Position numbers and translations under genes: made by a program
NCBI GenBank assembly: GCA_963790825.1
Contig: CAWBPM010000002.1
Span: 97,702-161,701, forward strand
Direction of reading: 5' to 3'
Source: Candidatus Levyibacteriota bacterium
GTDB taxonomy: Bacteria; Patescibacteriota; Microgenomatia; Levybacterales; UBA12049
Length of the DNA: 64,000 bases
In this document: piece by piece, positions 1 through 64,000 of the stretch
Numbering within the stretch: the stretch's first letter is position 1
Layout: each line of letters begins with the position of its first letter
Notes under the pieces: model-generated
Told to the model about the DNA's origin: nothing
What the model saw: the letters and a program-made list of their open reading frames with translations, nothing else
Database searches by the model: none

Positions 1-152
1 TCGATGTTTCCGGTCTTCTGCCTTAAGTAAATTGATATATTGCTTAAGTTCGCCTCTGGTTAACTTCGGTGCTATTATATCAACTCTCGTATTATTGAGT
101 AGTCCATTCTCAAAACTTTTTCTGGCCAAATCTTGTATAATTTTTTTATTCA
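1..152 (-). CDS. atpH: F-type ATP synthase delta subunit (OSCP), N-terminal portion; gene runs off the window start
   Basis: Minus-strand reading frame starting at the ATG complementary to 150-152 gives MNKKIIQDLARKSFENGLLNNTRVDIIAPKL... and has no stop before position 1. It lies directly downstream of atpF in the expected atpB-E-F-H order. Confidence 0.45.
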
Positions 153-158
153 TGATAA

Positions 159-665
159 TTAATCGGGTCTTTTTTCGATAACTTTTACTGTTCGATTTAT
201 AATACTTTCCTGATCCGAATCAGTAAAGACCCCTGATAATGATTTCTTCAAAATATCAATAGACAATTCAGTAATGTTTCTTGTTAACCGAGCTTCAGAC
301 GACCTTGTTTCACGCTCTATTTGTTCTTTGGCATCCGCTACCATTTTTTCTGTCTGTTTTTTAGCTATCTCCTGCGCTTGTTCAATAATTTGACTTGCTT
401 GTTCCTCTGCGTCTGCAAGAATTTGATTTGCAGTAGTCCTTGCTTCTTTAACAATTATTTTCTCTTTATCTAACGCTTCATCCAGGGCTTTTTGACTTTT
501 TTCAGCCTTTGCTATACTTTCTTTCACCAGCTCTTCACGTTTCTTAAAGACCTTAAAAATAGGCGGATAAAGAAATTTTTTTAAAATATACAATAGTATT
601 AAAAAATTTACTATTTGTGCAATAGTTAAATACGGATTAAGACCGAATGTTTGAAAAATTTCCAT
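159..665 (-). CDS. atpF: F-type ATP synthase F0 subunit b
   Basis: 168 aa with an N-terminal TM helix followed by a long charged coiled-coil (KESIAKAEKSQKALDEALDKEK...), typical of subunit b. Positioned after the c subunit. Confidence 0.75.
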   Translation of the reverse strand: MEIFQTFGLNPYLTIAQIVNFLILLYILKKFLYPPIFKVFKKREELVKESIAKAEKSQKALDEALDKEKIIVKEARTTANQILADAEEQASQIIEQAQEIAKKQTEKMVADAKEQIERETRSSEARLTRNITELSIDILKKSLSGVFTDSDQESIINRTVKVIEKRPD

Positions 666-784
666 ATATTATAACTTTTTTTAAATATTGTCATTCTGAA
701 GCGAAACAATAAAGTCTTTTAGAGAGAGTCCTGTTAATATCTCCTATTAGTAAATCGCTCCAGGATGACAGAATAGATATCATA

Positions 785-1773
<989 letters not shown>

Positions 1774-1806
1774 AAAAAAAACCTGTCCCTACAGGCACTT
1801 TCTATT

Positions 1807-4800
1807 TTAATTTCTATTTGAAGGTAAGTCAAGCAACATTTTATCAACAGGGTAAATTTTTTCTGCAATAATAACCGGTTTTTCGTTTCTCCCATCAAGT
1901 TTTCCCTCAATTACCACTACCCGGTCATTTAGCAAAAAGGTTTTGTATTGCTCGAATACTCGTGGAAAGATAACACATTCTGCGGTAATGCCCTTCTCGT
2001 CTCCCAGAACGAGAAAAGCCATTTCCGAACCGCTTTTTTTAGTGAAAATTTTTCTAAGCGATTCGATAATGCCTCCAACTTTTACGACAACTCCCGCTTC
2101 TTCTCCTTCAATAAACTCGAGTTCATGAGTAATCAAAGACTTAACATATGTTAAATTATCCATTTGAGGATGGGATGATAAATAAAATCCAAGAAATTCT
2201 TTTTCAAAATTCAGCTTTTCTTCATTCGTAAAATCATCTACATCTTCTATTATGGCTTGATAAGATAAATCATCAACCGGCTCATCACCGAAGAGCGATG
2301 CCTGTCCTTCCAGGAATTGCTTTTTTATTTGATTTGCTTTAGCAACAACCTCCGGAAGTGCTATCAAAAGAGCTGCTCTTTTTCCAAATTTATCCATTGC
2401 TCCAGCTTTAATTAAACTTTCCATGGTTTTTTTATTTACAGAACTCAAATTTACTTTTGAGCAAAAGTCCGGCAAACTAGAGAAAGGTTTTTCTTTTCGA
2501 GCATTTAATATACTCTCTATTGCAGCAGTTCCAACATTTTTAATTGCCGATAAACCAAATCGAACACCATCTTTGTTCTCAATGCTAAAATCGCTGTTTG
2601 ATTTATTGATATCTGGAGGTAAGACCGGAACCCCGAGCCGTTTGCATTCGGCAACAGCCCGGGCAATTTTTTCGTTTTTGACTGGCCCCGTAGTGCCTCG
2701 TGATTCAGCTGTAAGCAGTGCTGCCATAAACTCGACAGGGAAGTGAGCCTTAAGATATGCTGTCCGGAAAGCAATTGTTGCATAACAGGCGGCATGCGCT
2801 TTGTTAAAGCCGTATCCGGCAAATGGAGCAATAAGCTCAAACATCTCATGCGCTTTTTTCTCCGATAATCCTCTTTGGACAGCGCTTTTTATGAACTGCT
2901 TCTCTTGTTTTCTCATTTCAGACGGAATTTTCTTCCCCATTGCCTTACGAAATTTATCTGCATCCAGCCAGGTGTAGCCGGCGATTTCGATAACAGTAAG
3001 GAGTACATCATCCTGAAATGCAAGGATGCCATATGACGGTTGCAGGATAGTTTCCAACCTTGGGTCAGGGTAGGTGATGGGCAACCTACCGTGTTTCCGG
3101 GCGATAAATTCCGGAATTGCCTGCATCGGTCCAGGGCGGTATAGTGCTACCATGGCCATTAAATCAAAAATATTTGTCGGCTTTAATTCTTTAATATAAC
3201 GTCTCATTCCGGCAGACTCCAGTTGGAAAATACCGGTCGTTTCGGCTTGGGAAAGTAGCTCATATGTTTTCTTATCATCGAGGGGAACCGAATGAAAATC
3301 AACATCTTTACCCTGGTTTTGCTTAATAAATTTTAAAGTTTCCTCAATAATTGTAAGATTTCGAAGCCCCAAGAAGTCCATCTTTAAAAGTCCTACGCCG
3401 TCTTCCCCGACTGTATACATGTCATATTGCGTTACGACTTTGTCTCCGTTAGTTTCTCGCTGCAGCGGCACATACTCTGTTAGTGGTTTATCTGAAATAA
3501 CCACTCCCGCGGCGTGGACCGATGCATGACGAGCAACTCCTTCCAGCTTTTTAGCAATATCCAAAAGCTTTCTCGTTTCTTCCTCAGAATCATATGCATG
3601 TTTTAAATCCGGACTTTGTGCGAGTGCGCTATCAATAGTCATCGCATGTCCCTGCCAACCGGGTGGTATCATCTTGGAAATTCTATCAGGACCTGCGTAC
3701 GGCATGCCAAGTGCCCGGCCTGCATCCCGGACAGAACCCCTCGCCTCCATAGTTCCGAAGGTGATGATCTGGGCAACTTTATCCTCGCCATATTTTTGGG
3801 TTACATAGGCAATTACTTCCTCGCGTCTTGTATCTGCAAAATCCAAATCAATATCCGGTGCAGACGGACGAAGCGGATTCAAAAACCTCTCAAATGGCAG
3901 CTTAAAATAAAACGGATCGATATCGGTTATATTCAAACAATAAGAAACAACAGATCCCGCAGCAGAGCCACGGCCCGGTCCGACAGAAATGTGGTGACCC
4001 TTGGCCCAATTAACGAAGTCGCTAACGACAAGAAAATACGTTTCATAACCTTTTCCAACTATCACTGATAATTCATATTCAACTCGTTCTTTTATCTCGG
4101 GAGTGATTTCTTTATAACGTCTCATCATGCCTTCCTTCACCAATTTTTCCAAATACGTTTTCGGAGTATTTCCTTCCGGAACGGCAAAAACAGGCAAAAT
4201 CCACTTTCCCAAAGTGATCTCGACATTGCATCTGTCCGCAATTTTGATCGTATTTTCAATTGCCTCAGGATTATCCATAAATAGTTTTTCCATTTCTTCT
4301 GCACTTTTAATATAAAAATCAGGACTGTCAATCATAGAAAGTTTGCGGTTTTTGTCCAGGATCGTGCTTTGTGTTTGGATACAAAGTAAAATTTCCTGAG
4401 CTTCCGCATCTTCCTTCCGCGTATAATGATTATCGTTTGTTGCAACCAGAGGAATACCCAGTTTTTTTGAAAGTTTAATTAATTTTTTGTTTGCCGGTTC
4501 TTGCGGCGGTACATTAATATGATGCTGGATTTCAAGAAAAAAGTTTTCATTTCCGAAGATCTCCTGTAATTTTATTGCACGTTTTTCAGCTTCCGAATCT
4601 TCACTGCGTGTTAACGGATCGGTTACATAGCCGTTTACGCAAGCTGAGAGACAAATAAGCCCCTCGTGATATTTTTGTAGTAGGTTCAAATCGGTTCTTG
4701 GTTTGTAATAATATCCCTCGAGGTAAGAAACAGAAACTATCTTCATCAGATTTTTATAACCCGCATTATTTTCAGCCAGAAGTACTAAGTGGTTATAATC

Positions 4801-5052
4801 TTTATCGACACCTGCTTCTTTATCATGCAAAGAACGTTTAGCGACATAAATCTCACAGCCGATAATCGGTTTAATACCGGCATCTAGGGCTTGCTGATAA
4901 AATTTAATGACTCCGTACATACTTCCGTGATCTGTGATAGCCAGCGCTTTCATATTTAGCTCTTTGGCACGTTTTACCATCTCGCTAACTTTATTTAGCC
5001 CATCAAGAAGAGAGTAGTCAGAGTGGTTATGGAGATGTACAAAATCAGTCAT
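1807..5052 (-). CDS. dnaE: DNA polymerase III alpha subunit
   Basis: 1081 aa. N-terminal PHP domain (HLHNHSDYSLLDG), polymerase core motifs and a C-terminal OB region. Intact single frame. Confidence 0.9.
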   Translation of the reverse strand: MTDFVHLHNHSDYSLLDGLNKVSEMVKRAKELNMKALAITDHGSMYGVIKFYQQALDAGIKPIIGCEIYVAKRSLHDKEAGVDKDYNHLVLLAENNAGYKNLMKIVSVSYLEGYYYKPRTDLNLLQKYHEGLICLSACVNGYVTDPLTRSEDSEAEKRAIKLQEIFGNENFFLEIQHHINVPPQEPANKKLIKLSKKLGIPLVATNDNHYTRKEDAEAQEILLCIQTQSTILDKNRKLSMIDSPDFYIKSAEEMEKLFMDNPEAIENTIKIADRCNVEITLGKWILPVFAVPEGNTPKTYLEKLVKEGMMRRYKEITPEIKERVEYELSVIVGKGYETYFLVVSDFVNWAKGHHISVGPGRGSAAGSVVSYCLNITDIDPFYFKLPFERFLNPLRPSAPDIDLDFADTRREEVIAYVTQKYGEDKVAQIITFGTMEARGSVRDAGRALGMPYAGPDRISKMIPPGWQGHAMTIDSALAQSPDLKHAYDSEEETRKLLDIAKKLEGVARHASVHAAGVVISDKPLTEYVPLQRETNGDKVVTQYDMYTVGEDGVGLLKMDFLGLRNLTIIEETLKFIKQNQGKDVDFHSVPLDDKKTYELLSQAETTGIFQLESAGMRRYIKELKPTNIFDLMAMVALYRPGPMQAIPEFIARKHGRLPITYPDPRLETILQPSYGILAFQDDVLLTVIEIAGYTWLDADKFRKAMGKKIPSEMRKQEKQFIKSAVQRGLSEKKAHEMFELIAPFAGYGFNKAHAACYATIAFRTAYLKAHFPVEFMAALLTAESRGTTGPVKNEKIARAVAECKRLGVPVLPPDINKSNSDFSIENKDGVRFGLSAIKNVGTAAIESILNARKEKPFSSLPDFCSKVNLSSVNKKTMESLIKAGAMDKFGKRAALLIALPEVVAKANQIKKQFLEGQASLFGDEPVDDLSYQAIIEDVDDFTNEEKLNFEKEFLGFYLSSHPQMDNLTYVKSLITHELEFIEGEEAGVVVKVGGIIESLRKIFTKKSGSEMAFLVLGDEKGITAECVIFPRVFEQYKTFLLNDRVVVIEGKLDGRNEKPVIIAEKIYPVDKMLLDLPSNRN

Positions 5053-5101
5053 AAAAACAGTATACGTATTTTCGAGGCTAAATACAAGCAGATGATAATC
5101 T

Positions 5102-6106
5102 TTAAGCGGCCTTGGGTAGAATCGATGTGTAATAGGTTAATCGGGGGTTATCTGACTGAAAAGCAGCTTTAATTTCATCCGAATAGTTTCTTTTTTCTAA
5201 AATTTCGTTACGTCTGCCTGGATCAAATTCTTCATAAAGCTCAAGGATTGTTTCAAAATGTTCAATCTCTAATACCGCTTGAAAAGCTAATTTGCCAATT
5301 CTTGTGTCTCCAAGTTGTTCATTGAGTATTTTATTTACTTCTTCTCTTCCGCTTGCTCCGATGAGTCGTTCAACAGGTATCCTTTCAATATCCCTTCTTA
5401 TTTTAATAAGTTTTACCTCATCATCTGCCAGTTGTTTTAATTCATTAAATATATCAAAAGCAACATTACGGGGATCCTTAGCCAAGTATTCTTTTGCAGC
5501 AGTGACATTTCCCTCTAATGCTGGATCTTCCGAGGTTAACATTGCAATAGACGTAGAAAGCGAAAAATCAGGATCCTGCATTTGTTTAACTTCTTGTGCT
5601 TGTGCCATCGCCTGGCGAATTTGTGCCATTTGTTCACTAGTAGCCCCAAAGATCCATGTTACTGTCTCATCTGCCGCTCCTGTTTGTCGAGTGACGAATA
5701 TTTGGACACTATCGGGCAAGTTCAGCTGAGAAATTGCACTCGTTATACGGCTGGAGCTTTCCAGGATTACAGTGTCGCCAAATTCTCTGTCGTACTTGGT
5801 ATTCGCAGATTTCAGATTATCAGCATCTGCATAAATGAGTGCCCAGCTTGTACCTAAACGAAGTACATTAGATAGTTCGGAAGCCACTCTGATACGCATA
5901 CCATCCTCCTCAATGGGAAGACCAGTAAGAGGATCAATATGGGTTTGTTCAGGTAAATCATTTCGAAAAAAACGTGGTGGAATAGTAAGATTTATACCCT
6001 TACCACGTACCTTATCAATCCAAGGATTTAGTCTTTGCTGCTCTTGAGAAAATGATATTAAATCCAGCGAAGAAGAATCCGCTTCGCTATGCTCAGGGCT
6101 GTCCAT
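5102..6106 (-). CDS. GGDEF-domain protein with degenerate active site
   Basis: DPLTGLP...ALIYADADNLKSANTKYDREFGDTVI matches the start and A-site region of diguanylate cyclase GGDEF domains. The GG(D/E)EF position reads RQTGAADE, so it is probably non-catalytic. Confidence 0.45.
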   Translation of the reverse strand: MDSPEHSEADSSSLDLISFSQEQQRLNPWIDKVRGKGINLTIPPRFFRNDLPEQTHIDPLTGLPIEEDGMRIRVASELSNVLRLGTSWALIYADADNLKSANTKYDREFGDTVILESSSRITSAISQLNLPDSVQIFVTRQTGAADETVTWIFGATSEQMAQIRQAMAQAQEVKQMQDPDFSLSTSIAMLTSEDPALEGNVTAAKEYLAKDPRNVAFDIFNELKQLADDEVKLIKIRRDIERIPVERLIGASGREEVNKILNEQLGDTRIGKLAFQAVLEIEHFETILELYEEFDPGRRNEILEKRNYSDEIKAAFQSDNPRLTYYTSILPKAA

Positions 6107-6108
6107 AA

Positions 6109-7425
6109 TTAGTGTAATTTCTTTTCTAAGCTGCTCTTCACCATTTGCGCATCTATCTTTTTTCCGATCTGTCGCATAACTTGACCGACTAGAAACATAA
6201 TAACAGTTTTCTTGCCACTTCTATAGTCCTGAACTGCTTTTTCCTGCTCGCCAAGAACTTTTTCAATAACGGCTTGAAGTTCTGTCTCATCAATTGCTGT
6301 GTTTGTGCTTGTAGTAAGTATTTCTTTAACCAATACTTCAGGCGAAATCTTTACAGAATCAATCTTTTTATTGATAATAATATTGGCAATCTGCTTGGGT
6401 GTAATTTGTTCCCCCTCTCCTTGAATTACCGCAGCTTCGAAGTAATCAGCAAGTGTCCTTTCTCTCGTCAGAATCTCAGCATCGTATTCAGAGAGGCTAA
6501 ACTGCCTGACGAACCGACTTAATTTTTTTACCGGCAGTTCTGGCACTTGTCCTTTCAATTTGCTAATTTGCTCATCTGTCCAAAGAATCGGGGGAATATC
6601 CGGCTCCGGGAAATAGCGGTAATCATTAGCTTCTTCCTTAATCCGTTGTGACACAGTTACATTTTTAAATTCATTCCAACCCCTTGTTTCTTGAACAGGG
6701 GTTTTGTTATCTCTAAGCATTAGTTCCTGACGATTTAGCTCGAAGTTAATCGCCTTTTCCACAAACTTAAAAGAGTTGATATTTTTTACTTCAACTTTGT
6801 AATTGGGAAGTTTCTTATCATCAAGCGTCAGTGAGATATTCGGCTCAAGACGCATATTACCCTTTTCCATATCGGCATTTGATACACCAAGGTAACGTAC
6901 GACCTGCTGAAGATATTGTAAGTATTCTTTTACCTCATCTGCACTGCGGAAGTCCGGCTCGGTAACGATTTCAACCAAAGGAACTCCCGACCGGTTGAAG
7001 TCAATCAAACTTGCGCCTTCCTCGTGTGTTAGTTTACCCGTATCTTCCTCCATATGCACCCGCGTGATTCCGATTTGTTTACCGCTACTAAGTACTATTT
7101 TCCCCTTTAGACCGAAAGGCAGATCATACTGGCTGATTTGATACCCCTTAGGTAAGTCGGGATAAAAGTAATTTTTTCTATCAAACTTCGAAAATCGAGA
7201 AATCTCACAATCTAAAGCTAATGCAATCATGACACACCACTCAAGGGCTTTAGCATTTGGTATCGGCAACGCTCCCGGTAAGCCGAGGCAGACAGGACAG
7301 GTATGCGTGTTGGGTTTTTGGCTGAAGTAATCAGCAGAACATGAACAAAACATCTTAGACTTTGTTTTTAACTCAACATGAACTTCTAAGCCAATGATAG
7401 GAATGTATTTACTCGTCATACTCAA
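6109..7425 (-). CDS. gatB: Asp-tRNA(Asn)/Glu-tRNA(Gln) amidotransferase subunit B
   Basis: N-terminus IPIIGLEVHVELKTKSKMFCSC with the Cys cluster typical of GatB. 438 aa. Confidence 0.85.
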   Translation of the reverse strand: MSMTSKYIPIIGLEVHVELKTKSKMFCSCSADYFSQKPNTHTCPVCLGLPGALPIPNAKALEWCVMIALALDCEISRFSKFDRKNYFYPDLPKGYQISQYDLPFGLKGKIVLSSGKQIGITRVHMEEDTGKLTHEEGASLIDFNRSGVPLVEIVTEPDFRSADEVKEYLQYLQQVVRYLGVSNADMEKGNMRLEPNISLTLDDKKLPNYKVEVKNINSFKFVEKAINFELNRQELMLRDNKTPVQETRGWNEFKNVTVSQRIKEEANDYRYFPEPDIPPILWTDEQISKLKGQVPELPVKKLSRFVRQFSLSEYDAEILTRERTLADYFEAAVIQGEGEQITPKQIANIIINKKIDSVKISPEVLVKEILTTSTNTAIDETELQAVIEKVLGEQEKAVQDYRSGKKTVIMFLVGQVMRQIGKKIDAQMVKSSLEKKLH

Positions 7426-7503
7426 ATTTCTAATTTCTAATTTCTAATTTCTAAAATTTAGAGACAAAGTCCAAATGTTTAGGTCAATTAGGTTAATTAA
7501 AAA

Positions 7504-8916
7504 TTAGAGTAATTTTGGTCTCTCCTTCCAGACAGAATTTATTTGCTCATACGCGTATCCAACCTGGTATAACCTTTCTTCCGAGAAGTGCGGGCCGAGA
7601 ATTTGCATACCAACCGGAAGATTATCGACAAATCCCATAGGAACAGACAACCCCGGAACACCGGTTAGATTGGCATGCACGGTAAAAATATCTGAAAGAT
7701 ACATAGACAATGGATCATTCATTTTCTCGCCCAGCTTCCAAGGCAGTGTAGGGGAGGCAGGAGTAATAATGACATCAACTTTTTTAAACACATTATCAAA
7801 ATCTTCCCTGAGGAGAGTACGAACCTGCATGGCTTTTTTGTAATATGCATCGTAATAACCGGCTGACAACACATACGTTCCCAACATGATGCGCCGCCTG
7901 GCTTCGTCGCCGAAATATGTTCTGTTATTGCCATAGCGAATTCCATCAAATCTGGCGAGATTAGAAGAAACCTCTGCGGTTTGGATGATGTAATAGACGG
8001 CAATTGCATACTCAGTATGCGGAAGAGAAACATCAATAATCTCAACTCCTAATTTTTCTAAATCTTTAAGTCTCTTTTCCATCATTTCTTTAATCCTCGG
8101 ATCTAAGCCCTCGATAAAATATTCTTTCGGAACACCAATTTTTAATCCTTTTACGCCCTCAGTAATATTTTTTAAATAATCGGGTACTATAGCTTGCGGG
8201 GTAGTAGCATCCATTCTATCTTTGCCTGCAGTTATAGAAAGTAGAAGAGCATTATCGTGAACTGTCTTTGTAAAGTGACCGATACTATCCAGAGACGATG
8301 CCATAGCGATAACACCGTATCGACTGACCCTTCCATAGGTTGGTTTAAGACCAACAGTATTAGTAAAGCTTGCCGGAAGCCTGATTGATCCTCCAGTATC
8401 AGTACCGGTTGCAGCCAAGCACATATCTGACGCGACACTGACAGCAGAACCACTGCTTGATCCGCCGGGAACAAAGCCAAAGTTGTAAGGATTTCTTGTC
8501 ACACCAAAATCGGAATTCTCACCCGATGATCCGTGTGCCCAGGCGTCGCAATTATTTTTTCCGACAATAATTACCCCGGCCTCTTTTAATTTTCTGACCG
8601 CTGTTCCGTCATATTGCGGAATATAGTCCTCAAGGACTTTTGAAGCCGCTGTGGTGCGAATTCCTTTTGTAACAAAGAGATCTTTTATGCCAATCGGAAT
8701 GCCGAGGAGCGGTAGTTTCTCACCTTTCTTTATTTTCTCATCGGCTTTTTTAGCCATTTCCAAGGCCTCAGTTTCTGATACAGTGATAAACGCATTTAAC
8801 TTTGCATTATGTTGTTTAATTCTCTCCAAGTACGCTGTAGTTAACTCCACAGAAGAATATTTTTTCTCCCGTAAATCCTTAATAGCCTGGGTAATAGTTA
8901 AATTTTGCAAATTCAT
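7504..8916 (-). CDS. gatA: Glu-tRNA(Gln) amidotransferase subunit A (amidase signature family)
   Basis: 470 aa with the amidase signature GGSSGGSA and Ser-cisSer-Lys context. Confidence 0.85.
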   Translation of the reverse strand: MNLQNLTITQAIKDLREKKYSSVELTTAYLERIKQHNAKLNAFITVSETEALEMAKKADEKIKKGEKLPLLGIPIGIKDLFVTKGIRTTAASKVLEDYIPQYDGTAVRKLKEAGVIIVGKNNCDAWAHGSSGENSDFGVTRNPYNFGFVPGGSSSGSAVSVASDMCLAATGTDTGGSIRLPASFTNTVGLKPTYGRVSRYGVIAMASSLDSIGHFTKTVHDNALLLSITAGKDRMDATTPQAIVPDYLKNITEGVKGLKIGVPKEYFIEGLDPRIKEMMEKRLKDLEKLGVEIIDVSLPHTEYAIAVYYIIQTAEVSSNLARFDGIRYGNNRTYFGDEARRRIMLGTYVLSAGYYDAYYKKAMQVRTLLREDFDNVFKKVDVIITPASPTLPWKLGEKMNDPLSMYLSDIFTVHANLTGVPGLSVPMGFVDNLPVGMQILGPHFSEERLYQVGYAYEQINSVWKERPKLL

Positions 8917-8922
8917 AATCTT

Positions 8923-9579
8923 TTACCAATTCCTCTGTTTTCCAATTTTCTTCTCAATGCCTTGCGTCTCTTTAACAAAGAAATCGACACCATCAGATTG
9001 CAGGACAATATATCCGGTATTTTGTATTGCCCCAGTCGGAAGTTCATCAAATTTTGCCCAACCAATATGTGTCAGAAATGATCGCATAACATTTCCATGA
9101 TTAACCACTAAAATAGTTTTTCCGGGATAGACAACTGCTATTTCCCGCAAAAAGGTAATTAAACGTATAGCTGATTCCTCAGGACTTTCCATATCAGGCG
9201 TTAACTTAAATTGCATTTTACCTTTATCATCTAAGTCCTTTAGTTTATCTCCCATTTCTTTAAGAAGCTGGTCATTTGTTTTATCAGGATAGTTTTCCAG
9301 GTAACGGCTTGATTCCCGCTCACGAATAGCTCGAACTGTTTGAACGACTAGTTCTCTCTCTTCACTGATTATCTCTGCAGTTCTTTTAGCACGAATTAAG
9401 TCCGAAGAAAAAACTGCATCAAAATGAATATGACTTAACGAAATTTTTCTCCGATAAGTTTGTTTTAGGCCATTATCAGTAAGTTTCGAGCCAAGATCAC
9501 TTTTCTCGTGCGAAAAACCTGCATTACCCTCTGATTCACCATGGCGAACTAAATATATGGTTGTTAGTTTTTTATCCAT
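8923..9579 (-). CDS. histidine phosphatase family protein (phosphoglycerate mutase-like)
   Basis: N-terminal RHGESEGN motif (IYLVRHGESEGN) and a downstream His-containing region (VVNHGNV). Confidence 0.65.
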   Translation of the reverse strand: MDKKLTTIYLVRHGESEGNAGFSHEKSDLGSKLTDNGLKQTYRRKISLSHIHFDAVFSSDLIRAKRTAEIISEERELVVQTVRAIRERESSRYLENYPDKTNDQLLKEMGDKLKDLDDKGKMQFKLTPDMESPEESAIRLITFLREIAVVYPGKTILVVNHGNVMRSFLTHIGWAKFDELPTGAIQNTGYIVLQSDGVDFFVKETQGIEKKIGKQRNW

Positions 9580-9590
9580 ATTTAAAATCT

Positions 9591-10001
9591 CTACTTAGGA
9601 TCGACAGGTTTTTCATCGTTTTCTAATGGTCTTCCCAATGCTCGTTTAAGTGCCAGATTAAGGCGCTTAACATCATCTTTCGTAACCAACTCTTGATCAC
9701 GAAAGTCGCCCGTACACCACGCCATATAGCTCCGACAACTCTTTATTATGTCAGGGTCTGTAATCTCATGAGTTATATCTATAGCCTTGGCAAATCCAAG
9801 ATTAACTTTATGAAAAGTTGTTTTACGAAATTTATTATCTCGATTTAGTGAAGTACTATCCAAGAGTTCTGAAGGATCCTCATTATAAGTATCAAGAATC
9901 TCAATTAGTTTAGGAAAAGCAGGCGTCGGCTCCTTGCCTTTTCTCGGTGATTGTTCTGCTTGTTGGGGTGAATTAGGTCTTTGGTTTTCACTCATCTTCA
10001 A
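9591..10001 (-). CDS. hypothetical protein
   Basis: 136-aa ORF between the histidine phosphatase gene and gatC, overlapping the gatC stop by 14 nt. No recognisable motif. Confidence 0.4.
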   Translation of the reverse strand: MKMSENQRPNSPQQAEQSPRKGKEPTPAFPKLIEILDTYNEDPSELLDSTSLNRDNKFRKTTFHKVNLGFAKAIDITHEITDPDIIKSCRSYMAWCTGDFRDQELVTKDDVKRLNLALKRALGRPLENDEKPVDPK

Positions 10002-10272
10002 AAATTCCTTTCACTCGAAAAGCGCCGTTTTTTACTTTCTTACCATTCGATAATGCTTCAGTTTGCGTAAGAGAGGAAGCTGAAACATCTTCTCTGGTAA
10101 CATTTTCAAGACCAGTAACTTGACTTGTTTCTTTAATATTTTTTGTATCCAGATTAGTCAATTTGTTCACATAATCCAAGACTTCTGATAATTGGCTCTC
10201 GAATTTACTTACCTCTTCAGCTTTGATTGTCAGATTCGCAAGTCTTGCGACATGTTGTACATTAATTTTCAT
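9988..10272 (-). CDS. gatC: Glu-tRNA(Gln) amidotransferase subunit C
   Basis: 94 aa. MKINVQHVARLANLTIKAEEVSKFESQLSEVLDYVNKL matches the GatC family. Confidence 0.75.
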   Translation of the reverse strand: MKINVQHVARLANLTIKAEEVSKFESQLSEVLDYVNKLTNLDTKNIKETSQVTGLENVTREDVSASSLTQTEALSNGKKVKNGAFRVKGIFEDE

Positions 10273-10290
10273 AAGCCTTAGAATAATGCA

Positions 10291-11076
10291 TTATAACCTA
10301 ATACCCAGTTTCCCTGCAATTGCAGCTTGTGCTTTTTCTTCCAGAGTATCATCAAGTTTTGTAAGTGTAATATTTGTTTGATACTTTATTTGCAGCGCAG
10401 TTCTTGTAAGCCAATCTGCAAGCAGTGGATTTTTTGGCAAAAGAGGACCATGAAAATAACAGCCAATGGCATTTTTATAAACTACCCCTTCTGTTCCGTC
10501 CTGTCCATTATTTCCATTTCCTACCAGTATCTTTGCAAAAGGTTTTGCCTTTTCGCCGAGGTACGTTCTTCCGCCGTGATTTTCAAAACCTACAATAAAA
10601 GGTGAAGCAAAACCCCCCGCCAGATTCTTTAAGTAAATCTCTCCTACGGTATTGCCTATCAAACGTGGCTCATTGAGACCCGGATGCTTGGAAATCATAT
10701 CAAAAATTCCCAGTCCTTCAATTTTCTTCCCGATTCCCGGTTCATAATACTTACCCATGAGCTGCGGTGAACCACAAACAAAAAGAGAAGGAGTGTTTTT
10801 TTCAATAAGATTTTTTATTATCTGTCCCTTTTCCTTTTTAAGGTCCCGCATGACGATTTCCTGCTCCCTGTCCTGTGCACCACCACCAAAAAGTAGGTCG
10901 ACAGACTGCAACTCTTTAAAGTGCGTTTCCCTCTCAATTGGAAGTATTTTTACTTGAATTCCCCGCCACTCGCAACGTTTTGTCAGCGAAATAATATTCC
11001 CCCTATCTCCATACGTACTCATCAAAGTCGGATACAGCCAGCCAATACACAATGATAAATGTTTATTCATGTTCAT
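10291..11076 (-). CDS. gatD: lipid II isoglutaminyl synthase, glutaminase subunit (CobB/CobQ-like GATase)
   Basis: Motifs YGDRGNIISL, GGGAQDREQ, FENHGGRTY and CYFHGPLLPKNP match the GatD partner of MurT. Overlaps the murT stop by 4 nt. Confidence 0.75.
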   Translation of the reverse strand: MNMNKHLSLCIGWLYPTLMSTYGDRGNIISLTKRCEWRGIQVKILPIERETHFKELQSVDLLFGGGAQDREQEIVMRDLKKEKGQIIKNLIEKNTPSLFVCGSPQLMGKYYEPGIGKKIEGLGIFDMISKHPGLNEPRLIGNTVGEIYLKNLAGGFASPFIVGFENHGGRTYLGEKAKPFAKILVGNGNNGQDGTEGVVYKNAIGCYFHGPLLPKNPLLADWLTRTALQIKYQTNITLTKLDDTLEEKAQAAIAGKLGIRL

Positions 11077-12368
11077 AATATTTTCTTTCCGCTTAGAATT
11101 TTTCTGACATTCAACATTGCGGTATAGGTAGGTAAGATATAAAGTGTTTCATCCGGCTTCGTTTCTCTCAGTCCCTTAGCAATCGCATCTTTCAAGTCGG
11201 GAATAATTTTTACTTTTTCAAAGTCACTATCTTTTTTCATACTGTATTTAATTCGAAGTGCCATATCATAGACCCTATCCCCGCTGATAAAAATTTGCTT
11301 TGCAAATTCATTTACAATCTCTGTATCGATATCCCAAATCCATGACACATCTCGTCCATCTGCGATTCCATCGTTGAGAACAAGTAAAATATTTTTTGCA
11401 CCCAGTTCTTTAACAGTCCTCAGAGATTCATTAAACCCGGTAGGATTTTTAGAGAGAAAAATCTGTACATTTTTTCCTTGAATCGGCATTATTTCCTGTC
11501 TTCCGAATGCAGGTTTAAATGTCCTCAGGCCGATTTCTATATCACTGTCACTTAGCCCGATTTGTTTTGCTGCCAGTACAGAAGCAAGTGTATTGTATCT
11601 GTTATAGAGACCGGAGAGGGGAAAATGAGAAAACTGCGATAAATTTAGTTTTGGCCGTTTTAATCCGCATTCCGTACACGACCAATCACCAAGATGTGAA
11701 TAATAAATGGATTTGTATCCTAATTTATTTCCGCAGTTCGGACAGTAAATAGAATCAGCTGCATGTTCCTGAGTAAGTTTAGTGGCATCTCTATCATCAA
11801 GACCGAAATAGACAGCATTTTTACTTTCTTTTCCCAAATATGCAATCTGCGGATCATCTGCATTCAGAATCAACCTAGTTTTTTTCTGGTCTGAAATAAC
11901 ACTCTGCCAGTTCTTGGCTACTACATCAACTTCGCCATAGCGGTCAAGTTGATCACGAAAAAGATTAAGGAGAATTAAATAATCAGGTATAATCTCTTTT
12001 AAGAATTGAATAAGCGTATTCTCATCTACTTCAAAAATTACAAAATCGGCATTTATCTTTCCACCAGGGTTTGCATTTAGTAAAAGCGTTGAAGCGATAC
12101 CATTCAAAAGATTAGCACCCGATGAATTATGAATTACTTTTTTTCCGGAATATTCAAGAATTGTTTTGAGAAGAAGTGATGTCGTCGTCTTTCCATTTGT
12201 TCCAGCGACGAGGATAACTCGTAAATTCGACTTATCAACCATTATTTTTATAAAATCAGGATTGATTTTCAACGCGAGATGTCCAGGCCAAGTCGAACCA
12301 TTACCGAGATTCAAAGACCTTGCTATTTTTGAAAACAGTTTTCCAAAGGCAATTATAAGTAAATCCAT
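11073..12368 (-). CDS. murT: lipid II isoglutaminyl synthase, Mur-ligase-like subunit MurT
   Basis: Mur ligase P-loop VAGTNGKTTTSLLL, the MurT-specific Cys4 ribbon CPNCGNKLGY...CTECG, and a DUF1727-like C-terminus. The start is probably the internal Met (MDLLIIAFGKLF); the ORF as listed extends to 12467. Confidence 0.75.
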   Translation of the reverse strand: MDLLIIAFGKLFSKIARSLNLGNGSTWPGHLALKINPDFIKIMVDKSNLRVILVAGTNGKTTTSLLLKTILEYSGKKVIHNSSGANLLNGIASTLLLNANPGGKINADFVIFEVDENTLIQFLKEIIPDYLILLNLFRDQLDRYGEVDVVAKNWQSVISDQKKTRLILNADDPQIAYLGKESKNAVYFGLDDRDATKLTQEHAADSIYCPNCGNKLGYKSIYYSHLGDWSCTECGLKRPKLNLSQFSHFPLSGLYNRYNTLASVLAAKQIGLSDSDIEIGLRTFKPAFGRQEIMPIQGKNVQIFLSKNPTGFNESLRTVKELGAKNILLVLNDGIADGRDVSWIWDIDTEIVNEFAKQIFISGDRVYDMALRIKYSMKKDSDFEKVKIIPDLKDAIAKGLRETKPDETLYILPTYTAMLNVRKILSGKKIL

Positions 12369-12425
12369 AAATATATTATACTTGAGGAATGAAAATATAA
12401 CCATAATGTGATAAAATAGCTGAGT

Positions 12426-12647
12426 ATGAAAGAGAACGAAAGTATAACTAAAGATCGTATTGTGCACGTTTTAAATACACTTTGGCAAGGGGTTGTCTTT
12501 GTTGATAGGAATGTAATAAAAAGACTTTACCGGGACAGAGGAGAAGAAGGAATTCCTGAAGAAATAAGAGCAAAAAGAGCTTTGATATGGCTTAATAAAA
12601 CCGGTGACAAGTGTGTTCAGGAGTCTATAAAAACAACAATAAAGTAA
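12426..12647 (+). CDS. small hypothetical protein
   Basis: 73-aa ORF filling the murT-htpX intergenic gap. Weak RBS and no known motif. Confidence 0.25.
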   Translation: MKENESITKDRIVHVLNTLWQGVVFVDRNVIKRLYRDRGEEGIPEEIRAKRALIWLNKTGDKCVQESIKTTIK

Positions 12648-12671
12648 AGAGCACGACAAACTACCCGCAGC

Positions 12672-13559
12672 TTACATTGACCGGAGAATTTTGATTCTTT
12701 CTTCAATTGGCGGGTGGGTATTGAAAAGTCCGGCTAGAAAATTACTACCCTCTTTCCCCTTAAATGGATTAATAATAAATAGGTTTGCTGTCGCATTCGA
12801 AGCACTTGTCGATGGGGTCGGATCTGAAGAGATTTTCTCAAGCGCACTTGCTAATCCTTCAGGATATCTGGTAAGCAGGGCTCCCTGCGCATCAGCCAAA
12901 AATTCTCTTTTCCGCGAAACTGCGAGCTGAATTAATGTCGCGACAATAGGAGATAAAATTGCAAAAATAATCCCAAGAAGCAGAAATAAGTTATTCCCCC
13001 TGTTATCCCGGTCCCGTCCGCGAAACCACAAACTTTGCATGAACATGTTGGCGAAAATTGCAATAAATCCTACGAGAATAGAAACTACTCCCATTAGGCG
13101 GATATCATAATCTTTCACATGTGACAACTCGTGTGCAAGAACACCTTCCATTTCAACTTTATTTAAGCGTGACAGGATCCCTGATGTTACACAAACCACT
13201 GCGTGATTTGGATCTCTTCCTGTTGCAAAAGCATTAGGAGAAGGATCATCGACAACATAAATCCTGGGCATCGGAAGTCCGTCTCCGATTGACAAATTCT
13301 CGACAATTCTGAAAAGTTGCGGGTTGTCCTCCTTTTTAATCTCCTTAGCACCGGTAGTTGCCAGAACTAATTTATCCGAATAATAAAAGCTGCCGATACT
13401 TGAAATACCGGCGAAGATTAATGCCAGTCCCGCGAAATATAATCCGGATCCGTTAGCTTGTCCGAAGACATACGCTACTGTCGTAATAAAAACGACAAAA
13501 AGCAGCATAATAAGCCACGTTTTCCAAACATTTGCTGAAATAACTGAACGAATGTTCAT
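12672..13559 (-). CDS. htpX: zinc metalloprotease HtpX (M48)
   Basis: HELSHV zinc motif, TM helices and a downstream Glu ligand region. 295 aa. Confidence 0.8.
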   Translation of the reverse strand: MNIRSVISANVWKTWLIMLLFVVFITTVAYVFGQANGSGLYFAGLALIFAGISSIGSFYYSDKLVLATTGAKEIKKEDNPQLFRIVENLSIGDGLPMPRIYVVDDPSPNAFATGRDPNHAVVCVTSGILSRLNKVEMEGVLAHELSHVKDYDIRLMGVVSILVGFIAIFANMFMQSLWFRGRDRDNRGNNLFLLLGIIFAILSPIVATLIQLAVSRKREFLADAQGALLTRYPEGLASALEKISSDPTPSTSASNATANLFIINPFKGKEGSNFLAGLFNTHPPIEERIKILRSM

Positions 13560-13589
13560 AACTATCTATCTTTTTACTCTCTTTTGAGG

Positions 13590-14141
13590 TTAAAAAGATA
13601 CCTTTACTGCTTGTTTCTCTTCTTCTGTGGCAGCAAAAAAATCTGCGGGTTTAAAATTAAACATTCCGGCGATCGAATTACTCGGAAATACCTGCAGCTT
13701 CGTGTTGTAATCCAAAACATTGGTATTCAGAAATTGCCGTGCATAAGCAATTTTATTTTCAGTATCAGACAACTCTCCCTGAAGTTCGGAAAAATTCTGA
13801 CTGGCCTTAAGCTCAGGATATGCTTCAGCAACAGCAAAAAGCGACTTTAAGGTACTGCTTAACGCGTCATTCGCTTCTGCTTTTTCGCCCGTTGTCTTTG
13901 CAGACATCAGACTTGCTCTTGCTTTTGTCACATTCTCGAACACTTCTCTCTCATGTTTCGCATAACCTTTTACTGTTTCTACCAAATTAGGAATCAGGTC
14001 AGTCCGTCGTTTTAATTGAACATCAATCTCAGAAGATGCCTCCGAGATTCGAAGCCTGGCAGTCACCAGACTGTTATAAAGAAAGAATACATAGGCTGCA
14101 ATTAAAAGAATAACTACTACAAAAATAACTGTTAGGGACAT
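13590..14141 (-). CDS. lemA: LemA family protein
   Basis: N-terminal TM, then [44 protein letters not shown], typical of LemA. Confidence 0.7.
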
Positions 14142-14153
14142 ATATTCACCTCC

Positions 14154-15926
14154 TTAATCTTTGAACCATGCAATAAGTTTATTATACTCCATCGTATTAA
14201 GAATGTCACTCTTTGTCGCCCAGCCACGTCTGGCTACAGAAACCCCATATTTCATCAGATTCATTTGTTCAGTTGCGTGGCTATCGGTATTTATTGCCAA
14301 TTTTATTCCACTCCGAACAGCTTCCCTCACTAACGTATCAGGTAAATCAAGCCGCAGGGGAGACGAATTAATCTCAAGCGCTTTATTATTCTCTTTACAA
14401 AACGACATTACTTTTTCAAAATCTAATTCAAATCCCATGCGTTGATTTAAAAGTCTTCCGGTTGGATGAGCGAGAATTTTTGCTTTCGGATGTGAAAGTC
14501 CCGAAAGTACACGCTTGGTCATATCAATTTTATTCATGGAAAAAACACTGTGGATTGAAACAATCGCTCCGTCCAAAAGATCAAGCGCCTCATCGCTCAG
14601 GGCCAGTTTTCCATCAGGAAGAATATCAATTTCGAGTAACGATAGTATACGAACATATTTATTTGTTGATTTTAATTGATCAATAAATTTACTCCTTGAC
14701 TCAATAATCTGCATGACCTGATCTTTGGTGTGCTTAGAGCTGCTTGGATTATGTTCTGAAAACCCTAAATATTGATAATGTAACTCTCCTGCACGTTTAA
14801 GCATTTGTTCCATGGAATTTCTTCCCATATCGTGACTTGGCTCTATGGGGAAGCTTGAATGGATATGGAAGTCACCCTTTATATCCTCAAGTTTTACGAG
14901 ATTTGGCAACTTATTTTTAAGTGCCAGCTCGATTTCTCCTGTATCTTCACGGATTTCAGGCGGAATCCAGGAAAGTCCTATTGCTTTATAGAATTTTTCT
15001 TCCGTATCAAATTCCTGCATTTTCTCCTTCCCGTCTTTTGACTTGACTTTAATCCCGTATTCCGAAAGAGACAAACCTTTTTTTAACGCAACTTCGCGCA
15101 AATGAATATTATGCTGTTTACTACCGGTAAAGTGCTGGAGAAGCGAACCGAACGTACCGGGTGATTGTGTCCGAAGGTCAATTCGTTTTTCGCCACTTGT
15201 CAGAAGCGAAGAATCATTTACTCCAGAGGAGAGAATCCGTTCTTTATATGGATAGGCTGCAAAATGGTTAAGAACAGCCTGAGAATTGTTAGTAGATACT
15301 GCGATGTCTACGTCTCCGATCGTCGATACCATTCTGCGAAGACTGCCAAGCGGATATGCCGTCAGTACGTCAGAAGACTGCTGTAAATATTCAATAATTT
15401 TGGCTGCAAGTTCATTTGCGTAGGGAAGGACCATGCGTACGCTTTTACTTTTGCCTAACTTATATTCCCGGATAGCCTGTAAAATATCTTCCTCCGATTT
15501 TTTTCCGAATCCTGCGAGATCCGCAATTTTGCCTGCCTTGGCAATTTTTTCGACGTCTTCAATAACGGTTTCCGGATGTTTTAAATGAAACTGCAAAACG
15601 AGTTTGTGGGCTTTTTTCGGTCCGAAACTTGGAATTTCAAGAAGCGGAAAAACCGCAGGCGGAATACCTTCTAAAACCCAGTCAAAGTGCTCAACCTTTC
15701 CGCTGCGAAGCAGTTCTTCTATATGATCGGAGATTGAAGGGCCGACACCTGGAATCGCCTGCAGTTTCCCCTCCTGGAAAAGGTCTTTTACCTGCATGGT
15801 CATGTTTTCAATAGCATCAGCCGCTCTGTTATAAGCAATGATTTGAAAGCGAAATTTAGCCTCATCTTTAATGCTATAAGAAACAGCAACATTTCGAAGA
15901 AGTTTGGCAATTTGCTCATTTGTCAT
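14154..15926 (-). CDS. polX: DNA polymerase X family protein with C-terminal PHP phosphoesterase domain
   Basis: N-terminal HhH/pol-beta-like region (GVGPSISDHIEEL, GDVDIAV nucleotidyltransferase motif) and a C-terminal PHP domain (DFHIHSSFP...HPTGR). 590 aa. Confidence 0.75.
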   Translation of the reverse strand: MTNEQIAKLLRNVAVSYSIKDEAKFRFQIIAYNRAADAIENMTMQVKDLFQEGKLQAIPGVGPSISDHIEELLRSGKVEHFDWVLEGIPPAVFPLLEIPSFGPKKAHKLVLQFHLKHPETVIEDVEKIAKAGKIADLAGFGKKSEEDILQAIREYKLGKSKSVRMVLPYANELAAKIIEYLQQSSDVLTAYPLGSLRRMVSTIGDVDIAVSTNNSQAVLNHFAAYPYKERILSSGVNDSSLLTSGEKRIDLRTQSPGTFGSLLQHFTGSKQHNIHLREVALKKGLSLSEYGIKVKSKDGKEKMQEFDTEEKFYKAIGLSWIPPEIREDTGEIELALKNKLPNLVKLEDIKGDFHIHSSFPIEPSHDMGRNSMEQMLKRAGELHYQYLGFSEHNPSSSKHTKDQVMQIIESRSKFIDQLKSTNKYVRILSLLEIDILPDGKLALSDEALDLLDGAIVSIHSVFSMNKIDMTKRVLSGLSHPKAKILAHPTGRLLNQRMGFELDFEKVMSFCKENNKALEINSSPLRLDLPDTLVREAVRSGIKLAINTDSHATEQMNLMKYGVSVARRGWATKSDILNTMEYNKLIAWFKD

Positions 15927-16038
15927 AGACCCAGTCTAGCAAAGGATTGTCACGAGCGCAATAATTTGCTAGAATTACTCTGCCCATAAGTTTAGTTATA
16001 CTTTTGCATTTTCATTTAACTTTGGAACTAAACAATAT

Positions 16039-16112
16039 GGGGTGGTAGCTCAGTTGGTTAGAGCGTCTCCCTGTCACGGAGAAGGTCGCGGGTTCGAGTC
16101 CCGTTCACCCCG
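16039..16112 (+). tRNA. tRNA-Asp (anticodon GTC)
   Basis: Hand-folded cloverleaf: acceptor GGGGTGG/TCACCCC, D-arm GCTCAGTTGGTTAGAGC, anticodon stem TCTCC/GGAGA with loop CTGTCAC, T-arm GCGGGTTCGAGTCCCGT, discriminator G. CCA is not encoded. Confidence 0.85.
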
Positions 16113-16211
16113 CAATACAGGAAATTAAAACGTTACCGGAAATAAATTAGCTCTTGCAATTTCGAAAGATTACTTATATAATCTCAACTGTCTTCTGCCC
16201 AAGTATAAATT

Positions 16212-17057
16212 ATGGCAGCAAGAAAAAAGACTAGTAGAGCTACGAGAGTCACTCCAAGAAAAAAACCTGTTCAAAAAACAGGACTATCAGAATATTTTCG
16301 TTTTGGTGAATCCTACACTATTTTAATACTCGGCATAGTTGTCGTTATCATTGCCTCCATTCTACTTGTCTCATTCATTAAAAATAAGAATATTGGAAAC
16401 AATATAGGAAAAGCAGGGCAACAAATAATGTCACAGCAAACCAGGCAAAGTCTGACTAATACTGCGACACCGAGTGCTATGGCGCAGGCTCTTACTTCAA
16501 CGCCGGAACCGACTCAAGTTGTTACACCAACAACGTCCATTCCTACCATCAGACCTACTCTGGTTCCGACGCATGCAATGCGTTCCACGTTTAAGCCAAC
16601 TCTAAAACCTACGTTGTTACCGACCGTAACAGCAATTCCAACCATGACAATGTCTGAGCAGAATAAAATTCCCGCTCATCTTCCCGGCACATATAATGTT
16701 CAGTCTGGAGATTCGCTCTGGACTATTGCTGAAAAAGAATATGGAAGCGGATATAATTGGCTAGATATTGCCAAGGCAAATAATTTGTCTAATCCCGATG
16801 TGCTTTATGCCGGTACAAAATTGCAGTTACCCAGAGTTCCGACAAGACAAATTACCGTTGTTGCTCAAGCACAAATATCGATTCCAAACAGAATTACCGG
16901 TTCTACTTATACTGTCATTCATGGTGATAATCTGTGGGACATTGCGGTCAGAGCCTACGGCGATGGCTATCAATGGACAAAAATTGCCCAGGCAAACCAT
17001 TTAGCCAACCCTAGGCTCATTTTTTCCGGTAACGTTTTTATCATTCCTCGAAATTAA
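16212..17057 (+). CDS. LysM-domain peptidoglycan-binding protein (N-terminal TM, Pro/Thr-rich linker, two C-terminal LysM repeats)
   Basis: Two LysM-like repeats (YNVQSGDSLWTIAEKEYG...AGTKLQLP and YTVIHGDNLWDIAVRAYG...SGNVFIIP). TM helix at residues ~37-58, then a PT-rich low-complexity segment. Confidence 0.7.
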   Translation: MAARKKTSRATRVTPRKKPVQKTGLSEYFRFGESYTILILGIVVVIIASILLVSFIKNKNIGNNIGKAGQQIMSQQTRQSLTNTATPSAMAQALTSTPEPTQVVTPTTSIPTIRPTLVPTHAMRSTFKPTLKPTLLPTVTAIPTMTMSEQNKIPAHLPGTYNVQSGDSLWTIAEKEYGSGYNWLDIAKANNLSNPDVLYAGTKLQLPRVPTRQITVVAQAQISIPNRITGSTYTVIHGDNLWDIAVRAYGDGYQWTKIAQANHLANPRLIFSGNVFIIPRN

Positions 17058-17117
17058 TCCGGTTACTCCTGATAGTTATTTCTTTTTCTAAATTTTTTGC
17101 TACAATAAGTTAGTTTT

Positions 17118-17188
17118 GCGGGATTAGTACACCGGTAGTATGCTACCTTCCCAAGGTAGAGAAGCGAGTTCGATTCTCGTATCCCGCT
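17118..17188 (+). tRNA. tRNA-Gly (anticodon CCC)
   Basis: Acceptor GCGGGAT/ATCCCGC, anticodon stem CTACC/GGTAG with loop TTCCCAA, T-arm GCGAGTTCGATTCTCGT, discriminator U. Confidence 0.8.
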
Positions 17189-17199
17189 CAAGTATATTG

Positions 17200-17833
17200 T
17201 TAATGAAGTTTATGGAAATAATTGAGCGTGAAGCTGTTTCCATCTTTGGTCACTTTAATATTATAAAAAGAAGTATGTTTAGGCGGTTTGAGGGCGATTT
17301 GGGTAATCATTTTATAATCTGAGGGAATGACTTGCTTATTTGGTAAATTGCTTAAATCAAACCACCTAAGTTCGCCTTCTGAAGAATTAGTAATTTTCAT
17401 TGGTTTTTGAAGTATAACTTCAAATAAAAATAAAACGCAATGCCAATATGGTTGTTTTTCTCTTTTTCCCGGAAAATCTCGTTTAATACTGCCAGTATTC
17501 TCTTTGGTTTAATTTTCAACCCAGTTTCTTCAAATATTTCTCTTTTAACCGCGTCCTCAATCCTCTCGCCGAAATCAGTTTTCCGCCGGGCATGCCCCAA
17601 ATATTCTGAAATGGTTATTTGGTACGCTTCATGAGAAGAATTTTATTGCCACTCATGAGTGGAGAGATGACTATGATCAAAGGATGTTGTGTCATTTGAC
17701 AAATTATAGCAAATTTTAATACTGTGTATTGACGGTTTTTGTATAATTTGTTAGTATTAATCGTGCCCCGTACAAATATTAAAAACAGAAAAACAAAATT
17801 TATATTTATCTCCGGCGGAGTAATTTCAGGCAT
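17200..17833 (-). pseudogene. Nudix hydrolase gene split into three reading frames (pseudogene or indel errors)
   Basis: Three consecutive minus-strand ORFs (17615-17833, 17397-17600, 17200-17400). The middle one carries the Nudix box GERIEDAVKREIFEETG. The pieces abut in different frames. Confidence 0.55.
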
Positions 17834-19382
17834 TGGAAAGGCCTAACTTCCGCTTCAATCGCACTTCTACTTAAAATCTGCCGGTTATAGGGTCGCTCCT
17901 ATAAAATTTGAAAACTATCTCAACCTGGATGCAGGCACAATTAATCCGATTGAGCATGGTGATCCGTTTCTGTGCGAAGACGGAACTGAGGGTGATATGG
18001 ATATGGGAACATATGAAAAATTCTTAGATGAAGACATGGGGAAAAGCAATTTCGTAACAATGGGTAGGATTTACCAAAATGTCATTGATAAAGAGAGAAG
18101 ATTTGAGTATGACGGTGAAGACGTAGAAGCAATTCCGCATATCACCGATGAAATAACCAGGTGTATTTATACCTTGGCGAAGGAAAAAGATGCACAGATT
18201 GTTCTAATCGAACTTGGCGGTACAGCCGGAGAATATCAAAATATATTTTACTATGAAGCTTCCCGAATATTGGCACTTCGTAATCCGGGGGACGTAGTTC
18301 ATGTACATGTCAGCTATGTTCCGACTCCTAGCCATTTGGGTGAACCGAAAACCAAACCGACCCAGATTATCCGTTCGTACACTTAATTCCATGGGAATTC
18401 AGCCTGATTTTATTATAGCCCGATCGGACAGAATGCTGGATAAAAGACGACGCGACAGATTTGCCCTGTTTTGCAATATGCATCCTGAAGATATTATTTC
18501 CAATCCTGATATCGAATCGGTATATGAGATTCCGCTTAATTCTACATGAACAAGGACTGGATAAGCGCATCATGCATAAATTACATCTTCCTTTGAAGAG
18601 AGCCGAAACTGGACCGCTTGGAAGCAATTTATAACAAGAGTAAAAAATCAAGAAGAGAAAGAAATTACGATCGCAATTGTGGGGAAATACTTCGGTACAG
18701 GAGAGTATCAAATGCGTGATTCTTATGCTGCGTTGCTTGATGCCATTGACCATGCGGCTGCGGCAGAAAATGTAAAAGTTATAACTAAATGGGTTAATGC
18801 TGAAAAAATAGAGTCCGCAATAGAAGAAGCAAAAAGTACAAGTAAAGATATTATAGTTAGTTGTTAAGGAAGTTATCGGTGAGCCGAACGGAATAATTGT
18901 TCCGATAGGTTGGGGAGAACGCGGCAGCGAAGGAATGATTGAAGCTGTCAATTATGCGAAGAATAACAAAGATTCCTTATTTAGGATTGTGTTTTGGTAT
19001 GCAGCTGGCGGTAGTTGGATTTGCCAGGGATGAACTCGGATGGAAAGATGCTAACAGTGAGGAATTAGATCCTAAAACTTCCCATCCGGTTATTCATTTC
19101 ATCGCCAACCAAAAAGAATTGATAGCCAGAAGAGCTTACGGCGGGACCATGCGGCTTGGCGGTTGGGAAGCAATTGTTAAAAAGGGTACAAGGGCTTTTG
19201 AGATTTATAAGAAATCTCATGCTTTTATAAATGAGAAAAAAGGATTAACCAGCGAACGGCATCGACATCGTTATGAATTTAACGACGAGTTTGCAAAGGA
19301 ATTAGAAGAACACGGGCTGGTTATTGCAGCCCGATCGGTTAAAGAGAATTTGGTAGAAATTATTGAGCTAGCAGAAATCTGA
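17796..19382 (+). pseudogene. pyrG: CTP synthase gene, heavily frameshifted (at least 8 frame changes) and no start codon
   Basis: PyrG-like segments in alternating frames: [47 protein letters not shown]...DMDMGTYEKF, TQHS-like RSVRTLNSMGIQPDFIIARSDR, KEITIAIVGKYFGTGEYQMRDSYAALLDA, and the glutaminase domain YLGLCFGMQ...ERHRHRYEFN. No ATG precedes the N-terminus. Confidence 0.65.
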
Positions 19383-19519
19383 TCATCCATTCTTTCTGGG
19401 TACCCAGGGTCATCCGGAATATAAAAGCCGACCGCTTAGACCCCACCCAATTTTTATTGCTTTTGTGAAAGCATGTAGTAAGTCTTGAATAATCTGGGAA
19501 ATTCCGCTATAATAACCTT

Positions 19520-19813
19520 ATGATTCAGCTGAATTTTGTTCCCGGAGATATTATTAAAGTTTATCAAACCATTAAAGAAGGAGATAAGACCAGAACCCAA
19601 ATGTTTGAGGGAATTGTTCTGCAAATTAAAGGACGTGGAGAAAACAAGAGTTTTACGGTGCAAAAAATGGTTGGACCGGTTTCTGTTGAAAGAATTTGGC
19701 CGGTAATGTCGCCTAATTTGCAGAAAGTGGTGAAGTCGGGACATATTTATAAAAATCTGAAAAAAGTCAGACGGGCTAAGCTGAATTATCTAAAGATCCC
19801 GAAAACCTCGTAA
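19520..19813 (+). CDS. rplS: 50S ribosomal protein L19
   Basis: GDIIKVYQTIKEGDKTRTQMFEGIVLQIKGRGENKSFTVQKMVGPVSVERIWPVMSP matches L19. Confidence 0.85.
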   Translation: MIQLNFVPGDIIKVYQTIKEGDKTRTQMFEGIVLQIKGRGENKSFTVQKMVGPVSVERIWPVMSPNLQKVVKSGHIYKNLKKVRRAKLNYLKIPKTS

Positions 19814-19849
19814 AATCCTCTTAATTTCTATTTATCCTAACACAAAAAG

Positions 19850-20245
19850 TTGTATACTTGTTTCGTGTATAGAACACTGGATACGAAAAAGCAAATTTCC
19901 GGTAAGCGGGGAGAAGATATTGCAGTAGCGTATTTGAGAAAAAAAGGATACCAAATTCTCGAGCGAAATTTTAGGCTTAGAAACGGAGAAATCGACATTA
20001 TTGCTCTCCACGAGAATATACTTGTCTTTATTGAGGTAAAAACCAGGACTTCTAGATTGTTTGGCACACCACTTGAAGCAATTAGCTTCTTTAAGCTGCG
20101 TTCGTTGGTCCGGACAGCCAACGTGTATAAATATACCCGTAATAATTTACCGGAAGCAATGCGGATTGACGCTATTGCAGTAAAGTTTCTTGATCCTGAA
20201 GGGGTAGATTTCGAAATCGAACACATGAAGAATATTTCTAGCTAG
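19850..20245 (+). CDS. yraN: YraN family endonuclease (UPF0102)
   Basis: [35 protein letters not shown]...VFIEVKTR is the YraN/UPF0102 signature. Confidence 0.7.
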
Positions 20246-22238
20246 GTTTAAGTGTTTTTATTTGGTCTCTGATTCTCATCGCTGTTTCAAAGTCCAGTCT
20301 CTCGGCTGCCAGTTTCATTTCTTTGCGTAATTTCCGAACCACGTCTTCCCGTTCGTCCGGCAGAAGAACCTCTTTGTTACCAAACTCAATTAACTCATCC
20401 AGTGACTCACGTCTCTGTTCTTCCTTTTCTTCTTCAACCAAACGTGCACGGATAGACTTATCAATACTGACAGGCGTAATATGATGCTTCTTGTTATACG
20501 CGGTTTGGACTTTCCTTCGCCTTTCAACTTCATCAATTGCCTCCCGCATGGAGTCCGTTATTCTGTCGGCATACATAATTACTTCAGACTTCGTATGCCG
20601 TGCCGCGCGTCCCATGGTTTGAACAAGTGATGTCCTGCTTCTTAAGAACCCCTCTTTATCAGCATCGAGAATAACAACAAGCGACACTTCCGGCAAATCT
20701 AATCCCTCACGAAGCAAGTTAATGCCAACCAAAACATCAACGGTCCCGAGGCGCAAATTATCCAAAACATCCTGCCTCTCAAGGGTAATAATATCAGAAT
20801 GAAGATAAGCTACTTTGATTTGTTTTTCTTCCAGATAGGCTGTCAACTCCTCAGACATCCGTTTTGTTAAAGTTGTCACAAGTACCCTCTCCTTTCTCTC
20901 GACCCGCTTCAGAATCTCAGAAATCAAATCGGGAATTTGTCCTTTACTCGGCTTAACAGTAATAACAGGATCTACCAGTCCGGTAGGTCGAATAAGTTGC
21001 TCAACGACAGCATTTTCAGCTTCTTTAGCTAAAGATAATTCATAATCATTCGGCGTTGCTGAGACATACACGGTTTGATGGACATGACGCATAAACTCAT
21101 CAAAACGAAGCGGTCTGTTATCCATGGCAGACGGAAGCCGGAAGCCGTAATCAACCAATACACTTTTCCGCGATTGGTCGCCGTTATACATGCCCCGAAT
21201 TTGGGGAAGTGTCATATGTGACTCATCAATCATCAGGAGCCAATCATCTGAGGCGGCATCGAAATAATCAATAAGCGTATACGGCGGATCGCCGGGTTTT
21301 CTTCCGTCAAAGTATGTTGAGTAGTTCTCAATGCCATTTACATATCCAACTTCACGAATCATTTCCAAATCGAAATTCGTTCTTTGCATAAGTCGCTGTG
21401 CTTCAAGAAGTTTACCGGCTGCTTTTAATTCTTCGGTACGTTTCGCCAGATCTGAGCGAATATGACTAAATGCATCGTCATAGGACTTAGGATCAGTCAT
21501 GTAGTGTTTGGCGGGGTAGATAATGGTTTTAGAAATTATCTGAAGCGTGTCTCCGTTTAAGGGACTGAATTCGTATAGTTTACTGATTTTTTCCTCATTT
21601 ATTTCGATCCGAATACCGTTGTCCATATATGCCGGAAAAAGATCAATTGCATTCCCACGAACCCTATATGATCCGCGTCTGAATTCATAATCATTCCGTT
21701 CATATTGTAAGTCTGCGAGCCGTACCAGGATATCCCTTTGGGTAGTTTGCATACCAATTCTTAGCTCGAGAACAAATTTACCATATTCAACAGGCGAGCC
21801 CAAATTATAGATACAGGAAACCGATGCGACGACTATGACATCTTTTCTGGTTAATAAATTTGTCGTCGCTGACAGCCGGAGTTTGTCAATCTCTTCATTA
21901 ATCTCAGCTTCTTTTTCGATATACGTATCACTTTGCGGAACATAAGCTTCGGGTTGATAGTAATCATAATAGGAAACGAAATATGATACGGCATTTTTAG
22001 GGAAGAAATCACGAAATTCCTGATATAGTTGTCCGGCCAGAGTTTTATTATGCGAAATAACCAGAGTCGGCTTTTGAATATTTTGTATAACGTTAGCCAT
22101 GGTAAAGGTTTTTCCCGACCCGGTAACACCGAGAAGTACCTGATCTCTAACATTTTTTTGCAAATTTTCAGTTAATTTTTTAATTGCCTGCGGCTGGTCG
22201 CCGGTAGGGCTAAATTTGGATTTAAGCTTAAATTTCAT
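20238..22238 (-). CDS. uvrB: excinuclease ABC subunit B
   Basis: 666 aa. Walker [11 protein letters not shown], helicase motifs, and the UvrB interaction/UVR domain at the C-terminus ([17 protein letters not shown]). Confidence 0.9.
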
Positions 22239-22322
22239 AGTGCAATTGTACCACAGACATCCAGTTTTTAATGTAGCGCAAAATTGACATACTATATTTG
22301 TAATTTGTACCAGTTTGTCTTA

Positions 22323-22354
22323 TTGACAAAAATACACGAAAATATGTATAAAAT
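22323..22354 (+). promoter_or_regulatory. candidate sigma-70-type promoter for lexA (TTGACA-N18-TATAAAAT)
   Basis: Consensus -35 hexamer TTGACA at 22323-22328 and TATAAAAT at 22347-22354, about 30 nt upstream of the lexA ATG. An ACGTACCA repeat copy overlaps the predicted transcription start. Confidence 0.45.
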
Positions 22355-22384
22355 ATACGTACCAATAATTTCTTTTAAGAAATA

Positions 22385-23026
22385 TTGGAAAAAAATATGC
22401 CGGGAGTATTATACAGAAAAGAGCGGGAACTCTTAGAATTTCTTACCCAATTCCAAAAATCGTACGGATATGCTCCGACGCTTCGGGAGATGGCACTGGC
22501 GACCCATCACAAAAGCGTTTCCACGGTGCATGCAATTATCCGTAACCTGGTAGACAAAAACTATATTCAAAAAGTTGACGGTAATTCCCGGATTTTAAAA
22601 GTACTTGACCAGAATTTTGCTTCTACAAAATTAAACAATCTGCCGTCGATTGAGTTGCCTTTGATGGGATTTATTGCGGCGGGCAAGCCGCTTGAGCCGC
22701 ATACCGATCCAAATGCGACATTTCACGTCTCAGCAACCATGATCAGCGGATCAAAAACCGCGTATGTTCTTCAGGTGAAAGGGGAGTCGATGATTGAAGA
22801 CGGCATATTGGACGGTGACTTTGTGGTTATCGAGCGGGTTCAGGAGGCATATAACGGACAAATTGTAGTCGCACTTGTGGATGACAATCTCGCGACTCTC
22901 AAAAGGTTTTATAAAAACGGTGACAGAATTGAACTTCATCCGGCAAATCATACGATGAGTCCGATTTATCCCAAAAGCCTTAAAATTCAGGGCAAAGTCG
23001 TGGGGCTAGTCCGAAAATTTCTCTAA
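22385..23026 (+). CDS. lexA: LexA repressor (S24 peptidase family)
   Basis: N-terminal winged HTH (YAPTLREMALATHHKSVSTVHAIIRNL) and a C-terminal S24 domain with GESMIEDGILDGDFVVIE and the catalytic Ser/Lys context. Divergent from uvrB. Confidence 0.8.
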   Translation: MEKNMPGVLYRKERELLEFLTQFQKSYGYAPTLREMALATHHKSVSTVHAIIRNLVDKNYIQKVDGNSRILKVLDQNFASTKLNNLPSIELPLMGFIAAGKPLEPHTDPNATFHVSATMISGSKTAYVLQVKGESMIEDGILDGDFVVIERVQEAYNGQIVVALVDDNLATLKRFYKNGDRIELHPANHTMSPIYPKSLKIQGKVVGLVRKFL

Positions 23027-23031
23027 TAGTT

Positions 23032-23334
23032 GTGGAATTAAAAAAATTAACCAAGGACATAGGAAAAGTATCAAAAATCTACAGCAAGAAATTCAAAATC
23101 GATCGAAATGCTGATTGGTACCTGCTAAAGCTCCAGGAAGAAGTAGGGGAGTTAACCAGAAGTTATTTGAAATGCTTAGGTCAAGCCAGAACTTCCGGAA
23201 AAACCTCTCAAGAGTTAAAAAACAGCTTTAACGAGGAATTGGCTGATGTTTTTTGCCACGTACTCCTTCTAGCCCAGTTTCATGATATAGATTTGGAAAA
23301 AGAAGTACAAAATAAATGGTTGGTTTATAAATAA
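23032..23334 (+). CDS. MazG-like nucleotide pyrophosphohydrolase domain protein
   Basis: EEVGEL...EELADVFCHVLLLA resembles the MazG/HisE all-alpha NTP-PPase EExxE...E/D motif pair. 100 aa. Confidence 0.45.
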   Translation: MELKKLTKDIGKVSKIYSKKFKIDRNADWYLLKLQEEVGELTRSYLKCLGQARTSGKTSQELKNSFNEELADVFCHVLLLAQFHDIDLEKEVQNKWLVYK

Positions 23335-23423
23335 TTATCGCACTTACCCTTTAACACTAAATTAGGAAACTCATGCATATAATTTATTGCTAAATTTTCC
23401 TGTTCTCCTTACAATAAAAGCTA

Positions 23424-25109
23424 ATGATTGCGTTTTTTAATAAATATAAGTATGTACTATTACTAATAACGATTGGATTTTTTATATATTGCAATAGTTT
23501 AATTAATAATTTAGTTTGGGATGACATTATCTATATCATCAATAATCTACAGGTACACTCGATAAATATCTCCTTATTGTTTAGTAATAGTAACTTATTT
23601 AATACCCCACCTTACTACAGACCGATACTAACGCTATACATATCAAGTCTTTTTGTTTTATTTCAAAACAACGCTTTCTTCTACCACATAACACAATTAT
23701 TGCTTCACACAGCAAACAGTATCTTAGTTTTCTATTTATTCAAAATATTTTTTAAAGAAAAACTGTCTTTTTTTCTCGCCTTACTGTTTCTAGTTCACCC
23801 GATGAATGTCGAATCGGTATCAATTATGTCTTCGGGAAGCGTTCTCTACTTCTTCTTCGGTATTTTAGCTTTGTTAATCAGTAGAGATAATATACCTGGG
23901 AAAAATAAAAGCATTATTCTGTTTCTACTTCTTTTACTTTCAGTATTTAGCAAAGAATCAGGATTTTTGTTTATTTTCATAATAGTGCTGTTTCAGTTTC
24001 TCTTCAAAAAAAGAAATCTCGGTAAATCTTTTGTATTAGGAACAGCTATTACTTTTTTCTATTTCGTTTTACATTTATGGATAGGAAATACTTATTTTGC
24101 CAAACTGCAGTTTGTTCCGATCATGAGATTATCGTTGACAGGGAGGCTGATAAATATCCCTTTAATTATTTTGTACTATCTAAAAACTTTTCTACTGCCG
24201 GTAAGTTTAGCAACTGATCAACAATGGATTGTAAGATCAATCGATATAGGTAATTTCTATTTTCCGCTACTTATTATTATTTTGTTTACAGCGAGCGTTG
24301 TTCTGCTTGGGCTTTATATATATACATATCGTAAGCAATTTTTTCATACTTTTGTTTTCTTTTCCCTCTGGTTTTTAATAGGCATCATACTCTTATTGCA
24401 AATTACACCGCTCGATGGCACGGTCGCAGACCGCTGGTTTTATTTTCCCATGGTTGGTCTTTTGGGGCTTCTGGGCGTTGCAACGCAGAGTATATCCATA
24501 AAAAATAAAAATATTTATTTTTCCATTGTGATGCTTGGAACTTTAGTTATCATCGCTTTCTCTGCGAGAACAATAATAAGAAATGTTGATTGGCGTAGTA
24601 ACTTAAGTTTGTACAGTCATGATGCTGGGGTTTCGGACAATTACGCGCTCGAGAATAATTTGGGAAATGAATTTATCGTTACGAAGGATTATGATCAAGC
24701 GTTACTGCATTTTAACAAGTCAATACAGCTTGCTCCGGAAAATGATTTGAAAATGTGGGAAAATCTTGGGTTAGTCTATCATTATAAAAAGAATACAACA
24801 CTCGCAAAAAAATATTATGAAAAAGCAATTATCACAAATCACTCACAAGAAGCGTACGAAAATTTATCGAATTTACTATTAAGCGAAAAAGACATTTCAT
24901 CTGCAAAAAAAGTTGCATCCGAAGGATTAAAATACCATCCTGCGAGCTGGTTACTTTGGATGTGGCTTTCAATATCAGAGTATAAATTAGGTAATTTACA
25001 AGAAGCACTTTCCGAAGCCACAAAAGCATATAATCTGTCTGCAAATGAAAATACATTCAGAGTTCTGCAAAATATGCAAAATAAGCTTCCGCTAGAAATG
25101 AATTGGTAA
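23424..25109 (+). CDS. GT-C fold glycosyltransferase-like membrane protein with C-terminal TPR repeats (TMTC/DUF1736-like)
   Basis: About 11 TM helices with an early DD motif (NLVWDDIIY), then a soluble C-terminus with TPR-like repeats (LAPENDLKMWENLGLVYHYKKNTTLAKKYYEKAI...). Confidence 0.5.
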   Translation: MIAFFNKYKYVLLLITIGFFIYCNSLINNLVWDDIIYIINNLQVHSINISLLFSNSNLFNTPPYYRPILTLYISSLFVLFQNNAFFYHITQLLLHTANSILVFYLFKIFFKEKLSFFLALLFLVHPMNVESVSIMSSGSVLYFFFGILALLISRDNIPGKNKSIILFLLLLLSVFSKESGFLFIFIIVLFQFLFKKRNLGKSFVLGTAITFFYFVLHLWIGNTYFAKLQFVPIMRLSLTGRLINIPLIILYYLKTFLLPVSLATDQQWIVRSIDIGNFYFPLLIIILFTASVVLLGLYIYTYRKQFFHTFVFFSLWFLIGIILLLQITPLDGTVADRWFYFPMVGLLGLLGVATQSISIKNKNIYFSIVMLGTLVIIAFSARTIIRNVDWRSNLSLYSHDAGVSDNYALENNLGNEFIVTKDYDQALLHFNKSIQLAPENDLKMWENLGLVYHYKKNTTLAKKYYEKAIITNHSQEAYENLSNLLLSEKDISSAKKVASEGLKYHPASWLLWMWLSISEYKLGNLQEALSEATKAYNLSANENTFRVLQNMQNKLPLEMNW

Positions 25110-25125
25110 AATTACATGAAACGAG

Positions 25126-25755
25126 TTACTTCCTGAAAATTTTTTTTCGAAGGCTGAGTTTATGATCGAGGTACCACAAGACAGCTAAGATAAGTAAAAC
25201 GACAATGACAAATTGGAATTTGCTGAAATACCCGCCTAAGCTGTCCCATTTGCTGCCCAGATACATACCAACATAGGTTAATACGCTGACCCATGCAATT
25301 GAGCCGACTAAAGCGAGACTAATAAATTTCCAAACATTCATTTCAAAAACACCTGCGGGAAGAGAAATAATAAATCGAAGTCCGGGGAAAAATTTGGCTA
25401 CCACGACAATTTTACTGCCGTATTTTATAAACCAGCCGGAAGCCTTTTGATAATCATGCTCACTGACTAAAATATATTTTCCGTGTTTTTTAATCAGATT
25501 TAAAATTACTTTTTCCTCTAAGAAAAATCCTATTCCATACAGGACGAGAGAACCCAAAACATCCCCGATTATCGCGATAATAACCACGGGTAAGTACATA
25601 AAAGTTCCTAAGTGGATGAGAAAGCCTGAGAACGGTAAAACGACTTCGGACGGAATCGGAAGTAGCGCAGAACCCAGGAACATAAGAACAAAAATACCCA
25701 GGTAGCCGGAAGATTGAATAAAATGTATAATAAAGCCGGATAAAACCGCAAGCAT
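25126..25755 (-). CDS. DedA family membrane protein
   Basis: SNARE-associated/DedA core (LPFSGFLI...FFPGLRFIISLPAGVFEMNVWKF). Confidence 0.7.
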   Translation of the reverse strand: MLAVLSGFIIHFIQSSGYLGIFVLMFLGSALLPIPSEVVLPFSGFLIHLGTFMYLPVVIIAIIGDVLGSLVLYGIGFFLEEKVILNLIKKHGKYILVSEHDYQKASGWFIKYGSKIVVVAKFFPGLRFIISLPAGVFEMNVWKFISLALVGSIAWVSVLTYVGMYLGSKWDSLGGYFSKFQFVIVVLLILAVLWYLDHKLSLRKKIFRK

Positions 25756-26472
25756 ATGGGAACATTATACATTGTTGCAACGCCGATCGGCAACTTACAG
25801 GATATAACTTTACGAGCTTTAAAAATGTTGCGCGAAGTAGATATTATTGCCTGTGAGGATACAAGGCGGACGGGAACACTTCTGAAATCTATTCAAGAAA
25901 TCATCCCAACGCGAGGAGATGAACAGGAAAAATCACAAAAGTCACCGCGTTTGCTTTCTTACTATGAAGAGATCGAGACCCATCGTATTCCTGAAATTAT
26001 TAGTTTACTCCTTAATGATTTGGATGTTGCACTCGTTTCTGATGCAGGGACACCGGCGATTTCCGATCCGGGATTTAAATTAATTCGTGAATGTATCTCA
26101 CAAAAAATTCCGGTTGTCGCAATTCCTGGTCCGTCAGCGGTGCTTACGTCTTTGGTAATTTCCGGTTTACCGACGGATAAGTTTAATTTTTATGGCTATC
26201 CGCCGAAAAAACCGGGGCATAGAATAACATTTTTTGAAAAAATAAAAGAAACACAAAAACATCTTTCTGCAACAATTATTTTTTTTGAAGCGCCGCATAA
26301 ATTAATTCGAACATTGGAGGATTTACAAAAAGTTTTTGACGACGTCGATATTGTTTTATGTCGCGAGTTGACCAAGGTTTATGAGGAGGTTAGGAGAGAA
26401 AAAATATCCGAGTCTCTTGCCCATTTTCAAAAAACAACTCCCAAAGGCGAATTCGTGATTTTACTACACTAA
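25756..26472 (+). CDS. rsmI: 16S rRNA (cytidine1402-2'-O)-methyltransferase
   Basis: MGTLYIVATPIGNLQDITLRALKMLREVDIIACEDTRRTGTLLK is the RsmI tetrapyrrole-methylase-fold N-terminus. Confidence 0.8.
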   Translation: MGTLYIVATPIGNLQDITLRALKMLREVDIIACEDTRRTGTLLKSIQEIIPTRGDEQEKSQKSPRLLSYYEEIETHRIPEIISLLLNDLDVALVSDAGTPAISDPGFKLIRECISQKIPVVAIPGPSAVLTSLVISGLPTDKFNFYGYPPKKPGHRITFFEKIKETQKHLSATIIFFEAPHKLIRTLEDLQKVFDDVDIVLCRELTKVYEEVRREKISESLAHFQKTTPKGEFVILLH

Positions 26473-26704
26473 AATACACAAATTAAAAATATAAGTCTAT
26501 AAAATAATAACTTAATTACATATCCGAATATTTGATATCTTAACTTGTCATTCATGCCTGAATTCCCGTTGTTCGGAATACTACGAAACCGGACTGGACA
26601 AAAACTTAATATCCACAGTTCGAATCCTAATCGCGGAGCAAATTAGCCTCAAAATTGACTTCTTTTTGAATTGAGACAACAATGTATTTGTAAGGAGATA
26701 TTTT

Positions 26705-26893
26705 ATGAACCTCACAACAAGTCTTATCGTTTTTGCCGCAATTATTATATCCGTTAATAATTTCGTGTTGTTTTATGTAATTAAGAATAATGGAATACAT
26801 TCAAGAATACACTCGCTTGGTATGATAGTATTTTTGATTAGTCTTATTGAAATTGTGGCAATTGGAATTTGGGCTTATATCCACTTAAGATAA
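26705..26893 (+). CDS. small membrane protein (two TM helices)
   Basis: 62-aa hydrophobic ORF preceded by AAGGAGATATTTTATG. Confidence 0.35.
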   Translation: MNLTTSLIVFAAIIISVNNFVLFYVIKNNGIHSRIHSLGMIVFLISLIEIVAIGIWAYIHLR

Positions 26894-26954
26894 TGGGTTC
26901 TCTCCATTTCCATCAGTCGGTTTCCGAAACCGATAGTGTGGAAACCGGAATATT

Positions 26955-27431
26955 TTGAACTGCTATACTAAACTTATGAAGATGCTGAAACTTCTGACCG
27001 GAAGCGGAGACAAAATGGGCCCTTTCATTTGGCCGTTTGCAATCCTCGGCTTTACTTTATATTTTATTTTACCCTCTCTTTTTAGTATTCCCAAATCAAA
27101 TCTCTTAAACATTTTCGGTCTGATTCTTCTAATTTTGGGTCTTATTGTTTGTATCTGGTCCCAAATTTTGATATTGATAAAAGTCCCCAAAAAACAACTT
27201 ATCTTGATCGGTCCTTATGGTCTGGTAAAGCATCCTTTGTATACCGGGGTTTCTCTTTTGGTGCTTCCCGGACTTGGATTTTTGCTTGATAACTGGTTAG
27301 GGCTTTTATTCGGACTTGTTCTTTACATCATTACAAGAATTTACAGACCTGAAGAGGAAAAAAGAATGAAAAAAGAATTCGGGGAAAAATATGAAAAATA
27401 CTTAAAGAGTGTCCTCTTTCCTAGGTTGTAA
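26955..27431 (+). CDS. isoprenylcysteine carboxyl methyltransferase (ICMT)/phospholipid methyltransferase family membrane protein
   Basis: LILIGPYGLVKHPLYTGVSLLVLPGLGFLL...RPEEEKRMKKEFGEKYEKY matches the ICMT/PEMT family C-terminal signature. Confidence 0.65.
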   Translation: MNCYTKLMKMLKLLTGSGDKMGPFIWPFAILGFTLYFILPSLFSIPKSNLLNIFGLILLILGLIVCIWSQILILIKVPKKQLILIGPYGLVKHPLYTGVSLLVLPGLGFLLDNWLGLLFGLVLYIITRIYRPEEEKRMKKEFGEKYEKYLKSVLFPRL

Positions 27432-27609
27432 ACTAAGAAGTTGAATTAATTTTCTCAAAAGAAGAGATAAAGTAGGTTCTCCCCATTTACATTAGGTGGA
27501 GCTCTGTTTGGCCTTAAATCGTGCCTAAAAAGGATTACGGGAATCGAACCCTAAAAAATAGAAGTCGTATAAACCCGGATTTGTGACACAGGGCTAATTA
27601 CCTACTATA

Positions 27610-28314
27610 TTAGTAAAGTAATTTAAATGAATTCATAATTTTATTAAAGATTTCCTGCTGATTACTACTATATAAGCTGCCTGATTGCATAATATAGACA
27701 AAGTTTTTATCCTGGACGTATGCTGTTTGTCGTTTGTATTCAACGGGTTCAATATTAGATTTTGTATAAATACCCTCTAGAGTGCTGTGCAGCTGATTAG
27801 TCATAACAAAGTTAGCTATAACGGTATTTAGTCCATTTATCTCAGTTGAGTTATATCCTGTAGCTTCTGAGTAGAGACCATCATTTTCTTTAGCAAATGA
27901 TAATAAATCTTTATTATTTCCTATATCATACAACACTAAAGAAATGTTGCTATCATACATTTTGACTAAAGCAGGAGCGGAGTTTCTATTCATATGTAAA
28001 AGACCACTAGAGCCAGCAACTTGATACGCATTCTTTGTCAGCGGTGAATAAGCTCCTGTATTTACTACGTAAAAATCAGGATAATTGAAAGTATAGCCAT
28101 TTACCAAATCTATGTAAGTTTCCCAACCTTGTTCTCTTGGCTGACTATTATAGATCTGCTCAAATTTAGTTTGGTAATTAATCGGCAAGATGTTAGTATA
28201 TGTAAACAATAAATAAGAAACTACAAGCCCACAAAAAAAGGCTAAAATGATAAAAAGTAAAAATGGTATGGTTTTTGGTAATATTTTCTTGGCCATAGAT
28301 TCATTATGCACCAA
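27610..28314 (-). CDS. hypothetical membrane-anchored protein
   Basis: 234 aa with an N-terminal signal-anchor helix (IPFLLFIILAFFCGLVVSYLLF) and an Asn/Tyr/Ser-rich extracytoplasmic part. No known motif. Confidence 0.45.
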   Translation of the reverse strand: MVHNESMAKKILPKTIPFLLFIILAFFCGLVVSYLLFTYTNILPINYQTKFEQIYNSQPREQGWETYIDLVNGYTFNYPDFYVVNTGAYSPLTKNAYQVAGSSGLLHMNRNSAPALVKMYDSNISLVLYDIGNNKDLLSFAKENDGLYSEATGYNSTEINGLNTVIANFVMTNQLHSTLEGIYTKSNIEPVEYKRQTAYVQDKNFVYIMQSGSLYSSNQQEIFNKIMNSFKLLY

Positions 28315-28392
28315 TATAGAAGACTTGCAAAGGATGATATTTAAACCATCTCCTTGTCATATAACATCAAATTAACAATATGTTGCTCATGT

Positions 28393-28454
28393 AGGTTCAA
28401 ACGTCGACCTGCGACTCCACGCAGTGGATAGTCCCTTTATGGGGTAAGCGAAGC
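28393..28454 (+). repeat. family-A structured repeat, copy A1
   Basis: AGGTTCAAACGTCGACCTGCGAC-TCCACGCAGTGGA-TAGTCCCTTTATGGGGTAAGCGAAGC. Shares both ends and the double-hairpin layout with A2/A3, but the central hairpin sequence is swapped for a different 5-bp stem (TCCAC/GTGGA versus GATTC/GAATC). Confidence 0.7.
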
Positions 28455-28529
28455 TTAAGAGGTATAATTATTACACAATTATCATAAACATTTAGTATTA
28501 TTACTAAAATTGATTGGAGGTGATGAACA

Positions 28530-28673
28530 ATGATGGATCAAACAAAATGGGGACATGATATGATGGAATGCTGCAAGGAGCATTCTATGTCAAAAGAACA
28601 TCTTGAAGCAATGAAGAAAATGCTGGAAGAAAAACTAAAGTGGGTTAGTGAAGAACTAAAGAAAGCAGCATAG
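28530..28673 (+). CDS. small hypothetical protein (47 aa)
   Basis: Strong RBS GGAGGTGA 7 nt upstream of the ATG. Charged helical peptide MMDQTKWGHDMMECCKEHSMSKEHLEAMKKMLEEKLKWVSEELKKAA. Coordinates +/-1. Confidence 0.35.
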   Translation: MMDQTKWGHDMMECCKEHSMSKEHLEAMKKMLEEKLKWVSEELKKAA

Positions 28674-28940
28674 CAACAAAACAATATTGTGAAGCAGGAT
28701 GGGGCAAGTCAATAAACTAAATCTGAAGCTGAGGAAGTTACGTCTGGGATGTAAAACTACTCTTCTTGATGCTCAATAGTGGCTTTAACATTGTTTACGA
28801 TGCGGAGCTCGGTTTATTCATAATAAATTAGATACCAAGTATTACGAATACACTAACCAAGGACATTTTGGTGGGGATTACTATAAAGAAATTTTCCCTG
28901 AGCTTGTTCAAGCGATTAAAGAAGAGTTAGTTAGAAAATA

Positions 28941-28983
28941 GTTTCAAACGTCGGACTGTAGTCGGAACTCAGTTTAGCCTCAG
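28941..28983 (+). repeat. degenerate, truncated family-A-like repeat
   Basis: GTTTCAAACGTCGGACTGTAGTCGGAACTCAGTTTAGCCTCAG resembles the 5' half of family A (GGTTCGAACGTCGACC...). Confidence 0.35.
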
Positions 28984-29027
28984 AAATGACAAGAAATAGC
29001 ATAGTAGGATGGTGATATAATCACCGT

Positions 29028-29669
29028 ATGAATATAAATCTACATCTGATCAATGCATCAGGAACGCTAAATCCATTTGTCATAGATATTGAAAAGATTT
29101 TTCCTACGACTATTAAACGGATTAGGAAGGTATTGCCTGTTGATAATGTCGATATCATTGTTTGGGAAGATGCTGATTGGGCAATTAAAAAATATGGGCT
29201 AGGAGGACATACGATAAAAGCAAATACAGTAATAGTTTCCATTGATCCGAATAATCCCAAAGCAAAACAATCATTTCCTGAACGTTTTACTACAACACTT
29301 ATGCATGAATTGCACCATGCTACCCGTATGCAAGCACTAGGAGAAGGATTTATTCCACGACTGGAAGCATCAGTAAGAGAAGGACTAGCAGAACACTTTG
29401 AAATACAACTTACAGGTAAAAAGCCAGAAGTATGGGATAATGCACTAACAAAGCAACAACTCACAGAATTCATAAAAATAGCAAAAGAGAATAAAAGTAC
29501 GGAGGACTATTATCTCTATGATTGGTTATTTGGAAATAAAGAACAAAAGATACCAGAATGGACAGGCTACTCGGTTGGGTTTCAACTTATTAACGATTAT
29601 CTAGAGACACATCCTCAAGCTACTCCAGCAACTCTTTACAAAACGAAAGCAGAAGTATTTATAAAATGA
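29028..29669 (+). CDS. putative zinc-dependent peptidase (HExxH motif, DUF2268-like)
   Basis: HELHH motif (TTLMHELHHATRMQALGEG) in a 213-aa soluble protein. First cassette-like gene, followed by repeat A2. Confidence 0.4.
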   Translation: MNINLHLINASGTLNPFVIDIEKIFPTTIKRIRKVLPVDNVDIIVWEDADWAIKKYGLGGHTIKANTVIVSIDPNNPKAKQSFPERFTTTLMHELHHATRMQALGEGFIPRLEASVREGLAEHFEIQLTGKKPEVWDNALTKQQLTEFIKIAKENKSTEDYYLYDWLFGNKEQKIPEWTGYSVGFQLINDYLETHPQATPATLYKTKAEVFIK

Positions 29670-29700
29670 GTCTTACCTCTGCGCTAAATAGTACTGTACC

Positions 29701-29763
29701 AGGTTCGAACATTGGCCTGCGACGATTCGAAGAATCTAGTCCCCTTGTGGGGTAAGCGGAGCT
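29701..29763 (+). repeat. family-A structured repeat, copy A2
   Basis: AGGTTCGAACATTGGCCTGCGACGATTCGAAGAATCTAGTCCCCTTGTGGGGTAAGCGGAGCTG. Starts about 30 nt after the stop of the 29028-29669 gene. Confidence 0.7.
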
Positions 29764-29824
29764 GATATGCTTTGATATATTTTGTTAGTCTCAAGGTTGC
29801 TTCTGGTATAATGGAACTATTCAT

Positions 29825-30169
29825 ATGGATGAGACAGTAAAATTGGTAGTTTTTGTACCTGAAACTCATGCAGATATAGTCAGAGAAGCTATGGGCAAGG
29901 CAGGAGCTGGAATAGTGGGAGATTATAAATACTGTAGCTTTTCAGTTAAAGGAACGGGAAGATTTATCCCGCTCGATACTGCACATCCATTTATTGGTAA
30001 GGTAGGCAATTTGGAAGAAGTAGAGGAAGAACGAATCGAAACTGTTTGTTATAAGAAAGACTTGGAAAAGATAATTGCAGCTATAAAAAAGGTTCATCCC
30101 TATGAAGAAGTTGCATTAGACGTTTATCCTTTGGTTTTAAATCCTCATGAAACAACATATAAGAAATAG
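29825..30169 (+). CDS. hypothetical protein, PII/CutA-like fold suspected (resembles NIF3-family insert domain)
   Basis: 114 aa. KLVVFVPETHADIVREAMGKAGAGIVGDYKYCSFSVKGTGRFIP...EERIETVCYKKDLEKII pattern. Family assignment is from memory only. Confidence 0.3.
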   Translation: MDETVKLVVFVPETHADIVREAMGKAGAGIVGDYKYCSFSVKGTGRFIPLDTAHPFIGKVGNLEEVEEERIETVCYKKDLEKIIAAIKKVHPYEEVALDVYPLVLNPHETTYKK

Positions 30170-30232
30170 TTCCTCACATATTCAACCAGGGAGAGCTCAG
30201 GCTAGTCCCAGTTTTACTAACTTGAATAGGAT
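30168..30232 (+). repeat. family-B repeat, copy B1 (B core + A-like CTAGTCCC segment + inverted partial B core)
   Basis: GTTCCTCACATATTCAACCAGGGAGAGCTCAGGCTAGTCCCAGTTTTACTAACTTGAATAGG. The forward core ATATTCAA and the inverted TTGAATA lie about 45 nt apart. Begins 1 nt after the stop of the preceding gene. Confidence 0.65.
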
Positions 30233-30258
30233 AACAAAACCTCTGATATAATTCTCAT

Positions 30259-30696
30259 GTGGCAATAAAATTTGAATTTCGTGATATGACTGACAACGAA
30301 TATAAACAAGAGCAGTCTGCGTTCGATGAACACGGGTTAGAGTTTGGTAATCCTCCCGAGAAGCAAGAACGTTTTGGATTTATAGCCACTGAAAATGAGG
30401 AATTTGTAGGTTGCTCAAGTGGATTAGCACAAAAAAATAATGGTCAATATGGCAAATACTTCTATTTGAGTGATTTATTGGTTGAAAAAAAATATCGAAA
30501 ATATGGCTATGGAAAAAAGCTTTTAGAGTTGCTTGAAAGTAAACTAAAGTTGCTTGGTATAGAATATGTTTGGACATGGACAGCAGGTTATGAAGCCCCA
30601 CCTTTTTATCTAAAACAAGGATATAAGACTTTTACAACATTTGAGAATTATTACCCGTCTGGTCATGCTAGAGTTGGATTTATAAAAAAGCTATAG
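30259..30696 (+). CDS. GNAT family N-acetyltransferase
   Basis: Acetyl-CoA binding region LLVEKKYRKYGYGKKLLELLE (Q/RxxGxG/A-like) in a 145-aa protein. Confidence 0.65.
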   Translation: MAIKFEFRDMTDNEYKQEQSAFDEHGLEFGNPPEKQERFGFIATENEEFVGCSSGLAQKNNGQYGKYFYLSDLLVEKKYRKYGYGKKLLELLESKLKLLGIEYVWTWTAGYEAPPFYLKQGYKTFTTFENYYPSGHARVGFIKKL

Positions 30697-30707
30697 AGCT
30701 CTAAAGT

Positions 30708-30770
30708 AGGTTCGAACGTCGACCTGCGACGATTCGAAGAATCTAGTCCCCTTATGGGGTAAGCGGAGCT
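30708..30770 (+). repeat. family-A structured repeat, copy A3
   Basis: AGGTTCGAACGTCGACCTGCGACGATTCGAAGAATCTAGTCCCCTTATGGGGTAAGCGGAGCT, 4 differences from A2. Begins 12 nt after the GNAT stop codon. Confidence 0.7.
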
Positions 30771-30848
30771 AAATACCTTACGTTAGAATCATAATTTAGA
30801 TTGATAAAACAAGCCAAATATACAACTCTCTTTAGATAGTTTTGTAAA

Positions 30849-30876
30849 AGGTATGCGGAGTTGAATGTGTGAGGAA
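30849..30876 (-). repeat. mosaic junction: A-3'-end-like segment fused to an inverted family-B core
   Basis: Plus strand reads GGTATGCGGAG-TTGAATGTGTGAGGAA. GGTATGCGGAG resembles the A end GGTAAGCGGAG. The reverse complement of the rest is TTCCTCACACATTCAA, which is the B core with 1 mismatch. Confidence 0.55.
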
Positions 30877-30914
30877 TCATTGACTTGCCTTCTTAATCGT
30901 GCCACACTATTTGT

Positions 30915-31553
30915 ATGGAAGAGCAGGTAAAATCGTTTCAACTTTCCCCAGCCCCTGATAAGAACCACCATAAAAGAGTCATTATGTACGGAATAGGGGC
31001 AATATTTCTTTTGATATTAGGTATGGGAATTGGATATTTAATAGGAATAAATAATACTGTCAGCTATTCAATAAAACCACAGACAGAAACATTAAAGCAA
31101 AATTCAAATACTACCATATTGTCAATTTCTCCTTCCCCAACTGATGACCAAATCTTAAATATGCTTCCTACGCTGGAGCCAGAGTTTCAATGGCAACAAG
31201 TAAAAACAGCACAATTTACTTATCCTTTAACGTCAAACACACAATTATCTGGAGAGCAGAGAATTGGAACTCAAATGGTGCAGGATGCAAATAGTTGGCC
31301 GACACCATCGTTTGCCCCCAGTCACATCGATTTACCAACATTGCTAAAGAATGGTTGGAATGAAGATATTACCTTAGATACAGGAGGTGTAGGAGGAGGA
31401 CAGCAAGGATTTAACAAATTTGAAGGGGGAAAAGAGCGAATTCTTGTTTGGGGAACTTCAATAGGCCCATTGGTTCCATCCGCTAATGGACCGGATGTTC
31501 TCAAATGCCCCTGTACTAGGCAAACAACTGTTTTTATCAGCAATCCCTTCTAA
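30915..31553 (+). CDS. hypothetical membrane-anchored protein
   Basis: 212 aa with a TM helix at residues ~23-45 (VIMYGIGAIFLLILGMGIGYLIG), then a Gln/Thr/Pro-rich extracytoplasmic domain. No motif. Confidence 0.45.
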   Translation: MEEQVKSFQLSPAPDKNHHKRVIMYGIGAIFLLILGMGIGYLIGINNTVSYSIKPQTETLKQNSNTTILSISPSPTDDQILNMLPTLEPEFQWQQVKTAQFTYPLTSNTQLSGEQRIGTQMVQDANSWPTPSFAPSHIDLPTLLKNGWNEDITLDTGGVGGGQQGFNKFEGGKERILVWGTSIGPLVPSANGPDVLKCPCTRQTTVFISNPF

Positions 31554-31603
31554 ATTATAAAAATTATAAGTATCATTAATCCGTTCATGGGCTAAAGTAA
31601 AAA

Positions 31604-31630
31604 TTCCTCACATATTCAACCAGAGGGAGT
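31604..31630 (+). repeat. family-B repeat, copy B2
   Basis: TTCCTCACATATTCAACCAGAGGGAGT. Potential CCTC/GAGG stem. Followed 8 nt later by an ATG opening a 25-codon ORF. Confidence 0.6.
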
Positions 31631-31707
31631 AAAATTATGCTTAGAACGTTTCAGGCAGATAGACAAATTCTTTATGTAACCTTTTCAGAGTTTGGTATAC
31701 TTAATTC

Positions 31708-32184
31708 ATGTTAATTAGAAAAGCAACAATTAACGATGGGCAACAACTGATTGAAAAACTCGCAGAATTCGACGAGTACCTTACTCCATTATTTTCGCCA
31801 GAAATTAATCCCTTTGTCCAATATAAAGATAAAAACAAGACGTTTGAAGAAGTAGTGACGGAATGGCTAAATAACCCAGAATATATTCTTTTTGTTGCAG
31901 AAGATAACGGAAGTTTACTCGGTCATATATGTGGAACAGTTAAAAAGAAAAAATACTCTGTAAAAGATAGGGAAGGATCAGTAGAAGAATGGTTTGTTTC
32001 AGAAGAATATAGGCACCAAGGAATAGGTAAACAACTTTATCAAGCACTTTTATTAGAATTCAAAAAAGCAAAGTGCACTCATTTAAAATTACGTGTGTTT
32101 ACCGATAACAAGAAAACAATAGGTATGTATCATAAAATGGGTTTTATGGATCTAGAGTTTACTTTGATTAAAAAACTAGAATAA
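31708..32184 (+). CDS. GNAT family N-acetyltransferase
   Basis: VSEEYRHQGIGKQLYQALLLEF acetyl-CoA binding motif. 158 aa. Confidence 0.65.
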   Translation: MLIRKATINDGQQLIEKLAEFDEYLTPLFSPEINPFVQYKDKNKTFEEVVTEWLNNPEYILFVAEDNGSLLGHICGTVKKKKYSVKDREGSVEEWFVSEEYRHQGIGKQLYQALLLEFKKAKCTHLKLRVFTDNKKTIGMYHKMGFMDLEFTLIKKLE

Positions 32185-32194
32185 TCAAGTAATA

Positions 32195-32222
32195 GTTCCC
32201 CGCATATTCAATCAGATGGGGC
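32195..32222 (+). repeat. family-B repeat, copy B3 (compensatory CCCC/GGGG stem)
   Basis: GTTCCCCGCATATTCAATCAGATGGGGC. Where B2 has CCTC...GAGG, this copy has CCCC...GGGG at the equivalent positions. Confidence 0.6.
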
Positions 32223-32333
32223 AAATTATTATAGTCTCAACCAACTATATCGGACTGTACCAACTCCAAATAGAATTCTAGTTTTGGTTAAGATTTGCAA
32301 TCCAATCCTATAGCTGATATGTTTCTTGTAATT

Positions 32334-32935
32334 ATGCCAAAAGAATTTGAAGGTATTCTTGTAGCTCTCGAAGGAATTGATAATGGGGGTAAAAGTAGCC
32401 ATATTAATATCCTAGAAAGAAGACTTATAGCAAAGGAATTTCGTGTGAGATTACAAAAGAACTAAGCACACCAGTAGGGGAACTTGTCCGGAAGTATTTA
32501 AGAGAGGGTAATTTTTCTCCGCATCTGAAAACTTTACTTTTTGCAGCCGATAGAGTTGAAAGAGTTGATAAGCAAGTCAAACCAGCACTCCAGCAAGGAA
32601 AAGTCGTCCTTGCTGATAGATGGTCTCTTTCAGCAGTAGTGTACCGAGGCGTTGAGGGATTTGATGCTGAGTATGTTTTGGCAGTGAATTCTAAAACCCT
32701 GCAGCCAAATAAGATTTTCCTTATAGATATACCTGCTGAACTTTCAGTAAAACGGGGCGAATTAGGGAACAAACCACATCCGTATTCGATTGAATTTCTT
32801 GATAATGCAAGGAGACACTATCTTGAATTAGCAGGAAAAGATTCAGACATTGAAGTAATCGATGGAACACAATCTTTTGATGTGATAAATAACCTTCTCC
32901 TTCAACGAATCTTGAAATTAAGAGAGGGTAAATAA
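32334..32935 (+). pseudogene. tmk: thymidylate kinase with one -1 frameshift (pseudogene or 1-nt deletion error)
   Basis: N-terminus MPKEFEGILVALEGIDNGGKSS (P-loop) ends at a TAA near 32461. The rest (ELSTPVGELVRKYLREGNF...LADRWSLSAVVYRGVEG...) continues in the -1 frame to 32935. Restoring one A in TTACAAAAG (to TTAACAAAAG) rejoins the frames. Confidence 0.6.
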
Positions 32936-33006
32936 TGGCGAGAAAAAGACTTGAAGATCAGTAGAAAAAGATAATTTAGTTTATATTTATTCTTGACCTT
33001 TTGATT

Positions 33007-33534
33007 TCACTTATACAGACCTTTATGAATAAAGGGAATAAGAGCTAAAACTACAACATCCTCGTAAAGTTTATCTCTCGTAATCAAATCTTTAGTTAAT
33101 AGTCCAACGGCTCCGTTATTTTGCTTTGAATTGTGTTTTTTAAAGACAGTATCGATTGCATCGCCCAACTCCTTACCCTGTTTTACGAGTTGTGTAACTT
33201 TTTCTGGCAAAAAGTAAGTATCTGTTTTTGCGCTACCGGTTTGATCTTCAGATTTAATAACTACCCATGTAAATGAACTAAGCATACCACCGACTATCTC
33301 AACTCCACCCTCAATTCCTATCCAATAATCAGCTTTTGGAAATATTTTTACAACATTGTTAACCCTGTTTATGGCTCCCTTAATTGTTTCTTTGTCTCCT
33401 ATTGGTTGGCCTGCTACTCTCGACTCAACCGATACAGACTCGATTTTTACATCTTTTGTTTTAAATACTTTCTTGAAGGCGTTTTCAACAGCCCTTATTT
33501 TAACTGGATTGGTAGAAGCTATAACGATTTTCAT
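33007..33534 (-). CDS. yjjX: inosine/xanthosine triphosphatase (YjjX/DUF84 non-canonical NTPase)
   Basis: MKIVIASTNPVKIRAVENAFKKVF...VESRVAGQPIGDKETIKGAINR matches the YjjX family. Start taken at the internal Met, giving a 4-nt overlap with the upstream gene; the ORF as listed extends to 33594. Confidence 0.6.
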   Translation of the reverse strand: MKIVIASTNPVKIRAVENAFKKVFKTKDVKIESVSVESRVAGQPIGDKETIKGAINRVNNVVKIFPKADYWIGIEGGVEIVGGMLSSFTWVVIKSEDQTGSAKTDTYFLPEKVTQLVKQGKELGDAIDTVFKKHNSKQNNGAVGLLTKDLITRDKLYEDVVVLALIPFIHKGLYK

Positions 33535-34301
33535 TTTAAAAGATTGAGTATATCCTGTTTTATTTTTGGTTTTCCCTCTGAACCTAACAACCATAAAGCT
33601 CTATCAAAAGTAATCCAATTTATCCCAGCTTCTTTGCATGCTTTGTTCCACAACAACTTAACTTGCTGTATGTTTTTATCTGTCATTTCGTTATTCTCAA
33701 CAAACCCCATCAAATGAGCAATACGAACATCGTGTATGTCGACCGGTTGTAAGACAGACCCAATATCATTATATTTGAAACCAAAAGTGGAAATCATGGC
33801 CCTAAAAAAGAGATTTCCTGTTTTCGGCCCCATACCTCTAAAATCCTGAATTTTGCCTACTGCTTCTATTGCTGTTTTAGAATCTGTAAACATTTTTGTC
33901 GGGTCGCCATCATAATATTCTTGTAACTTTTTGGAATTTGCCTTATAACGAACAACTGCTTCATTAGGGTAGCGAGGCTTCATATATTCAGTTAGAATTT
34001 TAAACAATTCTTCACCACTCAAATCTCGAATGTATGAGGGTGTAAAAAATTCTGGTTTTTGTTGATAACATCTTGTTGCTCCCGCATATAAAACCCTTCC
34101 TTTAATGGCGTAATCGAGTTGGATTACATAGAATAGAAATAAAGATTGTCGAAGCGGGCTAGCTTCTTTTGGGACATAATCTTCTACATTTCTAAATTCT
34201 GAAAAAACACCTTCACGAGCAAGAAATCTATTTGTAACAGTTGTTACAAACTCCGACACAGCTAAACCTTCTTCATTTTGTAGTTTTCTTTGTCTTCCCA
34301 C
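33531..34301 (-). CDS. HhH-GPD superfamily DNA glycosylase-like protein
   Basis: Helix-hairpin-helix FRGMGPKTGNLFFRAM followed about 20 aa later by VDIHDVRIAHLMG. This resembles the LPGVGxKTA...VDTHxxRV pattern of Nth/AGOG-type glycosylases. No Fe-S cysteine cluster. Confidence 0.45.
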   Translation of the reverse strand: MGRQRKLQNEEGLAVSEFVTTVTNRFLAREGVFSEFRNVEDYVPKEASPLRQSLFLFYVIQLDYAIKGRVLYAGATRCYQQKPEFFTPSYIRDLSGEELFKILTEYMKPRYPNEAVVRYKANSKKLQEYYDGDPTKMFTDSKTAIEAVGKIQDFRGMGPKTGNLFFRAMISTFGFKYNDIGSVLQPVDIHDVRIAHLMGFVENNEMTDKNIQQVKLLWNKACKEAGINWITFDRALWLLGSEGKPKIKQDILNLLK

Positions 34302-34534
34302 TACACAATATTAGCTCGCAGATTGAATAAAATCAACACAAAATTATGCCTGATAATAAGTTCTGATATCATCCACCAGTAAAATAAGACGATGAAAGTT
34401 CTTTATTTCCTAACAAGTTGCCGACAAAGAGATAACTTCGCTTATTAAGGAAATATCAAAGTTATTCTAATATCACGACTTTCGTAAATATTATTATCTA
34501 TTATTTTGATTGTACATTTCTCCGTAATACTAAG

Positions 34535-34580
34535 TTCCCACATATTCAATCCCGGTTTGATCGAAATCAACCAGAGGAGT
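34535..34580 (+). repeat. family-B repeat, copy B4 (with 17-nt palindromic insertion)
   Basis: GTTCCCACATATTCAAT-CCCGGTTTGATCGAAAT-CAACCAGAGGAGT. The core is interrupted by an insertion containing the palindrome TTGATCGAAATCAA. Confidence 0.55.
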
Positions 34581-34595
34581 ATTCCGGCAAAGCAT

Positions 34596-36252
34596 TCAAT
34601 AATCTTCTAAAGTTGAGGTATCACCGATAGGGAGGCCGAGTTCTTTCGCCTTCAAAATTCTTCGCATAATCTTACCTGATCTCGTCTTTGGCAGCTTATC
34701 GATAAATTCAATTTCTCTGGGATATGCATGACCTGCAAGGTATTTTTTTACGTGTTCTGCCAGCTCTTTCTTCAATTCTTCAGACGGCTGATAATCTTTT
34801 TTCAAAACAACAAATGCTTTTATGATTTCCCCACGGAGTGGGTCGGGTTTGCCGAATTACTCCCGCTTCGACAACAGCCGGATGTTTAACCAGCGCGCTT
34901 TCTACCTCAAAAGGTCCTACCCGTTCACCTGAGGTTTTAATAACATCGTCAGCCCGTCCGATAAACCAATAATATCCTTCAGGATCTTTTTTCGCTTTAT
35001 CACCTGACAAATACCAGCCATTTAAGAAGTAACTGTTATATTTCTCTTCATTCTTCCAAACCGTTCTCATAATCGATGGCCAAAACGGTTTCAGACACAA
35101 ATTTCCCTCTTGACCGTCTGAAACAGGCTTCCCTTCGTCATCTAAAATCGCAGCCTGCATCCAAGGAAGTGGCTTTCCCATTGAGCCGGGCTTTACGTCC
35201 AGAGAAGATAGATTAGATATCATAATCGATCCGGTTTCTGTTTGCCACCAGCCATCATGGAAATACATACCAAACGTCTCCTTTCCCCAAATAACTGCTT
35301 CCGGATTTAGCGGTTCACCGACGGATGTTAAATAGCGAAGACTGGACAAATCGTACTTTTTCGTAAGTGCTGCTCCTTGAGCCATAAGCATCCGGATTGC
35401 GGTAGGTGCGGTATACCAAACGGTTACTTTATGTTTTTCAATCAATCCATACCATACTTCAGGATCAAATCTTCCTCCATGAACAAAGGTAGTAATACCT
35501 AAGGACCAGTTACTTAAAATGCTATAAACTATGCCTGTTACCCATCCCGGATCGGCAGTACACCAATACACATCATCGGGTTTCAGGTCAAGTATTAATT
35601 TCGCGCTGGCATGAGACTGAACAATACCCGCATGTGCATGAACAATACCCTTCGGCTTACCGGTGGTTCCTGAGGTATACAACATGAATGCATAATCTTC
35701 AGGCTGAGTATGAACTACGGAGAAGGTCTCAGCTTGCAAATCAAAATCTGCACGGAATTTATCATCGTCAACAACGATGACATGCTCTAAAGCAGGCAAA
35801 TCTTTTATTACCGAATTGATTCGTACGGCTAGATCTTTGTTAGTGATGACGACTTTTGCTTCAGAATTTCCCAATCTGTCTTTTAATGCATCTTGCTGGA
35901 ATGCCGAGAACATACTTCCGGCAATTGCTCCGGTTTTTAAAATACCGAGAAAAGAAATAAATAATTCCGGAATCCGAGGGAGGAAAATAAATACACGGTC
36001 TCCTTTTTTGACGCCTTGGGAAGTTAGGTAATTTGCAATTTTATTGCTTTGTTTCGAAAGTTGAAAGAAGGAATACTCACTTACTTTTCCATCTTCCGAT
36101 TCGAAGATAAGCCCAATTCTATTTCCGTTTCCTCTCTCAATATGTTTATCGACTGCGTTATAAGCACTATTCAGCGATCCATCTTCAAAAAAAGCGATAT
36201 CTTTTTTAGCTGCTTCAAGAAGTGGGTGGGACAGTAGATACTTGTTATCCAT
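34596..36252 (-). pseudogene. acs: AMP-forming acyl/acetyl-CoA synthetase with one +1 frameshift near the C-terminus (pseudogene or sequencing error)
   Basis: 490-aa ORF with the AMP-binding motif YTSGTTGKPKG ends out of frame (…EAGVIRQTRPTPW…). The downstream 69-aa ORF encodes the authentic C-terminus (KAFVVLKKDYQPSEEL…LPKTRSGKIMRRIL). The frames rejoin if one base is removed in GGAGTAATTCGGCAAACC. Confidence 0.6.
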
Positions 36253-36407
36253 ATATAGTATCTATTTATCATATAGGAAAAGGGAGAGGTATTGTCAAGA
36301 TGTAAATTTTTGGTTTATAAAGTATAACACCATAGCTCACCTATACGTCTACTGCCTCTTGCATAGTAAATTTAAATCTGGCTATACTAAAGATAACCAA
36401 TATTAGT

Positions 36408-36728
36408 ATGATTTCTATCACTTCACTATTTAGTCTTAATACTATTATTATATTTAGTCTTTGTTTTTTATATTTTTTTATTCCTTCATTCGTTACGTAT
36501 TTTGCCGAGGCAAATCTTAGGAAAAAAATATGCTTTGGCCTCTTAACTCTAGTGGTTCAATCGTTAATTGTAGGTATAGCGGCATTACTGGCCTCGCACG
36601 GACAAGCGTTGAGAAGTGATAATTTCTTAATTCTTTTATATGCGGAAGTAATGTCGATACTGGGAATTTTCGCTGCGGCTATAAGTAATATTATCGAAAG
36701 AAAGCAACTGACCAAAGACAAAAAGTAA
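36408..36728 (+). CDS. small membrane protein
   Basis: 106 aa with three predicted TM segments. No motif. Confidence 0.35.
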   Translation: MISITSLFSLNTIIIFSLCFLYFFIPSFVTYFAEANLRKKICFGLLTLVVQSLIVGIAALLASHGQALRSDNFLILLYAEVMSILGIFAAAISNIIERKQLTKDKK

Positions 36729-36734
36729 TTCTTC

Positions 36735-39000
36735 TTATTTCTTATTTACCAACTTTCTCTCAAACTCTGCAATATTTTCTCTGACACTGTCGATGACATC
36801 AGGAGCAATAGAAACGCTGGTTATGCCATATTCTACTAATTTTTCCAGAAGATCCGGATACAAAGAAGGCGCCTGTCCGCAAATAGACGCTGTGATATGG
36901 TGCTTATGAGCAGTTTTGATAACATGTTCAAGCGCCCACAAAACCGCTTCACTCCGTTCATCAAATTCCGCTGCCACCTCGCTATTGTCCCGATCAGTTC
37001 CCAAAATCAACATGGTTAAATCATTTGATCCGATCGAAATACCGTCAATACCAACTTTTATAAATTCGTCAAGTAAAATAACATTCGAAGGAATTTCTAC
37101 CATCATGAAAAGCTTGAATGTCGGAGTTCTGTAAAGACCCGAAGCATTAATAATTTTCTTGACTTCAATCAGCTCATGAACGTTCCTGACAAACGGAATC
37201 ATGAGCCAAAGATTTTTCAACATCTTTTTGTTTCTGATTATTTTAATAGCTTCAAGTTCCATCTCGAAGACCTCGGGATCATGAATATACCGGTAAGCCC
37301 CGCGGTAACCCAGCATAGGATTTGGCTCGATAGGCTCAAATTCTTTCCCGCCGTCCAAGCCCCGATACTCATTCGTTTTTAAATCCGACGCCCGATAAAT
37401 AACCGGACGGGGATTAAAGGCTGAGCAAAAAGTCTCAAGCCCCAGAGCTAATTTATCAATAAAAACTTTTTTCTTCCCGTCCCGGATGAGTTTTTTCGGA
37501 TGAGTGCCGATATCTGCTATCATAAACTCCGCACGCAGTAACCCAACACCGTCGACATTTCGTCTGGCTACTTTTTCCGCGAGATCCGGTTGGGCAAGAT
37601 TAACATAAACTTTTGTCGCAGTTTTTATATATGCATGTCTTGCTTCAGGAATAGAACTCATCGCGCTTGGTTTGAAGCTCCCTTTGTATATTTCTCCCTT
37701 TGCTCCGTTTACCGTGATGACCTCTCCTGTTTTTAATATTTTTGTTGCCGTTTCGGTACCGACGACTGCCGGAATCCCCAGTTCCCGGGAAACAATCGCA
37801 GCATGTGAAGTTCTGCCGCCTTTTTCAGTCACGATAGCTACAGCTTTTTTCATCGCCGGAACATAATCGGGATTTGTTTGCTCTGCAACCAGTACATCTC
37901 CCGGGAGAACTTTATTAATTTCAGACACCGAATGAATTACTTTCCGCGGGGCCGCTGGCAATTCCCGGAGAAGCAGGGGCACCGGTAAGAAGAAGCGGTA
38001 GATTAATAACTTCCTCTTTTACCTTTTTCGTATGAGTAGTTGTAATTGCCCGGGTTTGGACAATATATACTTTATTTTTCTCAATCGCCCATTCGATGTC
38101 CTGGGGAAAATAATAATGATGCTCAAGTTTTTTTGCAAGAAGTGCGAGTTCTAAAATCTGATTGTCGGAAATTTTCTGTTTTTTCTTTTCATGATCCGTT
38201 AACCTAATCTCTTTATTTTTTGTCCCAACCTTTTTCAACATAATATCTTGCGGAGAGATAATTTTTTTCAAAATCTTAAGATCATCTTTTTTAACTTCAT
38301 AGTGATCGGGCGTAACCGTTCCCTGAACAATATTTTCTCCGAGACCCAAAATTGCTTCGATGGTAATGACAGACTTATCATTAGTTACCGGATCAAGGGA
38401 AAACATAACACCGGATTTTTCTGACTCAACCATTTTTTGAACAACGATTGCGATACCGACTCTGAAATGATCAAAATGTTGTTCATGCCGGTAAAATATG
38501 GCACGCGGTTCAAAAAGTGATGCCCAAGCTTCTTTGACTGCGAAGAGTAGATTTGTTTCACCTTTTATATTAAGATACGTTTCCTGCTGTCCTGCGAAAG
38601 ACGCAGTTGGCAAATCCTCAGCAGTAGCGCTTGAACGCACCGCAACAAGTGCGTCTTTAAAAATACCACCCAACATTTTATACGATTTAAAAATGTCATT
38701 GATTAATTGTTCCGACATACTCGCTTCCATAATCAGTTTTTTAATAAGTGAGGAAACTTGAGCAAGTGATTCGGGTCTGTCAAAACCGGTGGTTCCCAGT
38801 AGATGTTTAATTTTTGTGGTCAGGTTATTTTCGTGAAGAAACTGGAAATAAGATTGGGAGGAAACAATAAACCCATTCGGAACGGGAAATTTGGCTCTGG
38901 TCATCTCGCCCAAATTAGCACCTTTTCCGCCAACAACGGGAATGTCATTTTTATCTACTTCGGAAAACCAAAGAACTGATTTACTTTTTACGGGCATCAC
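36735..39000 (-). pseudogene. ppsA: phosphoenolpyruvate synthase (pyruvate, water dikinase) split by one frameshift
   Basis: N-terminal 359-aa ORF is the PPDK_N ATP-grasp (PEP/pyruvate-binding) part. C-terminal 415-aa ORF has the phospho-His mobile domain GGRTSHAAIVSRELGIPAVVG and the PEP-utilising TIM barrel. The junction near 37925-37980 falls in a G/C-run (AGCGGCCCCGCGG). A 1-nt indel rejoins GIASGPA to RKVIHSV. Confidence 0.6.
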
Positions 39001-39112
39001 TAAGTATTATGGAGCAGATGCAGAGAGTTAATCAAGGGGACAAAATAATTTCTTCCTTTTATTTGCCCTTTACATTTCCATCATTTTTTTTCTACAATAG
39101 ATAGGAAATACA

Positions 39113-39514
39113 GTGAACGATATGGATACAACTGCATATAAGGGTTTATTTTTAGAAACTGCCGAAGAATATGTACAAAAACTTGTGACAAATAGTAAGC
39201 TACTTTCTGCCAACTTTACTGATAGGGAAGCGATCTCGGCATTATATATTGCTGCACATTCGATAAAAAGTCAAAGTCTGATGATGGGATATACCGCAAC
39301 TGGTATTCTCAGCGGCACGCTTGAACAAATATTTAAAGAAGCGAAAGAAAGAAAAATACAGATCACCCTTTCGCAAATGAATCTTCTTTTTATCTGCATT
39401 CAAAGTCTAAAAGAATCGATTGAGAATATTAAGGCCAAAGACAAAGAAAAAGATGTGTCGGAAAATTACAAAAAACTTGAAGAGGTATTTCATATACAAT
39501 TAATAGGAAAATAA
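39113..39514 (+). CDS. Hpt (histidine phosphotransfer) domain protein
   Basis: AAHSIKSQSLMMGYTATGILSGTLEQIFKEA matches the Hpt HxxKG(S/A) helix motif. 133 aa. Directly upstream of a receiver gene and pilB. Confidence 0.5.
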   Translation: MNDMDTTAYKGLFLETAEEYVQKLVTNSKLLSANFTDREAISALYIAAHSIKSQSLMMGYTATGILSGTLEQIFKEAKERKIQITLSQMNLLFICIQSLKESIENIKAKDKEKDVSENYKKLEEVFHIQLIGK

Positions 39515-39515
39515 T

Positions 39516-39884
39516 ATGCGAATTTTACTAGTAGAAGACGATACTTTTTTCCAGAAATTCTACACAATGAAACTTACTGAAGCTGGTTTTCAGGTAGAAT
39601 TGGCTGAAAACGGAGCGGTAGGACTCGAAAAAGTTGGAGTTTCTCCGTATCCGGATTTAATTGTTTTGGACCTTGTTATGCCGGTAAAAGATGGATTTGA
39701 GTTTTTACGCGATTTTAAAAGTATAAAAATTCAGAAAAACATTCCAATTCTTGTATTCTCGACTTTGGGGCAAGAACAAGATATTACTAAAGCGAAAGAA
39801 ATGGGCGCAACGGACTATGTTAGCAAGAGTTTTTTTGATTTTGACAAATTACTTAAAAAGATTAATGATTTAATTAACAAATAA
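39516..39884 (+). CDS. response regulator receiver-only protein (CheY/PilH-like)
   Basis: MRILLVEDD...DLIVLDLVMPVKDGFEFL...VFSTLG...K shows the receiver Asp pocket and phospho-Asp context. 122 aa, no output domain. Confidence 0.75.
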   Translation: MRILLVEDDTFFQKFYTMKLTEAGFQVELAENGAVGLEKVGVSPYPDLIVLDLVMPVKDGFEFLRDFKSIKIQKNIPILVFSTLGQEQDITKAKEMGATDYVSKSFFDFDKLLKKINDLINK

Positions 39885-39901
39885 TACGAAATTACCTGCC
39901 T

Positions 39902-41584
39902 ATGCTAATTACGAGTGAAGAGCTGAAAAAATTAGTTTTGAACACCAAGTTACTGGAAGAAAAAGAGTATCTGGTAATTGAAGAGTTTGCGAAAAATTCA
40001 AATGTCGATCCGGCTGAAGCTTTAGTTCAAAAAGACGTTATTTCTGATGAAAATTTAGGAATAATGATCGCGGACTTTTTAAAAGTACCTTTTGTAACTC
40101 TGTCTAAGCTTTCCATCCCTGAAGATGTTATTCGTATCGTCCCCGAAAGAATTGCCAGAAAGCACAAAGTAATTCCCTTCGCCAAGGATGAGTCGGGAAT
40201 AAAACTCGCGATGGTTGATCCGTCCAATAAAGAACTTGTAGATCTAATCTCAATGAAAACCGGAGATAAAGTTATCCCGCATCTGGCGACAGAGCGTGAT
40301 ATTTATAACACACTTAGAGTTTATCGAAAAGATTTACAAAAGACATTTCAGGATCTACTTACGGAAGAATTGAGAAAATCGGGAAGCATCGTTAATGAAG
40401 CACCGGTTGAGAAGATTGTTGACATGATCATAGACTATGCATATCAGGATAAAGCTTCGGATATTCATATCGAACCTGAAGAAAAAGATTCATTGGTTCG
40501 CTTTCGCATTGATGGCATACTTCACGATGTTCTGATTATACCCAAAGCACTTCATGAACAAGTAACAACCCGTATAAAAGTATTGTCCCGTCTTAGAACG
40601 GATGAACATATGGCTCCGCAAGACGGCAAACTTAGGATTAAATTAGAAGAGGAAGAGCTTGATATTCGTGTGTCAATTCTACCGATTTCGGGCGGAGAAA
40701 AGACAGTCATGCGACTTCTCGCTTCACGCTTCGGGCAATTTTCACTTCTGGATTTAGGTATGAATGAGAAAGATTTGAAAAAAGTAACGAACGCGTTCAG
40801 CAAATCATACGGCATGGTACTTTCAACAGGCCCGACAGGTTCGGGAAAAACGAGCAGTATTTACGCAATCTTAAAAATTCTTAATACCCGGGAAAAAAAT
40901 ATTACAACAATTGAAGATCCGGTTGAGTACAGGATCAAGGGTGTTAATCAGATCCAGGTAAATTCGAAAACTAATTTAACTTTTGCTAACGGTTTAAGAT
41001 CAATTTTAAGACAGGATCCGAACATTGTTTTCGTGGGAGAAATACGTGATAACGAAACTGCGGGAATTGCCGTAAATGCTGCTTTAACCGGACATTTAGT
41101 ATTATCAACACTGCATACCAATGATGCTGCTACTGCTCTGCCCCGTTTGACAGACATGCAGGTAGAGCCGTTTCTGGTTGCTTCAACTGTTAATGTTATT
41201 ATTGGTCAAAGACTGGTTAGAAAAATCTGCGAAATGTGCAAAGCAACAACAATGGCAAGTCGCTCGGAACTGGTAAAAAATCTATCCGAAGAAGTAGTAT
41301 CGAAGCATTTTGACCAGAAAGAAGAACTACGCGTCTTTAGGGGTCAGGGATGTAAAGTTTGCCACACTACAGGATATGCCGGACGTATCGGAGTATTTGA
41401 AGTTTTAGAGGTGAGTAAAACCATCAGAGCGCTTATTGCGAAAAAAGCTGATGCGGACATGATCGTGCAGAAAGCGATGGAAGAAGGGATGACCACTATG
41501 CTTGATGACGGACTTGAAAAAGTTGCCCGGGGAATAACGACTATTGAGGAAGTATTCAGAGTAACGAAAGTAGAAAACGCATGA
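39902..41584 (+). CDS. pilB: type IV pilus assembly ATPase PilB (GspE family)
   Basis: N-terminal GSPII_E_N/MshEN-like domain, Walker A GPTGSGKTSS, Asp box, His box and a Cys-x2-Cys...Cys-x2-Cys-type zinc motif (CEMCKA...CKVCHTTG). 560 aa. Confidence 0.85.
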   Translation: MLITSEELKKLVLNTKLLEEKEYLVIEEFAKNSNVDPAEALVQKDVISDENLGIMIADFLKVPFVTLSKLSIPEDVIRIVPERIARKHKVIPFAKDESGIKLAMVDPSNKELVDLISMKTGDKVIPHLATERDIYNTLRVYRKDLQKTFQDLLTEELRKSGSIVNEAPVEKIVDMIIDYAYQDKASDIHIEPEEKDSLVRFRIDGILHDVLIIPKALHEQVTTRIKVLSRLRTDEHMAPQDGKLRIKLEEEELDIRVSILPISGGEKTVMRLLASRFGQFSLLDLGMNEKDLKKVTNAFSKSYGMVLSTGPTGSGKTSSIYAILKILNTREKNITTIEDPVEYRIKGVNQIQVNSKTNLTFANGLRSILRQDPNIVFVGEIRDNETAGIAVNAALTGHLVLSTLHTNDAATALPRLTDMQVEPFLVASTVNVIIGQRLVRKICEMCKATTMASRSELVKNLSEEVVSKHFDQKEELRVFRGQGCKVCHTTGYAGRIGVFEVLEVSKTIRALIAKKADADMIVQKAMEEGMTTMLDDGLEKVARGITTIEEVFRVTKVENA

Positions 41585-42630
41585 AAACAGAACGAGTCAG
41601 CCTTTCCGGCAATGATAAAATCGGTTTTATCAGTAGTCTTACTACTATGCTTGGGGCGGGCATTCCAATTCTTGAAACAGTAGATTCGCTCCTTGAAGAC
41701 GCGAAAGGCGGACAGAAAAAGCTACTCGAAACCATGCGGGCAGATTTAACGCAGGGACAACATATCTATTTTACGTTTGCAAAGTTTCCCTTAATTTTCG
41801 ATAAAGTAACCATCAATATTATTCGTGCGGCAGAAGAGGCGGGGACATTGGATGTTACGCTCACGGATGTAAAAAACAATATTCAAAAGGAAATGGAATT
41901 TACCGATAGAATTCGCTCGGCGCTTATTTATCCTATGTTTATCGCCTTTATATTTGTTGCGGTACTTTTAATGATATTAATTGTTGTCGTCCCAAAAATT
42001 AGCACAGTATTTGTACAATTGAAAGTGAAGTTGCCATTACCGACAAAAATTCTCATATTTTTGTCAAATATGTTATTGAACTATACCATACCGGTAATTA
42101 TCGGCTTTATTGTTTTTACTATCCTGGCGATTTACATTTATAAAAGAGAAAAAGGATTCATCATTCAAACGCTAACATCTCTGCCGGTTATTTCAAATTT
42201 GATGAAAGAAATTGATTGGAACCGTTTTACCAGAAGCATGTTTTTACTTCTCAGCGCCGGTATTCCGATTACCAGTGCCTTGGAAATGACACAAGACGTG
42301 GTAACCAGAAAAGAAATAAAAAAAGCAATTAAGCACGCAAGCGATGTAGTATTTACGGGAAAAAAATTGTCGGAAGGCTTAAAAGATGAAAAGAATGTAA
42401 TTTCACCGATTGTCATCAGAATTATTGAAGCGGGAGAGAAAACCGGATCTTTGGATAAGGCTATGCAGGATGCCGCAGATTTTCTTGAATATCAGATATC
42501 CGGAAACTTAAAAGCAGCTACCGCGTTAATTGAACCGATGATGCTGGTTATTGTCGGGGTGCTTATCGGGGGAATGATGATCGCAATCATCGGTCCAATT
42601 TACAGTATGATAGGGCAAATAAGTCCATAA
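41581..42630 (+). CDS. pilC: type IV pilus inner-membrane platform protein PilC (GspF family)
   Basis: Two T2SS-F-like repeats with TM helices. 4-nt overlap with pilB. 349 aa. Confidence 0.75.
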   Translation: MKTERVSLSGNDKIGFISSLTTMLGAGIPILETVDSLLEDAKGGQKKLLETMRADLTQGQHIYFTFAKFPLIFDKVTINIIRAAEEAGTLDVTLTDVKNNIQKEMEFTDRIRSALIYPMFIAFIFVAVLLMILIVVVPKISTVFVQLKVKLPLPTKILIFLSNMLLNYTIPVIIGFIVFTILAIYIYKREKGFIIQTLTSLPVISNLMKEIDWNRFTRSMFLLLSAGIPITSALEMTQDVVTRKEIKKAIKHASDVVFTGKKLSEGLKDEKNVISPIVIRIIEAGEKTGSLDKAMQDAADFLEYQISGNLKAATALIEPMMLVIVGVLIGGMMIAIIGPIYSMIGQISP

Positions 42631-42634
42631 TCCT

Positions 42635-43150
42635 ATGCAGATACATCATTCGTTTTCCTCTTCCAAACAAGCCGGATTTCCCCCGGTTCAATCGGGGTTT
42701 ACTCTGGCGGAATTAATATTAGTTATGTTGATTTTTACTACTCTTGTCGGAATTGCGACCATTAACTTGGCGCATATCCAACGCCGATCATCTATGACCA
42801 GCAGCATAAACATGCTGGCAACCGACATGAAAGAACAGCAAGTAAAAGCAATGGTTGGGGATACCGAAAGCAGAGCAAGTCCCGATAATTACGGTATTTA
42901 TTTCGGTACAAGTTCTTATACGCTTTTTCATGGCACCTACTCTGCAACTGATAGCGCAAATACCGTTATTCCAATCGATGCTACATTGCATTTTGCGACT
43001 CCCGGAGCCAGTATTATTTTTACCAGAGAGAGTGGTGACGTGTTGAATTATAGTATAAATGCTAACCTGATCATAATTCAGGATATAACGAATGGAGAAG
43101 TGACTAAGCTTAAGTTTAATAAATTCGGTGCGATAATAGGAACATATTAA
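42635..43150 (+). CDS. prepilin-type N-terminal cleavage/methylation domain protein (minor pilin/pseudopilin)
   Basis: Class III signal QSGFTLAELILVMLIF (G|FTLxE). Confidence 0.65.
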   Translation: MQIHHSFSSSKQAGFPPVQSGFTLAELILVMLIFTTLVGIATINLAHIQRRSSMTSSINMLATDMKEQQVKAMVGDTESRASPDNYGIYFGTSSYTLFHGTYSATDSANTVIPIDATLHFATPGASIIFTRESGDVLNYSINANLIIIQDITNGEVTKLKFNKFGAIIGTY

Positions 43151-43153
43151 ATT

Positions 43154-43672
43154 ATGAAAAATTTTCTTTTCATTTCGAGTCATGATTATTTGAAAGGCTT
43201 TACTATTGTTGAATTCCTTATTTATATGGGAATACTTGTTATTTTACTTACTGCTTTAACTAGTGTTTTTACCTCAATTCTCGATGTATCTTCAGAGTCT
43301 CAGGCAAGTTCCGCAGTAGAGAGAAACGGAAAGTATATTCTGGCAAAACTGGCGTATGATATTCATCAGGCGACCGGTTCCGGTGTTTTGTCCCCGGTTT
43401 TGGGAAGTTCTTCAGGTAGCCTTAAACTTTCTCTCGGAGGTATAACAAGCACTTACAGCACGAATAATAGCGGCAATTTACAAGTAACATCAAATCTGGG
43501 CACGGATTTTCTAAGCAGCTATGATGCCAGTGTTTCCGGCTTAACATTTACCACATTGGGTAATAGCGGAGGAAAAAATTCAGTACAAATTAGCTTTACT
43601 TTGACTAGTTTGATGCAGCGAATATCCGGTAACGAAACAGCAAATTTTTCAACAACGGTTGGAACCAGATAA
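43154..43672 (+). CDS. prepilin-type N-terminal cleavage/methylation domain protein (minor pilin/pseudopilin)
   Basis: KGFTIVEFLIYMGILVILL class III signal. Ser/Thr-rich body. Confidence 0.6.
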   Translation: MKNFLFISSHDYLKGFTIVEFLIYMGILVILLTALTSVFTSILDVSSESQASSAVERNGKYILAKLAYDIHQATGSGVLSPVLGSSSGSLKLSLGGITSTYSTNNSGNLQVTSNLGTDFLSSYDASVSGLTFTTLGNSGGKNSVQISFTLTSLMQRISGNETANFSTTVGTR

Positions 43673-43679
43673 TTAATAT

Positions 43680-44078
43680 ATGCAAGAAAAAAATTTAATT
43701 AACAGTAATCAAAAGGAAGGGGGACAAGCGCTCATTACCTTGCTTTTTTTTGTAATCATTGCCATAACTATAACTTCGGCATCAGTTGTGGTATTAATCG
43801 CAAACAGCACCTCCGCGACGAAATACGAGGAAGGAATCAGGGCATTTTATGTAGCGGAAGGTGGAGCGGAAAACGCGGTTCTTCGATTACTGAGAGATCC
43901 TACTTATACAGGTGAAACATTGACAATTTCCGATGGAACTGCAACGATATCTGTAAGCGGGTCCGGTCCTTTTACAATTACGTCAAAAGGCGTTGTTGGA
44001 AATTTTACAAGAACAGTTCAAGTAAGCGCTGCCTACGTGAATAATATATTAAGCATTACTTCCTGGAAGGAAATTTAA
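43680..44078 (+). CDS. pilus-associated protein with N-terminal hydrophobic helix (PilX/pseudopilin-like, non-canonical leader)
   Basis: GGQALITLLFFVIIAITITSASVVVLIA hydrophobic segment without the G|FTLxE consensus. Located inside the minor-pilin run. Confidence 0.35.
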   Translation: MQEKNLINSNQKEGGQALITLLFFVIIAITITSASVVVLIANSTSATKYEEGIRAFYVAEGGAENAVLRLLRDPTYTGETLTISDGTATISVSGSGPFTITSKGVVGNFTRTVQVSAAYVNNILSITSWKEI

Positions 44079-44080
44079 CA

Positions 44081-45196
44081 ATGAGTAAGGGAATTATCTA
44101 TTTACAAAAAGAACAATTTGATTTATATCTCAACGATCAACAAAAAATCTTTACCTGCCAATTTACAAAAGATCTGGTAAATTACATGGAAGTAATTAAT
44201 AAAGAAGCGTTTGAAAATCTTATTACCTCATTTATCACGACGAATAAACTGCAACCGGCAAATCTCATTATTGTTTTAGCAAATTCTATAGTTTTTACAA
44301 AAGAAATCACAAATCCTCAACCAACTCCAAACGATGCAAAATCTGCTCCTGATAAATTAAAGTTAATTGCAGAAGAAAAGGCCACGAAAGATAGAGAGGG
44401 ATTATTGATCCAACAATTTATTGACAACATACCCTTTGCCGAAGTAAGTCATAAAATTATTTCTCTCCCGACCGGAAAAAAAGTAATTGCCGCCAATACG
44501 GATTTATATGACAGAATTAAAAATGTTTTTGCAAAATCAGGATTTATTATAGAAGCAGTAGCACCTATCGCAGTTTTAGATGCCAGCATCAGTGCACAAC
44601 CAAATTTTTCCCTGCAAATGGGGCAGCTTATGCTTGGGAAATATGACATATTGAGACAAAATAGTTTGGTGGTTAATTATCAGAATGAATTAATAAAATC
44701 CGGTAACAAAAATAAACATGCAGTGGGAAAAAGTACGAATAAACGAGCCTTTATTCTTTCCGGAGTTTTGGGGTTACTACTTCTTGTTCTGGGAGTCATG
44801 GTATATATGACCTATTTTGCTTCACAAACAACGTCTAAAAAACCTTTACCCGGTGCTTTAACTCCGGCTTCCGCCAGTCCCACCGGCCTACCGGTTGCAT
44901 CGGGATCGGCACAAGTTATTCCAGATAACTCGGGTGTTACTATTATTGCAACAGAAGGGGAGGATAGTCTTTCTACCACGCTTAGAGAAAATCTCACTTC
45001 TTTAGGGTTTACCAATGTTAGCTCAGTCAGCTCAGGACTTACCAGTATTCCTCGGACAACAATTTCTTTTACATCAAGTACATCTGCCGATGTAAAAGTT
45101 AAAATAGTAAATGCTGTACAAGCATTATCACCCGAAGCCGTGGTCGCTCCGGATATTAACAGTAGCGGTATTACTATTAATTTATCTAATAAATAG
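44081..45196 (+). CDS. pilus assembly protein, PilM-N-terminal-like cytoplasmic domain fused to PilN-like TM/periplasmic part (tentative)
   Basis: About 210 cytoplasmic residues starting GIIYLQKEQFDLYL (PilM-like start), one TM helix (AFILSGVLGLLLLVLGVMVYM), then a Ser/Thr/Pro-rich periplasmic tail. Sits between the pseudopilins and the major pilin. Confidence 0.3.
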   Translation: MSKGIIYLQKEQFDLYLNDQQKIFTCQFTKDLVNYMEVINKEAFENLITSFITTNKLQPANLIIVLANSIVFTKEITNPQPTPNDAKSAPDKLKLIAEEKATKDREGLLIQQFIDNIPFAEVSHKIISLPTGKKVIAANTDLYDRIKNVFAKSGFIIEAVAPIAVLDASISAQPNFSLQMGQLMLGKYDILRQNSLVVNYQNELIKSGNKNKHAVGKSTNKRAFILSGVLGLLLLVLGVMVYMTYFASQTTSKKPLPGALTPASASPTGLPVASGSAQVIPDNSGVTIIATEGEDSLSTTLRENLTSLGFTNVSSVSSGLTSIPRTTISFTSSTSADVKVKIVNAVQALSPEAVVAPDINSSGITINLSNK

Positions 45197-45199
45197 CTT

Positions 45200-45766
45200 C
45201 CTTTATTTTCCCTCTTGACAATTAGGAAAAGGATATGATTTACTAAATGCAGAGATATGAAAACAACTGCCCCGATAAATAAACTAGCTAAAGGTTTTAC
45301 CCTCATCGAGCTCTTAGTTGTTATCGGCATTTTAGCAATTCTTTTGGCAATCACCTTAATCGCAATTAATCCGGCCAGACAATTCTCCCAGGCAAATAAT
45401 ACAAAAAGAAGCAGCGATGTGAATGCTATTCTTAATGCCGTCAATCAGTATATGGCAGATAATAAAGGTGCTCTTCCCACAGGTATTAGTACGACAGCCC
45501 AGACGATTAACGGAGTAGATTTTGGAGCCATGTGCACTGCATTGGTTCCTACATATATAGCCGCACTTCCGGTAGATCCATTATCTAATGCAAATGCGGT
45601 ACAGTCTACAGATTGCACGAGTACTACATGGAATACAGGATACGTAGTACAGCAGTTAACAGGTGGCAGCAATAGGCTTACGGTATCCGCACCGGGAGCA
45701 GAGCTGGGGGCCACTATCTCCGTAACCAGATAAAGAGTTTCTCCTTATTAATTTAATTATTATTAA
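45200..45766 (+). repeat. 567-bp perfect direct repeat, copy 1 (pilin promoter + pilin gene + 33 nt 3' flank)
   Basis: Identical base-for-base to 48076-48642 by direct comparison of the printed sequence. The flanks diverge immediately outside both ends. Confidence 0.85.
45257..45733 (+). CDS. pilA: type IV major pilin (prepilin with 13-aa leader, G|FTLIELLVV)
   Basis: MKTTAPINKLAKG|FTLIELLVVIGILAILLAITLIAINP class III signal. 158 aa, with two Cys near the C-terminus (disulfide loop). A TTGACA hexamer lies 35 nt upstream. Confidence 0.8.
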   Translation: MKTTAPINKLAKGFTLIELLVVIGILAILLAITLIAINPARQFSQANNTKRSSDVNAILNAVNQYMADNKGALPTGISTTAQTINGVDFGAMCTALVPTYIAALPVDPLSNANAVQSTDCTSTTWNTGYVVQQLTGGSNRLTVSAPGAELGATISVTR

Positions 45767-46144
45767 GTTTTATTTTGTTTAGTTTGTTGACGAATGAATC
45801 CTATTTAATATACTTATCTCATCTGTGAGTCAGATTGAAAAAGCAATTAAAAGTCCAATTCCTTGTTCGGAAGAACAAGCCTCACTTAGTAATATTCAAA
45901 GACCTACACTTGACCAGGCCAGGAGGGCAGTTAAAGAAATGGATGCATCATATACCACCCAAAGACTAAAAGGCTTCGAAGATTTAACTATTCCTAAACG
46001 AGGCCAAAATCGCATGATTCTCCAAGGCGATAATTAGTAGTAATGATACTGACTCCTTTTTTAATCGCTGCTATATAAAGAAATTATGAAGATGTTACTT
46101 AATCAGAGTGAAAAAATATGATATGAGGAGAAGAGAATTTATTT

Positions 46145-46381
46145 CTATTTCTTTTTGGATTTTCCTTTACTTGATGATTGATTTACAAGATAGAGGAGAC
46201 CGACCAGGAAACCTCCACCGATAATTGCAAAGATAACATACTTTTGCAGCATTGCAGGATCATTATATAAATAGTTTATGCTAAAGACAATCTTAACAAA
46301 AAGCACGAAAACCAATGCCAAGATAAGAAATGCTATAACTGCTTTTGCGTTACTGTTATGATTTCCTTTTTCAAGCTTCAT
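46145..46381 (-). CDS. small membrane protein (two TM helices, Lys-rich C-terminus)
   Basis: 78-aa ORF inside the segment bracketed by the 567-bp direct repeats. Confidence 0.35.
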   Translation of the reverse strand: MKLEKGNHNSNAKAVIAFLILALVFVLFVKIVFSINYLYNDPAMLQKYVIFAIIGGGFLVGLLYLVNQSSSKGKSKKK

Positions 46382-46465
46382 AATTTATTATTGATACATA
46401 CTCAACCAATTGTCAAGAGGCAATTTATTAAAGAATATAGTTTTTCCTTAGATATTAAGTAAGTC

Positions 46466-47926
46466 TCATTTTGTAAAAATTGTATAGTTACCAATATTTT
46501 TACTTTGGCTATAATGATTTTTGATAAATTGTACAATAGGACTAAGATCCTGACTATTTGTTTTTCCTAAGATAATCATTGGTACTTTTTTCTTTGTTAA
46601 ACTATTGATTATATTCTTCTGATAATTCGTTTCTACCTCGATCGGAGAAATTAAATCAGACCGTGTAGCATTTATTCTATCAGCTAAAAAATAAACTAAC
46701 GGAACATATTGATATATATAAATAAAATCGTTGGGTTTTGTTTTTGTCTGAATATACTTAGTTATCTGCATTGTTCTTTCAATTTCCTGATTAGAAAGAA
46801 AAACGTGAAGCCTGGGGTCTTGAGCGAAAGTTGTATCATACTGCATGGGAGGATTCCACCTATAATATCCGTAAAAATAAGCAGAATACAATCCAAGCCC
46901 TGTAATAAATATGAGAATAAGAAGAAAAAACTTCTTATTAAGTTCACTTTTATTATTACTGATGATAATTGCCAGGGGGAGGCAAGATATTGCAAGTAAA
47001 GGAACAAAGTGATCATAGTCGGTAGTCGGGCGTATACCAAGTAAATAAAATGTAGCAGTAAAAAGTGGTACGATTAAAAGATTTTTATTCGATTTTAAGC
47101 AAATAAAAAATGAGATAACAGAAAGTGTAAGGGGGGAAGTATAAAGAATGAATTTAAGTATTTTTATAATAAATGATCCTTGGTAAATAAATTGCGTGTC
47201 CAGAGTTTTACCGAAAAGTATCCGCTCGAAAGTATAGATATACATGTCTTTAATAAACGGCATAAATGAAGAAGTAAAAAGTAGTATTCCTGTGATTACT
47301 ATTCCGGAAGTTAAAAGACCGAACAAAAAGTAAAAAACATAGATCTTTTTTTTAAAAAAAAGAAAAGGCAAGAATGAAACGAGAAACAGACCGATACCAA
47401 AATTTTGTTTAGAAAGAAAAATCAGAATGACCATAATGCCGGACATAAAAAAGTACACCCCCTTCTGCCTAATGATTCCCAGCAAATAAAAAAATATTGT
47501 GTAGAGATAAAAGCATACTGCAAACATTGTCGGCCAGGGAAAATTGATATGAGCCGGTCCCCAGGCTATAAAAAATAAAAGCGACAACAAAACAAGAGGA
47601 ACCTTCTTGGTTATAAGTCTTACTATTTTATAGAGGGCAAAAAGTGACAACAGTGAAATAGCCAAACTGGCCAAACGTCCTGAGAATACACTCTCTCCGA
47701 ACGTATGAAGAAATACAGAGGTAATGAGAAATGATAGCGGAGTATATGTAACATCAAAATCCCGATATGGAACTTGTCCATGCACGACCCTTAGTGCAGA
47801 GTTTAAGATATACCCCTCATCCGAATATATTATTCCTTTAAATTGGAAAAAAATAAGAATATTAAGAAGTACCAATATAAAAAAAAGAAACAGTAAATTG
47901 TTTAGAGAAAATAATTTATCTCTCAT
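46466..47926 (-). CDS. GT-C fold glycosyltransferase, ArnT/PMT (GT39/GT83)-like polytopic membrane protein
   Basis: IIYSDEGYILNSALRVVHGQVPYRDFDVTYTPLSFL resembles the DE...Y...A...G.W..P motif of ArnT/PMT-family enzymes in the first periplasmic loop. More than 10 TM helices and a soluble C-terminal domain. Located between duplicated pilin genes. Confidence 0.5.
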   Translation of the reverse strand: MRDKLFSLNNLLFLFFILVLLNILIFFQFKGIIYSDEGYILNSALRVVHGQVPYRDFDVTYTPLSFLITSVFLHTFGESVFSGRLASLAISLLSLFALYKIVRLITKKVPLVLLSLLFFIAWGPAHINFPWPTMFAVCFYLYTIFFYLLGIIRQKGVYFFMSGIMVILIFLSKQNFGIGLFLVSFLPFLFFKKKIYVFYFLFGLLTSGIVITGILLFTSSFMPFIKDMYIYTFERILFGKTLDTQFIYQGSFIIKILKFILYTSPLTLSVISFFICLKSNKNLLIVPLFTATFYLLGIRPTTDYDHFVPLLAISCLPLAIIISNNKSELNKKFFLLILIFITGLGLYSAYFYGYYRWNPPMQYDTTFAQDPRLHVFLSNQEIERTMQITKYIQTKTKPNDFIYIYQYVPLVYFLADRINATRSDLISPIEVETNYQKNIINSLTKKKVPMIILGKTNSQDLSPIVQFIKNHYSQSKNIGNYTIFTK

Positions 47927-48075
47927 AAGTATGACAAGTATATAGGAAAAGGATTTTTCTTTCCATCGAATTAGTTTCTGGTTTCATTTACTATAATTCG
48001 TTTTACCCTGTTTGTTGATATTTTCTTATTTTTACTTGATTCTATTTACCTTAAATTTAGCTTCCGTTATGTTTC

Positions 48076-48642
48076 CCTTTATTTTCCCTCTTGACAATTA
48101 GGAAAAGGATATGATTTACTAAATGCAGAGATATGAAAACAACTGCCCCGATAAATAAACTAGCTAAAGGTTTTACCCTCATCGAGCTCTTAGTTGTTAT
48201 CGGCATTTTAGCAATTCTTTTGGCAATCACCTTAATCGCAATTAATCCGGCCAGACAATTCTCCCAGGCAAATAATACAAAAAGAAGCAGCGATGTGAAT
48301 GCTATTCTTAATGCCGTCAATCAGTATATGGCAGATAATAAAGGTGCTCTTCCCACAGGTATTAGTACGACAGCCCAGACGATTAACGGAGTAGATTTTG
48401 GAGCCATGTGCACTGCATTGGTTCCTACATATATAGCCGCACTTCCGGTAGATCCATTATCTAATGCAAATGCGGTACAGTCTACAGATTGCACGAGTAC
48501 TACATGGAATACAGGATACGTAGTACAGCAGTTAACAGGTGGCAGCAATAGGCTTACGGTATCCGCACCGGGAGCAGAGCTGGGGGCCACTATCTCCGTA
48601 ACCAGATAAAGAGTTTCTCCTTATTAATTTAATTATTATTAA
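48076..48642 (+). repeat. 567-bp perfect direct repeat, copy 2
   Basis: Identical to 45200-45766 (offset 2876 bp). Confidence 0.85.
48133..48609 (+). CDS. pilA: type IV major pilin, exact duplicate of 45257-45733
   Basis: Encoded protein identical over all 158 aa. Lies inside repeat copy 2. Confidence 0.8.
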   Translation: MKTTAPINKLAKGFTLIELLVVIGILAILLAITLIAINPARQFSQANNTKRSSDVNAILNAVNQYMADNKGALPTGISTTAQTINGVDFGAMCTALVPTYIAALPVDPLSNANAVQSTDCTSTTWNTGYVVQQLTGGSNRLTVSAPGAELGATISVTR

Positions 48643-48767
48643 TCCATTATTTATTTGTATTTTGTTTAATTTTATTTCTTATGAAGATAGCCTTTTTAAG
48701 TATACAACTTTCAAAATATTCCCTATTGACAAATAATTGAAAAAACTGATTAAATTAGTGCATAGAT

Positions 48768-49244
48768 ATGAAAACAACTGCCCCGATAAATAAACTAGCT
48801 AAAGGTTTTACCCTCATCGAGCTCTTAGTTGTTATCGGTATTTTGGCAGTATTACTGGCAATTACTTTAGTTGCCATCAATCCGGCCAGACAATTTTCCC
48901 AGGCAAATAATACAAAACGAAGCAGTGACGTAAACTCCATTCTGGATGCAATTAATCAGTACATGGCAGATAATAAAGGTGCTCTTCCCACAGGTATTAG
49001 TACAACTGCCGCAACAATTAATGGGACGGGCTTTACAGCTCTCTGTAGCGCTTTAGTACCTACTTATATAGCCGCTCTTCCGACTGATCCATTATCGAAT
49101 AATTCTGCCGTACAGTCCAGTAGCTGTACAAGTACAACATGGAATACAGGATACGTAGTACAGCAGTTAGTAGGAGGAGGTAATAGGGTAACTGTTTCTG
49201 CTCCTATGGCTGAGCTTAGTGCAACTGTTTCAGTAACGAGATAG
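48768..49244 (+). CDS. pilA: type IV major pilin, divergent third paralogue
   Basis: Same leader and N-terminal helix (MKTTAPINKLAKGFTLIELLVVIGILA). About 30 substitutions concentrated in the central/C-terminal variable region. Own TTGACA-N17-ATTAAAT promoter-like sequence upstream. Confidence 0.8.
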   Translation: MKTTAPINKLAKGFTLIELLVVIGILAVLLAITLVAINPARQFSQANNTKRSSDVNSILDAINQYMADNKGALPTGISTTAATINGTGFTALCSALVPTYIAALPTDPLSNNSAVQSSSCTSTTWNTGYVVQQLVGGGNRVTVSAPMAELSATVSVTR

Positions 49245-49268
49245 TCCCCTCTGAAGTTTAGACCTATC

Positions 49269-50297
49269 ATGTCTTTGCCTAAAATATCTGTAAATATTCC
49301 ATTTCGTGTAACAGGTAATGCAAATATTGCCCTCAAATCTCTCCTCTACGTTGATTATCCAAAACAACTTTTTGAAATAATTCTTATAGAAGGAAATCAG
49401 CCGGCAGCTCAGCGCAACGCGGGTATTCGTCTATCAAAAGGTGATATTATTTATTTTTTAGATAACGATTCAAGAGTTAGAAAAAACTCGCTGCGTCTAA
49501 TAGCAAATGAGTTCTCATACTCTTCTGCAGCAGCTCTTGGAGGCCCTAGTCTTACATACAATCAAGGCAAGAATGATCTCAGTCAATTAATTGGTTTTGC
49601 TTTAGAAACCTTTTTTGGTTCACTTCGCATGCGTTATCGTTACAGCAAAAAAACAACGGGTGAAGCATCAGAATATGAACTAATCGGAGCGAATCTCGCA
49701 ATGCGCAAAGCTGTTTTGAATAAGGTTGGCGGATTTGATGAAAGGTTTTATCCAAATGAAGAGACTGAGCTACTCAGAAGACTTAAAGATAAAGGGTATA
49801 TTTTGCAATACAAAAGAGAACTATTTATCCATCGGAAGCACAGAAAAGATCTGAGTGAGCTGACGAAGCAATTTTATCAATATGGAAGCGGGCGCATGAA
49901 GCAAATTAGGATAAACCCAAAGATAGAAGATATATTATTTATACTACCGGTTTTGTTCGAGGGCTATCTCATTACTCTTATTTTTTATCACACGCTTTTT
50001 TACGTATCTCCACTTCTTTTCTATTTGCTGCTTGCAATTACTACTTCAGTAAAAGCTGCTATTAAATACAAACGGCCTGATTTATTTTTTTCTTTGCCTC
50101 CACTTTTCTTACTTATCCACCTTTCTTACGCTACCGGTGAAATTACAGAGTATTTAAAACCCTTGTTTAATAAGCAACTGAAACTTCCTAAGCGTACCAT
50201 TAAACATAAGATTAAAGCGATTAAAATAAAAACGTATACAGAGGAGCTTTCCAGTGTTGAGAAACTTATTTCTTTTCAGCCAAAACGAGGTAATTAA
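49269..50297 (+). CDS. glycosyltransferase family 2 protein with C-terminal TM helices
   Basis: GT-A fold motifs (IILIEGNQP...DNDS...) in the first ~230 aa, then a membrane-embedded C-terminus. Confidence 0.6.
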   Translation: MSLPKISVNIPFRVTGNANIALKSLLYVDYPKQLFEIILIEGNQPAAQRNAGIRLSKGDIIYFLDNDSRVRKNSLRLIANEFSYSSAAALGGPSLTYNQGKNDLSQLIGFALETFFGSLRMRYRYSKKTTGEASEYELIGANLAMRKAVLNKVGGFDERFYPNEETELLRRLKDKGYILQYKRELFIHRKHRKDLSELTKQFYQYGSGRMKQIRINPKIEDILFILPVLFEGYLITLIFYHTLFYVSPLLFYLLLAITTSVKAAIKYKRPDLFFSLPPLFLLIHLSYATGEITEYLKPLFNKQLKLPKRTIKHKIKAIKIKTYTEELSSVEKLISFQPKRGN

Positions 50298-51048
50298 AGC
50301 ATATTGTATGAGATGGAAATATTTTATCGAGCAAGATGCAGAGATAAGAAAATGCAAGAAGAATAGGATAAAAAAGCAGTGCGAACAAGTAGAAAATTTT
50401 GTTTTTGTTTGCTATCTCAATAAGATAATCCATTAGTAATACAATAATTGTAGAAAAAATAGAACCTTCCTTTACTACTTTTAGTACCGTACATTGATTC
50501 CTATCAAATAATTTACGCAAGCCATATTCAGTAAAACGGAAATAATCTCTTGGGATCTCATGAAGACTCCAGGTTAGTGGGGCGCTGATAAGAATCTTCC
50601 CTCCTTTTTTTACCACCCTAACCATTTCACGAACACATAACTCAGGATTGGAATGATGTTCAAGGACTTGAAAAGAAACAACAGTATCAAAATTATTATC
50701 TTTAAATGGCAAGAGCAAAGATTTTTTATAATTGTTATCAAAAAATAGATCTGGTTTTTCACCAAGGATTCCTTTCGACCTTGAATAGTCGGGAAAATCA
50801 ATACCAACATAACTACTAACAGCAGAAAAAACTCCCTGATAGGGTTTTTCTCCACAACCAACGTCCAGTAATTTTCCATAAAATTTGTATCTGTGCGCTA
50901 GTAGTTTAATATCGCGTAGTAAGTAATATTTAGCTAAAAAATGAGGGGCTATGAGAAAATAAAGCGGTTGCAAACTCTTCCCAAAAGATTTTACAAATCC
51001 GGAGGCCTCAATAATACGCTTATTTTTTATATTTTTTTTCATTATCAA
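50266..51048 (-). CDS. class I SAM-dependent methyltransferase
   Basis: Motif I LLDVGCGEKPYQ. 260 aa with a C-terminal hydrophobic segment. Convergent 32-nt overlap with the GT2 gene. Confidence 0.6.
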   Translation of the reverse strand: MIMKKNIKNKRIIEASGFVKSFGKSLQPLYFLIAPHFLAKYYLLRDIKLLAHRYKFYGKLLDVGCGEKPYQGVFSAVSSYVGIDFPDYSRSKGILGEKPDLFFDNNYKKSLLLPFKDNNFDTVVSFQVLEHHSNPELCVREMVRVVKKGGKILISAPLTWSLHEIPRDYFRFTEYGLRKLFDRNQCTVLKVVKEGSIFSTIIVLLMDYLIEIANKNKIFYLFALLFYPILLAFSYLCILLDKIFPSHTICFNYLVLAEKK

Positions 51049-51056
51049 AATTAATT

Positions 51057-52229
51057 TTAATCATACATTAATAATTGGTACATTGCAGAATATAATTTTT
51101 CTCTATTGAATCTATTTTGTATAAAAGATTGTATCGCATGACGATTAAAAGGAGTACCATTTATACAATAAATAATCTTATTAATAAATTGTTCCTTATT
51201 CTTAACTAAATAGCCATTTTTATTGTTAACTATTATATCATTACACCCCTGAATATTATAGGAAATGACTGGTAATCCTAAACTTTGCGCTTCGAGTAAA
51301 ACATAAGGAAAACTTTCCCATTTACTGGTACAAAGCAGCAAATCATTGTCTTGGTATACATTCGCCGTAGCTTTATTTTCTATATATCCTAAATAATGAA
51401 CATTTGACCATTTTTTACTCAGTTTTATGATATCTTTTCTCAACTCTCCGTCGCCCGCAATATTCCATACAATCTTATTTTGATAACCTGAACTATTCAT
51501 GCTATCTATAATTTCAATCAAGTCGAACACTCCTTTTTGTTCAGTCAGCCTTCCGATCCAAAGCAAAGCAAAGGTACCTTTTTTGCTGGTAATTTTAGTT
51601 TTACTAATCGTAGCCTTATGAGAGAAATAGGAAAAGTCAAATGGGTGATATATTTTTTGTATTTCTTGTTTAGGTATTAATTTCGTTAATCTTTCCTCAT
51701 CAAATGTATTCATAACATGCAGTCTTAATGCTCCGGATAAAGCAAATTTATAAATCAGCGAGGAGTAAAGCAGATTATGCAGTTTTGACTGTAACGATTT
51801 TGTAATCGGATAAAAGGATGGAATATGGAGTCCATAAATAACAGGAGGAAGATTTTTGTAACCAATAACATATTTCAAAAGAATGACTTCTAGAAGATTA
51901 TTCGAACTGTAGATTACATCAAATTTACCCAGTTTCTTTTGCATATCTTTTAATCCTGAAACAGTAACATAGCGGACATCTCCCAATTGTTTTTTAATAT
52001 GTCCGCTTTTTTCTTTATATATTTTTCTATCTTGCAAACCTAAAAAATAAATATTATAGAAAAAAAGAGTTTTTTGCAGCATTTTTTCATCAAATGTCAA
52101 AATAGTAATATCCAAATCAGGATATCTTTCTTTTATACCGGTGGCAGTATCGATAAAATATTTTGCTAGCCCGCCGCCATATTCAAGCAGTAAGTAGTTA
52201 AAAAAAACAATCTTCATATTTCTAGTCAA
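51057..52229 (-). CDS. glycosyltransferase family 1/4 (GT-B) protein
   Basis: C-terminal E-X7-E-like region FPYVLLEAQSLGLPVISYNIQGCNDII typical of GT4 retaining transferases. Confidence 0.65.
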   Translation of the reverse strand: MTRNMKIVFFNYLLLEYGGGLAKYFIDTATGIKERYPDLDITILTFDEKMLQKTLFFYNIYFLGLQDRKIYKEKSGHIKKQLGDVRYVTVSGLKDMQKKLGKFDVIYSSNNLLEVILLKYVIGYKNLPPVIYGLHIPSFYPITKSLQSKLHNLLYSSLIYKFALSGALRLHVMNTFDEERLTKLIPKQEIQKIYHPFDFSYFSHKATISKTKITSKKGTFALLWIGRLTEQKGVFDLIEIIDSMNSSGYQNKIVWNIAGDGELRKDIIKLSKKWSNVHYLGYIENKATANVYQDNDLLLCTSKWESFPYVLLEAQSLGLPVISYNIQGCNDIIVNNKNGYLVKNKEQFINKIIYCINGTPFNRHAIQSFIQNRFNREKLYSAMYQLLMYD

Positions 52230-54279
52230 TTAATTTATTTCTAATTGCGGATTTTACATATGTATTCTCTGTAATATCCTCATTAAATTTAGCTTTGTAA
52301 TTTTGCTTGAATTTCTGAATCGTTAACGGAGTAACGTGACATTCTTTATCTAAAATATAGAGCTGGCCATAATATGTTCTCCAAATAGAGTAATTGATTA
52401 TTGCCTTTTTCATATTAGAAAGGGAATTAATACAGTCCTTGCTTCCTTTAAACTGGCTAATTGCCAGACCCGAATATGCGCTTGGATTTTGTTCATCGAT
52501 CCGGATAGCTCTTTGGTAATAGTTTTCTGCAGTTTTCGGATCGTGATAAAAAGACATGAGAAAATCTCCGGCCCGGACCAGAGTATTGGAGTAAAATGAA
52601 GGAATTTCGGGGGTAATGAGACCATCTTCGTCTAATTGTAATTCGTCGAGTCTGACAGGGTGCATGATTTTCCAATTATCCTCGAACGCTTGTATGTAAT
52701 CGGCTTTTTTGTAAACTGTTTTATTACTAATTATCTCACCCACCAAACCTCTTGGTAATAAATAAAATCCTCTCGGAACAAATGAGACATCAAAAGTGGC
52801 GTATAATTTTCTATTCTTGCTTATTTCCTGAAGTGTGTTATTTAAGACATTTTTTAGTTTAACTGCGGGATGAGATTTATGATATTTATTAATTTCCAGG
52901 TCAAGATACACATTCCCGCCGACTCCCAGAGGATTAATAATGTCTACATCCGGTCTGAACTTAACGACGAAATGCTCATACCAGATATTAAAAGTAGTTG
53001 TATCTCCAGATACAAGAAGAACAGAATTTTCAGGAAGTTCACTTAAAATATCTTTCGCATACGTATTACCGATCTGAGTGTGAGACATATCGGTTTTCTG
53101 AAAATTATAATAGATTAAATCAAACGGAATGAGCAGGAAATAGGCCAGAATTAGAGTGGTGTATATCTTTTTTGAAAGCTTTGAGTCCAATAATTCCTTA
53201 AGATAAAGAAAACCAAAAGGAACAAGAAGCATAAAAATAACATAAGGAAGAACATAAAAGCGTTCACTAATTCCCCAGGAAGTCGTAGTAGTAATAACAG
53301 GTGCAGAGTAATATACAAAGAACGGGCCGGATAAAAGAAAAGACAGAAGAATACTGATCAGAAGCAGTTTATTTTTTTTGTAGAGCTTTATAATTCCTAA
53401 GAGCGCAACAGCACAGATTTGATATGAAAAGGTAGCAATCAGAGTCTTGAAAAAATCTCCCACAACAATTAGTTTCACCCGTGTCGGGATCTGATCCACG
53501 AGGCCGGGTGCAGTTCCGTAATCTTTTCTTAAGATAAGATCCAGAAAATTTTTTAGGCTCGATGGATTATCCCAATTAACAATCGGGTTGGATAATGCGC
53601 TAAACGGTACGTAGATATAAGGTGATAGTCCCAAGAAAAAGAATAAAAAAGCAATAAAAATGTGTCTTCTTTGTGAAAAAATAACCGACGATCTTAAAAA
53701 AAGTAAAAAAAGAATTCCGGGAAAAATAAGAATAATAGTCTGGTGATGTGTCAGAGATAATCCGCAAAAAAATGAAAGCAAATAAAAATAGCGAATCTGT
53801 TTATCTTGGTAAAATACATAGGTAAAATAAAAAATAATAATTACAAAAAGATTGTTCAGACCAAATACTTCGGGAATTTCTGCATGCAGCCAGAAATAAT
53901 AAGAAAATGCTAAAATCGCAGTCGAAAGAAGAGAGAGAAAGAAATTTTTTGTAATTCTGTAAGATAATTTATAAAAGAAAATAAGGCCGATAAAGGAAGC
54001 AATCGTTGAAACCAATGCAACTTTTGTGACCGGCGGGAGAGAAATTGGTAGATGAGAAAAGAGAAAACCCAACATAATAAAAAGCGGATATCCCGGGGGA
54101 TGGGCAATGCCATGAAAAAAAGATGCGGTTACCAAATCTCCAATATCGCCACTATAGATATCTGAAGTTATGTTATGAAGGTAAAGGCCAAGAATAAGCC
54201 CAAAAAAAACAAATAAGACAATCTTTCTAACCTGGTTAGTCACAGGTACTATTATAGCAACACCGGTACTCCTTGACAT
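52222..54279 (-). CDS. GT-C fold glycosyltransferase-like membrane protein (DUF2723/PMT_2-like) with C-terminal TPR region
   Basis: SGDIGDLVTASFFHGIAHPPGYPLFIMLGFLF contains the HPPGYP signature recalled for DUF2723. About 12 TM helices, then a soluble C-terminus with TPR-like repeats (YYQRAIRIDEQNPSAYSGLAISQF). Confidence 0.5.
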   Translation of the reverse strand: MSRSTGVAIIVPVTNQVRKIVLFVFFGLILGLYLHNITSDIYSGDIGDLVTASFFHGIAHPPGYPLFIMLGFLFSHLPISLPPVTKVALVSTIASFIGLIFFYKLSYRITKNFFLSLLSTAILAFSYYFWLHAEIPEVFGLNNLFVIIIFYFTYVFYQDKQIRYFYLLSFFCGLSLTHHQTIILIFPGILFLLFLRSSVIFSQRRHIFIAFLFFFLGLSPYIYVPFSALSNPIVNWDNPSSLKNFLDLILRKDYGTAPGLVDQIPTRVKLIVVGDFFKTLIATFSYQICAVALLGIIKLYKKNKLLLISILLSFLLSGPFFVYYSAPVITTTTSWGISERFYVLPYVIFMLLVPFGFLYLKELLDSKLSKKIYTTLILAYFLLIPFDLIYYNFQKTDMSHTQIGNTYAKDILSELPENSVLLVSGDTTTFNIWYEHFVVKFRPDVDIINPLGVGGNVYLDLEINKYHKSHPAVKLKNVLNNTLQEISKNRKLYATFDVSFVPRGFYLLPRGLVGEIISNKTVYKKADYIQAFEDNWKIMHPVRLDELQLDEDGLITPEIPSFYSNTLVRAGDFLMSFYHDPKTAENYYQRAIRIDEQNPSAYSGLAISQFKGSKDCINSLSNMKKAIINYSIWRTYYGQLYILDKECHVTPLTIQKFKQNYKAKFNEDITENTYVKSAIRNKLID

Positions 54280-54313
54280 TCATCAGTATCCATGTTACGA
54301 TTTTCTTTAAGTT

Positions 54314-54697
54314 ATGGCAAGAATTTTAGTTGTCGAAGATGACCTTTTTATCCGCGAATTATATGTAGAAACATTAACCTCCGAAAAATATGAAGTGGAA
54401 TACGCGGTTGATGGGCAAGATGCATTTAAAAAAATTAAGCAGGGAGGGTACGATCTTATTCTGCTGGATATTATTATGCCCAAAATGGATGGACTAACTG
54501 TTATGAGAAAAATTGCCAAAGACCCCCCGCAAAAGCCAAATAAATTAGTAATTTTTCTGACAAACCTCGACGATTCGGATGAGATAAGGCAGGCACTTGA
54601 GCTGGGTAACGGATACCTCATAAAAAGCCAGTTAACTCCGGCCGATTTATTAAATGAAGTAAAAATGGATCTGGAGAAACTTCCTGCCGCTTCTTAA
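54314..54697 (+). CDS. response regulator receiver-only protein
   Basis: MARILVVEDD...DLILLDIIMPKMDGL...IFLTNL receiver motifs. 127 aa. Confidence 0.7.
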   Translation: MARILVVEDDLFIRELYVETLTSEKYEVEYAVDGQDAFKKIKQGGYDLILLDIIMPKMDGLTVMRKIAKDPPQKPNKLVIFLTNLDDSDEIRQALELGNGYLIKSQLTPADLLNEVKMDLEKLPAAS

Positions 54698-54717
54698 AAT
54701 TCTAAAATATAAAATAT

Positions 54718-55758
54718 TTATTTTTTTAATTGTTCCTTAAAGTAATCAACCCAGGGATTTATAGCAGGATTTAGGTCTAAGCGGAGAGCAAGATAAAATG
54801 TAAGAAAGCTTCCATAAGCGAGCGTCTGCATAAAATCATCGTAAACAGTAGCGCCCGAGGTTTGAAACTCATGAATTTCATGCTTATTCTTGCGAACTAC
54901 CTCCATTGTGAGTGCCATGCGTTTTACAATTTTTACTGAGTAATTAAATGAGTTAAGAATAAGAAAATGAAGATTATTCTTTTTTGGGAACTGCAGGCCT
55001 TCCATAAGATGGTGATTTAGGTCCGGTACCAGGTAGAAAGCAGAAAACGTTTTACTAGTCTCATTGAATTGATTACGTAAAATCTGTCCGTTACCCGAAA
55101 GATGTTCGGCCGCGAAAATGACCGGAATTTTCTCCATAAAAATTTCGCTGTCTTGCATTGCTCGTTTTTGCAACTCCGAAAATTTTTCTTTCAACCGTAA
55201 AATGGCATTTGTAATCTCCTGCTCATTCACAGTAATAACCCTTGATTTATTTAATAGACCCAAAAGCCCAAGTATCGTATAGCCGTTTCCCAGTCTTGGG
55301 GTGCCGGCGGGATTAAGTGCGCCATCAAAAATATAAGCAGGTATATTATTCTTTTCGGCAAATTCTGCTAATGGTCCGCCTTTGCTGAGCACAAGCATTT
55401 TTGCATTTTTCGCCTTCGCTTCTTCTGCGCAGGAAAGAACCTCCTCGGTAGTTCCGGAATAGCTGGTGAGGACTACCAGGCTTTCCTGATTGACAAAAGT
55501 CGGTAAATGGTAATCTGTAACTATTTCAGTAGGATAGGCCATCCCAGAGCCCTGCAGGGCCTTGGTAACCAGTGCTCCGTAAATGGATGCGCCCATGCCG
55601 CAAAATACTATGTTTTTAATATTGGTAATAGGTTGAATTGGAAGCAATTGTACTTGCTGCCAAGCAGTTTTAAGCTGCTCTGCCAAAAGCATAGTTGACG
55701 CATACGTATCCTGCGGATCAATTTTCTTTATAGCTTCTGTGTCAGTTAGATTTTGCAT
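54718..55758 (-). CDS. bifunctional phosphoglucose/phosphomannose isomerase (SIS-domain, PGI/PMI family)
   Basis: SIS-domain motifs (VFCGMGASIYGALV, VLTSYSGTTEE) in a 346-aa protein. Adjacent to the cupin and phosphomannomutase genes. Confidence 0.6.
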   Translation of the reverse strand: MQNLTDTEAIKKIDPQDTYASTMLLAEQLKTAWQQVQLLPIQPITNIKNIVFCGMGASIYGALVTKALQGSGMAYPTEIVTDYHLPTFVNQESLVVLTSYSGTTEEVLSCAEEAKAKNAKMLVLSKGGPLAEFAEKNNIPAYIFDGALNPAGTPRLGNGYTILGLLGLLNKSRVITVNEQEITNAILRLKEKFSELQKRAMQDSEIFMEKIPVIFAAEHLSGNGQILRNQFNETSKTFSAFYLVPDLNHHLMEGLQFPKKNNLHFLILNSFNYSVKIVKRMALTMEVVRKNKHEIHEFQTSGATVYDDFMQTLAYGSFLTFYLALRLDLNPAINPWVDYFKEQLKK

Positions 55759-56226
55759 TTACTTCTCTCCTCTTTCAACTTTGCGTTGCTCCGGAGTCTC
55801 GTCAGGACGTTTATAATCATCCTCAAGCCTAAGAGTTGTTCCCCGTTCGGGTGTTGAGACTTCAATAATATCGCAATCGGTAATTCCCACAAGCCGGTGT
55901 TTTTGCCCGAGTAGACACGTATAGCCAACATTGGGTTGTAGCTCGGTTTCTATGAGTTCTCCCTTATTGTTTTCCCAAACAACCTTTCCCCGCCCATTCA
56001 TAATCATCCAGCTTTCCTGCTTTTGATCATGCACTTGAAGTGACAAGCGGCAATTAGCCTTGATATGTAATATTTTCCCCATATAGGGAAGATTTATTGG
56101 TGTAAAGTGAAGTTCATAACCCCAGGGCTTCTCCACCTGTTTCGCATATGAGTCATTTGAAAAAGAGAATTTGTCTATTGTTTTTAAATCAAACATAGGA
56201 AAGAAGAAACTATTTTTTAAGTTCAC
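55759..56226 (-). CDS. cupin-domain protein (mannose-6-phosphate isomerase type II C-terminal-like)
   Basis: Cupin_2 pattern PWGYELHF...LSLQVHDQKQESWMIMNG...EVSTPE. 155 aa. Confidence 0.55.
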   Translation of the reverse strand: MNLKNSFFFPMFDLKTIDKFSFSNDSYAKQVEKPWGYELHFTPINLPYMGKILHIKANCRLSLQVHDQKQESWMIMNGRGKVVWENNKGELIETELQPNVGYTCLLGQKHRLVGITDCDIIEVSTPERGTTLRLEDDYKRPDETPEQRKVERGEK

Positions 56227-57592
56227 TTATTTTTTTAATAAGTTCGTCTCGTTTCTCTTCCATAACTGATTTGTCGTATGCTTCAACATTCAAGCGAAGC
56301 AATGGCTCAGTATTAGACGTACGAACATTAAATCTCCAGCCAGGATAGCTAACTGATATCCCATCAAGTGTAACTAATTCTCCGTCACTGTATTTCTCTT
56401 TCAATCCGTTAAGAATTTCCTGTGCATTCGTTACTGTAAAATTAAATTCACCAGACTCATAACTCCGTCTCAGCTCATCAACCACCTGAGATAAAGTCTT
56501 ATGTTCTTCTGTAAGCACTTTGAGGACGCTAATAATTGTTGCTAACTGTGATTCAGCGTTCCCATTTGATTGATAGTAGAAATGCCCTGAAGATTCTCCG
56601 GCAAAAATTGCACCTGTTTTACCCATTTCTTCAGTAATAAAAGCATGCCCAACTTTAGTAATACCGGATTTTCCGCCAAGCTCATTCACAATTTTCTGTG
56701 ATTGTAGGATATACCTAATATCAAACAAGATCGTAGCACCTGGTTTTTCCTTCAAAAGCTCCCTCGCAACCAATGCTGTAATCATGGTTGCCGTAACCAC
56801 CTGACCTTTTTCGTCAATAAAATACAAACGATCACCATCTCCATCGGGAGCTAACCCGAAATCAGCTTTTTCTTCAAGAACTTTTTTCTGTAAATCTTTT
56901 AAGTTGTCAAAGTTTAAAGGATCCGGTTGGTGAGCCGGGAAACTGCCATCAAGATTGAAATTCATTTTTATCAAATCTGCCGGAACTGTTTCAAATAACG
57001 CTTCAATATATTGTGCACCCATCGCATTTGCCGGGTCAGCCACGATTTTGAATTTTTTTAGCGTTGGATTAGCAAATAGCAATAAAGCGTTTACAACCTC
57101 ATCTTTTAAGATTCCCTCCTTCTTCGTTACTGTCCCCGACGTTTTTGGGGTTATTGTCACTCCTTCCATTGCCATATTTTTTATCTCCTCCATTCCTGTA
57201 GATTTACCAATTTTTATGAGACCTTGAGGACTATATATAACAAACTTCATGCCATTGTATTCCTTCGGATTATGTGAAGCTGTTACTTGGATACCGCAGT
57301 CGTACTTATAATGAAACACAGTGAAATAAAATGAAGGGGTAGAGAGTTGTCCGGCGTCAATTACCGCTGCTCCCATTTCAACCAGTGTCTTTTTAGCTGC
57401 CTCGAAAAGCTGTGGTCCTGAAAGACGCATATCATAGGCCAAAACAACGGTCGGATTTTGTTTATGTAGCCTTTCAGAAAAGAATTTGAAGATTGCCTGT
57501 GTGATTGGAATGATGTTTATCTCATTAAACTGCTCGGGGTATACTCCTCGCAGGTCGTAGGCCTTAAAAATTTTAGGATCAATGTCAGCCAT
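56210..57592 (-). CDS. phosphomannomutase/phosphoglucomutase
   Basis: Active-site loop TASHNPKEYNGMKF, metal-binding DGDGDR, and sugar-binding GESSGH. Confidence 0.8.
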   Translation of the reverse strand: MADIDPKIFKAYDLRGVYPEQFNEINIIPITQAIFKFFSERLHKQNPTVVLAYDMRLSGPQLFEAAKKTLVEMGAAVIDAGQLSTPSFYFTVFHYKYDCGIQVTASHNPKEYNGMKFVIYSPQGLIKIGKSTGMEEIKNMAMEGVTITPKTSGTVTKKEGILKDEVVNALLLFANPTLKKFKIVADPANAMGAQYIEALFETVPADLIKMNFNLDGSFPAHQPDPLNFDNLKDLQKKVLEEKADFGLAPDGDGDRLYFIDEKGQVVTATMITALVARELLKEKPGATILFDIRYILQSQKIVNELGGKSGITKVGHAFITEEMGKTGAIFAGESSGHFYYQSNGNAESQLATIISVLKVLTEEHKTLSQVVDELRRSYESGEFNFTVTNAQEILNGLKEKYSDGELVTLDGISVSYPGWRFNVRTSNTEPLLRLNVEAYDKSVMEEKRDELIKKISELKK

Positions 57593-57601
57593 TGCTATAT
57601 T

Positions 57602-58300
57602 TTAAATCTCAAGCAATAAAAAGTCAATTGCGCTGCTGAGAGGAGTAAGAAGCGTACCTGTTTTTTGAGCGAGGTCAAGCTCAAAAAGCTTTTGATAAAT
57701 TGCTTTAAGTTCGGAAGAAGAGAATGCTTTTGCCTGTCGCTCTAATTTTCCTCTTTGCCAGGGGGCAAGCCTTTTTACTTCCTCAATAGCCTCTTCGGTT
57801 TCTTCCCGAAGCGCAAGAAGCAAACGGAATTGACGAATCAGCATAAAAAAAACAATCTCTTCCTGATTGGTTTTAAGCAGATCCTTAAAAAGTGTCAGCA
57901 TTATTTTGTGATTTTTCGGTTTTATGCTGTCTAAAAAAACGAACAATGTTTTCGGATAGTGAAAATTTTTACAACTAGCTTCTTTCCAAAAAACGATTGA
58001 CCTCTTATCTATTTCTTTTCCTTCCCAAAGGTATATATCAGTGTCTTTTGCGCTTTTCTGTATCTGCTCTTTAATCGCATCCAGCTCCTTGCCGGTTTTT
58101 CGTTTGGATAACAGCAGCTCGATAAAAATGCCGCCTGAGGAAGAGAAAAGATCACTTCCGCCGGCAGCTTGGATAAGATCGGTGAGCGTCATTTTTTCAC
58201 CATCCAGGGATACGTTTTTCCCGTCCTGCTCCTTTATAGATAAATAAAACTTTCTCGATGTTACGATGTCTTCCCCATGAATAATAGTAAGCATAATCAA
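57602..58300 (-). CDS. holA: possible DNA polymerase III delta subunit (short form)
   Basis: N-terminus IIHGEDIVTSRKF resembles the holA start (YLLYGEE..L). The rest is helical with a delta-like layout. 232 aa is short for the family. Call is from memory of family patterns only. Confidence 0.35.
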   Translation of the reverse strand: MIMLTIIHGEDIVTSRKFYLSIKEQDGKNVSLDGEKMTLTDLIQAAGGSDLFSSSGGIFIELLLSKRKTGKELDAIKEQIQKSAKDTDIYLWEGKEIDKRSIVFWKEASCKNFHYPKTLFVFLDSIKPKNHKIMLTLFKDLLKTNQEEIVFFMLIRQFRLLLALREETEEAIEEVKRLAPWQRGKLERQAKAFSSSELKAIYQKLFELDLAQKTGTLLTPLSSAIDFLLLEI

Positions 58301-58680
58301 TGGTTTGCTGTTTTTTTCTTATATTCCTTAAAAAGCCTACCGGCCAGAGTATCCAGATGTCTTGCTCTGGTTCTATGCGGAAGGAGAGCGCCGGAAAAAT
58401 TTTTGGGGATATGTAAAATCTCATGAATAAGTACTTTTTTCTTTTGGTCTTCGTCAAGACGGTCGTAATACTTTGTTAATACCTCGATTACATAGGCAGG
58501 TTCTACACTTAGAGCATCTTGGAAGATTTTCGGAAATCCCCAGGTTCTGGCATATGCCCGCGCTTTTGAGCCTGAGGTACGGTAACAGAAGATTCTGTCC
58601 ATATTAATATGCGGCAAGTCCAGAATTGCCAAAATTTTTATAAGGTCTTGCCTAACATCGGGCGCGTTATTCCATTCCAT
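58297..58680 (-). CDS. putative zinc metallopeptidase (HExxH; SprT/DUF45-like)
   Basis: KKKVLIHEILHIPKNFSGALLPH contains HEILH plus a downstream His. Confidence 0.35.
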   Translation of the reverse strand: MEWNNAPDVRQDLIKILAILDLPHINMDRIFCYRTSGSKARAYARTWGFPKIFQDALSVEPAYVIEVLTKYYDRLDEDQKKKVLIHEILHIPKNFSGALLPHRTRARHLDTLAGRLFKEYKKKTANH

Positions 58681-58686
58681 ATATGA

Positions 58687-59862
58687 CTAAAGTTTCATAA
58701 TCCAGGCGAAGGTAGATTCCAACACTCCGGTTATTGAATAGCGTGGTTTTTTCTCTCCAACTTCCGTGGGAAAGGTTTTAATAGTATATACTTTTTTCCC
58801 GGATGTTTGCACACCGAGAACTTGCTCATTTGCGGACGGAGTTGCTAATAACGGATCACCTTTGGGTTTTACCAGGCTTGCAAAAGCCAGATACTCTTTG
58901 CTTGGATTACCATTCGCATCGAGAAAAGAAAATTTTCCAAATACTCCGCCGGCTTTCAGAAGAAAAGGAGTTATAGCGACGATTCCCGGATCTGACCAGA
59001 TAGTTTGAAAAGCCTGCGCGTAATAGCTTGCGCGTTGACTGTCAGATACCCCGTCACCCGACCAGCCGGTTTCTGTTATAAACACAGGTAATTTTTTATT
59101 ACTCATGCTTTCCAGAAGTTCCCTTTCATAGATAAAGCTTCCGATATTTTCATCTGTTGCAGTGGACGGAGGTTGCGTAAAACCCGGGTTTGGATAAGAA
59201 TGACTCGCTATTCCGTCAATTTGATTGAATATTCCGGGCACCGCTTGATTCATAGCCTCATAATAATCATATTCATTCATGTACAAATTTGGCTGATTTG
59301 GCGCTGCATTATCCATGCCAGCGCTGATTATAAAAAAGTCAGGGTTTCTGGATTTAAAAACAGTGACAGCGAAACTAAGAATTTGTGCATATTCCTGAGG
59401 ATTTGTCGATCCTCCCCATTCGTCTCGTCTGTTTACCTCATTAAAAACAATAACATAGCGATTTTTAGTCGGCCAATTCAGGGAACTCAGAAAATTAGCA
59501 AAATCAATAACATCATAGGAAGTAGGTTTTCTCCACAACTCTGTATTAAAATAGTCTCCTTCAGTTGCCAGGCGGATAATCGGAATAAGATGATATTTTC
59601 TACAGTTGTCCATGAAACTTTGCCATTTAAGCAAATCTTTATCTCCGGCTTGAATCGGAATAGTTACGTATCCCCAATCACCGCCACTGGTATTCACCAA
59701 GGCTGCCGCATCTTTAAGTTCAATGGGATTTAAGATATGTATTCCGAATTTGTTATTTGTTACCTGTTGAGGATCAACTATTGCAAAAACAAAAGAAACA
59801 CTAGACTGAAAAAGAAAAAAAATAAATAACGCTGCTAATAAACAATTTTGCAGAGGCTTCAT
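58687..59862 (-). CDS. secreted glycoside-hydrolase-like protein (clan GH-A TIM-barrel suspected)
   Basis: N-terminal signal peptide (LLAALFIFFLFQSSVSFVFA). VIVFNEVNRRDEWGG resembles the NE(P) acid/base motif of GH-A enzymes. 391 aa. Confidence 0.35.
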   Translation of the reverse strand: MKPLQNCLLAALFIFFLFQSSVSFVFAIVDPQQVTNNKFGIHILNPIELKDAAALVNTSGGDWGYVTIPIQAGDKDLLKWQSFMDNCRKYHLIPIIRLATEGDYFNTELWRKPTSYDVIDFANFLSSLNWPTKNRYVIVFNEVNRRDEWGGSTNPQEYAQILSFAVTVFKSRNPDFFIISAGMDNAAPNQPNLYMNEYDYYEAMNQAVPGIFNQIDGIASHSYPNPGFTQPPSTATDENIGSFIYERELLESMSNKKLPVFITETGWSGDGVSDSQRASYYAQAFQTIWSDPGIVAITPFLLKAGGVFGKFSFLDANGNPSKEYLAFASLVKPKGDPLLATPSANEQVLGVQTSGKKVYTIKTFPTEVGEKKPRYSITGVLESTFAWIMKL

Positions 59863-59960
59863 AGGTTATTTATTATACCATTTTTATAGTGAAAACTATG
59901 TGGTGAGTTGAAAAAATAAACCAATTGTAAGTAATTGTTAGATATTGTATTATAAGAGAG

Positions 59961-62198
59961 ATGAATGATCTACCTGAACTTTTAACACTGCGTGAGGCAA
60001 GTATTGTACTTAAAGTTCATCCAAACACGCTAAGACTTTGGGATGAGAAAAATATTCTGAAAGCAATACGGATTGGACAAAGAAAAGTACGTAGATATAG
60101 AAAAAAGGATATATTTAAGCTGCTGGAAGGAAATCAGAATAGTAAAAAACGCGACGACAAATCACAAGAGGCTATTCCTAAGCGGCAAGCTCTCGACAAT
60201 CTGGCAAATTATAAAGCAATAATTTTTTCTTCCCATGATGCAATTATTGGAAAAACACCGGACGGCATAATCACGAGCTGGAATCCTGCTTCTGAAAAAC
60301 TATACGGGTACACGGCAGCGGAAATTATTGGTAAATCAATTCTGACCATTTATCCTAAAGGACAAAAACAGGAGTTTTTGGAAATTATGCGAAAAATTAG
60401 ATCCGGAGAAAGAATTGATCACTACCAAACAACTAGAGTACGAAAAGATGGAAAAAAGATACATGTATCGGTGAGTATTTCGCCGGTTAAAAATCAAGAA
60501 GGAGTAATTGTAAATGTTTCGACAATAGCCAGAGACATAACCAAGCAGAAGCAGGTAGAAGAAAAGCTAAAGTTTCTAACTGCAGTTACAAAAGAGTTAG
60601 CCACATCAGTTCACAGTAGAGTAACGCTTAATAAAGTCCTTAGTGTTATTGTGCCATTTCTGGCCGATTATTGCAGAATAGCAATAGTAAATCACAAACA
60701 AACAGTTAAAGAGATTATTGTCGTCCATAAAGATCCGAAAAAACTTACTTTGGTAAAAAATCTCAATAAAAAATATAAGAATTTTCGCGAAACTTCCATG
60801 GGCATTCGTGGTCTGCTAAGAACGGGAAAGCCTCAGCTGTTGACTACTTTAAATAAGAAAATCCTTGAAAAATACCCGGTTCCTGATGATATACAAAAGG
60901 TTGTAAAAAAATTAAACCTGAAATCATACATGGGAATTCCACTTATCGTTCGGGGGAAGATAATTGGGGCAATGACCTTTTCATCTATTTCCGAGGACCG
61001 GCTCTATACTAATGAAGATTTGGAATTAGCGCAAGAGATCGGGAGACAAATTGCTCTTATGATCGATAATAACAGACTATACCAGGAGGCACTTCGGGAA
61101 ATAAGAGATCGGAAAAGGATTGAGGAAAAAATAAAACAGAACGAAGAGCGGTTCCGTGTTCTATTTGAGCACAGTGCGGATGGTATTACTATACTTGACA
61201 AGTCGGGAAAAAGAATATACGCAACACCCTCCAGAAAAAATATTCTCGGCTGGGACCCAAAGGAAGGTTATAAAGATAATATTTTCAAAATTCTCCACCC
61301 GGATGATGTAGTGAGAATAAAAAAAGATTTTGCGCAAGTACTCCAAAATCCCAAAGAAAGCATCACAACTACCTTCCGGGTTAGGCATAAAGAAGGGGGT
61401 TGGGTATGGGTGGAAGCTACGGGAACAAACTTACTGCATATCCAGATTATCGGGGGGGTGGTTATTAATTATCGGGATATTACTGAAAGAAAACAGATAG
61501 AAAATAGGAAAGATGATTTTATCAGTATGGCAAGTCATGAACTAAAAACTCCGGTGACATCAGTGAAAGCTTTTGCTCAAATACTGCAAAAACTCCCCGA
61601 GATACAGAATACAAAATCAAAAGTATACCTTGAAAAGATGGATACGCAGATTAATAAACTTACGAAATTAATTATTGATCTTTTGGATGTATCCAAAATT
61701 CATAAAGGCAAACTGGACTTTCGAGAGGAGAAATTTGATTTCGATCAGCTGGTTGAGGAAACCGTCGATACTATTTCGCAAACCGTATCGACCCACAGGA
61801 TACTGATTGAAGGGAAGACAAATAGCAAAATTATCGGTGATACTGATCGGATTAGTCAGGTGATTATTAACCTTTTAACAAACGCTGTTAAATACTCCCC
61901 GAAGGCGGATGAAGTTATCGTGCGATTGGCAAGAAGTAACAATACGGTAATCATGGCAGTCCAGGATTTCGGTATCGGAATCCCCGTGAATCATCAACAA
62001 AAAATATTTGAGCGTTTTTACCGAGTAAATGAATCTGAAGACAGATCTTTCGCGGGACTGGGAATCGGCCTTTATATCTCGTCTGAAATTATCAGTCGTC
62101 ATGGAGGAGAGATGTTTGTAAAAAGTAAAACAGGCGAGGGGTCAATATTTTCTTTTATATTGCCAATAAAACAAAAAAAGACACTAAAAACTGCGTGA
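59961..62198 (+). CDS. multi-sensor histidine kinase with N-terminal MerR/excisionase-type HTH (HTH-PAS-GAF-PAS-HisKA-HATPase)
   Basis: HTH: LTLREASIVLKVHPNTLRLWDEKNILKAIRIGQRKVRRY. PAS regions at ~85-200 and ~395-510, with a GAF-like segment between. H-box FISMASHELKTP. N/G boxes LLTNAVKYSP and GIGLYISSEIISRHGGEMFV. 745 aa, no TM helix. Confidence 0.7.
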   Translation: MNDLPELLTLREASIVLKVHPNTLRLWDEKNILKAIRIGQRKVRRYRKKDIFKLLEGNQNSKKRDDKSQEAIPKRQALDNLANYKAIIFSSHDAIIGKTPDGIITSWNPASEKLYGYTAAEIIGKSILTIYPKGQKQEFLEIMRKIRSGERIDHYQTTRVRKDGKKIHVSVSISPVKNQEGVIVNVSTIARDITKQKQVEEKLKFLTAVTKELATSVHSRVTLNKVLSVIVPFLADYCRIAIVNHKQTVKEIIVVHKDPKKLTLVKNLNKKYKNFRETSMGIRGLLRTGKPQLLTTLNKKILEKYPVPDDIQKVVKKLNLKSYMGIPLIVRGKIIGAMTFSSISEDRLYTNEDLELAQEIGRQIALMIDNNRLYQEALREIRDRKRIEEKIKQNEERFRVLFEHSADGITILDKSGKRIYATPSRKNILGWDPKEGYKDNIFKILHPDDVVRIKKDFAQVLQNPKESITTTFRVRHKEGGWVWVEATGTNLLHIQIIGGVVINYRDITERKQIENRKDDFISMASHELKTPVTSVKAFAQILQKLPEIQNTKSKVYLEKMDTQINKLTKLIIDLLDVSKIHKGKLDFREEKFDFDQLVEETVDTISQTVSTHRILIEGKTNSKIIGDTDRISQVIINLLTNAVKYSPKADEVIVRLARSNNTVIMAVQDFGIGIPVNHQQKIFERFYRVNESEDRSFAGLGIGLYISSEIISRHGGEMFVKSKTGEGSIFSFILPIKQKKTLKTA

Positions 62199-62380
62199 CT
62201 TTAGCAAGTTTCTTAACTTTACTGATACTAAGAAAATATCCCGTTCATTTTGTAAAAAAGATGTGAGCCATTCCTACCAGTTTTCGAACCGGTTTATGCC
62301 TATTTAATCAGAGTCTGTAAAACAATACAATATACTCAAATTACTATTTCTGAATATAAATAGATAATTATTTTAGGTTC

Positions 62381-62983
62381 TTATAAAATTACCTCAGTTT
62401 CCCCTTTTATATATTGACGAATTAACAAACTAATCAAAGTTTGATAGGCTATACCGTTTCTTTTAGCCTTAGCTTTAACTTTAATAAGATCCTCTAAATT
62501 AACCCTTAGAGTAATACTTTTAGTTTCTTGCAACTGCCTGAAGTTTTTAGCTGCTTCCAGAAACATTTCTTTAGTTGCTTCTAAATTAGGTGCATTCACG
62601 AATTCACCCTTGCCTATTGCATCCTCTATCTCCTGTTCATATTTGTTGAGTACTGCATTCATTTTTTGACACCCCCCCTTCATAAATTTATTTGTTAAAA
62701 TTCTACTTGGATAGATTGTTTTAAGAAAGATTACTTTCTTTTTAGGATCTATAATATAAGGTACAGCGTAGGCATAATTTTTTCTTTTTATTACCAATAT
62801 TCTTTGGTGAGCATATTTTTCATTACTATGTCTTAGGTCACCTAGTATTTTTTTTTCTTCGATAGCGACAATAACATCCTCAAATCCTATTTCTCTAGTT
62901 TCCTTTAACAATAAGTTTTTCTCTTCTGAGAATTCAATTCTATAGCCTTTGTAGCTCACAGAAACATTATACTCGCTGTACAT
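62381..62983 (-). CDS. BrnT-like toxin (DUF497, RelE fold) fused in-frame to BrnA-like antitoxin (RHH)
   Basis: N-terminal ~95 aa: YRIEFSEEKNLLLKETREIGFEDV...AHQRILVIKRKNYAYAVPYII...KVIFLKTIYPSRILTNKF matches the BrnT pattern (FEWDExKN...KHGVSFEEA...). C-terminal ~95 aa: ITLRVNLEDLIKVKAKAKRNGIAYQTLISLLIRQY matches BrnA. The junction runs through a C7/G7 homopolymer at 62667-62673. Confidence 0.55.
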   Translation of the reverse strand: MYSEYNVSVSYKGYRIEFSEEKNLLLKETREIGFEDVIVAIEEKKILGDLRHSNEKYAHQRILVIKRKNYAYAVPYIIDPKKKVIFLKTIYPSRILTNKFMKGGCQKMNAVLNKYEQEIEDAIGKGEFVNAPNLEATKEMFLEAAKNFRQLQETKSITLRVNLEDLIKVKAKAKRNGIAYQTLISLLIRQYIKGETEVIL

Positions 62984-63227
62984 ACTTTGTCAATACACGA
63001 AATGGACTAACATAGTCCAAAAAGCCTCCTAATATGCTCCAATATTTTGCACTGGAATCAGCTTCTAGCTTCACTCCAAGCGTGGAAAGCAGAATTATGT
63101 CCCGAGGTCAGTTCGTCTTTAGCTCCAACTGCCATGAGATATTAGAATCAGAAGATTAATTAAAGGAATAAATTCCAATTGAAAAGTATGTTCTTGATAG
63201 CTAGTCAGTTCTAGATAATAGTTTAAG

Positions 63228-63404
63228 TATGAGTTGGGAAAACGCCTCTACCATCCAGAAAGTATTAGCAGTTTTCTTATTCTTTTGTGCAGCCTTTGGA
63301 GTCTATTATTATTTTACATCTGGGAAGCAAGACTTTCATATACTCGGAACAGCCGGTCTTTTTATTATCTTTGGCATGATCGCACTTCGTTCTAAGAAGA
63401 AATA
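63228..63404 (+). CDS. small membrane protein (58 aa)
   Basis: MSWENASTIQKVLAVFLFFCAAFGVYYYFTSGKQDFHILGTAGLFIIFGMIALRSKKK has two hydrophobic helices. Coordinates +/-1. Confidence 0.3.
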
Positions 63405-64000
63405 ATTCATATCAATCATATTCTATGTTTGTACAGACTGGTCAAATTGAAGTAAGAATTAAAGAAAAAACATACTATATCTTCCAGACTTTCTCGATAG
63501 TTAGGACATTTTACGGCATATGTTGATGGAGCTGAGAGTCCAGGCATTAAGAATCTTGCACTTATTTCTGGACCATTTACACTACAGATTGGTAGTACCG
63601 AAAAGCATGAAGTACGCTTTCAGTTATTATTACCAGCAATAGCTATGGCTTTTAAGCACACTCCTGTGCAGGTATATATAGGTGATGCCTTGGTAAAAAC
63701 ATTTTAGTAAGAATACATTCTAACTTCCCCAATCCTTTGGAGAGTATTTCTGAATGAAGTTTATTCTTTTATATGAATTCAAATAGCTCATCATTGTGAC
63801 TCGAAGGCCTCACTGTTCGAACTAACTCTTGCTTGGCTTGAACGTTTAAGGAAAGTATATGGGCATGAAAATTGAGGTTACACAACACTGAGTTTGAGAG
63901 TACTACCAATCACGTTATTTGTAGTATAGTCTCTTTTTTGACATTATTACAGAATACCAATCTGACTGTTAATATAATTAAAATCATTAACTAGCTGTTT

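Follow-up and report, generated by a model that had tools for sequence, protein, structure and literature searches.

A diverged third pilin gene, probably for a major subunit, in a CPR bacterium, held under purifying selection and apparently patched by gene conversion with two identical paralogues

Why should a pilus locus carry two identical pilin genes and, beside them, a third that differs? We examined this question for a locus in a 64,000-nucleotide stretch of DNA (the window; GC content 37.6%), in which the third gene, copy C, had been read in an initial annotation as a case of antigenic or functional diversification with separate regulation. The genes at and around the locus are listed below, in window coordinates.

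39113-45196, forward strand: pilus assembly operon (Hpt, response regulator, PilB, PilC, three minor-pilin-like genes, PilM-like gene)
39902-41584, within this operon: PilB ATPase (NCBIfam PilB, 3e-159)
41581-42630, within this operon: PilC platform (NCBIfam GspF/PilC, 3e-65)
45200-45766, forward strand: pilin copy A (CDS 45257-45733) in its repeat unit, immediately 3' of the PilM-like gene
46145-46381, reverse strand: two-helix membrane ORF of 78 aa, between A and B
46466-47926, reverse strand: PMT_2/GT-C-type glycosyltransferase of 486 aa (Pfam PMT_2, 4.4e-6)
48076-48642, forward strand: pilin copy B (CDS 48133-48609) in its repeat unit, which is 100% identical to the A unit
48711-48767, forward strand: sequence 5' of C, homologous to the corresponding stretches before A and B
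48768-49244, forward strand: pilin copy C, an intact ORF of 158 aa
49269-50297, forward strand: GT2 with C-terminal membrane helices, starting 24 nt after C
50266-51048, reverse strand: SAM methyltransferase, in the glycosylation-type cluster 3' of C
51057-52229, reverse strand: GT4, same cluster
52222-54279, reverse strand: TMEM260-like GT-C with TPR repeats, same cluster

The operon that precedes the pilin genes contains Pfam N_methyl matches and is predicted to encode both a PilB-type ATPase and a PilC-type platform next to copies A to C; no PilD-like prepilin peptidase gene was recognised among the ORFs of the 64-kb window. Copies A and B are the same at every nucleotide, and their identity extends 57 nt upstream and 33 nt downstream of the coding sequence, giving a 567-bp repeat that brackets a 2.3-kb opposite-strand segment. 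C had been placed next to the two identical copies, but only B adjoins it, across a spacer of 158 nt, while A lies 3 kb upstream, past two opposite-strand genes. No intrinsic terminator was recognised by a consensus scan, either in the spacer separating B from C or beyond C. The Rfam scan of the window gave no match near the pilin locus; its only matches were tRNA genes at 16039-16112 and 17118-17188 (forward strand).

Two genes elsewhere in the window are disrupted. The CTP synthase gene (pyrG, ~17700-19400, forward strand) has an in-frame stop after GGVISGIGKA, and its reading frame changes at least twice on the way from the synthetase part to the glutamine amidotransferase part; this may be either a pseudogene or an error-rich stretch. 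A frameshift near 37925-37980 divides a PEP synthase/PPDK-like gene (36735-39000, reverse strand) into two ORFs that overlap, 37921-39000 and 36735-37982; its syntenic counterpart in a relative (L082) is a single ORF of 758 aa.

The description of C as a third pilin paralogue with the same leader was borne out. The predicted product is a prepilin with a 13-residue leader, the residues G-1, F+1 and E+5, an alpha1 helix, a globular head and the invariant residues Cys93 and Cys120. The site expected for a prepilin peptidase, MKTTAPINKLAKG/FTLIELLVVIGILA, is present, with a short, positively charged leader ending in Gly and a hydrophobic helix behind it, and the leader MKTTAPINKLAKG followed by FTLIELL is common to A, B and C. 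Copy C matches Pfam N_methyl (PF07963; 5.4e-8, 32.5 bits, cut-off 21.2) and NCBIfam IV_pilin_GFxxxE (TIGR02532; 6e-7, 29 bits, cut-off 16.3); its match to the GspG-like model TIGR01710 (2e-10, 40.6 bits) lies below the curated cut-off of 88.85. An AF2 model built on 120 sequences has the lollipop fold (mean pLDDT 84.5), with helices at residues 16-35 and 39-68 and strands at 82-85, 126-133, 141-149 and 152-157. The solved folds nearest to this model are PulG and EpsG (1t92, 4lw9) and type IV pilins, with weak scores (Foldseek E ~0.2), and the profile matches in the PDB, to geopilin, GspG and PilE1, are confined to the N-terminal helix. Mature C has a GAST content of 41% (A/B, 39%), and a range of 38-47% has been quoted for major pilins (PMC11623550); the strong -35 box and the several gene copies would also fit a major subunit. 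There were 6259 homologous matches, the best 120 of which are 63-87% identical to C; some of the homologues are labelled Microgenomates or Roizmanbacteria. The two pilin domains, the lollipop model, the N-terminal matches in the PDB and the position at the end of an operon with PilB, PilC, minor-pilin and PilM-like genes identify copy C as a type IV pilin, and the labels of the homologues suggest that its host is an ultrasmall CPR (Microgenomates-like) bacterium. We also considered a major pseudopilin (GspG) of a type II secretion system and rejected it, since TIGR01710 scores far below its cut-off and neither a secretin nor GspL/M is encoded at the locus.

Copy C differs from A/B at 98 of 477 nucleotides and 22 of 158 residues, whereas the first count had been about 30 positions. 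The change of VNAILNAVN to VNSILDAIN was found as described, at residues 55-63. The replacements do cluster behind the N-terminal helix (2 in residues 1-55, 20 in residues 56-158; Fisher p = 0.007), as is usual for the way in which pilins are constrained. Over its first 14 residues the mature helix matches that of A/B exactly, and further along alpha1 there are only I/V exchanges and others like them (residues 28, 35, 57, 60 and 62). Beyond alpha1 the globular domain holds about 17 differences, which fall in the first strand and short helix of the alpha-beta region (82, 87, 88, 90, 92, 94), in the Cys93-Cys120 loop (106, 112, 113, 118, 119) and in the C-terminal beta-sheet and its turns (135, 138, 141, 147, 151, 154). 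The disulfide-loop region, which had been called rewritten, is indeed changed, but only at 6 of the 26 residues between C93 and C120, mostly by swaps of the T/S type.

Counting the amino acid differences between paralogues without the synonymous changes misleads toward diversification. By the Nei-Gojobori method the comparison of C with A/B gives 62.5 synonymous and 34.5 nonsynonymous differences (dN 0.104, dS 0.93) and a dN/dS of 0.11, a ratio that is approximate, as is the age of C, because dS is near saturation. Taken alone, the globular domain has a dN/dS of 0.135, and residues 82-122 have one of 0.09. A value above 1, as diversifying selection would require, was thus seen neither overall nor in any 15-codon window (maximum pN/pS 0.56), and diversifying selection on C is not supported, although a few positions under positive selection could go unnoticed in a pairwise ratio, which is a mean over sites and time. 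Seventeen of the 22 replacements have a BLOSUM62 score of at least 0. When C was aligned with 118 homologues taken from other genomes, the replacements proved to fall in columns that vary family-wide (mean entropy 1.34 vs 0.67 bits; Mann-Whitney p = 7e-5). Copy C is held under purifying selection, and the proposed antigenic or functional diversification finds no support in these data.

All family-invariant residues are kept in C with the exception of N60. This residue (48945-48947), located in alpha1, is Asn in A, B and the 118 homologues and Asp in C, the sole replacement at a fully conserved position. C also carries the rarer residue at 16 of the 22 differing positions, so that, from both observations, it is the more derived copy.

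The nucleotide differences are interrupted by three tracts in which C is identical to A/B.

48768-48838, forward strand: tract 1, CDS nt 1-71 (71 nt)
48963-49003, forward strand: tract 2, CDS nt 196-236 (41 nt)
49137-49169, forward strand: tract 3, CDS nt 370-402 (33 nt)

None of 100,000 codon shuffles gave an identical run as long as the longest one observed, 71 nt (p < 1e-5). Codons 1-23 agree at all 23 third positions, the codons elsewhere at 72 of 135 (Fisher p = 3e-6), and outside the first 23 codons pS is 0.62. The closest outside relative is a gene on a short metagenome contig from soil (L001), a putative orthologue of A, whose protein is 89% identical to A and 84% to C. Inside the tracts, every informative site has A and C alike and L001 different (11 sites in tract 1, 6 in tract 2, 5 in tract 3), a pattern of 22/0/0. 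Outside them, 17 sites group A with C, 52 group A with L001 and 29 group C with L001. The gene tree therefore switches from ((A,L001),C) outside the tracts to ((A,C),L001) inside. Such a switch is the classical signature of gene conversion, and together with the length of the identical run it points to conversion between C and A/B. The initial annotation had held that an even, synonymous-dominated spread of substitutions would mark a simple old duplication. Synonymous changes do dominate; the spread is uneven, but its unevenness is caused by the three tracts of complete identity and so speaks for homogenisation and not for diversification.

We considered, and rejected, the possibility that a constraint at the nucleotide level on the 5' end, such as translation initiation or mRNA structure, keeps tract 1 identical. 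The codons in question vary between genomes, and two internal tracts show the same pattern. In the first 12 mature codons, third positions are 17-58% identical in most between-genome pairs, and C against L001, at 67%, is the sole pair above this range. Since these positions vary freely between genomes, the 5' identity within this genome is not attributable to such a constraint.

We then compared the upstream regions. A TTGACA box stands at 45215 (A), 48091 (B) and 48726 (C), always 42 nt from the ATG in A, B, C and L001 and always in a CCCTM-TTGACA context. Upstream of C the sequence reads CCCTA-TTGACA (48726-48731), with a TG at 48747-48748, a weak -10 TTAAAT (48750-48755) and GCATAGAT before the ATG; read from ATTAAAT (48749-55), the spacer is 17 nt. 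The -10 is weak both in C (TTAAAT or ATTAAA) and in A/B (TTTACT), neither passed the consensus scan, and the spacer and -10 of C differ from those of A/B. Of 104 family genes in loci from metagenomes and genomes, 94 have an exact TTGACA on the coding strand no more than 140 nt upstream of the Gly-1 codon, mostly 57-100 nt away; in the window the hexamer occurs 19 times per 64 kb of strand, or about once in 3.3 kb. When 83 distinct upstream sequences were aligned, a CC-C before the box, a TG in the spacer and T...T.A at the putative -10 proved to be conserved. Thus, the element described as an independent promoter exists at 48726-48755, but it is a diverged copy of one that is present family-wide. 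Each pilin copy is probably its own transcription unit, as the gene appears to have been duplicated together with its promoter, and this is not evidence of distinct regulation.

Two observations on initiation signals accompany these results. Many family copies have the motif TAATACAGAGAT(A-rich)ATG between the presumed -10 and the ATG, without a Shine-Dalgarno-like GGAGG; in these genes, which are predicted to be highly expressed, leaders may be very short or initiation may depend on an unusual signal. The best sigma-70-like match of the region belongs to the 78-aa membrane ORF (TTGACA-18-AATAAT, 11/12, 46387-46416, reverse strand) and is preceded by a CCTM context, as in the pilin promoters.

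The arrangement recurs in relatives. The pilus operon is syntenic in L082, L083, L084 and L085, with one, three, one and two pilin genes, respectively, and the GT2, methyltransferase, GT4 and TMEM260-like cluster follows the pilins in L082, L083 and L085, the L084 contig ending within the downstream genes. L086 and L087 hold orphan pilin copies. Tandem pairs were present in 8 of 47 metagenome loci (flanks of at least 700 nt on both sides, retrieved by the family-specific DNA pattern NNTKRSSDVN). A scan of genome contigs with the peptide GFTLIELLV listed mostly unrelated pilins (Planctomycetes and others), with L002-L004 close. In all tandem pairs analysed, from metagenome and genome loci, pN/pS was 0.06-0.33, and several pairs contain identical runs of 39-393 nt within otherwise diverged sequence. 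Two copies in L083 differ by one residue at a dS of 0.39, two copies in L133 are 99% identical, and partners of 80-85% identity recur (L083_2, L084_2, L170). Often the nearest relative of a paralogue is its partner at the same locus. Multi-copy pilins under purifying selection with patchy homogenisation thus appear to be the norm in this lineage.

Taken together, these results lead us to favour, with a probability of about 0.62, the reading that C is an intact, probably expressed major-pilin paralogue, an old duplicate kept by purifying selection and patched by conversion with A/B. C would have arisen by a duplication within the lineage, which is likely to be old because synonymous sites are near saturation outside the converted tracts and L001 groups with A over most of the gene. 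Short conversion events, from or to A/B, would have patched it repeatedly, leaving the three-tract mosaic. The gene carries its own copy of the sigma-70-like promoter of the family (CCyC-TTGACA, a spacer of ~18 nt with TG, a weak -10) and is most likely transcribed as a unit of its own, with possible read-through into GT2. With its leader and first 14 mature residues identical to those of A/B and alpha1 nearly so, the product would share with that of A/B both its prepilin peptidase and the PilB/PilC machine that polymerises it, and it may enter the filament alongside A/B as a variant of the major subunit or serve as an alternative to it. The best reading is that C is a functional second major-pilin isoform, of which we infer the expression, the co-assembly and any functional difference. 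The identity of A and B argues that dosage also matters. On the other hand, the rare residues at 16 of 22 sites and D60 could reflect relaxed constraint or specialisation rather than simple co-assembly, and C could be silent or poorly expressed, given a weak -10 that fails the consensus scan.

Three other explanations have to be weighed against this one. Dosage may be all that matters: the three genes would serve only to make more of the most abundant structural protein, and neutral drift would account for the 22 differences. The identity of A with B and the same strong -35 box on every copy fit this, as do the near-identical pairs in L083 and L133, which show selection for the same protein in multiple copies. 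However, ongoing conversion has not erased the 22 residue differences of C, the conversion of its variable segments being either selected against or simply absent, and the recurrence of the 80-85% identical partners in several genomes likewise speaks against redundancy, which we regard as unlikely. Diversification, with positive selection on exposed loops, a distinct pilus and separate regulation, could draw on the concentration of replacements after residue 55, on the segments at 82-94 and 106-119, where they are densest and pN/pS is the highest in the gene (0.3-0.56), on the rare residues with the unique D60, and on a promoter whose spacer and -10 are unlike those of A/B. Against this stand the low overall ratio, never exceeding 0.56, the predominance of conservative changes, the drift of the same positions across the whole family, the homogenisation seen in the conversion tracts and the equally low ratios of the other paralogue pairs in relatives; we consider it quite improbable.

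The alternation of identical tracts with diverged segments shows that DNA is exchanged between the copies, and C might then be an unexpressed reservoir of sequence that recombines into an expressed gene, in the manner of Neisseria pilS. The pilS cassettes of Neisseria are without a promoter and a 5' coding end. C, in contrast, is full length, with a start codon, a leader and the conserved promoter box at the canonical distance, it is a single variant and not part of a cassette array, and purifying selection acts over its whole ORF. Antigenic variation of the pilE/pilS type was rejected on the same grounds, A, B and C all being full length with the conserved promoter box, and a silent donor role for C is highly improbable.

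The segment between A and B has a counterpart in L001. At ~80% nucleotide identity, positions 1-1567 of that contig hold the N-terminus of the GT-C gene (reverse strand), a pilin (forward), an 81-aa ORF that conserves the 78-aa ORF (reverse) and the C-terminus of the GT-C gene (reverse), an order that is a circular permutation of the unit running from A through the intervening segment to B. Such an order would result if the relative had a tandem array or an excised circle of the unit, or if the repeat had been collapsed. It suggests further that the repeats were already in place before the two organisms diverged and that conversion has kept A and B identical. Homologues of the 486-aa enzyme at 43-50% identity lie, by synteny, in polysaccharide clusters or elsewhere, none of them next to pilins. 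A dedicated role in pilin glycosylation was rejected as unsupported by synteny beyond this lineage and L001, and a TfpW-like role for the enzyme is speculative. Ser and Thr make up 19-23% of the pilin heads, and the nearby GT2, methyltransferase, GT4 and TMEM260-like cluster is a candidate pathway for protein (possibly pilin) O-glycosylation. A bolder proposal, which we consider a long shot, is that A, B and C, the 567-bp repeats, the GT-C cassette and the mosaic form a recombination-driven module for surface variation in an episymbiotic CPR bacterium. If this were true, A and B would recombine and thereby excise the glycosyltransferase cassette or multiply its copies, the L001 permutation being as expected of a circle or tandem array, and patchwise conversion between C and A/B would produce pilin mosaics, so that pilus surface and glycosylation would vary within the population.

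Several known systems bear comparison. PilE1 and PilE2 of Streptococcus sanguinis are encoded in tandem, share 78% identity and are both part of one heteropolymeric filament (PMC6497953, PMC10628169). As there, the paralogues described here are adjacent major pilins of ~80% identity (78% there, 86% here) with near-identical N-terminal helices, and PilE1 has a small, PulG-resembling globular head, as in the model of C; by this analogy C may co-assemble with A/B. Unlike in S. sanguinis, there are three genes, two of them identical, a glycosyltransferase gene is inserted, and the head has an invariant Cys pair, while PilE1 and PilE2 have no detectable sequence similarity to C beyond the N-terminal helix. 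Neisseria pilE/pilS shares with this locus a non-reciprocal exchange of short tracts between pilin paralogues of the same genome, which yields mosaic genes, but here the copies are full length with promoters, there is one variant rather than a library of cassettes, and selection is purifying.

The Saccharibacterium TM7x, with PilA1, PilA2 and orphan pilins, is likewise a CPR organism in which pilins are encoded at several loci and the major ones are small, with a lollipop fold. Its two major pilins correspond to two machineries and two filaments, whereas here there are one operon and a single PilB/PilC set in the window. TM7x pili serve in host attachment and motility (PMC11623550, PMC9894109). 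The type II secretion pseudopilins GspG, PulG and EpsG give the best family-model match beyond the N-terminal motif (TIGR01710) and the best matches among solved structures, but here the host is monoderm-like, the locus has no secretin and the neighbours are those of a pilus operon. At pilA-tfpW of Pseudomonas aeruginosa, a multi-pass GT-C glycosyltransferase gene adjoins the major pilin, as here, where a TPR-bearing GT-C also lies downstream; in contrast to tfpW, the homologues of the 486-aa enzyme are unlinked to pilins, and pilin glycosylation is hypothetical here. The Pam pili of a 2026 preprint on a novel pilus system in CPR were set aside as unrelated to C, their pilins being Ig-fold proteins that assemble by donor-strand exchange.

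Type IV pili are the best-supported organelles of host attachment and DNA uptake in CPR bacteria, and almost nothing is known of them outside Saccharibacteria. The pilin locus itself is ordinary. More informative are the family-wide promoter box, the recurrent conversion and the repeat-bracketed glycosyltransferase. Because nearly every copy has an exact TTGACA at a fixed distance, promoters of uncultured CPR bacteria can here be compared, which is seldom possible. This box, the unusual conservation of the major pilin of the Microgenomates type and its frequent presence in two or three copies, which evolve under purifying selection with patchy conversion, should be useful for both annotation and experiments.

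Follow-up and report, generated by a model that had tools for sequence, protein, structure and literature searches.

The gene directly 3' of pilA in Pseudomonas aeruginosa encodes TfpW, a GT-C glycosyltransferase with 11 transmembrane (TM) helices and a TPR domain which glycosylates the pilin (Kus 2008; bioRxiv 10.1101/2020.04.19.049825). Type IV pilins are also the substrates of TfpO/PilO and PglL, which act on the outer side of the inner membrane, and tfpO too lies directly 3' of pilA, but these enzymes (Wzy_C) belong to another, O-antigen-ligase-like fold family and move an Und-PP-linked oligosaccharide en bloc. In the three-component glycosylation of teichoic acids and O-antigens, a cytoplasmic GT2 (CsbB/GtrB) charges polyprenyl phosphate and, with a flippase, supplies a GT-C enzyme (YfhO/GtrC) that transfers the sugar outside the cell, the acceptor being a polymer and not a protein (PMC5836110). 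Human TMEM260 adds one mannose, without elongation, and cryo-EM and mutagenesis have assigned D52, H67, Y267 and R355 to mannose binding, R264 to phosphate binding and D441 to the role of catalytic base (PDB 9rql/9rqm/9rqn; PMC10214176; bioRxiv 10.64898/2026.03.17.711096). Its acceptors are the IPT domains of plexins, MET and RON.

Here we describe a Candidatus Levyibacteriota locus from an ultra-small CPR bacterium of Roizmanbacteria-like type, contained in a 64-kb stretch of DNA (the window), in which a TMEM260-like gene neighbours type IV pilus genes. Comparison of sequences suggests, with a probability of about 0.55, that the TMEM260-like enzyme O-mannosylates, or relatedly O-glycosylates, the adjacent type IV pilins.

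Gene organisation

The initial annotation described one glycosylation cluster downstream of the pilins, consisting of GT2, SAM-dependent methyltransferase (MT), GT4, a large GT-C with TPR, and a PMI-cupin-PMM set. All of these ORFs in 49269-57592 are present with the expected Pfam domains (Table 1), and three 158-aa prepilin genes precede them. They do not form a single cluster: the GT2 gene lies on the plus strand, and a plus-strand receiver gene that had been missed is transcribed divergently from the TMEM260-like gene and stands between the TMEM260-like-GT4-MT operon and the PMM-cupin-PGI/PMI genes, so that the region is divided into separate transcription units. The minus-strand ORF at 54307-54621 ("orf104") was rejected as a gene, being an antisense shadow of the receiver gene. 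The end of the TMEM260-like gene and the start of the GT4 gene share 8 nt. GT2 begins 25 bp 3' of prepilin B, and GT2, MT and GT4 occupy the gap between prepilin B and the TMEM260-like gene, which is convergent to the pilins, some 3 kb off (2.98 kb from prepilin B), and is not co-transcribed with them. Promoter and terminator scans of the region returned nothing above chance.

Table 1. Coordinates of pilus, glycosyltransferase and neighbouring features in the window.
Feature	Position	Strand	Matches and remarks
TPR-containing GT-C candidate	23424-25109		PMT_2 18.6 bits vs cut-off 26.1
pilB, type IV pilus motor ATPase	39902-41584	+	T2SSE + MshEN
pilC, type IV pilus platform	41581-42630	+	T2SSF
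Minor-pilin-like gene 1	42635-43150	+	N_methyl/PilX_N
Minor-pilin-like gene 2	43154-43672	+	N_methyl/PilX_N
Minor-pilin-like gene 3	43680-44078	+	N_methyl/PilX_N
Conserved 371-aa protein	44081-45196	+	no family match
567-bp perfect direct repeat, copy 1	45200-45766		pilin A gene and flanks
Major prepilin A, 158 aa	45257-45733	+	N_methyl 32.9 bits; class III signal G/FTLIE
ArnT/PMT_2-like GT-C candidate, 486 aa	46466-47926	-	PMT_2 27.4 bits vs cut-off 26.1
567-bp perfect direct repeat, copy 2	48076-48642		pilin A gene and flanks
Prepilin A', 158 aa	48133-48609	+	DNA identical to A
Prepilin B, 158 aa	48768-49244	+	86% aa, 79% nt identity to A
GT2	49269-50297	+	PF13632, 69.7 bits
SAM-MTase	50266-51048	-	PF08241 (Methyltransf_11), 54.8 bits; last gene of operon
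GT4 (GT-B)	51057-52229	-	PF00534, 102.8 bits
TMEM260-like GT-C, 685 aa	52222-54279	-	PF11028 84.5 bits; PMT_2 30.4 bits
Single-domain response regulator (receiver)	54314-54697	+	PF00072, 82.8 bits
PGI/PMI, bifunctional type	54718-55758	-	SIS + bact-PGI_C
Cupin, PMI-type	55759-56226	-	PF01050, 32.3 bits
PMM/PGM, four-domain	56210-57592	-	Pfam; under every NCBIfam cut-off for PMM/PGM/GlmM

The minor-pilin-like genes and the gene for the 371-aa protein have homologues in the same order in four related loci (L001, L002, L086 and L088), and no pilT, pilD or pilM homologue was found in the window. The C-terminal half of prepilin A is rich in Ser/Thr, and the protein is 65-76% identical to the pilin adjoining the TMEM260-like module in relatives. 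Many of the differences between prepilins A and B add or remove Ser/Thr. A separate short-read contig (L081), corresponding to window positions 45737-48105, stops 30 nt inside each copy of the repeat that carries pilin A.

The TMEM260-like protein

The 685-aa GT-C protein had been likened to TMTC/PMT enzymes, and this identity has to be replaced. TMEM260_N (PF11028) matches residues 45-197 well above its gathering cut-off of 24.2 bits, and homologues of the protein carry TMEM260_2 (PF28495) alongside it. A phmmer comparison aligned residues 25-450 to residues 32-465 of human TMEM260 (9rql_A; E=1.7e-38), which takes in the TM core together with the first part of the luminal domain, and a profile of 26 homologues matched the human protein at E=1.2e-62. 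Membership of the actinobacterial/fungal PMT (GT39) or metazoan TMTC1-4 (GT105) families was rejected, as there was no match to PF02366 (PMT), MIR or the TMTC-specific domain and only a clan-level match to PMT_2.

Residues D45, H60, R251, Y254, R340 and D426 align to human D52, H67, R264, Y267, R355 and D441, so that all six donor-binding and catalytic positions are conserved. In 35 pilus-linked homologues D45, H60, R251 and D426 are invariant (35/35 each), while Y254 is found in 34 and R340 in 32; the six positions are likewise invariant or nearly so in alignment A2. The AF2 model (pLDDT 87.9) has helices to residue 396, an alpha/beta region at 403-520 and helical repeats at 525-684. This corresponds to about 11 TM helices, a Rossmann-like domain and a TPR domain, the latter two presumably extracytoplasmic, which is also the plan of human TMEM260. 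Structural matches of the model were GT-C folds and TPR proteins, with PglB/STT3 the best by Foldseek. The C-terminal TPR, which the initial annotation had recognised in two of its GT-C candidates, is weak here in Pfam (TPR_11, 21.3 bits) and clear in profile and fold searches; in the 23424-25109 protein it is solid. Translation of the 685-aa protein may in fact begin at codon 13, a GTG.

Judged by sequence, the homology of this bacterial protein to TMEM260, the protein O-mannosyltransferase of metazoans, is of orthologue grade, and the protein is predicted to be a polyprenyl-phosphate-mannose:protein O-mannosyltransferase. It differs from the human enzyme in being bacterial, with its active side presumably to the cell exterior, and shares about 30% identity with it at most. 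In place of dolichol-P-Man it would use a bacterial polyprenyl-P-sugar, and it would act on a type IV pilin, not on an IPT domain; its gene is coupled to GT4, MT and GT2 genes.

Association with pilus operons

The gene was followed through 80 related loci carrying TMEM260-like genes. In 27 of them an ORF with a prepilin motif is found no more than 110 bp away, and in 32 no more than 750 bp away, and all 27 of the closely linked loci have titles or context of the CPR/Patescibacteria type; titles among the linked records include Levy-, Woese-, Gottesman-, Curtiss- and Buchananbacteria, Paceibacterota and 'Patescibacteria group'. Where the label clearly names another phylum (Elusimicrobia, Verrucomicrobia, Gemmatimonadetes, Planctomycetota and others), no such ORF occurs within 110 bp, and the only records with a non-CPR label to have one at all are L069, L072 and L073, at 0.6-5 kb. 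The typical order in CPR-type operons is pilB, pilT-like, pilC, major pilin, TMEM260-like gene, pilD and minor pilins, so that the gene is flanked by those for the major pilin and the prepilin peptidase (A24 domains confirmed). The spacing of 3-110 bp at this position is maintained across lineages whose enzymes are 25-50% identical. In other CPR pilus operons the neighbours of the TMEM260-like gene include small GT2 genes and GT-C genes of the YfhO-like and PMT_2 types, and extra GT-C or GT2 genes are frequent at this position. Pilin adjacency persists where the orientation is inverted (the window, L001, L002, L086-L088). The whole receiver/TMEM260-like-GT4-MT/GT2-pilin module recurs in the Roizmanbacteria-like loci L086, L087 and L088 at about 45-55% identity, and the divergent receiver/TMEM260-like pair is found in these as well as in L002 and L001.

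As the same gene occurs inside pilus operons across the CPR, it most likely glycosylates pilus subunits, an argument from guilt by association. From the gene content, family membership, residue conservation, fold and synteny described here we infer a pilin acceptor, mannose as the sugar and the roles given to GT2, GT4 and MT.

A rather unlikely alternative is that the enzyme is a general extracytoplasmic (or S-layer/cell-envelope) protein O-glycosyltransferase for which pilins are one of many targets or none, its operon position reflecting co-regulation of surface structures. Non-CPR homologues without pilin neighbours, often arranged as tandem GT-C paralogues, fit this explanation, as do a Roizmanbacteria paralogue (L056) that is not pilin-linked and the divergent promoter region of its own that the window gene has beside the receiver gene. 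Retention of the pilin/peptidase position and its spacing despite divergence of the enzymes, and survival of pilin adjacency in inverted orientation, speak against it.

The proposed pilin glycosyltransferase resembles TfpW, by the published description of the latter, in being the product of a pilin-accessory gene by the major pilin gene, in size (about 650-690 aa), and in having a cytoplasmic N-terminus, 11 TM helices, an acidic motif in the first outer loop and a large extracytoplasmic TPR region. Both would use a lipid-phosphate-sugar donor made by genes possibly located elsewhere. TfpW-like adjacency to the major pilin is seen in the 27 closely linked loci, and the larger distance in the window recurs with the same layout in L086-L088. 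Unlike our protein, TfpW transfers D-Araf oligomers and needs DprE1/E2-type genes; no DprE1/DprE2-type genes occur among the Pfam-scanned window proteins, and inspection of the 685-aa sequence by eye showed no YX6PFX7P, the proline motif of TfpW. A pilin-adjacent GT-C glycosyltransferase is thus already known in TfpW, and by analogy the present cluster appears to be a further variant.

Partner enzymes

GT4 is a kept partner of the TMEM260-like gene (47% identity in L086, 43% in L087, 47% in L017), MT homologues adjoin the TMEM260-like gene in L086 (48%) and L017 (44%), and the pilin-GT2 pair is kept in L086, L087 and L088 (50-54%). L001 retains the TMEM260-like gene and the pilin and has GT4, a DegT aminotransferase and three GT2s between them. 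Set against the window-type module, this arrangement resembles a glycan island whose content varies while its ends are conserved, and the amino-sugar gene suggests that the sugar may differ between lineages. The GT2 of the window is a membrane protein with a DND motif at residues 65-67 and C-terminal TM helices. Its AF2 model (pLDDT 88.9) has a minimal cellulose-synthase/hyaluronan-synthase-like fold with BcsA, HAS and TarP/S among the best Foldseek matches and PcManGT only at rank 42, so that in the model it resembles processive membrane synthases more than polyprenyl-P-sugar synthases.

These partners raise a second alternative, in which the pilin receives a whole glycan and not one mannose donated by polyprenyl-P-mannose. 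Working on a polyprenyl carrier on the cytoplasmic side, GT2, GT4 and MT would assemble a short methylated glycan, which would be flipped and moved en bloc to the pilin, as by PglL/TfpO or PglB. The TMEM260-like gene has GT4 and MT as translationally coupled and conserved partners, one source names the GT2 ExoA-like, the island of L001 holds a different set of glycosyltransferases, and PglB/STT3 head the structural matches. The single, non-elongated mannose that human TMEM260 adds offers no explanation for cytoplasmic GT4 and MT enzymes so tightly coupled to the gene. No protein of the 39.9-57.6 kb region matched the Wzy_C (O-antigen ligase) domain. We regard this oligosaccharyltransferase as improbable.

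Donor supply and other GT-C candidates

The PGI/PMI, cupin and PMM genes, which the initial annotation had made part of the pathway, abut or overlap holA and two other minus-strand genes and adjoin the TMEM260-like module in only one of six close relatives (L086). They are a possible source of mannose-1-phosphate for the glycosylation genes and constitute a loosely associated housekeeping operon with holA. The suggested search for a GDP-mannose pyrophosphorylase (NTP_transferase/ManC) and a polyprenyl-P-mannose synthase (DPM1/GtrB-type GT2) found neither among the Pfam-scanned proteins of the window, nor was a GtrA/Wzx flippase present among them, which leaves gaps in the donor pathway within the window and sets the locus apart from three-component systems, although the scheme of a GT2 that loads the carrier inside and a GT-C that transfers outside would be common to both.

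Three GT-C enzymes had been proposed, of which the TMEM260-like protein is solid, the 486-aa protein narrowly exceeds the PMT_2 cut-off and the membrane part of the 23424-25109 protein is sub-threshold. Neither of the last two has a pilus link in relatives. The 486-aa gene sits in a 2309-bp segment of 31.5% GC flanked by the pilin repeats; its product has no PDB sequence match and an hhalign probability of 35% to the TMEM260-like profile. Its homologues in the relatives examined stand in unrelated contexts without pilins, and it is missing from L001, L002, L017 and L086-L088. These comparisons indicate that the segment is a lineage-specific insertion. The 23424-25109 gene lies beside lexA/mazG/DedA.

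In a compact genome, genes for central hexose-phosphate metabolism, pilins and unconnected envelope glycosyltransferases could come to lie together by chance, which would account for this insertion, for a PMM-cupin-PGI/PMI set co-oriented with holA and a metallopeptidase-like gene, and for promoter and terminator scans with nothing above chance. The TMEM260-like/pilin link and the GT2/GT4/MT module in relatives far exceed chance adjacency, and the core of this very improbable explanation is largely refuted; it survives only where the PMM set and the 486-aa GT-C are concerned. That the 685-aa protein serves, without catalysis, in pilus assembly or anchoring, using its TPR like PilF/PilW, with the nearby sugar genes coincidental, is hardly credible, for although TPR proteins are known in pilus biogenesis and PilF is among the weak TPR matches, the donor-binding and catalytic residues are kept, glycosyltransferase genes co-vary with the gene, and further GT-C or GT2 genes often share its place in CPR-type operons.

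The pilus-linked O-mannosylation or glycan pathway of the initial annotation is thus partly supported, through TMEM260 homology, embedding in CPR pilus operons and co-travelling GT2/GT4/MT genes, and not through the other two GT-Cs or the mannose genes; the conclusion holds largely on grounds other than those first given.

Proposed function

In the mechanism we propose, a polyprenyl-phosphate-hexose, most likely mannose, would be bound by the GT-C TM core on the outer side of the cytoplasmic membrane. The extracytoplasmic TPR domain would capture an extended stretch of the membrane-anchored prepilin or pilin, and the Rossmann-like domain would offer Ser/Thr to the conserved Asp base, so that the three major pilins (45257, 48133 and 48768) would be O-glycosylated ahead of pilus assembly. 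The co-inherited GT2, GT4 and MT may play an accessory part by making the lipid-linked donor or glycan or by modifying it, and PGI/PMI, cupin and PMM could feed mannose-1-phosphate.

More broadly, and more tentatively, bacterial TMEM260/DUF2723 may be an ancient part of the type IV pilus operon in Patescibacteria (CPR) and O-mannosylate pilins from polyprenyl-P-mannose, a system to which Roizmanbacteria-like lineages have added a variable GT2/GT4/MT island and in which, here, pilin duplication captured a second GT-C. If true, this would give the bacterial branch of the TMEM260/DUF2723 family its first function and offer a model in bacteria for TMEM260, the human disease enzyme. It would also mean a CPR-wide modification of the pilus, with possible effects on pilus mechanics, on evasion of phages or on recognition of the host by these episymbionts.

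A TMEM260 family enzyme among the glycosylation genes

The 685-aa membrane protein encoded downstream of the pilins (see table) is a member of the TMEM260 family. It matches human TMEM260 (PDB structures) in a phmmer search (E=1.7e-38, residues 25-450), and a profile built from 26 of its homologues matches the human protein at E=1.2e-62. The structure of human TMEM260 assigns roles to six residues: D52, H67, Y267 and R355 touch mannose, R264 the phosphate, and D441, located in the Rossmann-like luminal domain, serves as catalytic base; an extended acceptor peptide is bound by the TPR domain (bioRxiv 10.64898/2026.03.17.711096). These residues correspond in the phmmer alignment to D45, H60, Y254, R340, R251 and D426 of the window enzyme, all of which vary little or not at all across the 26 aligned sequences. 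Among 35 pilus-linked homologues, D45, H60, R251 and D426 are each present in 35, Y254 in 34 and R340 in 32. All family features that can be examined in silico were found. The initial annotation had likened the TPR-bearing GT-C proteins to TMTC and PMT enzymes; for this protein PMT (GT39) and TMTC are rejected in favour of TMEM260. Look-ups in the protein collection turned up neither its exact sequence nor a 673-aa version starting from GTG at codon 13; the top match is 53% identical. A recorded 751-kb contig encodes proteins identical to the pilin-adjacent GT2 (P0187) and to GT-C486, a 486-aa GT-C candidate (P0121).

Positions of features in the window
Feature	Position	Strand	Basis or detail
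MurT/GatD-like pair	10291-12467	-	peptidoglycan amidation type
pyrG (CTP synthase)	17739-19382	+	N-terminal GGVISGIGKA; CTP_synth_N fragment 17997-18386; further fragments; GATase fragment 18939-19382
Multi-TM + TPR protein	23424-25109	+	TPR domain solid; GT-C signal below threshold
DedA/VTT-domain gene	25126-25755	-	
Pyruvate phosphate dikinase	36735-39000	-	PPDK_N 37921-39000; PEP-utilizers + PEP-utilizers_C 36735-37982
Hpt protein + receiver	within 39113-39884	+	
567-bp direct repeats	45200-45766 and 48076-48642		pilin A gene + flanks
GT-C486	46466-47926		PMT_2 threshold passed narrowly
GT2	49269-50297	+	ORF + domain scan
SAM-methyltransferase (MT)	50266-51048	-	ORF + domain scan
GT4	51057-52229	-	ORF + domain scan
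TMEM260-like, 685-aa membrane protein	52222-54279	-	PF11028, 84.5 bits
Response regulator, receiver domain	54314-54697	+	82.8 bits
PGI/PMI, bifunctional type	54718-55758	-	ORF + domain scan
Cupin, PMI-type	55759-56226	-	ORF + domain scan
PMM/PGM, four-domain	56210-57592	-	ORF + domain scan
Phage-metallopeptidase-family gene	58297-58680	-	
Histidine kinase	59961-62198	+	HTH-PAS-GAF-PAS

Gene content and transcription units

The window is low in GC (~0.31-0.43). It derives from a CPR bacterium, since its proteins have their nearest homologues in Candidatus Roizmanbacteria, Microgenomates and Patescibacteria. ORFs and domain scans bear out all the genes first listed between 49269 and 57592. A minus-strand ORF at 54307-54621, considered as a small flippase-like gene, is the antisense of the plus-strand receiver gene; as the receiver gene is real and this ORF spurious, the region comprises four units by the spacing and overlap of its ORFs, and the cluster is not one unit. 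Pilin B and, after 25 bp, GT2 form the first (+); the TMEM260-like, GT4 and MT genes form the second (-), with 8 nt of overlap at one junction and 8 nt of spacing at the other; the third (+) is the receiver gene alone; and the fourth (-) strings together a 391-aa gene, a metallopeptidase-like gene, holA, PMM, cupin and PGI/PMI. Scans for promoters and terminators gave counts equal to those of shuffled sequence, with no excess over chance, so operon calls were made from spacing and overlap only.

The type IV pilus cluster upstream contains pilB, pilC, three minor-pilin-like genes, a gene for a conserved 371-aa protein and three prepilins of 158 aa each, two identical and the third 86% identical. 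When the window was searched with proteins of related loci for pilD, pilT and pilM, pilB was the sole match. An Hpt protein and a receiver are encoded directly upstream of pilB, and with the histidine kinase gene, signalling genes flank the pilus and glycosylation region on both sides. The lone second receiver gene, divergent from the TMEM260-like gene, is kept in five related loci (L086, L087, L088, L001 and L002). The phage-metallopeptidase-family gene has the same orientation as holA and is conserved in L086 and L001.

Pilus linkage across related loci

One genome per species was scanned with an alignment of TMEM260-like homologues, which yielded 80 loci; a scan of the same collection with the single 685-aa protein found no relative. 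Pilus linkage was scored in two independent ways, by homology to window proteins and by a class-III signal motif scan, and both gave the same split of the 80 loci. At 27 loci the TMEM260-like gene has a prepilin ORF no more than 110 bp away, and at 32 no more than 750 bp away. The pilin-linked loci carry titles including Levy-, Woese-, Gottesman-, Curtiss- and Buchananbacteria, Paceibacterota and Patescibacteria. Several are titled 'uncultured Gammaproteobacteria' yet are CPR-type in content; many MAG records so titled (L001-L012 and others, CAZ*/CAY*) have CPR-like gene content and best matches, and these titles look unreliable. The motif scan found no prepilin ORF at loci clearly labelled Elusimicrobia, Verrucomicrobia, Gemmatimonadetes, Planctomycetota, Chloroflexota and others, and three non-CPR-labelled records (L069, L072 and L073) have one at 0.6-5 kb. 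A rival reading is that the enzyme acts on a broader protein or envelope target.

The usual gene order is pilB, a shorter PilB-related ATPase that is probably PilT-like, pilC, major pilin, TMEM260-like gene, prepilin peptidase (A24 domains confirmed) and minor pilins. In some loci the TMEM260-like gene is followed by inserted PMT_2, YfhO-like or GT2 genes. Between it and pilD, other CPR pilus operons encode a 720-760-aa YfhO-like protein on the opposite strand or a 380-400-aa PMT_2-like protein (L018, L019, L024, L029, L031, L033 and L057, ~11.9-14.1 kb; L006 and L009-L011, ~12-13.1 kb), and L038 and L046 have GT2s there instead; CPR pilus operons thus seem to gather extracytoplasmic glycosylation genes at this site. 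Since enzymes of the pilin-linked loci are just 25-50% identical to the window protein, the pilin/TMEM260-like arrangement is old.

The conserved module and its bystanders

Closer relatives, at 46-53% identity, share the window layout. L086 is complete, running from metallopeptidase-like, holA, PMM, cupin, PGI/PMI, receiver, TMEM260-like, GT4, MT, MT, GT2, pilin and pilin through minor pilins to pilC. L087 and L088 retain receiver, TMEM260-like, GT4, (MT), GT2 and pilin but no PMM set, and in L002 the TMEM260-like gene is convergent to a pilin 16 bp away. In L017 (Woesebacteria), GT4 (47%) and MT (44%) are also paired with the TMEM260-like gene. The shared layout indicates that GT2, GT4 and MT belong with the enzyme and pilin. 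This part of the initial cluster holds; the hexose-phosphate genes (PGI/PMI, cupin, PMM), missing from the L087 and L088 loci, are only loosely associated with it. L001, the closest relative in the genome collection, keeps the TMEM260-like and pilin ends (5170-10164) around an island of GT4, a DegT aminotransferase and three GT2s; this difference from the window suggests lineage-variable glycans. The conserved functional module is therefore receiver, TMEM260-like-GT4-MT and GT2-pilin, and the other parts of the cluster are bystanders or recent insertions. Coincidental gene juxtaposition stays tenable for the PMM set and GT-C486 alone.

GT-C486 lies with two small ORFs in a 2309-bp segment of 31.5% GC, flanked on either side by a copy of a perfect 567-bp direct repeat. 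The repeat junctions are real, because a short-read contig from an independent assembly (L081), equal to window 45737-48105, ends 30 nt inside each repeat. The segment could be lost or amplified via homologous recombination. None of the six close relatives has the GT-C486 gene, which is a recent, lineage-specific capture. Its proposed tie to the pilus is rejected, as the three homologue contexts viewed were all unrelated. Of the three GT-C enzymes first named, only the TMEM260-like protein stands firmly: GT-C486 falls just above the PMT_2 threshold and the protein beside lexA, mazG and a DedA gene falls below the GT-C threshold. Neither is supported as a TMEM260-like homologue, their alignment being limited to the TPR or a marginal N-terminal stretch. 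The DedA/VTT-domain gene abuts that of the multi-TM and TPR protein at 23424-25109; as DedA proteins have been implicated in the recycling of polyprenyl phosphate, a GT-C enzyme would be a fitting partner.

Other window features include a pyrG in at least five pieces in different frames, likely a pseudogene or the result of local frameshifts, unlike other long window genes, which are intact. Pyruvate phosphate dikinase occupies two overlapping ORFs, either a split gene or a frameshift. A MurT/GatD-like pair is also present.

Donor supply and proposed mechanism

A scan of the window proteins found no NTP_transferase (ManC), DPM1/GtrB-like GT2 or GtrA/Wzx-like flippase; the GDP-mannose pyrophosphorylase and polyprenyl-phosphate-mannose synthase that the initial annotation proposed to seek are thus not found within the window. 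The predicted model of the pilin-adjacent GT2 (pLDDT 88.9) is nearest to BcsA and hyaluronan synthase (TM-score ~0.6), followed by TarP/TarS and the archaeal mannosyltransferase PcManGT. With this fold, no PDB sequence match and weak profile matches, a GtrB/DPM1-type polyprenyl-phosphate-sugar synthase is not supported. The PMM/PGM protein scores under every NCBIfam equivalog cut-off.

From the observed family, residues, fold and synteny, we infer that the TMEM260-like enzyme uses a polyprenyl-phosphate-hexose donor at the outer leaflet, with mannose the favoured sugar since all TMEM260 mannose contacts are kept. The TPR domain would hold an extended stretch of the membrane-anchored pilin, and D426 would activate Ser/Thr for sugar transfer. 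GT2, GT4 and MT may make or tailor the donor or the glycan. Alternatively, given these neighbours, the enzyme could transfer an oligosaccharide en bloc. The protein might also have a non-catalytic role in the pilus, a reading that must face the conserved active-site residues.

Significance

Among the surface machines of CPR/Patescibacteria, type IV pili are the best conserved, and the episymbiotic life of these bacteria requires them. An experimental study of Saccharibacteria pili only predicted pilin O-glycosylation and called the machinery unexplored (PMC11623550). The nearest functional precedent is Pseudomonas aeruginosa TfpW, likened here by its published description: a 646-aa GT-C with 11 TM segments and TPR, encoded directly after pilA, that arabinosylates pilin (bioRxiv 10.1101/2020.04.19.049825). 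In the searchable literature just one paper, on the discovery of TMEM260, mentions DUF2723, giving bacterial homologues a single clause, "distant homologs in bacteria" (PMC10214176), and neither DUF2723 nor TMEM260 is linked to pilins or CPR pili. Pilin-adjacent GT-C glycosylation is already known; what would be new, judging from sequence, is that TMEM260 orthologues perform it and are conserved across CPR pilus operons. If so, the enzyme of CPR pilin glycosylation would be named, and its donor and catalytic residues predicted. The human member of the TMEM260 family underlies a congenital syndrome of heart and kidney, and the window would then offer a simple pilin and enzyme pair, open to testing, for the family of this disease protein.

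Follow-up and report, generated by a model that had tools for sequence, protein, structure and literature searches.

The gene located at 59961..62198 on the + strand of the window (the whole 64-kb stretch of DNA that was analysed) starts with ATG and encodes a sensor histidine kinase of 745 aa, as had been claimed in the earlier note. From its N-terminus, and always on the + strand, the protein is composed of a BldC-like MerR/HTH_17 winged helix-turn-helix (HTH) with the recognition helix HPNTLRLWD (aa 6-56, 59976..60128), delimited by profile, homology and fold; a charged, non-conserved linker of low identity (aa 57-82, 60129..60206); a first PAS domain, PAS1 (aa 83-197, 60207..60551); a GAF domain (aa 222-369, 60624..61067); a second PAS domain (aa 396-490, 61146..61430); the HisKA dimerisation/phospho-acceptor domain (aa 517-582, 61509..61706); and the HATPase_c catalytic domain (aa 626-737, 61836..62171). 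In the Pfam scan, the N-terminus matched MerR_1 at aa 9-52 (23.7 bits, above the cut-off of 21.6) and HTH_17 at aa 7-58 (26.5 bits, just under the cut-off of 27). The same scan placed PAS at aa 83-193, GAF_2 at aa 222-369, PAS_3/PAS_8 at aa 396-490, HisKA (PF00512, 53.5 bits versus a cut-off of 26.9) and HATPase_c (PF02518, 96.5 bits), and gave no match to a Response_reg or AraC domain in the chain. PAS1 is 46-59% identical to PAS domains from many phyla. No transmembrane segment was found, the most hydrophobic 19-mer being part of the GAF core and containing D, R, N and H; the Pfam scan and the hydrophobicity thus agree with the domain order and the soluble character originally read from the sequence. 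The HisKA domain contains the H-box SHELKTP, with the codon of His526 at 61536-61538, and HATPase_c contains the N (NLLTNAVKY from 637), G1 (DFGIGI from 669), F (FERFYR from 683) and G2 (GLGIGL from 699) boxes. Judged from its sequence, the kinase is catalytically equipped, with the H, N, G1, F and G2 boxes all intact. Among the named equivalog models considered (PnpS, PhoR, WalK and AtoS, NCBIfam), all stayed below their cut-offs (PnpS 257 versus 400, PhoR 242 versus 334, WalK 230 versus 725).

Concerning the start codon, an in-frame TAA lies upstream of the ATG, at 59928; the open reading frame is free of internal stops, and codons 2 to 139 include no start codon. The next canonical starts fall within PAS1, a TTG at codon 140 and an ATG at codon 143, so the HTH cannot be skipped without truncating this domain. 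The possible downstream start, which the earlier note had asked to be checked, would not leave PAS1 whole, and the HTH is within the translated protein. An identical 745-aa protein is recorded in NCBI, in ENA and in the Logan assembly of a public sequencing run, and PF12728.14 is present among the precomputed domains of the identical protein. The genes around the kinase point to a genome of the Patescibacteria (CPR).

The N-terminal helix was studied by homology and by fold. Residues 1-80 of the kinase match hundreds of proteins of 55-75 aa (E about 1e-17, 60-75% identity), which make up an abundant family of stand-alone proteins of ~60 aa from CPR bacteria; the N-terminal 55 aa of the kinase are a relative of this family. 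Two of the stand-alone relatives, checked directly, scored 48-49 bits on HTH_17, and on account of the homology to stand-alone HTH proteins the HTH assignment of the kinase is secure despite its marginal Pfam score. In an alignment of 51 sequences, the kinase retains all the invariant columns (18 out of 18), including those of the recognition helix and of the RRY wing. Modelled with AlphaFold2, aa 1-80 showed a pLDDT >90 over aa 10-50, with the beta-alpha-alpha-beta-beta-alpha topology of the winged-helix fold, and a pLDDT of 54-61 in the linker. The MerR_1 match spans only positions 2-44 of the 69 of the profile, and is followed by the low-confidence charged linker and then by PAS. The best Foldseek matches of the model in the PDB were the BldC-DNA complexes 6ama/6amk (34% identity, target TM 0.81-0.88), which superimposed with an rmsd of 1.1-1.7 Å for most chains and 3.2 Å for two; RacA, mycobacteriophage Xis and then the MerR N-domains came next. 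The best PDB match by sequence was also BldC (E 0.012). By sequence and by model, the N-terminus of the kinase is a real MerR/HTH_17-type winged helix. So, of the label 'HTH_17/excisionase-family' given earlier to the first ~55 residues, the HTH_17 part stands, with MerR_1 above its cut-off, homologues and a winged-helix model behind it, and the excisionase part does not, as TIGR01764 scored below its cut-off, no integrase was found over about 10 kb upstream and 4 kb downstream, and the closest structure is BldC.

The fusion of this helix to a kinase is not confined to the window. Among the 150 best representative clusters for the helix, at least seven more, formed at 50% identity, contain kinases of the form HTH-(PAS/GAF)n-HisKA-HATPase, and another five contain HTH-GAF proteins without a kinase transmitter. 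The stand-alone form of ~60 aa is the commonest by far, and the same helix occurs also in covalent arrays of 2-8 tandem copies. The motif HPNTLRxWD, the mark of the stand-alone family, is common to the fused kinases and the HTH-GAF relatives, with HKNTLRxWD in two. The kinase P0336, from a related genome, is syntenic with that of the window, its locus running through PGM, holA, PhageMetallopep and a ~385-aa gene before the kinase. Across eight diverged kinases, the most conserved modules are the HTH (50-70% identity) and HisKA (45-59%), and identity is variable in the sensors (0-58%) and in the linker (7-34%). JGI labels a comparable protein, whose HTH_17 is of another subtype, as 'PAS domain S-box-containing protein/excisionase family DNA binding protein'. 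The architecture was described at first as uncommon; from these sequences it is unusual but not unique, as it recurs in other genomes. A genome-collection scan with aa 1-200, tried as a census of fusions, was swamped by the conserved PAS pattern DGIITSWN, and the fusion candidates L071, L076 and L079 were discarded, as the upstream sequence of each is other than HTH. In the literature, no description was found of HTH-fused or DNA-binding histidine kinases, or of such a design in CPR two-component systems. The sole literature co-mention of HTH_17 and histidine kinase concerned photoglobin architectures.

Immediately upstream of the kinase gene, at 59925..59954 (+), there are three direct repeats phased by 10 bp, TTGTAAGTAA, TTGTTAGATA and TTGTATTATA, which are, from their sequence, a candidate operator for the HTH of the kinase itself. 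The triple pattern is unique within the 64-kb window, with 0.00 occurrences expected in shuffles. On both strands, the window and eight loci, about 144 kb together, contain the pattern TGT-N7-TGT-N7-TGT four times, and in every case it is located 14-41 nt upstream of the start codon of an HTH-kinase; three of the four occurrences come from five loci retrieved after the hypothesis had been fixed. In 80 loci of the stand-alone form, 16 triple matches were found within 150 nt upstream versus 3 elsewhere. After dereplication of the helix-family loci, TGK triples at 10-bp spacing were present upstream in 18 of 64, while spacings of 8, 9, 11 or 12 bp gave 0-1 loci and six control trinucleotides gave at most 2 loci each. 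The trinucleotide autocorrelation peaks at lag 10 and, for the kinases, also at lag 20. Outside the upstream regions, the same loci, about 350 kb in all, contain the triple only as four background matches. In short, the phased TGT/TGK repeats, newly found here, are nearly confined to the upstream regions of genes that encode the helix. Not every member of the helix family has this cis-element, the TGT triple being absent from three of three HTH-GAF loci, one of which has GTTAA three times at 10-bp spacing. Two alternative descriptions of the repeat were rejected: the tighter core GTWA, three times at 10-bp spacing, was found in 3 loci only and missed the window, so the TGT/TGK description was preferred, and the 10-mer TGKTARGTAA, the consensus of the stand-alone genes, is absent from the window, where the unit is TTGTAAGTAA. 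The co-occurrence of helix and repeats is what ties one to the other; the helix probably binds these repeats.

It had also been suggested that the kinase could regulate adjacent pilus and glycosylation genes or the nearby BrnTA module. This suggestion was not sustained: within the 64-kb window, the triple repeat occurs only at the kinase promoter, two-unit versions are not enriched (7 versus 3.8 expected), and a search of it for further operator-like sites that could connect the kinase with the pilus, glycosylation or toxin-antitoxin genes gave nothing beyond chance. Moreover, the pilus genes are not adjacent to the kinase, as had been stated, but about 15-20 kb away.

The repeats overlap a predicted sigma-70-like promoter located by consensus scan at 59925..59953 (+), with the -35 hexamer TTGTAA at 59925-59930, a 17-bp spacer and the -10 hexamer TATTAT at 59948-59953. 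It has 9/12 consensus matches, and such sites are no commoner in the region than in shuffles; an alternative promoter-like site lies at 59847-59876. If used, the predicted promoter would start transcription at or beside the ATG, and the mRNA would have no leader or almost none. In an Rfam scan, the only matches were two tRNAs, with none at the kinase leader. Repeat 1 coincides with the -35-like hexamer, repeat 3 holds the -10-like one, and in the stand-alone genes one repeat unit contains TATAAT; for this reason, part of the conservation of the repeats could reflect promoter or leader rather than operator function.

As to possible partners of the kinase, a receiver-only response regulator of 127 aa without output domain, encoded at 54314..54697 (+; PF00072, 82.8 bits), is a candidate phospho-acceptor, and we infer a partnership of the kinase with it. 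A candidate phosphorelay branch lies at 39113..39884 (+), where a stand-alone Hpt (39113-39514) is followed by another receiver-only protein (39516-39884) and next by a pilB-like gene (39902-41584), so that the pair heads the pilB/pilC operon. No other histidine kinase was found in the 64-kb window, and it is only on this basis that the Hpt/receiver branch is provisionally connected to the kinase. The kinase is separated from the receiver genes by 5 and 20 kb, and neither these nor the Hpt gene are adjacent to it; receiver-only genes adjoin the kinase in two of eight related loci (L083 and L089). No output-bearing response regulator was found near the kinase. If the kinase is linked to the pilus genes, a phosphorelay is a more plausible route than transcriptional control.

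The reading that we favour, with a confidence somewhat better than even, is that the kinase binds its own promoter in the manner of BldC and signals by phosphotransfer to output-less receiver and Hpt proteins. Its N-terminus would have acquired a minimal winged helix of MerR type, a member of the abundant CPR family of ~60-aa stand-alone proteins. The kinase would dimerise via its HisKA helices, and the dimer would set its DNA-binding helices on successive direct repeats, head-to-tail like BldC; the covalent arrays of 2-8 helices fit such binding to adjacent direct repeats. Bound to the repeats, the kinase may regulate its own transcription, most likely repressing it. In parallel, it would phosphorylate the receivers 54314-54697 and/or 39516-39884, the latter together with the Hpt, in a phosphorelay with one branch at the head of the type IV pilus operon. 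Regarding the role of the helix, the state of the sensors may alter DNA binding, or the flexible linker may do no more than hold the kinase on DNA; the non-conserved sequence and low model confidence of the linker argue against a tight allosteric coupling between sensors and helix. The finding of the strict triple in only 18 of the 64 dereplicated loci counts against the autoregulation model.

Other interpretations have to be weighed. It is rather unlikely that the helix binds DNA but has its true targets elsewhere in the genome, the repeats being promoter or leader elements for RNA polymerase or the ribosome. Such an origin would account for the match of repeats 1 and 3 to -35 and -10 hexamers at a 17-bp spacer, and for the stand-alone consensus containing TGTATAAT with a third unit that often overlaps the ATG. 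It does not account so well for the exact 10-bp spacing and the near absence of the triple elsewhere in the 350 kb, and stand-alone and kinase genes differ in the register of the repeats with respect to start codon and -10-like box, a difference that a fixed promoter architecture would not predict. It seems improbable, on the other hand, that the helix does not bind DNA at all and is either a protein-protein module, co-assembling with paralogues or capping PAS1, or the functionless remnant of a recent fusion. The intact state of the 18 invariant residues, recognition helix and wing included, the position of the helix among the two most conserved modules of eight diverged kinases and the family cis-element kept upstream speak against this, even if the HTH_17 score is just below the cut-off, the linker is flexible and BldC-type domains make protein-protein contacts head-to-tail (PMC5859096).

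The two remaining alternatives concern the nature of the gene. That the gene belongs to a mobile element and its helix acts as an excisionase or recombination directionality factor is very improbable. In favour of this are the 'excisionase-type' character of the Pfam family HTH_17, phage Xis among the structural matches and a PhageMetallopep gene 1.3 kb upstream. Against it, TIGR01764 scored 17.9 versus a cut-off of 28.8, the gene calls over about 10 kb upstream and 4 kb downstream of the kinase include no integrase, the locus including PhageMetallopep is syntenic with the housekeeping genes PGM and holA in a related genome (L083), and the fusion partner is a sensor kinase. Hardly credible is a gene-calling or assembly artefact in which a sequencing error has joined a kinase gene to a separate small HTH gene. 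The predominance of the stand-alone form could suggest it; against it are the identical product in NCBI, ENA and Logan, the reading frame uninterrupted by stops or by starts before codon 140, and eight further relatives from different samples that carry the same fusion.

Beyond the favoured reading of a promoter-bound kinase that signals by phosphotransfer, it is possible, although only tentatively proposed, that there is a CPR family of DNA-resident histidine kinases, true one-component/two-component hybrids seated by the BldC-like helix on phased repeats and possibly co-polymerising with stand-alone paralogues, in which the state of PAS/GAF would control both operator occupancy and phosphotransfer to receiver and Hpt proteins without output. 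If this were true, the kinase itself would replace the DNA-binding response regulator in minimal genomes; all the receivers that lie near the kinase, whether in the window or at the two related loci (of eight) with such genes, are without output domain. Histidine kinases classically do not bind DNA, a task of the response regulator, and a kinase that did would represent a different wiring of bacterial signalling. To our knowledge, transcriptional regulation in CPR/Patescibacteria is almost uncharted, and the phased TGT(A/T)A repeats provide a concrete, cheaply testable operator hypothesis for the kinase and for the abundant small BldC-like proteins.

Among known systems, Streptomyces BldC is the closest solved relative of the helix by both PDB sequence and structure. 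On DNA, BldC forms head-to-tail multimers over AT-rich direct repeats (PMC5859096). The likeness extends to the stand-alone relatives, which are a winged helix only, without the coiled coil or effector domain of MerR, to the AT-rich direct repeats at the kinase promoter and to the conserved wing RRY. The differences are that the kinase is 745 aa long and has six further domains, its helix being fused to a 690-aa sensor kinase; that NCBIfam NF033787 gave 23.4 bits versus a cut-off of 77; that the BldC residues contacting bases and groove, K26, R30, K36 and H46, are N22, L26, I32 and V43 in the kinase, as read from the alignment; and that the repeats have the core TGT(A/T)A and a period of 10 bp, compared to AATTxxxx(C) and 9 bp in BldC. 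Since contact residues and repeat length differ, the BldC binding mode is an analogy only. Classical MerR regulators are more distant: the kinase lacks their C-terminal coiled-coil dimerisation helix and effector-binding domain, and has direct repeats on a 17-bp spacer instead of a palindrome in a 19-20 bp spacer. The CarH/LitR photoreceptors, CarH being among the structural matches, also join an N-terminal MerR-type helix to a sensory (B12-binding) module, but their output is DNA binding only, without kinase, and their oligomerisation is under B12 and light control.

With soluble PAS/GAF HisKA kinases of PhoR/PnpS/WalK-like core, the protein of the window shares HisKA and HATPase_c with all the catalytic boxes, and with helix-less kinases (P0002, P0014 and others) a PAS-GAF-PAS array 39-45% identical over 88-89% of its length; what it adds is the N-terminal DNA-binding domain, with no membrane anchor. 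With the one-component regulators HTH-GAF and HTH-GAF-GAF (P0252, P0270, P0285, P0342 and P0388) it shares an N-terminal helix followed by a variable linker and a sensor, as well as the recognition helix HPNTLRxWD (HKNTLRxWD in P0252); these have no kinase transmitter, and the protein of the window adds the phosphotransfer output. The hybrid two-component systems of Bacteroides (HTCS) combine kinase, receiver and AraC HTH in one polypeptide and are membrane proteins with a periplasmic sensor. The kinase described here resembles them in that one chain carries both a histidine kinase and a DNA-binding domain, which makes the line between one- and two-component classes indistinct, and differs from them in having no receiver, C-terminal AraC HTH, periplasmic sensor or transmembrane segments. 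The mark of a one-component system, a sensor and a DNA-binding domain in one polypeptide, is present as HTH plus PAS/GAF. So, on paper, and by its domain content, it can be said that the kinase is a one-component/two-component hybrid, as was proposed when the gene was first read.

The kinase ORF (59961-62198, + strand) encodes 745 amino acids. An in-frame TAA lies 33 nt 5′ of its ATG and the next ATG, GTG or TTG codons are codons 140 and 143, both within the first PAS domain, so the N-terminal segment is necessarily translated. This rules out a start downstream of the helix-turn-helix (HTH), which the earlier note had named as grounds against its reading. Pfam located MerR_1 at aa 9-52 above its cut-off (23.7 bits versus 21.6) and HTH_17 at aa 7-58 marginally below (26.5 versus 27), followed by PAS (aa 83-193), GAF (aa 222-369), PAS (aa 396-490), HisKA (aa 517-582) and HATPase_c (aa 626-737). 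The catalytic motifs were complete (H box with His526, N, G1, F and G2 boxes), and no credible membrane segment was found in the kinase. The structure described in the earlier note was right in all details, and this architecture can be taken as practically certain. The first PAS domain (aa 83-197, window 60207-60551) is of a subtype with the pattern …DAIIGKTxDGIITSWNPAAEKLYGY…, 46–59% identical to PAS domains of Thaumarchaeota, Verrucomicrobiota, Acidobacteriota, Chloroflexota, Bathyarchaeota and others, a cross-domain-of-life conservation unusually high for a PAS module.

The Pfam score of the kinase helix was by itself marginal. Residues 1-80 matched hundreds of proteins of 55-75 aa (E ~1e-17, 60–75% identity), some with source labels (excisionase-family, MerR, 'helix-turn-helix domain-containing protein'; Woesebacteria, Shapirobacteria, Moranbacteria, Lloydbacteria); two of them, tested on HTH_17, scored 48-49 bits. 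When 50 small relatives were aligned with the kinase, the latter retained 18 of the 18 invariant columns (E6, L7, L8, T9, L10, L17, H20, P21, N22, T23, L24, R25, W27, D28, A35, R37, G39, Y46). The AlphaFold2 model of aa 1-80 showed pLDDT >90 over aa 10-50 and a beta-alpha-alpha-beta-beta-alpha topology. Its top PDB structural matches were BldC bound to DNA (6ama, 6amk; 34% identity, target TM 0.81–0.88), ahead of RacA, a mycobacteriophage Xis and classical MerR N-domains; BldC was also the top PDB sequence match. The small-protein homology, the kept columns and the model with its BldC matches settle the HTH assignment despite the marginal Pfam score, and the domain is a BldC-like minimal MerR-type winged helix. 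A BldC orthologue was rejected (NF033787 score 23.4 versus a cut-off of 77). Of the HTH_17/excisionase-family label first proposed, the HTH_17-type helix held and the excisionase identity did not (TIGR01764 17.9 versus 28.8, and no integrase called within ~10 kb upstream or 4 kb downstream of the kinase).

An identical kinase protein is recorded in NCBI (751-kb contig), in ENA and in a Logan assembly of a public sequencing run; these records and the fused relatives reject a singleton or artefact. Searching aa 1-100 against 1.84 billion representative proteins (E up to 1e-3) gave 1051 relatives, and twenty longer proteins among the best 150 were scanned for domains. Seven of the twenty were HTH-(PAS/GAF)n-HisKA-HATPase kinases (P0267, P0307, P0336, P0359, P0374, P0377, P0382), five were HTH-GAF or HTH-GAF-GAF, and further fusions joined the HTH to a methyltransferase, a HAD hydrolase, a C5 DNA methylase or REC-GerE. 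The initial search had found P0011, a 736-aa HTH-PAS-PAS-GAF-kinase. The recognition helix HPNTLRxWD is common to the kinase and the GAF fusions (HKNTLRxWD in two). The Chloroflexi-like kinases P0039 and P0045 carry an HTH_17 of a different subtype, therefore the fusion there is independent. P0336 sits in a syntenic locus where, as in the window, PGM, holA and PhageMetallopep are followed by a gene for ~385 aa and, on the opposite strand, by the kinase; the neighbouring PGM proteins of the two genomes are 70% identical. Across the seven fused relatives the HTH (50–70% identity) and HisKA (45–59%) were conserved best, the sensors (0–58%) and linker (7–34%) poorly. The fused relatives, the synteny and the two conserved modules show a recurrent CPR design maintained by selection; what had been called an uncommon architecture recurs in CPR (the seven kinases and P0011). 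No description of an HTH-fused kinase was found in the literature.

Concerning the neighbourhood, the window PGM is 74–79% identical to proteins labelled Patescibacteria, Levybacteria and Saccharimonadales, its single closest match being labelled Methylomirabilota. Taken together, these matches assign the window to the CPR. In both genomes the 'putative phage metallopeptidase' gene (PF18894; window 58297-58680, − strand, and 4725-5138 of locus L083) adjoins the gene for the DNA polymerase III delta subunit, so it looks chromosomal and conserved, not prophage cargo. Divergent from the kinase, 58687-59862 (− strand) encodes a protein of 391 aa whose N-terminus has a hydrophobic, signal-like segment and which resembles GH5 cellulases only faintly; its ~382-aa counterpart in L083 does not adjoin the kinase.

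The 98-nt intergenic region common to both divergent genes contains, directly 5′ of the kinase ATG (59925-59954), three direct repeats phased at exactly 10 bp, namely TTGTAAGTAA, TTGTTAGATA and TTGTATTATA. The triple occurs once in the 64-kb window and in none of 100 shuffles. Similar phased units upstream of P0336, P0382 and P0011 were seen before the operator hypothesis was written down; five more HTH-kinase loci were fetched after it was recorded. TGT-N7-TGT-N7-TGT had only four occurrences on both strands of the window and eight loci (~144 kb), each of them in coding-strand orientation and 14-41 nt 5′ of the start codon of an HTH-kinase gene, and three of them in the newly fetched loci.

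The stand-alone family was examined in 80 metagenome loci, which had 16 TGT triples in the 150 nt preceding the helix versus 3 in the other ~608,000 positions. After dereplication (64 loci, 348 kb), TGT x3 at 10-bp spacing was upstream in 9 loci (4 background matches) and TGK x3 in 18 (17 background). Either motif at 8, 9, 11 or 12 bp was upstream in 0-1 loci (0-33 background), and each of six control trinucleotides x3 at 10 bp in at most 2 (1-24 background). Just 28% of the dereplicated loci have the strict triple upstream. Unbiased trinucleotide autocorrelation peaked at lag 10 (stand-alone genes 0.054, kinases 0.066, versus 0.020 for controls); kinases gave 0.070 at lag 20. The stand-alone consensus is TGTATAATAA, TGTTATCAAA, TGGTAAGTAA, then ~ten bases and the ATG; the units match those of the kinase genes exactly, but their order and register to the start codon differ. 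An element cTGTATAATAA-TGTTATCAAA-TGGTAAGTAA, ~ten bases before the start codon and ~20-70 nt upstream, is strongly conserved among the L090-L169 loci, where many stand-alone HTH genes of different metagenomes have it; gene callers sometimes begin the ORF at an ATG within AATGGTAAGT. The TGT triple was absent from the three HTH-GAF loci checked, one of which (L170) has GTTAA x3 at 10-bp spacing.

BldC binds AT-rich 9-bp direct repeats, AATTxxxx(C), by forming head-to-tail multimers that vary in length (PMC5859096). Tandem arrays of 2-8 HPNTLRxWD helices in one polypeptide occur in P0241-P0247 (P0243 has eight in 623 aa), and many other matches among the best 150 have 2-4 copies, judged by the number of matched stretches; such covalent arrays fit head-to-tail binding on repeats like those of BldC. 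The best reading is that the helix family recognises 10-bp-phased TGT(A/T)A units and commonly regulates its own genes, and that the kinase gene inherited the helix domain plus its operator. Autoregulatory binding of the kinase to these repeats is judged slightly more likely than not. The main rival, that repeat conservation is partly promoter sequence, is rather unlikely: repeat 1 can also be read as a −35-like TTGTAA and repeat 3, after a 17-bp spacer, holds a −10-like TATTAT, but the triple is almost missing from other promoters in ~350 kb of the same loci and its register to the −10-like box varies. Transcripts from this pair would start at the ATG or right next to it, whereas with a second promoter-like site (59847-59876) the repeats would fall in the leader.

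Kinase control of the adjacent glycosylation genes, of the pilus genes (15-20 kb off) or of the BrnA-like gene, suggested earlier, found no support, the triple being only at the kinase promoter; two-unit sites in the window were at chance level (7 versus 3.8 expected), none well placed. The BrnA-like ORF (62381-62983, − strand, 200 aa) resembles CopG/BrnA antitoxins weakly in its C-terminal third, under Pfam cut-offs, with no family match for its N-terminal ~130 aa; possible readings are a BrnT-BrnA toxin-antitoxin fusion and a merger of two genes.

No other histidine kinase was found in the 64-kb window, which encodes two receiver-only proteins (54314-54697 and 39516-39884) and a stand-alone Hpt (39113-39514). 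The genes for the Hpt and for the receiver-only protein at 39516-39884 lie directly 5′ of pilB-like (T2SSE + MshEN), pilC-like (T2SSF) and pilin-like genes. The operon that they head (39113-45733 and 48133-49244) goes on with genes for a PilB-like ATPase and a PilC-like platform protein and with several pilin-like (N_methyl) genes, an arrangement suggesting that in this CPR genome a phosphorelay feeds into a type IV pilus. In L083 and L089 the fused kinase gene is directly followed by a receiver-only gene, and none of the nine fused kinases had a DNA-binding response regulator next to it. These candidate partners, together with the missing adjoining regulator, led us to propose two outputs: phosphotransfer would go to output-less receiver/Hpt proteins, a branch possibly controlling the pilus motor, and the kinase's helix would supply the transcriptional output, at least on its own promoter.

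Compared to known kinds, the kinase would function as HisKA sensor kinases do, and its architecture is also that of one-component regulators in the BldC-like class. In membership tests it fell outside BldC proper, classical MerR and the excisionases, and also outside the named kinase equivalogs and the Bacteroides hybrid two-component systems. The most fitting description is an uncharacterised combination of two known kinds, recurring in CPR bacteria, that comes with a specific operator hypothesis open to testing.

Follow-up and report, generated by a model that had tools for sequence, protein, structure and literature searches.

The locus described here raises the question whether a toxin and its antitoxin, which share one reading frame in the genome of an uncultured patescibacterium, constitute a genuine fused gene or whether a two-gene operon has been drawn into a single frame by one base, be it in the DNA of the organism or in the deposited sequence alone. 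A sequence-only reading of the window (the whole stretch of 64,000 nucleotides that was analyzed) had described the locus as a BrnT toxin (DUF497, RelE fold) and a BrnA antitoxin (ribbon-helix-helix, RHH) fused across a C7 homopolymer. The translation bears out that toxin and antitoxin lie in frame within one ORF (Table 1), and it is the presence of both domains in a single ORF by which BrnT-BrnA fusions are recognized. On the coding strand the junction runs ATG AAG GGG GGG TGT CAA AAA ATG AAT (window DNA: ATGAAGGGGGGGTGTCAAAAAATGA); the junction peptide of the 200-aa ORF is NKFMKGGCQKMNAV, with ...MKGGCQKMNAV... across the homopolymer. The homopolymer had been noticed correctly but placed five nucleotides away from its actual position, at 62667-62673. 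Read as a G7 run on the coding strand, it encodes the Gly-Gly pair of the toxin tail. The tract itself is statistically unremarkable because G/C runs of at least seven are not over-represented in the window (two seen, against about 0.9 that a model of independent bases predicts). What makes it notable is its position, 18 nt ahead of the ancestral toxin stop. The only other G/C run of this length is a second G7 at 61452-61458; it is situated inside an intact ORF of 745 aa (59961-62198), which encodes a PAS/GAF histidine kinase and converges on the toxin-antitoxin operon.

Table 1. Features of the toxin-antitoxin locus, in the numbering of the window
Feature	Position	Strand	Remarks
Sigma-70-type promoter	62966..62993	-	TTGACA at 62993-62988, 16-nt spacer, TATAAT at 62971-62966; 12/12 consensus match
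Fused ORF, BrnT-like toxin + RHH antitoxin	62381..62983	-	200 aa, mechanical ORF call
Probable start codon GTG	62957..62959	-	6 nt after the -10 box; assigned from conservation
Toxin half, BrnT-like, RelE/BECR fold	62663..62959	-	All 14 family-invariant residues, including P-S-R, intact
G7 homopolymer, frameshift site	62672..62678	-	C7 on the plus strand
Ancestral toxin stop TGA (ATGA overlap)	62659..62661	-	Present, out of frame in the window
Antitoxin half	62381..62662	-	Own ATG at 62662-62660; 93 aa; probable C-terminal ribbon-helix-helix; stop TAA at 62383-62381

Close relatives of the locus, about fifty overall, were compared (three loci and 43 metagenomic loci; 29 when a strict motif was required). 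The loci returned by the species-representative and metagenome contig scans do not include the window's own genome, and the flanks of the relatives are unrelated to those of the window, so that no orthologous locus from a sister strain is at hand. A search for contigs encoding the fused protein or the neighboring histidine kinase likewise yielded no second DNA copy of the locus. Toxin and antitoxin are separate genes in every one of the 43 close metagenomic loci that have both halves, and fusions are likewise absent from the 29 strict-motif loci; the fusion is thus not kept as a gene family. In two of the relatives (L001 and L002) toxin genes of 117 and 154 aa, as called, overlap by 4 nt with an antitoxin gene of 93-94 aa. 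With hardly any exception the nearest relatives have ATGAAAGGAGGTGTCAAAAAATGA at the junction, which translates to MKGGVKK* and includes the ATGA overlap, and nearly all of the closest metagenomic loci read ...AAAGGAGGTGTCAAAAAATGA, again with an overlap of 4 nt. Toxin-first order and the 4-nt ATGA overlap give the relatives the gene layout that is typical of BrnT systems. In a DNA alignment with L001 and L002 the window proved to be longer by one base, located inside the G run. This alignment substantiates two statements of the sequence-only reading, namely that toxin and antitoxin are normally separate, overlapping genes with the toxin first, and that their fusion comes down to a single base in the homopolymer. 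A genuine conserved fusion, the outcome it had set against its own proposals, did not emerge when the brnTA-type loci of relatives were compared, as none of the close ones is fused.

The relatives also reveal how the tract came about. Their G tract is interrupted (AAAGGAGGT), and the longest G run at the junction of the 29 strict-motif loci amounts to two in 24 loci, three in four loci and five in a single locus, while the distance from the YPSR motif to the stop codon spans 16-21 residues. The window differs from them by AAA to AAG and GGA to GGG, which are both synonymous, and by one additional G. Removal of one G from the window restores exactly the ancestral two-gene layout. When run lengths from G5 to G8 were compared in silico, fusion resulted with G7 only. 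G6 yields a toxin of 107 aa ending in MKGGVKK*, the TGA of which overlaps the antitoxin ATG, and G5 or G8 yield a toxin with an aberrant tail of 12-13 residues. The assertion that a length change of one nucleotide would terminate the toxin and release the antitoxin ATG accordingly holds, with G6 giving precisely the two-gene arrangement. The antitoxin ATG is still there in the window and is still overlapped by the now out-of-frame TGA. The G7 run is moreover the Shine-Dalgarno sequence of the antitoxin, as it corresponds to the AGGAGG of the relatives, turned into GGGGGGG in the window, 9 nt upstream of the antitoxin ATG. In the toxin tail the last three residues alone are changed, from ancestral VKK to CQK.

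How the toxin is to be classified depends on the level considered. At the level of fold the designation BrnT is appropriate, as the window toxin has a RelE/BECR-type fold closest to that of BrnT. As a statement about family membership it does not hold: the window protein gave no match to Pfam PF04365 (DUF497) at E <= 1, and the model is matched by four out of 12 toxin-family members, all of them below threshold (best E = 1.6e-4). When PDB sequences were searched with a profile of the toxin family, only chance matches came up, and 3U97 was not found. About 25 proteins of 110-154 aa, none carrying a Pfam domain, were retrieved by database search as 60-80% identical to the N-terminal half only. 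By HMM criteria the window toxin is a member not of DUF497 but of a widespread sister family for which there is no Pfam model. In species-representative genomes, 542 of 600 pattern matches encode a toxin relative; hosts comprise Patescibacteria, Campylobacterota, Spirochaetota, Desulfobacterota, Gammaproteobacteria, anammox bacteria and others. In the scan of these genomes (loci L003-L082) the toxin-family gene is nearly always followed by an RHH antitoxin of the PF12441 type.

The antitoxin half presents a similar picture, in that the proposed label is appropriate at the level of fold only, with RHH as the probable fold. Against the window, PF12441 (CopG_antitoxin) scores higher (4e-5; 24.7 bits) than PF14384 (BrnA; 0.002; 18.9 bits), both values lying below the respective cut-offs of 28 (gathering) and 26.1 bits, and the match to the NCBIfam BrnA model NF047399 is weak (16.8 bits; cut-off 60). 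More than 120 stand-alone antitoxins, mostly of 93-94 aa, share 70-91% identity with the C-terminal half according to a database search. PF12441 is precomputed on nearly all of the 120 listed, two of which carry PF14384 as well. Some of the stand-alone homologues, from Candidatus Levybacteria or Daviesbacteria, bear the name 'antitoxin'. The RHH motif ITLRVNLEDLIKVKAKAKRNGIAYQTLISLLIRQY is kept across the antitoxin family, and an AF2 monomer model contains the RHH helices at residues 163-175 and 180-193 with pLDDT values of 77-85, without a strand for the ribbon. COG5304 denotes a 'predicted DNA binding CopG/RHH family protein'. The locus resembles systems that combine a CopG_antitoxin (PF12441, COG5304) with a COG2929-like toxin, because nearly all close stand-alone homologues carry PF12441 and lie directly downstream of the toxin; the window's own score, however, stays under the gathering cut-off for that family. 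From BrnT/BrnA proper (2012; PDB 3U97; PF04365 / PF14384) it differs in a toxin that has no PF04365 match in the window and sub-threshold matches only in relatives, in an antitoxin that scores better with PF12441 than with PF14384, and in the placement of two genes in one frame. In functional terms the locus is fairly described as 'BrnT-like toxin plus RHH antitoxin', a toxin-antitoxin pair of type II.

The called start of the ORF, ATG 62983-62981, falls within the spacer of the promoter. The string 'GTA TTGACA AAGTATGTACA ... TATAAT' (-35 box, spacer core and -10 box) is kept in about 35 relatives from among L001, L002 and L083-L125, and the DNA 5' of 'GTA TTGACA' is unrelated among relatives. 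In nearly all close relatives the -10 box is followed after 6-7 nt by a GTG, rarely an ATG, and the upstream ATG in the spacer is missing from three of them (L095-L097). This pattern of conservation suggests that translation of the toxin probably starts at GTG 62959 and not at the called ATG, and that the mRNA is probably leaderless or near-leaderless. A start at this GTG would entail such an mRNA and a fused product of 192 aa. As promoter and GTG are conserved, the 'N-terminal peptide' (...IDKVCT..YN...) of database proteins would be nothing other than the promoter read as protein. That gene-caller N-termini of the toxin family appear to be translated promoter is of practical importance whenever these proteins are expressed or modeled.

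Upstream of the -35 box, at a distance of 9 nt, lies a palindrome with 7-bp arms (TGGACTAtgtTAGTCCA, 63003-63019), which was flagged as terminator-like and is not conserved in relatives. It had been considered as an operator for the antitoxin and was dropped, since relatives share nothing 5' of 'GTA TTGACA'. The operator is more plausibly sought in the conserved spacer AAGTATGTACA. The region of about 1 kb upstream of the operon (63000-64000) contains no ORF of more than 58 aa; the longest one (63229-63405) looks like a small membrane protein. Two pairs of 12-nt inverted repeats also occur there (63587/63900 and 63404/63768).

On the basis of these features the following sequence of events is proposed. 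A BrnT-like toxin/RHH-antitoxin operon in a Patescibacteria genome of the Microgenomates type would be transcribed from a consensus promoter. Through the substitutions AAA to AAG and GGA to GGG, both synonymous, a pure G6 run would have arisen at the purine-rich end of the toxin gene, within the ribosome-binding site of the antitoxin, and one further G, 18 nt ahead of the toxin stop, would have moved the toxin frame into that of the antitoxin. Translation would then run through the toxin, complete but for its last three residues, into the complete antitoxin. Free toxin would not be made, and toxin would be present solely tethered 1:1 to its antidote. The antitoxin can probably still be translated separately as well, judging from the persistence of its own G-rich ribosome-binding site and ATG. 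With the toxin tethered 1:1 and the antitoxin separately translatable, the module would effectively be disarmed or operate as a single chain; a disarmed or cis-neutralized module appears to be its most likely state. In an AlphaFold model of the fusion the toxin is predicted with pLDDT above 86, residues 98-160 reach 41-54, confidence being low for the linker and the N-terminal portion of the antitoxin, and the pTM is 0.48. No confident arrangement of the domains relative to each other follows from this model, and neutralization in cis is thus without structural support.

Another frameshift at a G/C run is apparent in the same window. The gene ppsA for phosphoenolpyruvate synthase (36735-39000, minus strand) carries a +1 frameshift in a CCCC run (GGGG on the plus strand, 37948-37951) and, although otherwise perfect, is split into two overlapping ORFs, one with PPDK_N and the other with PEP-utilizers and PEP-utilizers_C; the fragments measure 358 and 397 aa. 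Deletion of one C from the run yields a continuous protein of 753-754 aa. In 120 of the 120 best relatives listed, which are 68-74% identical and belong to Levybacteria, Microgenomates and Patescibacteria, ppsA is a single gene of 747-798 (mostly 750-762) aa. The ppsA fragments are on record from NCBI and ENA, not from Logan; hence the assemblies disagree at this gene although they agree at the toxin-antitoxin locus. A search for an intact Logan version did not turn up a near-identical full-length ppsA protein, the best match being 74% identical. The split represents either real gene decay, with ppsA a pseudogene, or an assembly indel.

The reading we prefer, at a probability of roughly 0.6, is that of a recent, lineage-specific and unprogrammed frameshift that is truly present in the DNA. 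Recency follows from the integrity of everything else, from the promoter and the GTG through the invariant residues of the toxin to the antitoxin. The sequence-only reading had offered error and phase variation as the two choices and had left out a plain recent frameshift, which is the simplest explanation; of its two choices, error retains some weight. The organism would in that case possess G6 and a split operon, and the fused ORF would exist in the deposited sequence alone. One base in a homopolymer of seven is a classic indel error, the locus is otherwise pristine, no close relative is fused, and the frameshift in ppsA shows a second +1 change at a C/G run within the same 64 kb. Against this, the identical 200-aa product is on record not only from NCBI and ENA but also from the Logan read re-assembly, unlike the ppsA fragments; the contig measures 751,017 bp, and the neighboring products of 685, 745 and 1081 aa are recorded from all three sources alike. 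A split version of the window locus would show up as a repaired toxin and a stand-alone antitoxin, and about 15 billion proteins include neither. Homopolymer errors do not seem to be pervasive, given that the window keeps its long ORFs (up to 1081 aa) intact despite containing the other G7 and 75 A/T runs of 7-9. Finally, the tract differs from that of relatives by two substitutions, from which it follows that a slippage-prone G6 did exist in the window lineage. Taken together, we consider it probable that G7 is the true majority sequence and an error unlikely, though by no means negligible.

Two further explanations accept the fused frame as real and ascribe a purpose to it. If the tract were switchable, the cell would alternate between, or mix, a tethered harmless form and free toxin plus antitoxin, through DNA slippage (phase variation), slippage of RNA polymerase or a +1 shift of the ribosome on GGG GGG. 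A G7 run is indeed slippage-prone, G6 restores the armed operon exactly in silico, and, as read from the sequence, tRNA-Gly slipping by +1 on A AGG GGG GGT would yield the ancestral MKGGVKK*; a gene for tRNA-Gly(CCC) is present. Homopolymer contingency loci are known from phase-variable genes of Neisseria, Campylobacter and Helicobacter, and the window shares with them a coding G/C homopolymer the length of which sets the reading frame. However, compared with known contingency loci its tract is short at seven bases, it is lineage-specific, and the available data contain no length polymorphism: no length variants of the window locus turned up in any collection, and no G6 or G8 product occurs among the roughly 15 billion proteins. 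The slippery site that a programmed +1 ribosomal frameshift would need is not conserved either, relatives having an interrupted tract with a longest run of 2-5, and programmed slippage has no support. The phase-variable toxin:antitoxin ratio that had been suggested is therefore not upheld, and we regard a switch as extremely improbable. If it existed nevertheless, a subpopulation would carry an armed module after a slip to G6 or slippage on the G run, a single slip would suffice to fuse toxin-antitoxin pairs that have the layout with a 4-nt overlap, and some entries in the catalogue of 'fused TA genes' would be switches of this sort, or else artefacts. A stable gene that encodes toxin and antitoxin as a single chain and is maintained by selection, i.e. 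a cis-neutralized module serving for example in phage defence, would be in line with the intactness of both halves and with the catalogued BrnT-BrnA fusions, given that some fused TA genes are functional (PMC11980606). Yet the fusion is shared by no relative, more than 120 close antitoxins stand alone, the linker consists of just three residues made by the frameshift, and the two-gene layout still has its internal ribosome-binding site, its ATG and, out of frame, its TGA. Such a gene is very improbable here. The absence of fusion from close relatives together with their interrupted G tract leaves both a conserved fusion and a phase-variable tract unsupported. The window case is an ordinary one-off frameshift or sequencing slip and not a new kind of system.

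An accidental frameshift as the origin of the fused frame is not without parallel in the toxin family. Two of the 80 species-representative loci (L003-L082) are fused. One of them stems from the isolate Vreelandella azerica TBZ9 (L066, 2501-3070) and arose by a 1-nt deletion beside the same G run of the ribosome-binding site, as is evident when 'ctaagggggtagcatg' of Marinobacter fuscus (L030) is set against 'cta-gggggtagcatg' of the isolate; the deletion lies just 5' of a G5 ribosome-binding site and converts 'ctaaggggg' to 'ctaggggg'. In the other, from a MAG (L007, 2501-3136), the fusion junction is located within a poly-A stretch. A third case is a cyanobacterial fusion of 180 aa (P0031), which occurs on ten contigs, four of which, those shown (L133-L136), come from four different samples, and which exists in several diverged variants. 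Here, a comparison of fused (L133-L136) and split loci (L137-L139) identified a deletion of 40 nt between two TCCCA direct repeats, by which the toxin loses its invariant S-R and its C-terminal helix and the frame passes into that of the antitoxin. Read from its sequence, this protein is a remnant of the toxin joined to a live antitoxin. These three cases imply that small indels at the gene overlap have led to fusion repeatedly, and the window fusion is one more such case and the least damaged one.

BrnT-BrnA fusions as such have already been described (mBio 2025, PMC11980606). The catalogue lists 28 prokaryotic and four eukaryotic BrnT-BrnA fusions, with RHH domains in 31/33, as part of 195 toxin-antitoxin fusions of the RelE/ParE superfamily, and takes their number to suggest function; frameshifts, pseudogenes or sequencing errors are not mentioned as an origin of fusions (PMC11980606). 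The window ORF resembles these fused brnTA mono-gene modules in being a single ORF with an N-terminal BrnT-type domain and a C-terminal RHH antitoxin domain (PMC11980606). In contrast to them, its fusion can be traced to one homopolymer base and has no counterpart in close relatives, and none of the signals of the two-gene layout has been lost.

The biological weight of the finding is small, as it amounts to a single toxin-antitoxin pair brought into one frame in one uncultured bacterium. The locus provides, nevertheless, a clean worked example of a database 'fused toxin-antitoxin gene' that is one homopolymer base away from the two-gene form. The published fusion counts (195, of which 32 are BrnT-BrnA; PMC11980606) probably include frameshifts, deletions and errors, and the toxin family itself supplies examples with the +1 in the G run of the window, the 1-nt deletion of the Vreelandella isolate and the 40-nt deletion in a cyanobacterial population.
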